Virus record (IMG/VR): IMGVR_UViG_2778261246_000002
DNA length: 21,360 bases
Source: a virus
Lineage: Duplodnaviria > Heunggongvirae > Uroviricota > Caudoviricetes
Reading direction: 5' to 3' (one strand)
Numbering within the stretch: the stretch's first letter is position 1; each line of letters begins with the position of its first letter. The notes beneath the pieces were generated by a model. That model was not told the DNA's origin. It saw only the letters and a program-made list of their open reading frames with translations, and did no database searches. Shown here piece after piece: positions 1 to 21,360 of this stretch. Position numbers and translations under genes: made by a program.

Positions 1-157
1 AAGAACGGCATTGCATAACCTTGCAGTGGCGATCGAGCATTACAATGAAAACCATCCGCATAGTGCGTTGGGTTATCGCTCTCCGCGAGAATATCGACGT
101 CAGCGGGTAATGTTAACTTAAGATACAACCCCTGTCTGGAAATAAGGGGGCAAGAAC
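1..157 (+). mobile_element. Right end of an IS2-like (IS3-family) insertion sequence: transposase 3' end plus terminal repeat
   Basis: Transposase C-terminus ends at 121. The following ~35 nt (CTGTCTGGAAATAAGGGGGCAAGAACA, ~131-157) resemble the IS2 right terminal repeat (..GTCTGGAAATATAGGGGCAAATCCA) as I recall it. Exact terminus is approximate. Confidence 0.55.
2..121 (+). CDS. IS3-family transposase OrfB (DDE/rve integrase core), C-terminal 39 codons; 5' end lies outside the window
   Basis: Frame-2 translation ..[39 protein letters not shown], stop at 119-121. The HYNExxPHSALGY(x)SP(x)EY block is the conserved C-terminal signature of rve-domain transposases. Confidence 0.7.
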
Positions 158-448
158 ATTGTGATAATTTTATCAAGATTATGATGAATGCTGCAGTATA
201 TCTAACATGCTGCAGTTAACTCAATTTGTATTATCGCTAATATTTTTAATAACAAGGATGTTTATTGCTTTTTTATTTGAGAGTGAACGTCTAACCATTG
301 TTGTTCTTAGTTCTCATGGAGAGATTGGAGCTTAAAATACGCAATGTTTTGAAATCAGCGCAACTATATTCCGTAATTGTTCTTTGTCGTTCTTGCGTGG
401 CACGGTGATACACCTCTCATGTCGGTTGTTTTTTTGAACGCAGAAACA

Positions 449-476
449 TAAAACAAAGGCGACCGGGATGGTCGCC
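449..476 (-). terminator. Putative rho-independent terminator of the minus-strand RHH/SWIM operon
   Basis: Perfect 7-bp stem GGCGACC/GGTCGCC (458-464 / 470-476) with loop GGGAT; on the minus strand it is followed by TTTGTTTT. Lies ~70 nt downstream of the SWIM gene stop. Confidence 0.5.
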
Positions 477-544
477 AGTGGCATAACACTAAAATTGAGC
501 GTATTCAGAATACCAAGTGTCGGCTGGTGGACAATGGAATCAGT

Positions 545-901
545 TCAATATTTAGGTGGTTCAACAAGAGCGTTTATCATTGCTCTCAAATTATCGCGAA
601 CACTTATCCAAGTCTGTTCTGCTCGTTCTAACTCATTAGTGTACAGCTTTAATGTTTTATCTATGCCATATGTGGCTATTAAATTTATAGCTTCTTGTAA
701 CTTTTCGGGATTATTCCTTCTTGGGGGAGTGAATATACCGCGGATTTTTCCGGTAATTAAAGCTTTACGGTGTCTACATAGAATACCTTTACTTCCTGCT
801 GGACAATTACAAGTCATGATTAGCGAGCCAGAATCGTTTGATACAGTGACTATGTATACATCCAAACTACTGCTACTTGTTGCGAAGAATTCGTATTTCA
901 T
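545..901 (-). CDS. Small SWIM-type zinc-finger protein (118 aa), function unknown
   Basis: ATG start preceded by AAGGAG at about -8. Contains CNCPAGSKGILCRHRKAL, which fits the CxCx(n)CxH SWIM zinc-finger pattern. Lies 27 nt downstream of the RHH gene on the same strand. Confidence 0.6.
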   Translation of the reverse strand: MKYEFFATSSSSLDVYIVTVSNDSGSLIMTCNCPAGSKGILCRHRKALITGKIRGIFTPPRRNNPEKLQEAINLIATYGIDKTLKLYTNELERAEQTWISVRDNLRAMINALVEPPKY

Positions 902-928
902 GTGTTAGCTCCTTGACTTCAATTATTC

Positions 929-1123
929 TTATCCTTTTGGTTCAATACCGCGCCGTAGCAGCTCTTTGCGCCCTAACTCTTTAAGCCAGTTGGCAAGGCT
1001 TACCCCATCGTTACTGGCTTCGTTATCAAACTGCTCCTTCAATTCAGGAACTATGCGCATATGGAACGGTGGGGCCTTTCCTGTGCCTTTTTGTTTTTTA
1101 TCGCGCTTAATAACCGTTGACAT
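929..1123 (-). CDS. Arc/Mnt-family ribbon-helix-helix DNA-binding protein (64 aa), probable repressor
   Basis: PFHMRIVPELKEQFDNEASNDGVSLANWLKEL matches the Arc/Mnt beta-strand plus helix pattern (compare Mnt PHFNFRMPMEVREKLKFRAEANGRSMNSELLQIV). Its start codon abuts the palindromic operator. Confidence 0.65.
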   Translation of the reverse strand: MSTVIKRDKKQKGTGKAPPFHMRIVPELKEQFDNEASNDGVSLANWLKELGRKELLRRGIEPKG

Positions 1124-1168
1124 GTGTACACCTATAGCGTTATGTTTTTATTCGATAGGTGTACACCT
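1117..1168. promoter_or_regulatory. Divergent promoter/operator: sigma70-like rightward promoter overlapped by two palindromic operator sites
   Basis: TTGACA (1117-1122), 17-nt spacer, TTATGT (1140-1145) on the plus strand. Operator sites ATGTGTACACCT (1122-1133, one mismatch from palindrome) and AGGTGTACACCT (1157-1168, perfect 12-bp palindrome) form inverted arms 1124-1135 / 1155-1166. Confidence 0.5.
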
Positions 1169-1458
1169 TAACATGTGTGCATTTAAAAACGCAACGCCCC
1201 GCAGTGCGGGAACACATGCAGGGCGTCTAACCACCAACGATAGCAACAGTATCGAGGTAGCTATGAGAAATCATACCACACACCCGCAAGGGCGGGACTC
1301 GCACAACCTGAATAAATTCACTTGGCGCTTTATCGCCCTGAGTGCGGCTAAACCGCGCATGCTTACCATCGTGGTCACCAGCGAGCAGGAAGACCGCCAG
1401 CAATCCCCAACTGGCTGCGTGATGATATTCGCCGCCCGTATTCGTCAGGAGGTGTGCC

Positions 1459-1683
1459 ATGAATGATCTTTATTTTAAAGTGCTGACACATGCTGAAAAC
1501 GCGCTCGTTTGTGGCAAAAATATGCGAGAAATCTTATCAACCTGGCTTGATGGGACAACAAATGCGGAACACGATGAACGGGATGCTAATTTAGCTGGAG
1601 CGTTAATTACGTTACTTGATCCTGTCATCAAAGAGCTGGATGAAGCTATAAAAATACACGACCAGAGCTATACCGGAGAATAA
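1459..1683 (+). CDS. Hypothetical acidic protein (74 aa), first clearly supported gene of the rightward operon
   Basis: AGGAGG 8 nt upstream of the ATG; 3 nt from the next ORF. No family recognised. Confidence 0.55.
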   Translation: MNDLYFKVLTHAENALVCGKNMREILSTWLDGTTNAEHDERDANLAGALITLLDPVIKELDEAIKIHDQSYTGE

Positions 1684-1686
1684 AAA

Positions 1687-1974
1687 ATGAAAAATAAATT
1701 TTCTGGCTTTATTGCCAGCGGTCAAACTCATTCAAAAATCAGCCTTGGGGATATTTTCAAAGACAGCTATGGCTATCGGGTAAAGATTATTTCGGTTGAT
1801 GATCGTCGTGTCTCTTATTTGCGTGATGGTTATGATTTTGAATGTGTTATGCCGCGTCAGCAGTTCGAAAGAGATTTCATTCTGGTAAAAAATTGCAAGA
1901 CAGATAATCAGAGGCGTGCCGCAGGCTATATCCGTAAAATTCGGGCAATGTTAGTTGCCGGAGGTAACAAATGA
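1687..1974 (+). CDS. Hypothetical protein (95 aa)
   Basis: GGAGA 7 nt upstream of the ATG; stop overlaps the primase start (ATGA). No family recognised. Confidence 0.55.
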   Translation: MKNKFSGFIASGQTHSKISLGDIFKDSYGYRVKIISVDDRRVSYLRDGYDFECVMPRQQFERDFILVKNCKTDNQRRAAGYIRKIRAMLVAGGNK

Positions 1975-3791
1975 AACGTGCTCCGAACTTAAAATACCAA
2001 CCGCGCGACAAAATGACGGAAGTCATCATTTTTGCTGGCAGTGATGCCTGGAGCCATGCAAAAGAATGGAATGAATGGGCAGGTAAGCATATTGCAGCAG
2101 ATGATACACCACCAGTCATTCTGGGTACGGAACAACTGGAAAACCTGGATGATATGCAAATTATCGATGAAGGCCGTCATTATGTGCGTGTTTATCGTGC
2201 CGGAAAGATTGCAGAGAAAAGTCTGACGAAGGTTGCGACATTACTTGCTATTGCAGGCGTAAAGGAAGCACGTTGTTACCGTAGCTTTGTTGATCGAGAG
2301 CCTGAAGACTGGACTCCGCGCCTTGTCGGCCTAAAAGCTGAAGCGGAGCATGGGGAAAGTCTGGTGATTGAACTGCCAGTGAAGAAGGCAGAGCGCAAAA
2401 ATGACGAGCGTGCTTCATCTTTGGCGTTGAATCAGATGGGGGCCAGCCAGCGCGGTGAAGTTCTCCTTGCACATTACGGCGGCGAACTGGCAATCAATGC
2501 CGACTCTGACACCGTTCATCATTACAACGGCGTTGTATGGGAGCCGGTTCAGGATAAAGAGTTACAGCGTGCTATGGCGCAGATTTTCATTGATGCGGAG
2601 ATCAGCTATTCGCAGAACGCTATTAAATCGGCGGTAGATACCATGAAGTTAAGTTTGCCTGTAATGGGGAATACAGCCCGTAACCTGATTGGATTCAGTA
2701 ACGGGGTATTTGATACCAGAACTGGTAATTTTCGGGAGCATAACAAAAACGACTGGTTGTTAATTGCCAGTGAATTACCTTTCAGCCCACCAGCAGAGGG
2801 GGAAACGCTGGCAACACATGCGCCGAATTTCTGGAAGTGGTTGCGCCGTTCGGTGGCTGAGAATGACCGCAAGGCAGATCGCGTACTGGCGGCATTATTC
2901 ATGGTGCTGGCGAACCGGTACGACTGGCAGTTATTCATTGAGGTAACAGGGCCGGGGGGAAGTGGTAAAAGTGTGATGGCGGAGATTTGCACCATGCTGG
3001 CGGGTAAGGCTAATACAGTATCAGCAAGCATGAAGGCGCTGGAAGATGCAAGGGAACGTGCGTTAGTGGTTGGCTTTTCGCTGATTATCATGCCGGATAT
3101 GACCCGCTACGCTGGTGATGGGGCAGGGATTAAGGCCATTACAGGCGGTGACAAGGTGGCAATTGACCCGAAACACAAAGCCCCCTATTCAACGCGTATT
3201 CCGGCAGTAGTGCTGGCGGTTAACAATAACGCCATGTCATTCAGTGACCGCAGCGGGGGGATCTCACGTCGTCGGGTGATATTCAATTTTTCGGAAGTTG
3301 TACCGGAGAACGAACGCGATTCGATGCTGGCGGAAAAAATAGAAGGTGAGCTGGCGGTAGTGATTCGCCATCTGCTTACACGGTTTGCTGATCAGGACGA
3401 AGCCAGACGCCTGTTATATGAGCAGCAGAAATCTGAAGAAGCACTGGCGATAAAGCGAGAGGGGGATTCGCTGGTGGACTTCTGCGGCTATCTCATGGCA
3501 TCGGTAATGTGTGATGGCCTGTTAGTGGGTAATGCTGAAATTGTGCCATTCAGCCCACGCAGGTATCTCTATCATGCCTATCTGGCTTATATGAGGGCAC
3601 ATGGGTTTGGTAAACCTGTAACACTGACGCGCTTCGGTAAAGATATGCCGGGGGCAATGGCGGAATATGGCAGGGAGTATATGAAACGGAAAACGAAGCA
3701 CGGTTTGCGTTCAAACGTGACACTGACGGAGGAATCAGAAGACTGGATGCCATCATGTGTATCGGTCACTAATGACGATAGCAAAAATTAA
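1971..3791 (+). CDS. P4-family phage/plasmid primase-helicase (alpha-like replication protein, 606 aa)
   Basis: GGAGG RBS and ATGA coupling to the upstream ORF. Walker A motif TGPGGSGKS in a D5/P4-alpha-like NTPase region. A long C-terminal region is followed directly by P4-type TGTTCACC iterons. Confidence 0.8.
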   Translation: MKRAPNLKYQPRDKMTEVIIFAGSDAWSHAKEWNEWAGKHIAADDTPPVILGTEQLENLDDMQIIDEGRHYVRVYRAGKIAEKSLTKVATLLAIAGVKEARCYRSFVDREPEDWTPRLVGLKAEAEHGESLVIELPVKKAERKNDERASSLALNQMGASQRGEVLLAHYGGELAINADSDTVHHYNGVVWEPVQDKELQRAMAQIFIDAEISYSQNAIKSAVDTMKLSLPVMGNTARNLIGFSNGVFDTRTGNFREHNKNDWLLIASELPFSPPAEGETLATHAPNFWKWLRRSVAENDRKADRVLAALFMVLANRYDWQLFIEVTGPGGSGKSVMAEICTMLAGKANTVSASMKALEDARERALVVGFSLIIMPDMTRYAGDGAGIKAITGGDKVAIDPKHKAPYSTRIPAVVLAVNNNAMSFSDRSGGISRRRVIFNFSEVVPENERDSMLAEKIEGELAVVIRHLLTRFADQDEARRLLYEQQKSEEALAIKREGDSLVDFCGYLMASVMCDGLLVGNAEIVPFSPRRYLYHAYLAYMRAHGFGKPVTLTRFGKDMPGAMAEYGREYMKRKTKHGLRSNVTLTEESEDWMPSCVSVTNDDSKN

Positions 3792-3804
3792 ACTTATGGA
3801 ATAA

Positions 3805-4027
3805 CTGTTCACCACTGTTCACCCTGTCATAAATATCTTTTATATCAGTATATTATAGGGTGAACAGTTATTTATGAACTGTTCACCAAACTATTCACTG
3901 TTCACCTTTTTGATTGTTTATTGAGCTTCAAGGGTGAACAGTGGTGAACAGTTGGTGAATAGTTTTTGTGAAACTGTTCACCCATTAACATTATGAATTA
4001 AAAGAGAAAATATCAAAAGGTGAACAG
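3805..4027. repeat. Iteron cluster, probable satellite origin of replication (P4 ori-type TGTTCACC repeats)
   Basis: At least 9 copies of CTGTTCACC / GGTGAACAG in both orientations (3805-3813, 3815-3823, 3859-3867, 3879-3887, 3898-3906, 3933-3941, 3943-3951, 3974-3982, 4019-4027), plus degenerate copies, in AT-rich non-coding DNA just after the primase gene. Confidence 0.8.
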
Positions 4028-4078
4028 GTGAAGGGTTAAAACGCAAAAATTTTAATTTACTGCTGTGAGATAAAGCCT

Positions 4079-4324
4079 ATGACAGCGAAGCACACAAAAA
4101 AATCACAATCGCACGCCCTTGATTTGACGGAACACTGGTTAAGGGTGTCGATAAAAATCATCGACCGCAACGCCGGGGAAGGATACGCGAAAGCACATCC
4201 CGAACTGATTAGCGCATTCATGACAACGGCGGCTGCAAACTTTGCCACTCTGACCGAACGGGAGATTGCTGAAGCGGAGGAAGTGACAACAATCAATATT
4301 AAGTCCGGAGAGCAGGCAGCATGA
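4079..4324 (+). CDS. Hypothetical protein (81 aa), translationally coupled to ssb
   Basis: Stop overlaps the ssb start (ATGA at 4321-4324). Weak RBS, no family recognised. Confidence 0.4.
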   Translation: MTAKHTKKSQSHALDLTEHWLRVSIKIIDRNAGEGYAKAHPELISAFMTTAAANFATLTEREIAEAEEVTTINIKSGEQAA

Positions 4325-4770
4325 CGGCGCAAATATCAGTTTACGGGCGGTTGGTGGACGACCCGCAGACAAAACAGACCAGCAAGGGCACCCCCATGAC
4401 GCTGGCGCGTATGGCGGTATCACTGCCCTGCAGTCAGTCGGATGACGGTCAGGCGACGATGTGGTTATCTGTCCTGGCGTTTGGCAGACAAGCCGACGCG
4501 CTGGCAAAGCATCACAAAGGCGAACTCCTGAGCGTGGCGGGTAATATGCAGGTGAGCCAGTGGACTGGACAGAACGGTGAAACGCGGCAGGGCTGGCAGG
4601 TTATCGCAGACAGCGTAATCAGTGCGCGAACGGTGCGACCGGGCGGCAAAAAAGGTCAACAGGGTCAGGCTACTGACGCACTGAACAGAGCAAAACAACA
4701 GGCAGATCAGCAAGGAAGCCATCCACCAGTGGGAGATAATGAACAATGGGGAGATGATATTCCGTTTTAA
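4321..4770 (+). CDS. ssb: Single-stranded DNA-binding protein (149 aa)
   Basis: OB-fold SSB-like N-terminus (MTAQISVYGRLVDDPQ..), Gly/Gln-rich linker and the SSB acidic tail ending DDIPF. Confidence 0.85.
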   Translation: MTAQISVYGRLVDDPQTKQTSKGTPMTLARMAVSLPCSQSDDGQATMWLSVLAFGRQADALAKHHKGELLSVAGNMQVSQWTGQNGETRQGWQVIADSVISARTVRPGGKKGQQGQATDALNRAKQQADQQGSHPPVGDNEQWGDDIPF

Positions 4771-4787
4771 ATATTGCCAATAAAAAA

Positions 4788-4813
4788 GGCCGGAAAAAAA
4801 TAAATTTTCCGGC
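4788..4813. terminator. Hairpin between ssb and the capsid-like gene, possible terminator or module boundary
   Basis: GCCGGAAAA / TTTTCCGGC 9-bp stem with a 7-nt loop. No U-tract on the plus side; TTTTTTATT follows it on the minus strand. Confidence 0.3.
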
Positions 4814-4987
4814 ATGCTACATAAATCCCGACCAAAGGGAGTGAAGATATTAACACTAATTATCCGCGCTGAAGTTGTTATCCCAAAACTTTATACAACA
4901 TTGCACTCGGTTGCATGTATTCGCATGACAAATATCGGTGATAGCATATATCCACAATTATTTTTAATGAATGCAAAGAGGATGCGT

Positions 4988-6028
4988 ATGGTTGATTTAT
5001 ATTCGCCTACCCAGCTTGTACAGGTGGTTAATGCTGTAGATGTACAAAAACAACTAAATGCGTTGTTTACCAGTTTGTTTTTTACTCGCTCGGTAATGTT
5101 TGAATCGCGCGATATTATTCTTGATACAATCGACGATCCAAATATCCCAATTGCAGCGTTTTGTTCTCCTATGGTGGGTAGTAAAGTTTCACGTGACGAA
5201 GGGTACGAATCAAAAACAATTCGTCCAGGCTATATGAAGCCGAAAAGCAGCATTGATCCAAATAAGTTAGCTGTGCGCCCTGCTGGTGTATCACCTGAGC
5301 AATACAATGCTTTTGGAGCGCGTAATATTAAAGTTAAACAGGCGATTGTAAATCAGGCTAAAGCTATTCGTGCACGTATTGAATGGCTTGCCGTTCAGGC
5401 AATCACAACGGGGAAAAATATCATTGAGGGCGATGGTATTGAACGTTATGAGCTGGACTGGAATATTAAACCACAAAATATCATCACTCAGTCTGGCGGT
5501 GCTGAGTGGTCAGGTAAGGATAAAGAAACTTTTGATCCAAATGATGATATTGAGAGCTACGCAGAATTTAGTGAGGGCGTCACTAATATCATCATTATGG
5601 GCGGTAATGTATGGAAGAAATACCGTTCATTCAGAGCGATAAAAGAGGCTCTGGATACCCGTCGTGGTTCTAATTCCGAACTGGAAACGGCTCTTAAAGA
5701 CCTTGGTGATTCGGTGAGTTTTAAAGGGTATATGGGCGATGTTGCGATTGTTGTATACAGCGGGCGTTATACCGACGAGGACGGAACTGAAAAACATTTC
5801 CTTGATCCTGATTTGATGGTGCTTGGCAATACGGCTCTTCAGGGGATTGTCGCCTATGGCGGTATTCAGGATCCGGAGCTAATCCGAATGGGGCTGACTA
5901 AAGCCGAACTTGCACCGAAAAACTATATTGTGCCTGGTGATCCGGCTATTGAATATGTGCAGACACATTCAGCACCACAGCCAATACCGGCCCGCATCAA
6001 TCGTTTTGTTACCGTTCGCATTGGCTAA
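4988..6028 (+). CDS. Diverged lambda-gpE-like major capsid protein (HK97-fold MCP paralog, ~346 aa)
   Basis: Aligns along its length with lambda E (roughly 45-50% identity by eye), including an identical LDTRRGSNSELETA block and ITQSGGxEWSxxDKxTxDPxDDIE. I place the start at ATG 4988 (AAGAGGA RBS 5 nt upstream) rather than the ORF-track start at 4814, because MVDLYSPTQL aligns with the lambda E N-terminus. Confidence 0.8.
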   Translation: MVDLYSPTQLVQVVNAVDVQKQLNALFTSLFFTRSVMFESRDIILDTIDDPNIPIAAFCSPMVGSKVSRDEGYESKTIRPGYMKPKSSIDPNKLAVRPAGVSPEQYNAFGARNIKVKQAIVNQAKAIRARIEWLAVQAITTGKNIIEGDGIERYELDWNIKPQNIITQSGGAEWSGKDKETFDPNDDIESYAEFSEGVTNIIIMGGNVWKKYRSFRAIKEALDTRRGSNSELETALKDLGDSVSFKGYMGDVAIVVYSGRYTDEDGTEKHFLDPDLMVLGNTALQGIVAYGGIQDPELIRMGLTKAELAPKNYIVPGDPAIEYVQTHSAPQPIPARINRFVTVRIG

Positions 6029-6037
6029 GGGGGAGCA

Positions 6038-6379
6038 ATGGCTACTCATTACACTGAACTCATGGCTGGCACTGAAGCACTGGTGACTACGCTGGGGATA
6101 TTTTCAGCTAATAAAGGGGTAATTCCTGCATTTACGCCACTGATGCAGGAAGATGCAACAGGTGCACTGGTGGTATGGGATGGTTCGAGCGTAGGTAAAG
6201 CGGTTTATGTTTCCGCTGTACAAATCGACACCGCGAAAAAAACACAGGCTCAGGTCTATAAGACAGGTGTCTTAAATGTTGATGCTCTGAACTGGCCTGA
6301 GTCTGTAAAAGAACTGTCAGTAAAGATTGCAGCGTTTGTTGGCTCAGGTATTTCTGTTCAGCCGCTGGCTCGTGTGTAA
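6038..6379 (+). CDS. Lambda-gpD-like head decoration protein (113 aa)
   Basis: PAFTPLMQEDATGALVVWDGSSVGKAV..AAFVGSGISVQ aligns with lambda gpD [46 protein letters not shown] RBS; starts 10 nt after the capsid-like gene. Confidence 0.75.
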   Translation: MATHYTELMAGTEALVTTLGIFSANKGVIPAFTPLMQEDATGALVVWDGSSVGKAVYVSAVQIDTAKKTQAQVYKTGVLNVDALNWPESVKELSVKIAAFVGSGISVQPLARV

Positions 6380-6390
6380 AGGGGGATACA

Positions 6391-6774
6391 ATGCAGAATG
6401 ATTACAATGACCTTAAGCCAATTGCCGAAATGATGTACCCGAATCCAGCTGTAGAGGAATTAAAAGCTATCGCTGACAAAATGTGTTTAAGCGAGCGCCT
6501 TGTTGATATGAATCAGGTGATGGAAATTACAACCCTGAGTCGGCGTACACTGCTAAACCTTGAGGCTAGTGGAGAGTTCCCGGAGCGTGTGCAGGTTACG
6601 GAAGGGCGTAAGGCCTGGTATTTAAGTGAAGTGATCGACTGGATAAATAATATTCCTCGCGCTTCTGAATATTGCCGCGTACCTGTCCCAAAAAAGCCAG
6701 ATGCGGCGCTATGCCTCAAGATTGAGCGTGTACGCCGCAATGCACGGGATGGTCGCTATAAGCTGATTGGTTGA
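6391..6774 (+). CDS. AlpA/MerR-like winged-HTH DNA-binding protein (127 aa)
   Basis: MNQVMEITTLSRRTLLNLEASGEFPERVQVTEGRKAWYLSEVIDWIN fits the AlpA/excisionase wHTH pattern, a fold also used by Nu1-type small terminases. Same [8 protein letters not shown]-type RBS as the D-like gene. Ends 20-25 nt before the cos-like segment. Confidence 0.55.
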   Translation: MQNDYNDLKPIAEMMYPNPAVEELKAIADKMCLSERLVDMNQVMEITTLSRRTLLNLEASGEFPERVQVTEGRKAWYLSEVIDWINNIPRASEYCRVPVPKKPDAALCLKIERVRRNARDGRYKLIG

Positions 6775-6794
6775 TGAAATTAGGGCCCGCTCTG

Positions 6795-7019
6795 GCTGGC
6801 GGGTCCTTTCCGGCGATCTGACAGGCTACGGGGCGTCAGGCGCGCAGTTTTTCTCTATTTATGGAAATTTTCCGGTTTAAGGCATTTCCGTTCTTCTTCG
6901 CCGTAACTTTATGTTTTTATTTAAAATACCCCCTGAAAAGAAAGGAAATGACAGGCGCTGAAAACGGGCATTTTGGCCTCTGTCGTTTCCTTTCTCTGTT
7001 TTTGTCCGTGGAATGAACA
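6795..7019 (+). promoter_or_regulatory. Lambda-type cos site (cosQ - cosN - cosB with R3/R2/R1 elements)
   Basis: 6799-6830 matches the lambda right end (GCGGGTCCTTTCCGGCGATCTGACAGGCTACG vs ACGGGTCCTTTCCGGTGATCCGACAGGTTACG). 6831 onward matches the lambda left end through the Nu1 start. The 12-mer at the cosN position is GGGCGTCAGGCG versus lambda GGGCGGCGACCT. R-like elements: CATTTCCGTTCTTC (~6883), inverted AAAGAAAGGAAATGACAGG (~6938), CTGTCGTTTCCTTTCTCTG (~6975). Confidence 0.7.
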
Positions 7020-7214
7020 ATGGAAGTCAACAAAGATCAGCTGGCTGACATTTTGGGCAAGAGTTGTGCAATACTTTTGTCAGACGTAAATATTTTTGAG
7101 GAACATTATTATATTTATGTAATTAGAGATATGTTTGATAGGACTAGAAATAAAGCAGACGCCTTAGTTATGTCAATTGCTGAAATAATAAAGGAAAATA
7201 GCAATGATAAATAG
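7020..7214 (+). pseudogene. Truncated Nu1-type small terminase gene: first ~13 codons fused to unrelated AT-rich sequence
   Basis: MEVNKDQLADILG matches the lambda Nu1 N-terminus MEVNKKQLADIFG. Similarity to lambda ends near 7062, after which the ORF runs through AT-rich DNA to a stop at 7212-7214. Confidence 0.6.
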
Positions 7215-7243
7215 AAAAAAGCGGTCACGCGACCGCTTTTATT
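7215..7243. terminator. Bidirectional rho-independent terminator between converging genes
   Basis: AAAAAA-GCGGTC-acgc-GACCGC-TTTTATT: perfect 6-bp GC stem flanked by an A-tract and a T-tract. Sits between the plus-strand fusion ORF and the minus-strand HEPN gene. Confidence 0.7.
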
Positions 7244-7278
7244 ATTTGCAAGTTATTTTTTTGGCTGGAGATAAACTA

Positions 7279-7827
7279 TTACTGTTCACCAATTTGCTCT
7301 CTAAACTGTGTACTGAACGTATCTAGTTGAGAGACAAATGAATGTGCATTTAAAAATTTATTATAAATCTCTTCAGCTGTGCTTTCTAATACAAAAGTAG
7401 CATAATTATTATGTGCTAATTTATTTCTTAGCTCTCCGATTTCCATAAAATCAGAGATAGACTTGGTCAACTCTGTGCTTGATTTTACCTTCTCAATCAT
7501 AAACTCTTTAAATTTTGGGCCAAAAAAGGAAAAAAACTGGTTTGCATTCCTTTTTTTCCAATCAAAGAGTGTATGATACTGCCTGGTTAGGGCCTTATTA
7601 TCGATAAAATCGTGCGTAAGATTACATTGGCTTGGGTTAAGCATACAATGTATCTTAGTTACAACTAAAGTTTCAAAATAGCTAGCACATGCTAATAGCA
7701 TTACTTTTGAAAATTGTGATTTGTAATCATTAGCAAAACTAATCTCATTATGAGTTAGAAGAAAATCATAATAACACTTATAGTTATTAAACATACTTTC
7801 AATAGAAGTATATCCCATATCCTCCAT
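7279..7827 (-). CDS. HEPN-motif protein (predicted RNase effector, ~182 aa)
   Basis: ELRNKLAHNNY carries an R-x4-H motif as in HEPN domains. I prefer ATG at 7827 (MEDMGY.., GGAGG ~12 nt upstream, 4 nt after the DUF262 stop) over the ORF-track GTG at 7860. AT-rich codon usage. Confidence 0.6.
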   Translation of the reverse strand: MEDMGYTSIESMFNNYKCYYDFLLTHNEISFANDYKSQFSKVMLLACASYFETLVVTKIHCMLNPSQCNLTHDFIDNKALTRQYHTLFDWKKRNANQFFSFFGPKFKEFMIEKVKSSTELTKSISDFMEIGELRNKLAHNNYATFVLESTAEEIYNKFLNAHSFVSQLDTFSTQFREQIGEQ

Positions 7828-7831
7828 TATT

Positions 7832-8995
7832 TTACATTCCCTCCAAAATTGTTCTTGCACGTTCTAGACGTCCAATTACATGCTCTCTTCTTGTTGTTTT
7901 ATCAGTACTAAATGTCAGAAATTCAGGATCATTTTTAAGCTTATCGATGTAATTCACCGTCACTTGTCTTATTTTTAGATCTTTATCTTTAAATGAGTCA
8001 TAAGTTGCAGCATAAAAAATTGACTCAAATAAAGTTATACTCATACGATTCCCACCAGTTCTGAAATTGATTTCATCAATTCCATCAACACTATCCATAA
8101 ATTCATTCCATATATTACTAAATAAAGTTATGTCTTTAGTGTCGTAGTTTTTTGCATAATTTGAGAAATTGTTCAAAAAACCGCTAACTGAGCTTTTGTA
8201 TTGAGATGTAAAAAGGGACATAGCAAATGTGCGCAATATCGCTTCAATATCACTCAATCGCATGTCAACAACATTTTTTGAAAGAATTTTTCTCCATGTC
8301 TTGTTTTCATTCAATGAAACAAGATTTGAAAGAAAGTCTGAGTGATATAAACTCATACGAATTTCTTGAGGAGAAAGGTTCATTCCCCCACTATTTAGGC
8401 GGTTAAATATTTCAAACATTGCACCATCTTCCGAATCTTGTGCAACCGGTTTGATTACCATATTTCGTATGGTTGCCAGATTTAAAGTGGTTTGAAATTC
8501 GTTTAATGTTTCATAGTTTTTCCCATTAAACTTGTTTTTTTGGGTGTCTGATAGACCATCAAGTTTTAGGTTGAACTTTGTGAAGTATTCATCATTGTGA
8601 AGAATGTTTTCTGGAATGTTTCCATTATCTTCAAAGATTTTTCTCAGTTCAGAACGTTTCTCTTTTCTAGGGAATACACCATTTACAAAGTAATAAAGGG
8701 TCATTAATCTCTGCTGACCATCTATCACTAAAAATTCATTTTTATCTTGTTCATATAAAAATATTTGAGGTATAGGAAGGCCTATTAAAAGAGATTCAAT
8801 GAGTTTTGATGCTCGTTTGATATCCCAAACATAATGCCTTTGAAAGTTAGGGATTTTAAAAACTTTTGATTTAATAAAACTTATAATTGTGATTATATTA
8901 AAATCATTGGGCGTAGTAGTAAGTTGAAACTCATCAATTGGATAGGATTCTGGCTCATCCTCGTATTGCTTTTCTTCATAATCTTCTGGTTGCAT
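7832..8995 (-). CDS. DUF262 (ParB/GmrS-like) domain protein (~387 aa)
   Basis: Hallmark motifs FQRHYVW and VIDGQQRLMTL, plus the downstream FEIFNRLNSGGMNLSPQEI element. No His-Me/DUF1524 nuclease motif seen in the C-terminal half. I prefer ATG at 8995 (AAGGA 7 nt upstream) over GTG at 9043. Confidence 0.8.
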   Translation of the reverse strand: MQPEDYEEKQYEDEPESYPIDEFQLTTTPNDFNIITIISFIKSKVFKIPNFQRHYVWDIKRASKLIESLLIGLPIPQIFLYEQDKNEFLVIDGQQRLMTLYYFVNGVFPRKEKRSELRKIFEDNGNIPENILHNDEYFTKFNLKLDGLSDTQKNKFNGKNYETLNEFQTTLNLATIRNMVIKPVAQDSEDGAMFEIFNRLNSGGMNLSPQEIRMSLYHSDFLSNLVSLNENKTWRKILSKNVVDMRLSDIEAILRTFAMSLFTSQYKSSVSGFLNNFSNYAKNYDTKDITLFSNIWNEFMDSVDGIDEINFRTGGNRMSITLFESIFYAATYDSFKDKDLKIRQVTVNYIDKLKNDPEFLTFSTDKTTRREHVIGRLERARTILEGM

Positions 8996-9089
8996 CGTGT
9001 CATCCTTTTTCTTCGTGAATATGGTTTTTAGACAAGTCCTCACTACACATATCTGTATTGCAGAAAGTATTGCAGTGATAGGAGTTGCG

Positions 9090-9125
9090 TAGATATATAA
9101 ACCACAAAGCTAAGTGAAATCAAAT
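9090..9125 (-). promoter_or_regulatory. Putative sigma70 promoter for the DUF262-HEPN operon
   Basis: On the minus strand TTGATT (plus-strand 9118-9123), 17 nt, TTATAT (9095-9100). Two direct repeats GTATTGCAG (9055-9063, 9067-9075) lie between it and the start codon. Confidence 0.35.
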
Positions 9126-9151
9126 AGTTCTTTCGGGATTGACTCATGTAG

Positions 9152-9940
9152 CCGAAGCATGAGGTGAATCCGCAGATGACCCTGCGTCGCCTGCCGGATG
9201 AAGATCCGCAGAATCTGGCGGACCCGGCTTACCGCCGCCGTCGCATCATCATGCAGAACATGCGAGACGAAGAGCTGGCCATTGCTCAGGTCGAAGAGAT
9301 GCAGGCAGTTTCTGCTGTGCTTAAGGGCAAATACACCATGACCGGTGAAGCCTTCGATCCGGTTGAGGTGGATATGGGCCGCAGTGCGGCGAACAACATC
9401 ACGCAGTCCGGTGGTACGGAGTGGAGCAAGCGTGACAAGTCCACGTATGACCCGACCGACGATATCGAAGCCTATGCGCTGAACGCCAGCGGAGTGGTGA
9501 ATATCATCGTGTTTGATCCGAAAGGCTGGGCGCTGTTCCGTTCCTTCAAAGCCGTCAAGGAGAAGCTGGATACCCGTCGCGGCTCTAATTCCGAGCTGGA
9601 GACAGCGGTAAAAGACCTGGGCGAAGCGGTGTCCTATAAGGGAATGTATGGCGATACGGCGATCGTCGTGTATTCCGGACAGTACGTAGAAAACGACGTC
9701 AAAAAGAACTTCCTGCCGGACAACACGATGGTGCTGGGGAACACTCAGGCACGCGGTCTGCGCACCTATGGCTGCATTCAGGATGCGGACGCACAGCGCG
9801 AAGGTATTAACGCCTCTGCCCGCTACCCGAAAAACTGGGTGACCACCGGCGATCCGGCGCGTGAGTTCACCATGATTCAGTCAGCACCGCTGATGCTGCT
9901 GGCTGACCCTGATGCGTTCGTGTCCGTACAACTGGCGTAA
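9152..9940 (+). pseudogene. E: Lambda major capsid protein E, 3' fragment (codons ~80-341), lacking start and N-terminus
   Basis: In-frame translation from 9152 gives PKHEVNPQMTLRRLPDEDPQNLADPAYRRRRIIMQNMRDEEL..SAPLMLLADPDAFVSVQLA, matching lambda gpE from residue ~80. An in-frame TAG sits at 9149-9151 and upstream DNA is unrelated AT-rich sequence. Confidence 0.85.
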
Positions 9941-9981
9941 TCATGGCCCTTCGGGGCCATTTTCTCTCTGTGGAGGAGTCC

Positions 9982-10377
9982 ATGACGAAAGATGAACTGA
10001 TTGCCCGTCTTCAGGTGCTGGGTGAGCAACTGAACCGTGATGTCAGCCTGATGGGGACGAAAGAAGAACTGGTGCTCCGTGTGGCAGAGCTGGAAGAGGA
10101 GCTTGATGACACGGATGACGCTGCCGGTCAGGACACATCTGTCAGCCCGGAAAATGCGCTGACCGGACATGAAAATGAGGTTGTATCAGCGCAGCCGGAT
10201 ACCGTGACTGATACGGCTGATCTGGTCACGGTTGTGGCACTGGTGACGCTGCATACTGATGCACTTCACGCCACGCGGGATGAGGCTGTGGCATTTGTGC
10301 TGCCGGGAACGGCGTTCCGTGTCTCTGCCGGTGTGTCAGCTGAAATGACAGAGCGCGGCCTGGCCAGAATGCAATAA
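9982..10377 (+). CDS. FI: Lambda gpFI-like DNA-packaging/head-completion protein
   Basis: MTKDELIARLQVLGEQLNRDVSL..MTERGLARMQ matches lambda FI; GAGGAG RBS. Chosen over the upstream ORF-track start at 9943. Confidence 0.85.
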   Translation: MTKDELIARLQVLGEQLNRDVSLMGTKEELVLRVAELEEELDDTDDAAGQDTSVSPENALTGHENEVVSAQPDTVTDTADLVTVVALVTLHTDALHATRDEAVAFVLPGTAFRVSAGVSAEMTERGLARMQ

Positions 10378-10388
10378 CGGGAGGCGCT

Positions 10389-10742
10389 GTGGCTGATTTC
10401 GATAACCTGTTCGATGCTGCCATTGCCCGCGCCGATGAAACGATACGCGGGTACATGGGAACGTCAGCCACCATGACATCCGGTGAGCAGTCCGGTGCTG
10501 TGATACGTGGTGTTTTTGATGACCCTGAAAATATCAGCTATGCCGGACAGGGCGTGCGCGTTGAAGGCTCCAGCCCGTCCCTGTTTGTCCGGACTGATGA
10601 TGTGCGGCAGCTGCGGCGCGGCGACACGCTGACCATCGGTGAGGAAAACTTCTGGATAGACCGGATTTCGCCGGATGATGGCGGAAGCTGTCATCTCTGG
10701 CTTGGGCGGGGCGTACCGCCTGCCGTTAACCGTCGCCGCTGA
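10389..10742 (+). CDS. FII: Lambda gpFII-like head-tail joining protein
   Basis: MADFDNLFDAAIARADETIRGYMG..HLWLGRGVPPAVNRRR matches lambda FII; GTG start. Confidence 0.85.
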   Translation: MADFDNLFDAAIARADETIRGYMGTSATMTSGEQSGAVIRGVFDDPENISYAGQGVRVEGSSPSLFVRTDDVRQLRRGDTLTIGEENFWIDRISPDDGGSCHLWLGRGVPPAVNRRR

Positions 10743-10753
10743 AAGGGGGATGT

Positions 10754-11332
10754 ATGGCCATAAAAGGTCTTGAGCAGGCCGTTGAAAACCTCAGCCGTAT
10801 CAGCAGAACGGCGGTGCCCGGTGCCGCCGCAATGGCCATTAACCGCGTTGCTTCATCCGCGATATCGCAGTCGGCGTCACAGGTTGCCCGTGAGACAAAG
10901 GTACGCCGGAAACTGGTAAAGGAAAGGGCCAGGCTGAAAAGGGCCACGGTCAAAAATCCGCAGGCCAGAATCAAAGTTAACCGGGGGGATTTGCCCGTAA
11001 TAAAGCTGGGTAACGCGCGGATTGTCCTGTCCCGACGCAGGCGTCGTAAAAAGGGGCAGCGTTCAGTCCTGAAAGGTGGCGGCAGCGTGCTTGTGGTGGG
11101 AAACCGTCGTATTCCCGGCGCGTTTATTCAGCAACTGAAAAATGGCCGGTGGCATGTCATGCAGCGTGTGGCCGGGAAAAACCGTTACCCCATTGATGTG
11201 GTGAAAATCCCGATGGCGGTGCCGCTGACCACGGCGTTTAAACAAAATATTGAGCGGATACGGCGTGAACGTCTTCCGAAAGAGCTGGGCTATGCGCTGC
11301 AGCATCAACTGAGGATGGTAATAAAGCGATGA
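10754..11332 (+). CDS. Z: Lambda gpZ-like tail completion protein
   Basis: 192-aa product matching lambda Z; same length and position as in lambda. Confidence 0.9.
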   Translation: MAIKGLEQAVENLSRISRTAVPGAAAMAINRVASSAISQSASQVARETKVRRKLVKERARLKRATVKNPQARIKVNRGDLPVIKLGNARIVLSRRRRRKKGQRSVLKGGGSVLVVGNRRIPGAFIQQLKNGRWHVMQRVAGKNRYPIDVVKIPMAVPLTTAFKQNIERIRRERLPKELGYALQHQLRMVIKR

Positions 11333-11724
11333 AACATACTGAACTCCGTGCAGCCGTACTGGATGCACTGGAGAAGCATGACACCGGGGCGACGTTTTTT
11401 GATGGTCGCCCCGCTGTTTTTGATGAGGCGGATTTTCCGGCAGTTGCCGTTTATCTCACCGGCGCTGAATACACGGGCGAAGAGCTGGACAGCGATACCT
11501 GGCAGGCGGAGCTGCATATCGAAGTTTTCCTGCCTGCTCAGGTGCCGGATTCAGAGCTGGATGCGTGGATGGAGTCCCGGATTTATCCGGTGATGAGCGA
11601 TATCCCGGCACTGTCAGATTTGATCACCAGTATGGTGGCCAGCGGCTATGACTACCGGCGCGACGATGATGCGGGCCTGTGGAGTTCAGCCGATCTGACT
11701 TATGTCATTACCTATGAAATGTGA
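11329..11724 (+). CDS. U: Lambda gpU-like tail terminator protein
   Basis: 131-aa product matching lambda U; ATGA overlap with Z. Confidence 0.9.
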
Positions 11725-11731
11725 GGACGCT

Positions 11732-12472
11732 ATGCCTGTACCAAATCCTACAATGCCGGTGAAAGGTGCCGGGACCACCCTGTGGGTTTATAAGGGGAGC
11801 GGTGACCCTTATGCGAATCCGCTTTCAGACGTTGACTGGTCGCGTCTGGCAAAAGTTAAAGACCTGACGCCCGGCGAACTGACCGCTGAGTCCTATGACG
11901 ACAGCTATCTCGATGATGAAGATGCAGACTGGACTGCGACCGGGCAGGGGCAGAAATCCGCCGGAGATACCAGCTTCACGCTGGCGTGGATGCCCGGAGA
12001 GCAGGGGCAGCAGGCGCTGCTGGCGTGGTTTAATGAAGGTGATACCCGTGCCTATAAAATCCGCTTCCCGAACGGCACGGTCGATGTGTTCCGTGGCTGG
12101 GTCAGCAGTATCGGTAAAGCGGTGACGGCGAAGGAAGTGATCACCCGCACGGTGAAAGTCACCAACGTGGGACGTCCGTCAATGGCAGAAGATCGCAGCA
12201 CGGTAACAGCGGCAACCGGCATGACCGTGACGCCTGCCAGCACTTCGGTGGTGAAAGGGCAGAGCACCACGCTGACCGTGGCATTCCAGCCGGAAGGCGC
12301 AACCGACAAGAGCTTCCGTGCGGTGTCTGCGGATAAAACAAAAGCCACCGTGTCGGTCAGTGGTATGACCATCACCGTGAAAGGTGTTGCTGCAGGCAAG
12401 GTCAACATTCCGGTCGTATCTGGTAATGGTGAGTTTGCTGCGGTTGCAGAAATCAACGTCACCGCCAGTTAA
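11732..12472 (+). CDS. V: Lambda gpV-like major tail tube protein
   Basis: [33 protein letters not shown].. matches the lambda V N-terminus; GAGGA RBS. The ORF-track start at 11702 overlaps U and is less likely. Confidence 0.9.
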
Positions 12473-12487
12473 TCCGGAGAGTCAGCG

Positions 12488-12910
12488 ATGTTCCTGAAAA
12501 CCGAATCATTTGAACATAACGGTGTGACCGTCACGCTTTCTGAACTGTCAGCCCTGCAGCGTATTGAGCATCTCGACCTGATGAAACGGCAGGCAGAACA
12601 GGCGGAGTCAGACAGCAACCGGAAGTTTACTGTGGAAGACGCCATCAGAACCGGCGCGTTTCTGGTGGCGATGTCCCTGTGGCATAACCATCCGAAGAAG
12701 ACAAAGCTGCCTTCCATGAATGAAGCCGTTAAACAGATTGAGCAGGAAGTGCTTACCACCTGGCCCACAGAGGCAATTTCTCATGCTGAAAACGTGGTGT
12801 ACCGGCTGTCCGGTATGTATGAGTTTGTGGTGAATGATGCTCCTGAACAGGCAGAGGACGCCGGGTCTGCAGAGCCTGTTTCTGCGGGAAAGTGTTCGAC
12901 GGTGAGCTGA
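12488..12910 (+). CDS. G: Lambda gpG-like tail assembly chaperone
   Basis: 140-aa product MFLKTESFEHNGVTVTLSELSALQRIEHL.. matching lambda G. Confidence 0.9.
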   Translation: MFLKTESFEHNGVTVTLSELSALQRIEHLDLMKRQAEQAESDSNRKFTVEDAIRTGAFLVAMSLWHNHPKKTKLPSMNEAVKQIEQEVLTTWPTEAISHAENVVYRLSGMYEFVVNDAPEQAEDAGSAEPVSAGKCSTVS

Positions 12911-13326
12911 GTTTTGCCCTGAAACTGGCGCGTGAGATGGGGCGACCCGACTGGCGCGCCATGCTTGCCGGGATGTCATCCACGGAGTATGCCGACTGGC
13001 ACCGCTTTTACAGTACCCATTATTTTCATGATGTTCTGCTGGATATGCACTTTTCCGGGCTGACGTACACCGTGCTCAGCCTGTTTTTCAGCGATCCGGA
13101 GATGCATCCGCTGGATTTCAGTCTGCTGAACCGGCGCGAGGCTGACGAAGAGCCTGAAGATGATGTGCTGATGCAGAAAGCGGCAGGGCTTGCCGGAGGC
13201 GTTCGTTTTGGCCCGGACGGGAATGAAGTTATCCCCGCTTCCCCGGATGTGGCGGACATGACGGAGGATGACGTAATGCTGATGACAGTATCAGAAGGGA
13301 TCGCAGGAGGAGTCCGGTATGGCTGA
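12488..13326 (+). CDS. T: gpG-T tail assembly fusion protein made by programmed -1 ribosomal frameshift (G frame 12488-12892, T frame to 13326)
   Basis: Slippery heptamer GGGAAAG at 12886-12892, as in lambda G/T. The -1 frame ORF 12892-13326 encodes a T-like sequence with no independent strong start. Confidence 0.75.
12886..12892 (+). promoter_or_regulatory. Programmed -1 frameshift slippery site (G GGA AAG)
   Basis: Heptamer GGGAAAG near the 3' end of G, at the junction with the overlapping T frame. Confidence 0.7.
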
Positions 13327-15880
13327 ACCGGTAGGCGATCTGGTCGTTGATTTAAGTCTGGATGCGGCCAGATTTGACGAGCAGATGGCCAGAGTCAGGC
13401 GTCATTTTTCCGGTACGGAAACTGATGCGAAAAAAACAGCGGCAGTCGTTGAACAGTCGATGAGCCGGCAGGCGCTGGCTGCACAGAAAGCGGGGATTTC
13501 CGTCGGGCAGTATAAAGCCGCCATGCGTATGCTGCCTGCACAGTTCACTGACGTGGCCACGCAGCTTGCAGGCGGGCAAAGTCCGTGGCTGATCCTGCTG
13601 CAACAGGGTGGTCAGGTGAAGGACTCCTTCGGCGGGATGATCCCCATGTTCAGGGGGCTTGCCGGTGCGATCACCCTGCCGATGGTCGGGGCCACCTCGC
13701 TGGCGGTGGCGACCGGTGCGCTGGCGTATGCCTGGTATCAGGGCAACTCAACCCTGTCCGATTTCAACAAAACGCTGGTCCTTTCCGGCAATCAGTCGGG
13801 TCTGACGGCAGATCGTATGCTGGTCCTGTCCAGAGCCGGGCAGGCGGCAGGGCTGACGTTTAACCAGACCAGCGAGTCACTCAGCGCACTGGTTAAGGCG
13901 GGAGTAAGCGGTGAGGCTCAGATTGCATCCATCAGCCAGAGTGTGGCGCGTTTCTCCTCTGCATCCGGCGTGGAGGTGGACAAGGTCGCTGAAGCCTTCG
14001 GGAAGCTGACCACAGACCCGACGTCAGGGCTGACAGCGATGGCACGCCAGTTCCATAACGTGACGGCGGAGCAGATTGCGTATGTTGCTCAGTTGCAGCA
14101 TTCCGGCGATGAAGCCGGGGCATTGCAGGCTGCGAACGAGGCCGCGACGAAAGGGTTTGATGACCAGACCCGCCGCCTGAAAGAGAACATGGGTACGCTG
14201 GAGACCTGGGCAGACAGGACAGCGCGGGCATTCAAATCCATGTGGGATGCGGTGCTGGATACTGGTCGTCCTGATACCGCGCAGGAGATGCTGATTAAGG
14301 CAGAGGCTGCGTTTAAGAAAGCGGACGACATCTGGAGTCTGCGCAAGGATGATTATTTCGTTAACGATGAAGCGCAGGCGCGTTACTGGGATGATCGTGA
14401 AAAGGCCCGTCTTGCGCTTGAAGCCGCGAGAAAGAAGGCTGAACAGCAGAGTCAACAGGACAAAAATGCGCAGCAGCAGAGCGATACTGAAGCGTCACGG
14501 CTGAAATATACCGAAGAGGCGCAGAAAGCTTACGAACGGCTGCAGACGCCGCTGGAGAAATATACCGCCCGTCAGGAAGAACTGAACAAGGCACTGAAGG
14601 ACGGGAAAATTCTGCAGGCAGATTACAACACGCTGATGGCGGCGGCGAAAAAGGACTATGAAGCGACGCTGAAAAAGCCGAAACAGTCCGGCGTGAAGGT
14701 GTCTGCGGGCGATCGTCAGGAAGACAGTGCTCATGCTGCCCTGCTGACGCTTCAGGCTGAACTCCGGACGCTGGAGAAGCATGCCGGAGCAAATGAGAAA
14801 ATCAGCCAGCAGCGCCGGGATTTGTGGAAGGCTGAAAGTCAGTTCGCGGTACTGGAGGAGGCGGCACAACGTCGCCAGCTGTCTGCACAGGAGAAATCCC
14901 TGCTGGCGCATAAAGATGAGACGCTGGAGTACAAACGCCAGCTGGCTGCACTTGGCGACAAGGTTACGTATCAGGAGCGCCTGAACGCGCTGGCGCAGCA
15001 GGCGGATAAATTCGCACAGCAGCAACGGGCAAAACGGGCCGCCATTGATGCGAAAAACCGGGGGCTGACTGACCGGCAGGCAGCGCGGGAAGCCACAGAA
15101 CAGCGCCTGAAGGAACAGTATGGCGATAATTCTCTGGCGCTGAATAACGTCATGTCAGAGCAGAAAAAGACCTGGGCGGCTGAAGACCAGCTTCGCGGGA
15201 GCTGGATGGCAGGCCTGAAGTCCGGCTGGAGTGAGTGGGAAGAGAGCGCCACGGACAGTATGTCGCAGGTTAAAAGTGCAGCCACGCAGACCTTTGATGG
15301 TATTGCGCAGAATATGGCGGCGATGCTGACCGGCAGTGAGCAGAACTGGCGCAGCTTCACCCGTTCCGTGCTGTCCATGATGACAGAAATTCTGCTTAAG
15401 CAGGCAATGGTGGGGATTGTCGGGAGTATCGGCAGCGCCATTGGCGGGGCTGTTGGTGGCGGCGCATCCGCGTCAGGCGGTACAGCCATTCAGGCCGCTG
15501 CGGCGAAATTCCATTTTGCAACCGGAGGATTTACGGGAACCGGCGGCAAATATGAGCCAGCGGGGATTGTTCACCGTGGTGAATTTGTCTTCACGAAGGA
15601 GGCAACCAGCCGGATTGGCGTGGGGAATCTCTACCGGCTGATGCGCGGCTATGCCACCGGTGGTTATGTCGGTACACCGGGCAGTCTGGCTGACAGCCGG
15701 TCGCAGGCGTCCGGGACGTTTGAGCAGAATAACCATGTGGTGATTAACAACGACGGCACGAACGGGCAGATAGGTCCGGCTGCTCTGAAGGCGGTGTATG
15801 ACATGGCCCGCAAGGGTGCCCGTGATGAAATTCAGACACAGATGCGTGATGGTGGCCTGTTCTCCGGAGGTGGACGATGA
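13319..15880 (+). CDS. H: Lambda gpH-like tail tape-measure protein (853 aa)
   Basis: MAEPVGDLVVDLSLDAARFDEQMARVRRHF.. through ..MRDGGLFSGGGR, same length as lambda H. Confidence 0.95.
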   Translation: MAEPVGDLVVDLSLDAARFDEQMARVRRHFSGTETDAKKTAAVVEQSMSRQALAAQKAGISVGQYKAAMRMLPAQFTDVATQLAGGQSPWLILLQQGGQVKDSFGGMIPMFRGLAGAITLPMVGATSLAVATGALAYAWYQGNSTLSDFNKTLVLSGNQSGLTADRMLVLSRAGQAAGLTFNQTSESLSALVKAGVSGEAQIASISQSVARFSSASGVEVDKVAEAFGKLTTDPTSGLTAMARQFHNVTAEQIAYVAQLQHSGDEAGALQAANEAATKGFDDQTRRLKENMGTLETWADRTARAFKSMWDAVLDTGRPDTAQEMLIKAEAAFKKADDIWSLRKDDYFVNDEAQARYWDDREKARLALEAARKKAEQQSQQDKNAQQQSDTEASRLKYTEEAQKAYERLQTPLEKYTARQEELNKALKDGKILQADYNTLMAAAKKDYEATLKKPKQSGVKVSAGDRQEDSAHAALLTLQAELRTLEKHAGANEKISQQRRDLWKAESQFAVLEEAAQRRQLSAQEKSLLAHKDETLEYKRQLAALGDKVTYQERLNALAQQADKFAQQQRAKRAAIDAKNRGLTDRQAAREATEQRLKEQYGDNSLALNNVMSEQKKTWAAEDQLRGSWMAGLKSGWSEWEESATDSMSQVKSAATQTFDGIAQNMAAMLTGSEQNWRSFTRSVLSMMTEILLKQAMVGIVGSIGSAIGGAVGGGASASGGTAIQAAAAKFHFATGGFTGTGGKYEPAGIVHRGEFVFTKEATSRIGVGNLYRLMRGYATGGYVGTPGSLADSRSQASGTFEQNNHVVINNDGTNGQIGPAALKAVYDMARKGARDEIQTQMRDGGLFSGGGR

Positions 15881-16206
15881 AAACCTTCCGCTGGAAAGTG
15901 AAACCCGGTATGGATGTGGCTTCGGCCCCTTCTGTAAGGAAGGTGCGCTTTGGTGATGGCTATTCCCAGCGAGCGCCTGCCGGGCTGAATGCCAACCTGA
16001 AAACGTACAGCGTGACGCTTTCTGTCCCCCGTGAGGAGGCCACGGTACTGGAGTCGTTTCTGGCAGAGCACGGAGGCTGGAAAGCCTTTCTGTGGACACC
16101 GCCTTATGACTGGCGGCAGATAAAGGTGACCTGCGCAAAATGGACGTCGCGGGTCAGTATGCTGCGTGTTGAGTTCAGCGCAGAGTTTGAACAGGTGGTG
16201 AACTGA
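15877..16206 (+). CDS. M: Lambda gpM-like tail tip assembly protein
   Basis: 109-aa product MKTFRWKVKPGMDVASAPSVRKVRFGDGYSQRAPAGLNANLKTYSV..; overlaps H by 4 nt. Confidence 0.9.
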   Translation: MKTFRWKVKPGMDVASAPSVRKVRFGDGYSQRAPAGLNANLKTYSVTLSVPREEATVLESFLAEHGGWKAFLWTPPYDWRQIKVTCAKWTSRVSMLRVEFSAEFEQVVN

Positions 16207-16904
16207 TGCAGGATATCCGGCAGGAAACACTGAATGAATGCACCCGTGCGGAGCAGTCGGCCAGCGTGGTGCTCTGGGAAATCGACCTGACAGAGGTCGG
16301 TGGAGAACGTTATTTTTTCTGTAATGAGCAGAACGAAAAAGGTGAGCCGGTCACCTGGCAGGGGAGGCAGTATCAGGCGTATCCCATTCAGGGGAGCGGT
16401 TTTGAACTGAATGGCAAAGGCACCAGTACGCGGCCCACGCTGGCAGTCTCTAACCTGTACGGCATGGTCACCGGTATGGTGGAAGATATGCAGAGTCTGG
16501 TCGGCGGAACGGTGGTCCGGCGTAAGGTTTACGCCCGTTTTCTGGATGCGGTGAACTTCGTCAACGGAAACAGTGGCGCCGATCCGGAGCAGGAGGTGAT
16601 CAGCCGCTGGCGCATTGAGCAGTGCAGCGAACTGAGCGCGGTGAGTGCCTCCTTTGTACTGTCCACGCCGACGGAAACAGATGGCGCTGTTTTTCCGGGA
16701 CGTATCATGCTGGCCAACACCTGCACCTGGACCTATCGCGGCGATGAGTGCGGTTATCACGGTCCGGCGGTCGCGGATGAATATGACCAGCCAACGTCCG
16801 ATATCACGAAGGATAAATGCAGCAAATGCCTGAGTGGCTGTAAGTTTCGCAATAACGTCGGCAACTTTGGCGGCTTCCTTTCCATTAACAAACTTTCGCA
16901 GTAA
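16206..16904 (+). CDS. L: Lambda gpL-like tail tip protein
   Basis: 232-aa product matching lambda L; Cys-rich C-terminus (CTWTYRGDECGY..CSKCLSGC). Confidence 0.9.
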   Translation: MQDIRQETLNECTRAEQSASVVLWEIDLTEVGGERYFFCNEQNEKGEPVTWQGRQYQAYPIQGSGFELNGKGTSTRPTLAVSNLYGMVTGMVEDMQSLVGGTVVRRKVYARFLDAVNFVNGNSGADPEQEVISRWRIEQCSELSAVSASFVLSTPTETDGAVFPGRIMLANTCTWTYRGDECGYHGPAVADEYDQPTSDITKDKCSKCLSGCKFRNNVGNFGGFLSINKLSQ

Positions 16905-16909
16905 ATCCC

Positions 16910-17653
16910 ATGACACAGACAGAATCAGCGATTCTGGCGCACGCCCGACGATGTGCGCCAGCGGAGTCGTGCGGCTTCGTGGTGAGAGCGCCGGAGGGGG
17001 AAAGATATTTTCCCGGCGTGAATATTTCCGGTGAGCCGGAGGATTATTTCCGGATGGCTCCGGAGGACTGGCTGCAGGCAGAAATGCAGGGTGAGATTGT
17101 GGCGCTGGTCCACAGCCACCCCGGTGGTCTGCCCTGGCTGAGTGAGGCTGACCGGCGGCTGCAGGTGCAGAGTGATTTGCCGTGGTGGCTGGTCTGCCGG
17201 GGGGCGATTCATAAGTTCCGCTGTGTGCCGCATCTCACCGGGCGGCGCTTTGAGCACGGGGTGACGGACTGTTACACGCTGTTCCGGGATGCTTATCATC
17301 TGGCGGGGATTGAGATGCCGGATTTTCATCGCGGGGATGACTGGTGGCGTCACGGTCAGAATCTCTATCTGGATAATCTGGAGGCCACAGGGCTGTATCA
17401 GGTGCCGTTGTCAGCGGCGCAGCCGGGCGATGTGCTGCTGTGCTGTTTTGGTTCATCGGTGCCGAATCATGCCGCCATTTACTGTGGTGACGGTGAGCTG
17501 CTGCACCATATTCCTGAACAACTGAGTAAACGAGAGAGGTACACCGACAAATGGCAGCGACGCACACACTCCCTCTGGCGTCACCGGGAATGGCACGCAT
17601 CTGCCTTTACGGGGATTTGCAACGATTTGGCCGCCGCATCGACCTTCGTGTGA
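16910..17653 (+). CDS. K: Lambda gpK-like tail tip assembly protein with JAB/MPN and NlpC/P60 motifs
   Basis: EIVALVHSHPGGLPWLSEAD (JAMM-like HxH..S..D) and GVTDCYTLFRDAYHLAG..NHAAIY (NlpC/P60-like Cys/His). ORF is 247 aa from ATG 16910; the internal Met at 17054 would give the 199-aa product I recall for lambda K. Confidence 0.8.
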   Translation: MTQTESAILAHARRCAPAESCGFVVRAPEGERYFPGVNISGEPEDYFRMAPEDWLQAEMQGEIVALVHSHPGGLPWLSEADRRLQVQSDLPWWLVCRGAIHKFRCVPHLTGRRFEHGVTDCYTLFRDAYHLAGIEMPDFHRGDDWWRHGQNLYLDNLEATGLYQVPLSAAQPGDVLLCCFGSSVPNHAAIYCGDGELLHHIPEQLSKRERYTDKWQRRTHSLWRHREWHASAFTGICNDLAAASTFV

Positions 17654-18222
17654 AAACGGGGGCTGAAGCCATCCGCGCACTGGCCACACAGCTCCCGGCG
17701 TTTCGTCAGAAACTGAGCGACGGCTGGTATCAGGTACGGATTGCCGGGCAGGATGTCAGCACGTCCGGATTAACGGCGCAGTTACATGAGACTCTGCCTG
17801 ATGGCGCTGTGATTCATATTGTTCCCAGAGTCGCCGGGGCCAAGTCTGGTGGTGTATTCCAGATTGTCCTGGGAGCAGCCGCCATTGCCGGATCATTCTT
17901 TACCGCCGGAGCCATCCTTGCAGCATGGGGGGCAGCCATTGGGGCCGGAGGTATGACCGGCATCCTGTTTTCTCTCGGTGCCAGTATGGTGCTCGGTGGT
18001 GTGGCGCAGATGCTGGCACCGAAAGCCAGAACTCCCCGTACACAGACAACGGATAACGGCAAACAGAACACCTATTTCTCCTCACTGGATAACATGGTTG
18101 CCCAGGGCAATGTTCTGCCTGTTCTGTACGGTGAAATGCGCGTGGGGTCACGCGTGGTTTCTCAGGAGATCAGCACGGCAGACGAAGGGGATGGTGGTCA
18201 GGTTGTGGTGATTGGTCGCTGA
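17551..18222 (+). CDS. I: Lambda gpI-like tail tip assembly protein
   Basis: 223-aa product MAATHTLPLASPGMARICLYGDLQRFG.. matching lambda I; overlaps the 3' end of K by ~100 nt in another frame. Confidence 0.85.
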   Translation: MAATHTLPLASPGMARICLYGDLQRFGRRIDLRVKTGAEAIRALATQLPAFRQKLSDGWYQVRIAGQDVSTSGLTAQLHETLPDGAVIHIVPRVAGAKSGGVFQIVLGAAAIAGSFFTAGAILAAWGAAIGAGGMTGILFSLGASMVLGGVAQMLAPKARTPRTQTTDNGKQNTYFSSLDNMVAQGNVLPVLYGEMRVGSRVVSQEISTADEGDGGQVVVIGR

Positions 18223-18236
18223 TGAAAAACGTTTAT

Positions 18237-18260
18237 GTGAAACCGCCTCCGGGCGGTTTT
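18237..18260 (+). terminator. Short GC hairpin plus T-tract between I and J (possible attenuator or terminator)
   Basis: AAACCGCC-tccg-GGCGGTTTT immediately after the I stop and ~25 nt before the J start. Confidence 0.35.
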
Positions 18261-18281
18261 GTCGTTTATGGAGCGTGAGGA

Positions 18282-21200
18282 ATGGGTAAAGGCAGCAGTA
18301 AGGGGCATACTCCGCGCGAAGCGAAGGACAACCTGAAGTCCACGCAGTTGCTGAGTGTGATCGATGCCATCAGCGAAGGGCCGATTGAAGGTCCGGTGGA
18401 TGGATTAAAAAGCGTGCTGCTGAACAGTACGCCAGTGCTGGACAGTGAGGGGAATACCAACATCTCCGGCGTCACGGTGGTGTTCCGGGCCGGTGAGCAG
18501 GAGCAGACACCGCCGGAGGGATTTGAATCCTCCGGCTCCGAGACGGTGCTGGGTACGGAAGTGAAATACGACACGCCGATCACCCGGACCATCACGTCTG
18601 CAAACATCGACCGTCTGCGCTTTACCTTCGGTGTGCAGGCACTGGTGGAAACCACCTCAAAGGGGGACCGGAATCCATCGGAAGTCCGCCTGCTGGTTCA
18701 GATACAACGTAACGGTGGCTGGGTGACGGAAAAAGACATCACCATTAAGGGCAAAACCACCTCGCAGTATCTGGCTTCGGTGGTGGTGGGTAACCTGCCG
18801 CCGCGCCCGTTTAATATCCGGATGCGCAGGATGACGCCGGACAGCACCACAGACCAGCTGCAGAACAAAACGCTCTGGTCGTCATACACCGAAATCATCG
18901 ATGTGAAACAGTGCTACCCGAACACGGCACTGGTCGGCGTGCAGGTGGACTCGGAGCAGTTCGGCAGCCAGCAGGTGAGCCGTAATTATCATCTTCGCGG
19001 ACGCATTCTGCAGGTGCCGTCGAACTATAACCCGCAGACGCGGCAATACAGCGGTATCTGGGACGGAACGTTTAAGCCAGCATACAGCAACAACATGGCC
19101 TGGTGTCTGTGGGATATGCTGACCCATCCGCGCTACGGCATGGGGAAACGTCTTGGTGCGGCGGATGTGGACAAATGGGCGCTGTATGTCATCGGCCAGC
19201 ATTGCGAGCAGTCGGTGCCGGACGGTTTTGGCGGCACGGAGCCGCGCATCACCTGTAATGCGTACCTGACCACACAGCGTAAGGCGTGGGATGTGCTCAG
19301 TGATTTCTGCTCGGCGATGCGCTGTATGCCGGTATGGAACGGGCAGACGCTGACGTTCGTGCAGGACCGACCGTCGGATAAGGTGTGGACCTATAACCGC
19401 AGTAATGTGGTGATGCCGGATGATGGCGCGCCGTTCCGCTACAGCTTCAGCGCCCTGAAGGACCGCCATAATGCCGTTGAGGTGAACTGGATTGACCCGA
19501 ACAACGGCCAGGAGACGGCGACAGAGCTTGTTGAAGATACGCAGGCCATCGCCCGTTACGGTCGTAACGTCACGAAGATGGATGCCTTTGGCTGTACCAG
19601 CCGGGGGCAGGCACACCGCGCCGGGCTGTGGCTGATTAAAACGGAGCTGCTGGAAACGCAGACCGTGGACTTCAGCGTGGGTGCTGAAGGGCTTCGCCAT
19701 GTACCGGGCGATGTCATTGAAATCTGCGATGATGACTATGCCGGTATCAGCACCGGTGGTCGCGTGCTGGCGGTGAACAGCCAGACCCGGACGCTGACGC
19801 TCGACCGTGAAATCACGCTGCCATCCTCCGGTACCACGCTGATAAGCCTGGTTGACGGAAGTGGTAATCCGGTCAGCGTGGAGGTTCAGTCCGTCACCGA
19901 CGGACTTAAGGTGAAAGTGAACCGGGTTCCTGACGGCGTTGCAGAATACAGTGTGTGGGGGCTGAAGTTGCCGACGTTGCGTCAGCGCCTGTTCCGCTGT
20001 GTGAGTATCCGTGAGAACGATGACGGCACGTATGCCATCACTGCCGTGCAGCATGTACCGGAAAAAGAAGCCATCGTGGATAACGGGGCGCACTTTGACG
20101 GCGACCAGAGCGGCACGGTGAATGGTGTCACGCCGCCAGCGGTGCAGCACCTGACTGCCGAAGTCACCGCAGACAGCGGGGAATATCAGGTGCCGGCGCG
20201 CTGGGACACGCCGAAGGTGGTGAAGGGGGTGAGCTTTATGCTTCGCCTGACCGTGGCAGCGGATGACGGCAGTGAGCGGCTGGTCAGCACGGCCCGGACG
20301 ACGGAAACCACATACCGCTTCACGCAACTGGCGCTGGGACGGTACACGCTGACAGTCCGGGCGGTAAATGCGTGGGGACAGCAGGGCGATCCGGCGTCGG
20401 TATCGTTCCGGATTGCCGCACCGGTAGCACCGTCGCGGATTGAGCTGACGCCGGGCTATTTTCAGATAACTGCCACGCCGCATCTTGCGGTTTATGACCC
20501 GACAGTACAGTTTGAGTTCTGGTTCTCGGAAAAACGGATTGCTGGTATCAGGCAGGTTGAAACCACAGCGCGCTATCTTGGCACGGCGCTGTACTGGATA
20601 GCCGCCAGTATCAATATCAGGCCGGGCCATGATTATTATTTTTACGTTCGCAGTGTGAACACCGTTGGCAAATCGGCATTCGTGGAGGCTGTTGGTCAGC
20701 CGAGTGATGATGCATCCGGCTATCTGGATTTTTTCAAAGGCGAGATAGGGAAAACCCATCTGGCTCAGGAGCTGTGGACGCAGATTGATAACGGTCAGCT
20801 TGCGCCTGACCTGGCTGAAATCAGAACGTCCATTACGGATGTCAGCAATGAAATCACGCAGACCGTCAATAAGAAACTGGAAGACCAGAGTGCGGCAATT
20901 CAGCAGATACAGAAGGTTCAGGTTGATACAAATAATAACCTGAACAGCATGTGGGCTGTGAAGCTGCAGCAGATGCAGGACGGACGCCTTTATATCGCGG
21001 GTATTGGTGCCGGTATTGAGAACACCCCTGACGGCATGCAGAGTCAGGTGCTGCTGGCGGCGGACAGGATTGCGATGGTTAATCCTGCGAATGGCAACAC
21101 AAAACCGATGTTTGTTGGTCAGGGCGATCAGATATTCATGAACGACGTGTTCCTGAAACGCCTGACGGCCCCCACCATTACCAGCGGTGGAAATCCACCG

Positions 21201-21360
21201 GCATTTTCCCTGACACCGGACGGAAAGCTGACTGCTAAAAATGCGGATATCAGTGGCAGTGTGAATGCGAACTCCGGGACGCTCAACAACGTCACGATTA
21301 ATGAGAACTGTCAGATTAAGGGGAAACTGTCAGCCAATCAGATTGAAGGCGATATTGTCA
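18282..21360 (+). CDS. J: Lambda gpJ-like tail tip / host-specificity protein, N-terminal ~1026 codons; 3' end outside the window
   Basis: Open frame from ATG 18282 to the window end with no stop. [54 protein letters not shown].. matches the lambda J N-terminus. Absent from the ORF track only because it has no in-window stop. Confidence 0.9.

Follow-up and report, generated by a model that had tools for sequence, protein, structure and literature searches.

EcCICFT073, the model Gram-negative PICI, carries a pri-rep gene and an ori that together enable a plasmid to replicate autonomously in E. coli; it is the only element for which such replication by pri-rep plus ori has been demonstrated (Fillol-Salom et al. 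2018; PMC6092414). The region equivalent to the repeat array described below is required for replication of that plasmid, and deletion of pri-rep cuts transfer about 100-fold (PMC6092414). For helper-embedded PICIs (HE-PICIs), which include the 11capE island of E. coli NRG857c, Tommasini, Mageeney and Williams (2023; PMC10111431) assigned the corresponding module to a "Replication zone" and called its protein a primase, but did not dissect it. Two further points of comparison are phage P4, whose alpha protein has a Zn-ribbon/Toprim primase (Pfam Zn_Ribbon_Prim at residues 30-66 and Toprim_3 at residues 210-299), and vB_KppS-Ant (LR881103), a cf-PICI-like "Escherichia phage".

The window, i.e., the whole stretch of 21,360 nucleotides analyzed here (IMG/VR record IMGVR_UViG_2778261246_000002), contains a replication module at 1687-4770. 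The element that carries it is not a P4-like satellite but an HE-PICI of the 11capE type, which interrupts a lambdoid prophage within its capsid gene. Positions 1309-8000 are 99.5% identical to 11capE of NRG857c, and the two islands share their site, a lambda-E-like capsid gene with FI and tail genes downstream. The first ~1.3 kb of the window departs from NRG857c and matches other strains. The right junction lies within the window, where an attR core near 9150-9159 is followed by the 3' portion of the E-like gene of the helper (9164-9940). Int and alpA lie at the left junction, which falls outside the window and is seen in the near-identical islands of NRG857c and Res13; int, alpA and pri are co-oriented within a prophage late gene, as in other HE-PICIs. 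The first-pass annotation had assigned the module and the tail cluster to separate mobile elements, and the split capsid gene bears this out. It had also called the arrangement typical of both P4-like satellites and Gram-negative PICIs. Only the second affiliation stands; sid, delta and psu of P4 are all absent from the remainder of the island. The module is ordinary, common and largely already described: it was found in 809 of 5,426 complete E. coli genomes, 502 of which cover at least 80% of it.

Gene order is that of EcCICFT073: a DUF4222 gene, pri-rep, the origin, a small ORF and ssb, then capsid genes, with the difference that EcCICFT073 occupies a chromosomal site and this island a prophage capsid gene. 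All four replication-module genes are on the plus strand, and the coordinates given for the module in the first-pass annotation are all correct. The DUF4222 gene (1687-1974, 95 aa; PF13973, E 3.4e-22), whose stop overlaps the start of the next gene (ATGA), is also directly 5' of Pri-Rep in EcCICFT073 and several related loci. Downstream of the origin, the 81-aa gene (4079-4324; phrog_1231) has no Pfam match; it is 83% identical to the EcCICFT073 gene in the equivalent position, and most relatives of the module outside E. coli lack it. Its end overlaps the ssb start at 4321, again through ATGA, and the two genes are translationally coupled, as previously described. The 149-aa satellite-encoded SSB (4321-4770; OB-fold domain PF00436, E 2.6e-16) scores 68.3 against TIGR00621 (cut-off 53.95), shares 68% identity with the EcCICFT073 SSB, and ends in WGDDIPF with the canonical acidic DDIPF tip. 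P4 has no ssb gene. vB_KppS-Ant lacks both the small ORF and ssb after its origin and has a larger set of capsid, portal and terminase genes.

The central gene (1971-3791) encodes the 606-aa Walker A protein that had been singled out earlier, a P4 alpha-like initiator/helicase ("Pri-Rep") matched by Pfam D5_N, DUF5906 and Pox_D5; RefSeq annotates the same 1,821-bp gene. It comprises a D5_N domain (residues 163-292, positions 2457-2846; PF08706, E 1.4e-13), confirming a match that the first-pass annotation had suggested looking for; an SF3 helicase ATPase core (residues 326-434, positions 2946-3272; PF19263, E 1.3e-10, with a weaker PPV_E1_C match) whose Walker A motif, GPGGSGKS, translates as residues 327-334 (2949-2972); and a C-terminal origin-binding domain (residues 498-594, positions 3462-3752; PF03288) that matches the P4 alpha C-terminal domain (PDB 1KA8) at E 1.9e-24 and 6.8e-26. 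BLAST aligns residues 149-596 to the helicase and origin-binding domains of P4 alpha (323-771) at 51% identity. EcCICFT073 Pri-Rep has equal architecture, N-terminal domain included, and is 44% identical over its full length (residues 1-593), and the vB_KppS-Ant initiator is 74% identical, again with the N-terminal domain. A match to the P4-family primase C-terminal model had likewise been anticipated, and here the protein is sub-threshold: its TIGR01613 ("primase_Cterm") score is 95.1, below the cut-off of 108.7, which P4 alpha reaches exactly and EcCICFT073 Pri-Rep exceeds at 110.2. The shortfall is marginal, since what TIGR01613 models is the helicase region and not the catalytic domain of primase. 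Based on these homologies, we propose that the protein acts as an SF3 helicase/initiator that is specific for its origin and related to P4 alpha.

Immediately 3' of the initiator gene is a dense cluster of the octamer TGTTCACC, downstream of its initiator gene as P4 crr is of alpha. The window holds 12 copies where 0.68 are expected by chance, a number reached in no shuffle. Nine exact copies lie between 3806 and 4026 (221 bp) in the orientations + + - + + - - + -, and degenerate copies occur at 3892 (TATTCACT), 3954 (TATTCACC) and 4027 (GGTGAAG); the effective repeat unit is 10-11 nt, (A/C)ACTGTTCACC. GC content is 31-35% over 3750-4100 and about 50% in the flanking genes. These values agree with the earlier description of at least nine octamers, in both orientations, within ~220 bp of AT-rich DNA. 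The first-pass annotation had also taken the octamer for the P4 ori/crr iteron, and comparison with the P4 record (NC_001609) gives an exact match to its annotated "ori type 1 repeat", of which P4 has 11 copies across ori and crr.

The cluster is collinear with both of these P4 elements. Its left half (3803-3906) consists of two direct repeats 10 bp apart, an AT-rich spacer of ~35 bp, one inverted repeat and three direct repeats; it is collinear with the P4 ori core, aligning to P4 9285-9430 (reverse complement), and to the leftward portion of both the EcCICFT073 and the vB_KppS-Ant origin. The right half (3933-4037) has three inverted repeats, one direct repeat, an AT-rich spacer and two inverted repeats; it is collinear with one 120-bp P4 crr unit and aligns to both crr units. 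As in P4, type 1 repeats in both orientations (nine copies) thus stand beside AT-rich DNA. In P4, however, ori and crr are ~4.5 kb apart and replication needs both, whereas in the window and in the NRG857c island the ori-like and crr-like parts are adjacent in one contiguous cluster. The layout is also that of Gram-negative PICI replicons such as EcCICFT073, in which pri-rep is followed by repeat sets flanking AT-rich DNA. The vB_KppS-Ant origin has eight exact copies of TGTTCACC in matching positions; repeat positions are kept while spacers have diverged. No DnaA box occurs in the origin, and their total in the window is under chance; Rfam at gathering thresholds returned no match in the window. 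Of 2,174 papers matched by a full-text search for TGTTCACC, the 15 listed had no bearing on the origin, most giving it in primer sequences.

Repeat type co-varies with a short segment of the initiator across homologues. The putative specificity segment of the C-terminal domain, at residues ~572-582 (KRKTKHGLRSN), takes the form KR(K/H)TK.G.(R/Q)(S/T)N alongside TGTTCACC repeats, including in P4 alpha, despite only 48% identity across the domain. In EcCICFT073 the repeats are TGTCTACC/TCTCTACC and the C-terminal domain differs to match; TGTCTACC pairs with a 5-residue insertion in that domain, and TGTCCGCC and TGTCCACC pair with further variants of the segment. Repeat type and C-terminal segment vary in this way while the helicase core remains ~90% identical. 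AlphaFold2 (AF2) models the C-terminal domain poorly (mean pLDDT 50.6), so that the segment can be assigned only tentatively to a beta-hairpin "wing". The co-variation itself implies continuing selection on the interaction between the repeats and the DNA-binding domain.

We consider it probable that this locus is the replication zone of an 11capE-type HE-PICI, in which an alpha-like initiator acts on its own repeats and priming is provided in trans. The C-terminal domain would bind the ~12 (A/C)ACTGTTCACC repeats directly 3' of its own gene, and the ATPase core would then assemble on the repeats and melt the AT-rich spacers, allowing the excised island to replicate. The origin combines a P4-ori-like and a P4-crr-like half in a single 235-bp block. 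Priming would most likely fall to host DnaG or another factor, and the island SSB, through its DDIPF tip, and perhaps the N-terminal domain may help to recruit host replisome proteins.

Whether the initiator could instead prime for itself, as P4 alpha does, turns on its N-terminal domain (residues 1-125, positions 1971-2345), an alpha/beta fold that stands in place of alpha's Zn-ribbon/Toprim primase. The first-pass name "primase-helicase" fits the helicase half of the protein, given D5_N, the SF3 ATPase and the identity to alpha, but Zn_Ribbon_Prim and Toprim_3 have no counterpart. Residues 1-148 have no Pfam match at E<=1, Zn-ribbon and Toprim included, and no BLAST match to P4 alpha, whose residues 1-322 show no similarity, and no catalytic motif is recognizable in the domain. 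It measures ~130 residues against the ~300 of the primase part of alpha. In 38 homologues, the positions of the Toprim Glu and DxD are invariant Ala-Gly and Arg-Ala-Gly, and the only conserved acidic residues are E17, E35 and D44; alpha's EGYATA reads FAGSDAW in the initiator, its Glu replaced by an invariant Ala. Profile-profile comparison of 38 N-terminal-domain sequences with 38 Toprim_3 domains of alpha homologues was not significant (1% probability). The register that it returned agreed with our manual register, an agreement that carries no evidential weight. A phmmer search of 1.84 billion representatives with the N-terminal domain retrieved only 86 matches, all N-terminal, with no link to known primases. 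A Foldseek search of viral structures (BFVD) with the model of the domain gave one uncharacterized 112-aa match plus scattered weak Toprim matches. For a divergent but active primase speak a confident model (pLDDT ~90) and conservation from Enterobacteriaceae to Haemophilus, so that an unrecognized primase could be the domain's identity. Its nearest structural neighbors, though weak, are DnaG-type Toprim primases. Moreover, a relative with 80% identity in the core (L013) has a genuine Toprim_3 N terminus in exactly this place, joined at the identical ALNQMGASQRG junction, and EcCICFT073 pri-rep-ori needs no helper to replicate in E. coli. With no Pfam match and only a weak Toprim-like fold, the primase half of the name is not supported, and a complete, self-priming P4-type primase-helicase seems unlikely. 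Rather, the intrinsic primase appears from sequence to have been lost, the N-terminal domain possibly being a Toprim derivative minus its acidic catalytic residues; given no Zn-ribbon/Toprim primase, priming is most likely in trans. Against this reading, Strack et al. (1992) reportedly found primase-null mutants of P4 alpha unable to replicate; an alpha-type initiator without primase would then need a compensating mechanism.

The array could alternatively be mainly a regulatory or copy-control site for the initiator, e.g., a looping or handcuffing site like crr or an operator for the small gene and ssb, with replication starting elsewhere. Its right half is homologous to P4 crr, a cis-acting helper region and not a start site, and the small ORF and ssb lie directly downstream. 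Yet the left half aligns to the P4 ori core itself, neither the window nor the complete NRG857c island has a second repeat cluster or separate ori, and the equivalent region of EcCICFT073 is needed for plasmid replication. Promoter and terminator counts over 3700-4900 are at chance level; no promoter-like site falls within 3803-4037, and the nearest candidates are downstream, at ~4774-4886. We regard a mainly regulatory array as improbable. Less credible still is that the module is a relic with functionless repeats and gene, the island being copied passively with its helper. Such copying is feasible, as the authors who described HE-PICIs report that excision is followed by replication of the entire composite prophage (PMC10111431), but every ORF of the module is intact, the module is widespread among E. 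coli genomes, repeats are conserved where spacers diverge, and the matched variation of repeats and DNA-binding domain implies that selection continues. An initiator acting on its own adjacent origin remains our preferred reading.

For annotation, this stretch should be read as the replication zone of a prophage-embedded satellite and not as the prophage's own replication system, and the protein owes its database label, "DNA primase family protein", solely to the helicase part. Beyond what has been described for these islands, our comparison makes two modest additions: the co-variation of repeat type with the DNA-binding domain and the apparent loss of the intrinsic primase. The first amounts to a straightforward code for origin specificity that can be tested. 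This allele has the same repeats as P4, and the putative recognition segment is conserved; P4-like satellites and this PICI allele may therefore recognize each other's origins, with cross-activation or incompatibility as the predicted cross-talk. As for the second, if primase loss is real, these E. coli satellites, which are very common, must rely on a primase of the host or the helper, and this dependence would be a possible point of interaction among satellite, helper and host. The N-terminal domain may be a dead Toprim derivative that serves as an adaptor recruiting host primase or helper replication proteins. Within the satellite-initiator family, it may have taken the place of a genuine Toprim primase at the fixed ALNQMGASQRG junction, giving priming unlike that of P4. 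We put these two readings, an adaptor in place of the primase and origin recognition shared with P4-like satellites, forward tentatively and think them somewhat doubtful.

Finally, a candidate insertion after tail gene I was considered and rejected: the ORFs on the minus strand at 18266-20759 are spurious, lying antisense within a lambda-J-like gene that itself continues past the end of the window.

The replication module centers on an ORF at 1971-3791 (+), which encodes a 606-aa P4 alpha-like initiator (Pri-Rep) whose residues 327-334, GPGGSGKS, form a Walker A motif. The window contains 12 copies of the octamer TGTTCACC where 0.68 would be expected, and none of the shuffles yielded as many. 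Nine of these copies lie within 3806-4026, in the order + + - + + - - + -, with degenerate copies at 3892, 3954, and 4027; the effective unit of the origin repeat is (A/C)ACTGTTCACC, and GC content is 31-35% in the repeat region versus ~50% for the genes on either side. A small ORF (81 aa; 4079-4324) then shares an ATGA overlap with the start of ssb (4321-4770), which passes Pfam and NCBIfam thresholds and encodes a C-terminal DDIPF. The first-pass annotation of a Walker-A protein, at least nine octamers of both orientations in AT-rich DNA, and a coupled small gene and ssb 3' of the repeats therefore stands.

Likewise, its identification of the octamer as the P4 ori/crr iteron proved exact: the P4 record annotates TGTTCACC as "ori type 1 repeat," with eleven exact copies across ori and crr. 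The left half of the origin (3792-3935) aligns position by position with the P4 ori core on the alpha sense strand, and both feature two direct repeats 10 bp apart, a ~35-bp AT-rich spacer, one inverted repeat, and three direct repeats. The right half aligns to a 120-bp unit of P4 crr. Because the halves correspond to ori and crr and no second repeat cluster was found in the island, the two parts are adjacent here, whereas ori and crr of P4 are ~4.5 kb apart. Earlier work may not have stated explicitly that this origin is the homologue of a joined P4 ori and crr. In the cf-PICI-like element vB_KppS-Ant (LR881103), repeat positions are conserved and spacers divergent. A P4-like element of Erwinia rhapontici (L018) encodes a full Toprim-bearing alpha, its N-terminal part 50% identical to that of P4, and carries TGTTCACC repeats in two distant clusters (52-137 and 6508-6603), as in P4; PICI-type elements, in contrast, have a single cluster.

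The initiator was first described as a "primase-helicase," and the helicase part of that call is well founded. Three Pfam domains are present, namely D5_N (aa 163-292), DUF5906 (the SF3 ATPase; aa 326-434), and Pox_D5 (aa 497-592); aa 149-596 are 51% identical to P4 alpha residues 323-771 (BLASTP; alpha from NC_001609); and aa 498-594 match the alpha C-terminal origin-binding domain as crystallized in 1KA8 (E 1.9e-24). The primase part was not supported. BLASTP returned no match between aa 1-148 and P4 alpha, and while P4 alpha, as a control, yields Zn_Ribbon_Prim (aa 30-66) and Toprim_3 (aa 210-299) before the same three domains, the first 160 residues of the window protein have no Pfam match even at E<=1. 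For TIGR01613 ("primase_Cterm"), the protein scores 95.1 versus a cut-off of 108.7, which is exactly the score of P4 alpha. Since TIGR01613 models the helicase region and aa 1-160 match no Pfam family, the "primase" label, in databases as in the first-pass annotation, has no primase domain behind it.

An intrinsic primase in this protein is also unlikely from the N-terminal domain itself. Residues 1-125 give a confident model (pLDDT ~90) of beta-alpha-beta-alpha-beta-alpha-beta topology; profile-profile comparison with Toprim_3 domains was not significant, and searching a viral structure library gained nothing. Conservation across 38 homologues peaks at Ala22-Gly23, following strand 1, and at Ala77-Gly78, following strand 3, the places of the Toprim catalytic Glu and DxD; the only conserved acidic residues are E17, E35, and D44. 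The family is small (86 among 1.84 billion representatives), always N-terminal, and borne by several helicase cores from E. coli, Klebsiella, Raoultella, Kluyvera, and Haemophilus. An Enterobacter locus (L013) has a core 80% identical to that of the window and a genuine Toprim_3 domain at its N terminus; Serratia relatives have a third kind. ALNQMGASQRG (window ~2410-2440; aa 148-158) is a fixed recombination junction across related loci L013-L017. It is here that the three unrelated N-terminal modules meet nearly identical helicase cores. Replacement of the P4 primase domain by a non-catalytic-looking module may, likewise, not have been spelled out before.

Repeats 3' of the gene fall into several types among 72 related loci (TGTTCACC, TGTCTACC, TGTCCGCC, TGTCCACC, and TGTGCACC), and a C-terminal domain segment at aa ~572-582 varies in step with them. 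KR(K/H)TK.G.(R/Q)(S/T)N is common to all TGTTCACC elements, including P4 alpha with only 48% domain identity, and the TGTCTACC group features a 5-residue insertion irrespective of N terminus; the helicase core is ~90% identical between groups. Because repeat type tracks this segment, the pattern supports a cognate interaction between domain and repeats. The AF2 model of the C-terminal domain was too poor to place this segment confidently on a "wing."

The model Gram-negative PICI, EcCICFT073, encodes a Pri-Rep with the same domains (44% full-length identity), a small ORF 83% and an SSB 68% identical to those of the window, and an origin of the same layout but with TGTCTACC/TCTCTACC repeats. 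A plasmid bearing its rep and ori is maintained in E. coli DH5alpha, and pri-rep deletion reduces island transfer ~100-fold (Fillol-Salom et al., PMC6092414). Most non-E. coli relatives lack the small ORF and ssb; the initiator and its repeats are therefore the minimal conserved unit. Whereas the homologies and co-variation are observed, we infer that the repeats are bound, that DNA is melted, and where primers come from. Most likely, the C-terminal domain would bind the repeats, the SF3 helicase would assemble and melt the AT-rich spacers, primers would be supplied in trans, and the island SSB, with its host-type DDIPF tip, would coat the DNA once unwound, perhaps also recruiting host factors.

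The first 8 kb of the window are 98.8-99.7% identical to E. coli chromosomes. In NRG857c and Res13, the island comprises, in order, an integrase and AlpA-like regulator; a regulatory zone that includes an Icd-like gene; DUF4222, a "DNA primase family protein," small ORF, and ssb; and capsid, decoration-protein, and cargo genes. A split lambda-E-like capsid gene flanks it on both sides, followed by FI and tail genes; in the window, the 3' fragment of this helper gene lies at 9164-9940 and the attR core near 9150-9159. This island is the published helper-embedded PICI "11capE" (Tommasini, Mageeney and Williams 2023, PMC10111431), lodged within the major capsid gene of its helper prophage as that configuration describes, so the replication module and tail cluster belong to different mobile elements, as originally proposed. 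With the satellite type described and the module in 809 of 5,426 complete E. coli genomes, it is an already known member of that type.

The island also has its own E-like capsid and D-like decoration genes (4988-6379), and 3' of these a second AlpA-family regulator gene (6391-6774), additional to the int-adjacent alpA of related islands. The lambda-J-like tail gene is open from 18279 to the window end; minus-strand ORFs antisense to it (18266-20759; 129, 66, and 625 aa) lack family matches and were rejected as spurious. Region 6799-7057, 91-93% identical to the lambdoid phage cos/Nu1 region, is probably the packaging signal of the island. A related island encodes full-length terS in the position of the short ORF at 7020-7214, which may therefore be a truncated small-terminase gene. 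At the right end, two minus-strand cargo genes (7279-9043) encode a RiboL-PSP HEPN protein and a DUF262/GmrSD_N protein matching PADLOC NsnA (E 9e-60) and PD-T4-2_A (1e-38), probably an anti-phage defence pair; other genes occupy this slot in Res13. Finally, three copies of TGTACACC (one base away from the origin repeat), among them the perfect palindrome GGTGTACACC, lie at 1125-1167 between the divergent 929-1123 (minus strand) and Icd-like genes, and may be an operator.

Follow-up and report, generated by a model that had tools for sequence, protein, structure and literature searches.

The window analysed in this study, the whole stretch of 21,360 nucleotides, carries a capsid gene (E′) and a decoration gene (D′) in a phage satellite that splits gene E of its helper prophage. 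The features are given below with coordinates and strand.

1687–1974, plus strand: DUF4222 gene, the start of the satellite replication zone (Pfam PF13973, E = 3.4e-22)
1971–3791, plus strand: PICI pri-rep, primase-helicase (Pfam D5_N 1.4e-13, DUF5906 1.3e-10, Pox_D5 2.9e-12)
3803–4037, directly 3′ of pri-rep: replication origin with about 11 iterons, GGTGAACAGT / ACTGTTCACC, in both orientations (repeat search)
4321–4770, plus strand: satellite ssb (Pfam SSB, E = 2.6e-16)
4988–6028, plus strand: E′, satellite-lineage major capsid protein of the lambda E family, HK97 fold, 346 aa (PF03864, E = 1.4e-41)
6038–6379, plus strand: D′, satellite-lineage head decoration protein of the lambda gpD / phage 21 SHP family, 113 aa (HDPD, PF02924, E = 4.4e-15)
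6391–6774, plus strand: second AlpA-family helix-turn-helix gene, tight behind D′ (PF05930, E = 7.6e-09)
6800–7057, plus strand: packaging-module remnant, a helper-type cos region with about 13 initial codons of a Nu1-like terS
7020–7214, plus strand: truncated Nu1-like ORF, which begins MEVNKDQLADILG and runs on into cargo DNA
7279–9043, minus strand: low-GC defence cargo, a DUF262/GmrSD_N gene (7832–9043) and a HEPN gene (7279–7860)
9150–9159, plus strand: attR core AGCCGAAGCA, where the satellite ends on the right (alignment of attL from NRG857c, attR from the window and an intact E gene)
9150–9940, plus strand: 3′ part of the helper prophage E gene from about codon 80, split by the satellite (tblastn match to intact helper E at 9152–9937)
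9943–18222, plus strand: helper genes FI, FII, Z, U, V, G, T, H, M, L, K and I (Pfam and the annotation of the NRG857c locus)

E′ matched the Phage_cap_E profile with 143.1 bits (cut-off 22.9), and residues 12–343 covered profile positions 4–327 of 329. A Shine-Dalgarno motif, AAGAGGA, lies 5 nt before the ATG, and the RefSeq start is identical. A 404-codon ORF from 4814 was considered as the start of E′ and was rejected for 4988 on the ribosome-binding site and the RefSeq annotation. D′ matched PF02924 with 56.3 bits (cut-off 29.1) and starts 9 nt past the E′ stop, with its own ribosome-binding site, GGGGGAG. The initial annotation had placed a full-length gpE-like gene and a gpD-like gene after ssb, and its coordinates and gene calls held on both the Pfam matches and the ribosome-binding sites.

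The AF2 model of E′ (pLDDT 81.2, pTM 0.82) matched PDB 3BQW, the crystal structure of c1499 from the island EcCICFT073, with a TM score of 0.96 at 1.6 Å, and lambda gpE (7SJ5) with a TM score of 0.92. E′ was colinear end to end with both lambda gpE and 3BQW with small indels only, and 65 columns were invariant in both lineages. D′ aligned with the solved chain of SHP (PDB 1TD0) at 6.2e-16 and with those of lambda gpD (1C5E, 7VII) at 1e-11, which bears out the kinship with gpE and gpD proposed earlier. E′ was 47% identical (113/239 residues) to the lambda-type E fragment at 9164–9940, so that two distinct E homologues are present in the window. Some strongly conserved segments are peculiar to the E′ lineage and unlike phage E, for example AIxARxEWLAVxAITTGKNIIEG and GDPAIEYVQTHSAPQPVP.

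It is nearly certain that the satellite is a Gram-negative PICI and that E′ and D′ are its late-zone capsid and decoration genes. In the window, pri-rep (RefSeq product name 'DNA primase family protein') is followed by an iteron-type origin, whose position fits that described for Gram-negative PICIs (PMC6092414). The DUF4222 gene occupies the same position in sister PICIs. The left end of the satellite, with int and the first AlpA-family regulator, lies outside the window and was judged from the copy in Escherichia coli NRG857c (locus L001). There, int (L001 16938–18173) and a helix-turn-helix gene (18175–18402) stand at the head of the element in one gene direction with pri, ssb, E′ and D′, the arrangement expected of a Gram-negative PICI, which has int and an AlpA-family regulator at its left end. 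The distance from attL to attR in L001 is about 11 kb, within the 10–20 kb of PICIs, and no lysis or tail genes were found among the annotated genes of the L001 satellite. The satellite setting proposed earlier was confirmed, with primase, origin and ssb upstream; the backbone is of PICI type (int-AlpA ... pri-ori ... late zone) and not P4-like. In a scan of positions 1–9300 for P4-type immunity RNAs, no Rfam family, C4/isrK included, reached its gathering score.

The element is near-identical to Eco567.11capE, which lies in prophage 50icd of NRG857c and founded the class of helper-embedded PICIs (Tommasini, Mageeney & Williams 2023, PMC10111431). The NRG857c copy was 100% identical to the window over 4800–6800 and 99.6% over 1309–9200. 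Both have the same E:Phage_cap_E:80 site, att core and DUF262/HEPN cargo; they differ in the first ~1.3 kb of the window, a dynamic 'Bro' zone, so the window derives from a strain other than NRG857c. In NRG857c the order is int ... pri ... ssb, E′, D′, AlpA, cargo, and the split E gene flanks the element, with 246 nt of its 5′ part on one side and 789 nt of its 3′ part on the other, which places it at the E:Phage_cap_E:80 site. Immediately upstream of the satellite int come the helper's Nu1, terminase, W, portal, S49 protease and D genes and the 246-nt 5′ part of E. The earlier statement that no terminase, portal or protease gene is nearby was true inside the satellite only, where 6800–7057 holds the cos remnant and first Nu1 codons. 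The NRG857c copy, from which the integrase outside the window was judged, is the founding member of the 11capE integrase clade; E-embedded relatives in Cedecea and Kosakonia have integrases 83–89% identical to it.

At the right end, helper E resumes at window position 9150 and is followed by FI to J. The att core is common to both junctions, with the shared form A(A/G)CC(C/G)AAGCA, and matches the 10-bp block of identity that has been described for 11capE (PMC10111431). The fragment 3 kb downstream of the pair had been recognised correctly as a lambda-type E from which E′ is clearly diverged; what had been missed is that it is the helper prophage's own E, split at about codon 80, on the attR side. 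RefSeq labels it 'major capsid protein, missing N-terminus'. The downstream helper genes (9943–18222) matched the Pfam families Packaging_FI, Phage_attach, Minor_tail_Z, Phage_tail_U, Phage_TTP_12, TMP_2, Prok-JAB/NLPC_P60 and Lambda_tail_I. J comes next after 18222 and extends past the window end. A 625-codon minus-strand ORF at 18882–20759 had no Pfam match and occupies the position of J, which follows I in NRG857c; it was taken as a shadow ORF.

For 11capE, excision after replication of the composite was reported and no virions were detected; Tommasini et al. likewise detected no plaque-forming units in induced NRG857c cultures (PMC10111431). In the text of that paper no role is assigned to the capsid gene, and a text search turned up no mention of the decoration gene. 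Neither the gene pair nor the element is new, EcCICFT073 c1499/c1500 having been published in 2018 and 11capE in 2023. The window re-finds a published element and adds no new kind of system; its additions are modest, namely the satellite-only lineage, the co-divergence of E′ and D′, and the decay of cos and terS in the window copy.

This decay lies between the AlpA-family gene, which is kept behind D′ in 8 of 13 related elements, and the cargo. Positions 6800–7057 were 90.7% identical to the helper cos/nohD start (L001 10354–10611). A search of the satellite for exact or near-exact lambda cosN failed, with no site at two or fewer mismatches outside the primase gene; alignment then revealed a degenerate cosN at 6831–6842, which reads GGGCGTCAGGCG instead of GGGCGGCGACCT, with 5/12 bases changed. 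The N-terminus of the ORF at 7020–7214 matched helper Nu1 (MEVNKKQLADIFG), the remainder was unrelated, and the Pfam search of this ORF gave no match. Because cosN is mutated and the Nu1-like terS truncated, the window copy may lack autonomous packaging altogether. Helper-type cos, with or without Rpp/TerS, is present in sister elements, and its failure concerns the present function of the window copy, not its ancestry. The cargo next to it (7279–9043) has a GC content of 0.32 and matched GmrSD_N (1.9e-35) and HEPN_RiboL-PSP (1.9e-13) in Pfam, and NsnA (9.1e-60), PD-T4-2_A (1.1e-38) and PD-T4-2_B (2e-4) in PADLOC. The same slot holds different genes in other genomes.

Judged by sequence comparison, E′ and D′ form a satellite-only lineage that spans at least nine enterobacterial genera, always as E′ then D′, and is found in no sequenced phage. 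No relative above 60% identity was present in 50,697 phage records, and 13/13 relatives examined lay in satellite backbones; the pair was not seen within an ordinary head module. The E-then-D pair for which a search of satellites had been proposed occurs in PICI backbones, including EcCICFT073. A recent capture from a known phage was rejected, the best of 437 phage matches being only 42% identical. Of 5,426 complete E. coli genomes, about 366 (about 7%) carried an intact pair; it was likewise intact in Salmonella, Serratia, Edwardsiella, Lelliottia, Kluyvera, Superficieibacter, Cedecea and Kosakonia. A scan of genome contigs, limited by its pattern step, returned 4 loci and was used for breadth, not as a census. 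The order E then D on one strand, as first described, was the same in 13/13 relatives, with D′ 10–21 nt behind E′. In some relatives (L009, L012) an S49 protease/scaffold gene follows directly after D′. Circular permutation of a captured C-D-E block was rejected as the origin of the reversed order; the protease-bearing relatives read E′-D′-C′, which is a mirror image with no rotation.

In the unsaturated comparisons, dN/dS was 0.06–0.085 for E′ and 0.08–0.12 for D′, and both genes are under strong purifying selection. Synonymous sites were saturated between genera, which indicates that the lineage is old, and it is still full-length. The divergences of E′ and D′ correlated with each other (r = 0.92, n = 12), whereas those of E′ did not track the primase (r = 0.10, n = 7). 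E′, D′ and the second AlpA-family gene move together among PICI backbones that are otherwise unrelated. The window and L003, for example, were 99% identical in E′, 43% in the primases and 54% in the integrases. The idea that E′ tracks the E allele of its own helper was set aside; the differences of 2–3 percentage points in three pairs were too weak.

Another close system is EcCICFT073, in which c1499/c1500 have the position and order of E′/D′, after pri/ori and before the cos/Rpp module (PMC6092414). Its two proteins share the families and the satellite-specific lineage of E′ and D′; E′ was 55% identical to c1499 and D′ 54% to c1500. Unlike the window copy, EcCICFT073 is chromosomal, apart from its helper, and retains two exact cosN sites and RppA. 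Deletion of c1499 or c1500 altered neither lambda interference nor island transfer by the resident helper (Fillol-Salom et al. 2018, PMC6092414). Lambda gpE/gpD and phage 21 SHP share folds and lengths with E′/D′ at identities of 38–46% (E) and 31–44% (D), but they are a separate lineage; E′/D′ have the E-then-D order and no adjacent portal, and the protease occurs in some relatives only. A capsid gene is reported as the commonest late gene of Gram-negative PICIs, present in 21/29 reference islands (PMC10111431).

The cf-PICI EcCIEDL933 (Alqurainy et al., bioRxiv 2022.09.08.507074) likewise has a PICI backbone with its own capsid protein. The cf-PICIs make small capsids and have the full complement of head and packaging genes (portal, protease, connectors, HNH, TerS, TerL), whereas the window element has E′, D′ and a broken terS only; no portal, protease, head-tail connector or intact terminase gene was found between attL and attR. 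As regards the direction of evolution, some relatives add the protease/scaffold gene, and cf-PICIs carry a whole head module. P4 Psu and Sid are comparable in that a satellite encodes them and they work from the exterior of a hijacked capsid, and the P4 primase-helicase is also D5-like. However, they have no homology to D′, which matched HDPD only, and the window backbone is of PICI type. SaPIbov5 Ccm is, like E′, a satellite homologue of the helper major capsid protein. Ccm is not known to have a decoration partner.

Of the three roles that the initial annotation had suggested, a satellite capsid that assembles with helper portal and scaffold was favoured. The reading preferred here, with a rough probability of 45–50%, is that DNA-filled shells are made wholly or partly of E′ and D′ on the helper portal, scaffold and terminase, redundantly with helper E and D. 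E′ would be an HK97-fold shell protein able to assemble, and D′ the trimeric cement protein that belongs with it. Both would be expressed in the helper late phase, either from transcription that the satellite controls through AlpA or because helper late transcription reads through into the embedded satellite. E′, pure or mixed with helper gpE, would form T=7-size shells on the helper portal, scaffold/protease and terminase; DNA packaging would expand these shells, and D′ would then stabilise them. The satellite would thereby gain a capsid supply independent of helper E and D. For E-embedded copies, helper E could not be expressed before satellite excision, and E′ would bridge the gap. Helper E and D could do the same job, which would make the pair dispensable in the laboratory.

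The binding of a D′ trimer to an expanded lattice is suggested by its co-divergence with E′. The only known activity of lambda gpD is binding the expanded gpE lattice. Since a diverged D′ is retained under selection, and gpD is known only to bind such a lattice, an expanded E′-containing lattice probably forms. The c1499/c1500 deletions were without effect (PMC6092414), so a structural role would have to be redundant or conditional. Compensation for an interrupted helper E was rejected as a general purpose because the pair also occurs in PICIs that do not interrupt E, at chromosomal sites (fis, cspD-clpS, phoQ-side) and in portal-embedded PICIs with intact helper E.

Capsid-size or shape redirection would require E′ to join or replace helper gpE, so that the shells are small, with room for the ~11-kb island but not for the helper genome. 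There are precedents in Ccm, a capsid-protein homologue that redirects size, and in PmCI172, which forms small heads and carries a capsid homologue (PMC6092414, PMC6893505); the conserved segments in which the E′ lineage differs from phage E would also fit. However, compared with gpE, E′ lacks additional domains and large indels. In EcCICFT073 lysates with lambda as helper, all packaged DNA was phage-sized, a result from a 55%-identical allele and a non-native helper (PMC6092414); it is compatible with a T=7 E′ shell. The c1499 deletion gave no relief of interference (PMC6092414). Size redirection is therefore considered unlikely. Ccm also interferes with its helper, whereas the EcCICFT073 pair neither redirected size nor interfered with lambda. 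Interference or superinfection exclusion, in which E′ and/or D′ poison helper capsid assembly as dominant-negative subunits, is highly improbable. A 42–47% identical subunit could in principle enter helper capsomers, and PICIs generally interfere with their helpers (PMC6092414). But neither deletion restored lambda plaquing (PMC6092414), and when the genes after ori were over-expressed from pBAD, c1503 (RppA) was the only one to inhibit lambda (PMC6739421). A poison needs no co-diverging decoration partner, and purifying selection along the whole length, with dN/dS below 0.1, better fits a structural protein. For both of these roles, suggested in the initial annotation, the negative evidence comes from the EcCICFT073 pair, a 55%-identical allele tested with few helpers.

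It is also rather unlikely, if less so than size redirection, that the pair has no part in building particles and serves as a decoy or trigger for capsid-sensing host or rival systems, as recombination homology with helper late genes, or as a hitch-hiker with the AlpA/cos module. The sole genetic tests, those on EcCICFT073, gave no phenotype (PMC6092414), the block of E′, D′ and the AlpA-family gene swaps between PICI backbones, as between the window and L003, and cycles of late-gene capture and loss have been proposed (Tommasini et al., PMC10111431). Against this, the lineage is old, and both genes are full-length with low dN/dS. Recombination homology would not conserve protein sequence, and nucleotide identity to helper E is too low, the best stretch being 134 nt at 76.6%. 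For a decoy or trigger, the PADLOC models gave no match for E′ or D′.

Under the preferred reading, a satellite-encoded shell on helper parts, PICIs with E′/D′ might tentatively be regarded as a 'semi-capsid-forming' class between classical PICIs and cf-PICIs, although this is doubtful. Such islands would supply their own shell and cement on helper portal, scaffold and terminase. In E-embedded members, the first late shells would be satellite-encoded, helper E being split until excision, and the mirrored E′-D′-(C′) order beside cos would reflect a conserved design for expression and would not have arisen by chance at capture. If E′ and D′ truly form the shells of transducing particles, helper dependence would vary by degrees (tails only, tails plus portal, and so on), and the helper-embedded configuration would be a timed swap of capsid genes. 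The pair is carried by about 7% of complete E. coli genomes, and the only genetic tests of it gave no phenotype.

Two adjacent plus-strand genes, E' and D', follow the replication module of a satellite, a phage-inducible chromosomal island (PICI), and are listed with the other features of the window below.

545–901, minus strand: SWIM zinc-finger ORF
929–1123, minus strand: small ORF with a sub-threshold HicB match
Upstream of E': DUF4222 gene (profile match)
Upstream of E': primase gene, D5_N/DUF5906/Pox_D5 (profile match)
3803–4037, both orientations: about 11 copies of a 10-nt iteron, GGTGAACAGT / ACTGTTCACC, directly 3' of the primase gene
Upstream of E', after the iterons: small ORF and ssb
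4988–6028, plus strand: E', 346 residues, Pfam Phage_cap_E over the whole length (E = 1.4e-41)
6038–6379, plus strand: D', 113 residues, Pfam HDPD, lambda head decoration (E = 4.4e-15)
6391–6774, downstream of D': AlpA-family gene
6800–7057: helper-type cos region plus ~13 initial Nu1 codons, 90.7% identical to the helper sequence
7020–7214: Nu1-like ORF beginning MEVNKDQLADILG, interrupted at ~7057 and continuing into the DUF262/HEPN cargo
7279–9043, minus strand: low-GC DUF262 and HEPN pair
Downstream of the cargo: 3' piece of a lambda-type E gene, 258 codons, 47% identical to E'
After the E piece: FI, FII, Z, U, V, G, T, H, M, L, K, I and the start of J

The gene identity of E' and D' is settled, and the full-length gpE-like gene and the gpD-like gene recognized by the initial annotation were confirmed by the profile matches. 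The start of E' was placed at 4988 because an AAGAGGA ribosome-binding site precedes it and RefSeq starts the identical gene at the same position; a longer ORF from 4814 was unneeded. E', D' and the next gene are separated by 9–11 nt, each with its own Shine-Dalgarno sequence. The iteron array at 3803–4037 is predicted to be the replication origin expected of a PICI. The interval separating ssb from E' contains a perfect 9-bp hairpin (GCCGGAAAA / TTTTCCGGC) at 4789–4813. Its T-run is confined to the minus strand, so that it looks like an opposite-strand terminator, although a minus-strand gene is absent nearby. A 625-codon minus-strand ORF without a Pfam match (18882–20759) occupies the expected place of helper J and was taken to be a shadow ORF; J was not among the listed ORFs because it runs past the window end.

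Complete E. coli genomes were searched for the element. The NRG857c locus was 100% identical to the window over 4800–6800 and 99.6% identical over 1309–9200. The left ~1.3 kb (1–1308) was unlike NRG857c, which fits the variable 'Bro' zone known from such islands. The NRG857c satellite has the order int, HTH, ..., Icd-like, DUF4222, primase, ssb, E', D', AlpA-like, cargo. It is flanked by 246-nt 5' and 789-nt 3' fragments of the prophage major capsid gene. Helper Nu1, terminase, W, portal, S49 protease and D immediately precede this locus, and FI to J come after it. Alignment of attL, attR and the intact E gene placed the crossover core A(A/G)CC(C/G)AAGCA at 9150–9159. The second E homologue of the window is therefore no satellite-borne paralogue but the right-hand half of the helper's own gene, which the satellite split. 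The satellite context proposed initially is right; the two E homologues are indeed distinct, but the embedding of the satellite in the helper gene had been missed. Exactly this element was published as Eco567.11capE, which resides in NRG857c prophage 50icd and is the founding member of the helper-embedded PICIs (HE-PICIs); 201 further islands occupied the same site and 290 were inserted at late-gene sites elsewhere; upon induction the composite excises and replicates, and then the satellite excises (Tommasini, Mageeney and Williams, NAR Genom Bioinform 2023, PMC10111431). In that study, 21 of 29 reference Gram-negative PICIs had a capsid gene.

This element (2023) and the E'/D'-type gene pair (2018) were thus already known. 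One comparative addition of the present analysis is that E' and D' appear to form a lineage confined to satellites. No E' relative above 60% identity was found among 50,697 phage records, in which the best match was lambda E (42%). Full-length E' homologues in the databases fell into two groups, one of at least 50% identity (343–355 aa) and one of at most ~44% (ordinary lambda-type E). Satellite E' proteins were 52–99% identical among themselves and 38–46% identical to helper E; the corresponding values for D' were 43–98% and 31–44%. Thirteen distinct elements were examined, from Escherichia, Salmonella, Serratia, Edwardsiella, Lelliottia, Kluyvera, Superficieibacter, Cedecea, Kosakonia and one metagenome assembly. 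All examined copies of the pair lay in satellites, so the occurrence of these genes in an ordinary complete head module, which would have refuted the initial reading, was not found in the 13 elements or the 50,697 records. D' followed E' by 10–21 nt in 13/13 elements, and helper head modules had D then E in 4/4 loci, which bore out the reversed order noted earlier. E' followed the PICI replication module wherever upstream DNA was present and a marker matched. Three of the elements interrupted E and two the portal gene; others occupied chromosomal sites, among them fis/dusB and cspD-clpS.

The identities of E' and D' to the window copies were correlated (r = 0.92, 12 elements), and those of E' and primase were not (r = 0.10, n = 7). 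E' and D' of the window were 99% and 98% identical to those of the portal-embedded STEC367 island (L003), whereas the primases were only 43% and the integrases only 54% identical. The E'-D'-AlpA block (4988–6774; L003 14188–15974) was 95–99% identical between the E-embedded and portal-embedded islands. The near-identity of the block on differing backbones indicates that E'-D'(-AlpA) is exchanged between PICIs as a module by recombination. In two relatives at the fis/dusB site, the Lelliottia/metagenome pair, an S49 protease/scaffold gene lies directly 3' of D' (L009 11409–12752; L012 10418–11659). Their E'-D'-C' order is the same-strand mirror of lambda C-D-E, which a simple circular permutation of a captured block does not account for.

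With unsaturated synonymous sites only, dN/dS was 0.060–0.085 for E' and 0.079–0.118 for D', indicating that both are under strong purifying selection. The alignment of E' with gpE was colinear and held 65 invariant columns; its only insertions, one of 4 residues and one of 1 residue, lay close to the N-terminus. The AF2 model of E' (pLDDT 81.2, pTM 0.82) superposed on crystal structure 3BQW (TM 0.96, 1.6 Å) and lambda gpE (TM 0.92). D' aligned with phage 21 SHP (6.2e-16) and lambda gpD (1e-11). The segment 5623–5756 of E' (residues ~212–256; …DTRRGSNSELETALKDLG…VAIVVYSG) had 76–78% DNA identity to the lambda-type E genes that hundreds of E. coli genomes carry, and was far nearer to helper E than is the same part of c1499, the capsid gene of the model PICI EcCICFT073. 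It could be an old gene-conversion patch from a helper, or it could be under strong constraint.

The pair had been reported earlier as c1499 (capsid) and c1500 (head decoration) in EcCICFT073 (Fillol-Salom et al. 2018, PMC6092414). In CFT073 these genes have the same order and position as E' and D', with 55% and 54% identity, and c1499 is the protein of 3BQW, the best PDB match to E' (E = 2.6e-121). With lambda as helper, the packaged EcCICFT073 DNA was entirely phage-sized (PMC6092414). Redirection of capsid size by E', one of the initial proposals, is accordingly quite improbable, as judged for that allele and those helpers. Lambda plaquing was not recovered when c1499 or c1500 was deleted, and island transfer was unaltered (3.8e3 and 8.7e3 transductants/ml; parent 8e3) (PMC6092414). 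When post-ori genes were expressed singly from pBAD18, only c1503 (RppA) inhibited lambda (PMC6739421). These results, again for that allele and those helpers, speak against poisoning of helper assembly, and the dominant-negative or exclusion role suggested initially is very improbable. De Sousa et al. postulated that such genes modify or stabilise hijacked capsids, and our literature search found no later paper giving the pair a function.

At roughly even odds, E' functions as a shell protein for which D' is the matching cement. Both would be produced in the late phase of the helper; E' shells of lambda size would assemble on the helper portal, scaffold/protease and terminase, and D' would cement them. 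In E-embedded islands, helper E would be silent until the satellite excises, and E' would be on hand from the start. In lambda, the sole known activity of a gpD-family protein is binding the lattice exposed when the gpE shell expands during DNA packaging. The retention of a diverged D' under purifying selection, co-diverging with E' throughout the existence of the lineage, therefore implies the natural formation of expanded shells that contain E'; this argument is indirect and the strongest one available. The shell and cement reading fits the phage-sized DNA of EcCICFT073, the absent knock-out phenotype (since helper E and D would be redundant), the relatives adding a protease/scaffold gene, the existence of capsid-forming PICIs with a complete head module, and the published excision order in E-embedded islands. 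A non-structural role or hitch-hiking of these two conserved genes is unlikely. Compensation for a broken helper E was ruled out as a general purpose because most E'-bearing islands leave E uninterrupted. Overall, the initial observation was confirmed and its interpretation partly supported.

The cos copy of the window retains the cosQ-like and cosB sides. In the alignment, its 12-nt cosN at 6831–6842 is GGGCGTCAGGCG, not GGGCGGCGACCT, with 5/12 bases altered. The cosN and Nu1 changes were identical in NRG857c, and the altered version was present in about 26–34 complete E. coli genomes. Sister islands had an exact cosN directly 3' of the AlpA-like gene, then an intact Nu1-like/Rpp gene. The altered cosN and truncated Nu1-like ORF suggested that the 11capE lineage may have lost autonomous packaging. 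This would fit the report that plaque-forming units were not detected in induced NRG857c cultures (PMC10111431). The loss, if real, would be recent, because E' and D' show no decay in the window (99% and 98% identity to their counterparts in a sister island whose cos is intact).

The minus-strand cargo at 7279–9043 had a GC content of 0.32 and encoded DUF262/GmrSD_N and HEPN proteins, matched by PADLOC to NsnA (9e-60) and PD-T4-2 A/B. In other genomes the same slot held DUF2971 and terS, a restriction endonuclease or a TIR protein. The differing cargo indicates that the slot between the late zone and attR is a defence-gene hotspot.

Follow-up and report, generated by a model that had tools for sequence, protein, structure and literature searches.

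A minus-strand DUF262 and HEPN gene pair, distantly related to PD-T4-2, in the cargo slot of a helper-embedded PICI of a lambdoid prophage

The window analysed here (IMG/VR record IMGVR_UViG_2778261246_000002, the whole stretch of 21,360 nucleotides) begins within a helper-embedded PICI of the capE type, which has inserted into the E gene of a lambdoid prophage. Near the right-hand end of this satellite lies an AT-rich cassette of two genes, designated A and B, with the following features:

7063..9045, unstranded: AT-rich cargo segment holding the two-gene cassette, its terminator and the upstream region; 31.4% GC
7217..7240, unstranded: bidirectional intrinsic terminator; stem of 10 bp including 5 G-C pairs, with T-runs on either strand
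7279..7827, minus strand: gene B, encoding a RiboL-PSP-family HEPN protein of 182 aa (R134-N-x3-H139); proposed RNase effector
7832..8995, minus strand: gene A, encoding a ParB/DUF262 NTPase-like protein of 387 aa whose C-terminal domain is helical and NsnA-C/'ParBDB'-like; proposed sensor
8996..9123, minus strand: region upstream of gene A, with the Shine-Dalgarno sequence AAGGA 8 nt 5' of the ATG and a candidate promoter at 9095-9123

The cassette differs sharply in composition from its surroundings. When calculated per segment, the GC content of positions 7063-9045 is 31.4%, compared with 45.8% in the remainder of the satellite (1-7062) and 57.3% in the prophage part (9161-21360), while in a sliding window the GC fraction is 0.30-0.34 over 7001-9000, ∼0.46-0.50 leftward and 0.57 rightward. 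The left edge of the cargo at 7063 is exact: sister satellites and the cos/Nu1 region of the helper match the window only as far as ∼7064; on the right, partial identity with the attR arm of a sister satellite restarts at ∼9046. The first-pass annotation had described an AT-rich minus-strand operon with genes 4 nt apart, and this layout was borne out: with internal ATG starts, the ORFs of gene A (7832-8995, 387 aa) and gene B (7279-7827, 182 aa) are separated by a 4-nt gap, and the same pair of CDS appears in the RefSeq annotation of 31 complete E. coli genomes. A distant blastn search of E. coli with the cassette DNA, which did not reach the PD-T4-2 system considered below, returned as its sole matches 31 near-identical copies of the cassette and a 124-nt DUF262 patch in plasmid GmrSD genes. 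Some carrier genomes show IS insertions or a broken HEPN gene, and the cassette is therefore dispensable.

The bidirectional terminator, formerly placed at 7215-7243, was called on both strands as a 10-bp stem at 7217-7240, where it closes both the A-B operon and the convergent late transcript of the satellite. The promoter proposed at ∼9095-9123 did not find the same support, as a minus-strand sigma-70 scan upstream of gene A called no site; a weak TTGATT-17/18-TATATA is recognisable there by eye, and the candidate at 9095-9123 overlaps the attR arm of the satellite. An Rfam scan of the whole window gave nothing at gathering thresholds. All satellite genes lie on the other strand, and the cassette forms a separate transcription unit with its own terminator; therefore, its expression in the lysogen is probably independent of satellite induction.

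The product of gene A matches the Pfam family GmrSD_N/DUF262 (PF03235; E = 1.7e-35, 123 bits, cut-off 33), and no Pfam match to DUF1524/His-Me was obtained in it at E ≤ 0.1. Its motifs FQRHYVW, DGQQR and F..NRLN.GG are invariant across 54 homologues, and the earlier description of a DUF262/ParB-like protein devoid of DUF1524 can thus be retained. The best fold matches of the AF2 model (pLDDT 80) are BrxU, SspE and ParB/Noc, and the C-terminal half of the model consists of helices only; a PDB search with the A-family profile gave just one marginal match, to BrxU, and no structure of the family. Among the PADLOC models, NsnA was matched at 2e-59 (residues 13-385 on profile positions 32-380 of 385), with a higher score than PD-T4-2_A (7e-39, 132 bits).

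Gene B encodes a member of the Pfam family HEPN_RiboL-PSP (PF18735; E = 1.6e-13, 51.5 bits, cut-off 28.4), so that both of the families named in the first-pass annotation, DUF262 and HEPN, were recovered by Pfam profile searches at scores far above chance level. The R-x4-H motif proposed earlier, ELRNKLAH, corresponds to R134-N135-x3-H139 and is invariant in 40 homologues; gene B combines the all-alpha fold with the conserved Rx4-6H motif that together characterise the HEPN superfamily. A PDB search with the B-family profile revealed nothing real and no structure of the family.

The genetic context of the cassette is that of a satellite joined to its helper prophage, as can be seen from the following features:

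4988..6774, plus strand: satellite late zone of three genes (capsid, decoration, AlpA-family HTH), supported by RefSeq annotation
4988..6028, plus strand: satellite E-like major capsid protein (Pfam Phage_cap_E, 2.4e-41)
6038..6379, plus strand: D-like decoration protein (Pfam HDPD, 4.4e-15)
6391..6774, plus strand: AlpA-family HTH protein (Pfam Phage_AlpA, 7.6e-9; PDB 8c3t AlpA, 2e-9)
6799..7019, plus strand: cosN/cosB-like cos region of the satellite; 91% identity with the cos of the helper prophage, cosN core divergent
7020..7214, plus strand: chimeric 64-aa ORF, the first ∼14 codons (7020-7062) being a Nu1-type terS start and the remainder AT-rich cargo
9046..9160, unstranded: attR arm of the satellite, in which the motif TGTATTGCAG / GTATTGCAG is doubled (9054-9063, 9067-9075); crossover at ∼9150-9160
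9152..9940, plus strand: C-terminal piece of the split prophage gene E (major capsid), covering positions 94-328 of the Pfam Phage_cap_E profile

The satellite splits prophage gene E at codon ∼82 and has the same orientation as the late operon. The integration site E:Phage_cap_E:80 is that of the 11capE type of helper-embedded PICI (Tommasini, Mageeney & Williams 2023, PMC10111431). In W284, FDAARGOS_1268 and NRG 857C, gene E is divided into a 246-nt N-terminal and a 789-nt C-terminal fragment around the satellite, and the window holds the attR side only (9152-9940). RefSeq labels this fragment 'major capsid protein, missing N-terminus', and the 246-nt N-terminal piece is located upstream of the satellite integrase. 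In the carrier genomes int and alpA lie upstream of the position of the window, and the replication genes found within the window are those for a D5_N/DUF5906 primase, SSB and DUF4222. Beside int, the attL of W284 displays the same doubled motif as the attR arm.

Positions 6799-7064 of the window and 4487-4752 of helper L005 are identical at 241 of 266 positions (blastn), and a 258-bp cos segment sharing 90% identity with the helper has been reported for 11capE (PMC10111431). The chimeric ORF has MEVNKDQLADILGK where the helper Nu1 has MEVNKKQLADIFGA, and sister satellites have a full or pseudogenised terS at this position. The slot between the cos/terS remnant and attR has different contents in sister satellites, and with one that carries other cargo full identity is regained from 9139 onwards. 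The late module of this satellite occurs in ∼365 E. coli genomes. NRG 857C, W284 and CD09 are each 100% identical to parts of the window, with bases 1-157 lying outside the best matches listed, which start at query position 158 or 368. The dynamic zone of the window differs from that of W284 and contains a SWIM zinc-finger ORF. The possibility that the window starts within the TIR-domain gene of W284 was rejected, as translation revealed 15 stops.

The first-pass annotation had placed the cassette at the site of missing lambda head genes. Within the window Nu1 to D are indeed missing and E is cut short, but the carrier genomes do have these genes: immediately upstream of the satellite, the prophage has intact terminase, portal, protease and D genes, and the cassette does not take their place.

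The A-B pair itself is distributed far beyond this satellite. Gene B is found directly downstream of A in all 79 assessable loci, which come from many bacterial phyla and Methanobacteriota, and DGQQR is present in each of them. No third conserved gene accompanies the pair, other neighbours being common to at most 4 of the 79 loci. The ∼387/182-aa clade has at least 538 relatives among species-representative genomes, archaea included. The module resides at the end of a P2-like prophage in Yersinia, in superintegron cassettes of V. cholerae, in a relaxase-bearing island of Salmonella and in one Akkermansia phage, and Enterobacter hormaechei harbours it in the same satellite slot with 93% identity. 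The clade is very widespread and strictly two-gene.

In the first-pass annotation no characterised system composed of a DUF262 protein without DUF1524 and an HEPN protein was known. Such a system does exist, namely PD-T4-2 ('DUF262, HEPN') of E. coli ECOR65 (Vassallo et al. 2022, Nat Microbiol, PMC9519451; PADLOC PDLC04027/04028), and 'Ribo L-PSP-HEPN ... operon with ParB' was listed by Anantharaman et al. 2013 (PMC3710099). When cloned under its own promoter, PD-T4-2 protected K-12 against T4, and its deletion sensitised the native strain ECOR65 (PMC9519451). The plasmid list of that study includes PD-T4-2B H127A, a mutant of the HEPN histidine, and in four cases mutated conserved residues were, according to the authors, essential for protection (PMC9519451). 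The pair in the window matches this characterised kind of system.

True PD-T4-2 loci were located with the lambda-Red primer published for the deletion of the system, which has a 50-nt homology arm that served as the query. The bona fide proteins score 538 bits on the PADLOC model PD-T4-2_A and 213 bits on PD-T4-2_B, compared with 132 and 19 bits for A and B of the window. In a BLASTP comparison, PD-T4-2A shares 26% identity with gene A over its full length (385 columns, E = 5e-26), and judged by sequence gene A is a distant homologue of it. Gene B matches one of the three PD-T4-2_B models (PDLC04028) and does so weakly (E = 2e-4, 19 bits), whereas the real PD-T4-2B scores 213, 126 and 111 bits on the three. 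BLASTP of gene B against PD-T4-2B showed no recognisable similarity (E = 2.9), and hhalign of the B-family profile with the single PD-T4-2B sequence, an uninformative comparison for one sequence, was not significant. Both proteins, however, pass the gathering score of PF18735, and RNAAAH127 of PD-T4-2B aligns with RNKLAH139 of gene B, pairwise alignment being limited to the catalytic motif. Because A is 26% identical and B has only the Pfam family and the catalytic motif in common, the pair in the window represents a divergent lineage. Functional equivalence with PD-T4-2 would be an extrapolation from architecture, since B is barely similar to PD-T4-2B. The cassette is distantly related to an E. 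coli anti-phage system that has already been validated.

In the light of these data, the cassette is likely to be an anti-phage module of the PD-T4-2 type that is complete in its two genes, carried as accessory cargo by a helper-embedded PICI in lambdoid gene E, and the candidate anti-phage role put forward earlier can be retained. Within the literature searched, there is no published account of the mechanism of PD-T4-2 or of the clade in the window. Protein A, in which QRxxxW, DGQQR and FxxxN are intact and the helical domain is as in NsnA, SspE and BrxU, may bind and sense incoming phage DNA via its ParB/DUF262 NTPase and helical DNA-binding-type domain, the trigger plausibly being modified T-even DNA, as in GmrSD, BrxU and SspE. 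Through NTP binding or hydrolysis, and possibly in a complex with its partner, A would then activate protein B. This HEPN RNase presumably dimerises to form the RNx3H active site and would cut RNA (tRNA, mRNA or rRNA), by which phage multiplication would be blocked, possibly as abortive infection or else as direct immunity. That the ∼387/182-aa clade is a functionally distinct system, more than another PD-T4-2, seems rather doubtful; in that case it might have its own trigger and its own RNA target, and in this satellite it might benefit the partnership of satellite and helper, for instance through exclusion of non-helper phages that are destructive to the composite prophage.

Several other readings have to be weighed against the PD-T4-2-type defence module. 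The pair could be a toxin-antitoxin or addiction module, with B as the HEPN toxin, A as its neutraliser and stability of the satellite or of the cassette as the main role, yet this seems unlikely: PD-T4-2, the homologue in architecture, gives protection from T4 in its native strain as well as in K-12, and a simple antitoxin needs far less than the 387 aa, two-domain NTPase and invariant catalytic motifs of A. Toxin-antitoxin behaviour and phage defence are compatible with each other.

A second reading, akin to type IV restriction, would have A act as a ParB-type nuclease or nickase on modified phage DNA, with B in an accessory or regulatory role. The nearest solved folds to A are the GmrSD-family enzyme BrxU and SspE, ParB-fold domains are given as DNases in R-M contexts (Anantharaman 2013, PMC3710099), and T4, the phage used to select PD-T4-2, has modified DNA (PMC9519451). 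However, the nuclease of GmrSD, BrxU and SspE is the DUF1524 His-Me domain, which A lacks, whereas the HEPN catalytic motif is invariant in B, and the constructs of the PD-T4-2 study include H127A of PD-T4-2B, with mutated conserved residues found essential in four cases (PMC9519451). DNA targeting by A is, for these reasons, quite improbable.

An origin of the cassette as a relict or a minimal version of Menshen (NsnABC; Millman 2022; Zhang lab analysis, NAR 2025, PMC12065111), with A corresponding to NsnA, is suggested by the full-length NsnA match (2e-59), the best that A obtains in PADLOC. Nevertheless, this identity was rejected, as NsnB and NsnC are lacking: no ORF for an NsnB ABC-ATPase or for NsnC exists between the cos/terS remnant and attR, which form the flanks of the cassette, and the partner in all 79 related loci is the HEPN gene, with no conserved third gene. 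Furthermore, the NsnA model is a broad one, since bona fide PD-T4-2A also matches it (1.6e-58), and the probability of a Menshen origin is very low. Just as improbable is the initial proposal of a previously uncharacterised kind of system in place of the lambda head genes, for which the absence of Nu1 to D and the truncated E within the window would speak, but which is opposed by the intact head genes upstream of the satellite in source-type genomes and by the validated architecture of PD-T4-2.

The cassette adds little alone, being one further divergent DUF262 and HEPN candidate defence pair in one further satellite. It does show that helper-embedded PICIs possess a variable cargo slot by attR that is able to hold defence-type genes, a slot which apparently goes undiscussed in the paper on these satellites (PMC10111431). 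Standard defence-finder models catch the HEPN partner of this clade only marginally and draw A to Menshen NsnA. The E. coli copy, which is well conserved and found for example in the sequenced strain NRG 857C, would offer a convenient model for the control of an HEPN RNase by a ParB-type NTPase.

With regard to known satellites, the carrier resembles the 11capE PICI in being inserted at codon ∼80 of a lambda-E homologue, in its own E-like capsid gene, in its Integration, dynamic (Bro), Replication and Late zones and in a cos that is ∼90% identical to that of the helper. The four-zone scheme of 11capE, however, has no cargo zone, whereas the slot of the carrier holds a defence-type cassette and terS is reduced to 14 codons; among the passages shown by full-text searches of PMC10111431 there was no description of defence cargo.

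Among defence systems, PD-T4-2 agrees with the pair in the window in the co-directional order of A then B with a 4-nt gap, in a DUF262/GmrSD_N protein A without DUF1524 and with a helical C-terminal domain, in an HEPN protein B of ∼170-180 aa of PF18735 with RNx3H, and in being AT-rich cargo near a satellite att end. It differs in size (364/167 aa versus 387/182 aa) and in its locus, which is flanked by psu and int in a P4-like satellite at ssrA, the window carrier being a PICI-type helper-embedded element. Menshen NsnA likewise combines ParB-DUF262 with a helical 'ParBDB' domain, and Menshen, too, has been proposed to couple a DUF262 sensor with an RNase effector (PMC12065111), but it employs the NsnB ABC-ATPase and the NsnC inPIN-nuclease where the window has a stand-alone HEPN partner. 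GmrSD, BrxU and SspE share with gene A a DGQQR-containing DUF262 NTPase at the N-terminus and, after it, a helical middle domain, and two of them, BrxU and SspE, are its nearest solved folds; they carry a DUF1524 His-Me nuclease, in contrast to gene A, for which the presumed effector is a separate RNase, and identity with GmrSD was rejected on the lack of DUF1524. DUF262 and HEPN pairs are carried as phage cargo by Peduovirus P2_4B2 and Klebsiella phage ST16-OXA48phi5.4 as well, though in these temperate phages the HEPN protein is longer (220-239 aa, one of them MAE_28990) and the identity to A is 24-29%. Finally, PD-lambda-5 ('ParB/HEPN, methyltransferase') follows the same logic of sensor and HEPN, but with ParB and HEPN fused and a methyltransferase added.

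The sliding GC profile of the window falls to 0.30-0.34 over positions 7001-9000, with about 0.46-0.50 in the left flank and 0.57 in the right flank; by segment, GC content amounts to 45.8% (1-7062), 31.4% (7063-9045) and 57.3% (9161-21360). The AT-rich segment is filled by two genes, here called A and B, which are separated by 4 nt, each preceded by its own Shine-Dalgarno sequence, and labelled in RefSeq as 'DUF262 domain-containing protein' and 'HEPN domain-containing protein', respectively:

7832-8995, minus strand: gene A, DUF262/ParB-like, 387 aa
7279-7827, minus strand: gene B, HEPN, 182 aa
7217-7240, both strands: terminator with a 10-bp stem, called by scan

The GC profile and the ORFs bear out the first-pass annotation of an AT-rich, minus-strand two-gene cassette, and the terminator proposed there as bidirectional was indeed called on both strands. 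No promoter was called by the promoter scan at 9095-9123, where one had been proposed and where a weak TTGATT-17/18-TATATA match can be seen by eye.

The Pfam profile check upheld the proposed combination of a DUF262 protein devoid of DUF1524 with a HEPN protein: A matches GmrSD_N/DUF262 (E = 1.7e-35) and gives no Pfam match to DUF1524, and B matches HEPN_RiboL-PSP (E = 1.6e-13). Across 54 aligned homologues of A, the DUF262 motifs QRxxxW, DGQQR and F..NRLN.GG are invariant. As modelled by AlphaFold (pLDDT 80), A is alpha/beta in its N-terminal half and entirely helical in its C-terminal half; the top matches of the model among solved structures are BrxU (E = 1.7e-4), SspE and ParB/Noc CTPases. 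The PADLOC NsnA model matches A along its whole length, so A is assigned to the 'ParB-DUF262 plus ParBDB' architecture that NsnA, SspE and GmrSD are reported to have (PMC12065111). PDB searches with both family profiles found no solved structure for either family.

Of 5426 complete E. coli genomes, 31 carry the cassette, always on the chromosome and at an identity of at least 99%. Its carrier is a helper-embedded PICI (HE-PICI) of the '11capE' configuration, whose integration site was named E:Phage_cap_E:80 and for which 201 instances were reported (Tommasini, Mageeney and Williams 2023, PMC10111431). In strains FDAARGOS_1268, W284 and NRG 857C, the lambdoid terminase, W, portal, S49 protease and D genes and a 246-nt N-terminal fragment of E are followed by integrase, AlpA, a variable zone, Icd-like, DUF4222, primase and SSB genes, then by E-like capsid, D-like decoration, AlpA-like HTH, small ORF, HEPN and DUF262 genes, and finally by the C-terminal E fragment, FI, FII, Z, U, V, G, T, H and onward. 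The lambda head genes, previously described as missing, are thus present upstream of the satellite, inside which the window starts. The satellite occupies positions 1-9160 and continues upstream of the window (its counterpart in the W284 comparison locus L005 lies at 10898-21873); the following features were mapped in it:

545-901, minus strand: SWIM zinc-finger ORF (Pfam, 2.6e-5), in the variable zone
4988-6028: E-like major capsid gene
6038-6379: D-like decoration gene
6391-6774: AlpA-family HTH gene, directly upstream of the cos region

The satellite interrupts the E gene of its helper, yet encodes E-like capsid and D-like decoration proteins of its own. The tail length genes vary between helper prophages that share this satellite: the tape-measure protein (13319-15880) has 853 aa in FDAARGOS_1268, as in the window, and 612 aa in W284 (L005 26041-27879). 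Repeat units containing ACTGTTCACC, together with a 29-nt palindromic repeat pair, are situated at ∼3800-3981 (L005 16522-16703), in an AT-rich dip immediately 3' of the primase gene; the replication origin of the satellite, iterons included, is probably located here.

Positions 6799-7064 share 91% identity with the helper cos/Nu1 start, in agreement with the 258-bp, 90% identical cos segment published for these elements (PMC10111431). The cosN core differs, reading GGGGCGTCAGGCGCGCAG in the satellite (6830-6850) versus GGGGCGGCGACCTCGCGG in the helper (L005 4520-4540). The divergent cosN and the upstream AlpA-family gene are reminiscent of PICI packaging-redirection (Rpp-type) systems. A 64-aa ORF at 7020-7214 (WP_000453554.1, 'hypothetical protein') joins the opening ∼14 codons of a Nu1-type terS to AT-rich DNA; sister satellites harbour a full or internally stopped terS in its place. 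As homology to the latter ends at ∼7064 and returns in the attR arm (∼9046-9139), the cargo is delimited to ∼7063-9045. A doubled TGTATTGCA motif in the attR arm (9054-9063, 9067-9075) recurs just upstream of int at attL (L005 11022-11044), and these copies are probably arm-type binding sites of the integrase; a 'doubled motif' in attP has been mentioned (PMC10111431).

The satellite late module was found at a coverage of at least 80% in 365 E. coli genomes, only 31 of which carry the cassette. In sampled relatives, the slot contains a terS pseudogene with a minus-strand DUF2971 gene; a tail-assembly-like gene with a 228-aa hypothetical and a DUF3892 gene; or an intact terS with a 93-aa hypothetical gene. 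In Enterobacter hormaechei, this slot of a capE-type satellite with a still intact Nu1 gene holds a pair 93% identical to A-B; the cassette therefore predates the truncation of terS in E. coli. A few genomes have a disrupted cassette region: IS2 lies beside it, ISKpn26 has inserted between the two genes or within them, and CT282 has its HEPN gene fragmented into 'hypothetical' pieces. The cassette is accordingly dispensable. The zone of the SWIM ORF looks like a second variable cargo region: W284 has a TIR-domain gene there, right after int-alpA, and other strains a 179-aa hypothetical gene, YlcI/YnfO or Bro-N genes. For P4-like elements and PICIs, it is well established that satellite hotspots carry defence cargo (among others, Vassallo et al. 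2022, PMC9519451); text searches of the HE-PICI paper (PMC10111431) found no discussion of such cargo.

A scan with one genome per species yielded at least 538 relatives of A; 80 loci were kept, and 79 of them contain an A-type ORF. In all 79, DGQQR is retained and the next gene downstream, in the same orientation, is a B homologue, with no third conserved gene, other neighbours each being common to at most four loci. The hosts comprise Gammaproteobacteria, Cyanobacteria, Chloroflexota, Actinobacteria, Bacteroidota, Planctomycetota, Parcubacteria and Methanobacteriota, and the pair resides at the integrase end of a P2-like prophage (Yersinia), in superintegron cassettes amid TA pairs (V. cholerae), in an island with a relaxase (Salmonella) and in a phage (Akkermansia). 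Given this strict pairing and the many mobile carriers, A-B is a self-contained, mobile two-gene module. DUF262+HEPN pairs were also seen in the P2-like phages P2_4B2 (Peduovirus; L090 140-2015) and ST16-OXA48phi5.4 (Klebsiella; L092 2300-4203), with HEPN partners longer than B (239 aa, MAE_28990 type, and 220 aa, RiboL-PSP type, respectively). The architecture has diversified several times.

A 'Ribo L-PSP-HEPN ... operon with ParB' was listed by Anantharaman et al. 2013 (PMC3710099), and PD-T4-2 of ECOR65, selected with T4, was tabled as 'DUF262, HEPN', with HHpred assignments of PF03235 (A) and PF18735 (B). Under its native promoter it protects K-12, and its deletion sensitises ECOR65 to T4; PD-T4-2B H127A is among the plasmids listed, and mutated conserved residues were essential to protection in four cases (Vassallo et al. 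2022, PMC9519451). Reviews and later analyses treat PD-T4-2, Menshen and Dazbog as mechanistically uncharacterised DUF262 systems without DUF1524.

As regards identity and general function, the pair is probably a PD-T4-2-type defence module; the details are held with less confidence. A would sense phage DNA via its ParB-type NTPase and a helical DNA-binding-type domain and then license B, a HEPN RNase, which would cleave RNA and stop infection. The opposite-strand orientation, separate Shine-Dalgarno sequences and private terminator suggest that the cassette is expressed in the lysogen independently of satellite induction. A toxin-antitoxin/addiction module seems unlikely, and a DNA-targeting system with A as the nuclease somewhat less likely still. 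A degenerate Menshen is hardly credible, as both NsnB and NsnC, whose absence also led us to reject Menshen itself, are lacking. Equally improbable is the first-pass view of an uncharacterised system in place of the lambda head genes, since those genes lie upstream of the satellite, the architecture matches the already validated PD-T4-2, and the ParB operon was listed in 2013; the domains, operon and terminator of that annotation stand, its novelty and head-gene context do not, and its promoter is not supported by the scan. The pair is of value mainly as a well-suited and conserved E. coli example of a DUF262-HEPN clade that is very widespread but mechanistically unsolved, and as documentation of a cargo slot in helper-embedded PICIs.

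For direct comparison, PD-T4-2 loci were located by the 50-nt homology arm of the published lambda-Red deletion primer, which matches 17 of 5426 complete E. coli genomes. In strain 2009C-3133 (L101 6968-8603), a 364-aa DUF262 and a 167-aa HEPN gene, 4 nt apart, lie in the psu-int hotspot of a P4-like satellite at ssrA, and their scores on the PADLOC PD-T4-2_A and _B models (538 and 213 bits) identify this locus as real PD-T4-2. Both E. coli DUF262-HEPN lineages are satellite cargo adjoining an att end. A GmrSD-type enzyme was rejected for want of DUF1524. A shares 26% identity with PD-T4-2A over its full length (E = 5e-26), and its bit scores are 132 with the PD-T4-2_A model and 200 with NsnA; the NsnA model is broad, since real PD-T4-2A also attains 197 bits on it. 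Neither pairwise nor profile-to-sequence comparison relates B significantly to PD-T4-2B apart from RNKLAH/RNAAAH127, and B matches only one of the PD-T4-2_B models (19 bits); both proteins pass the Pfam PF18735 gathering score. The two systems are therefore alike in architecture, gene order, spacing and catalytic motifs, with homologous A proteins, whereas the pair described here forms a clearly separate and much more widespread lineage.
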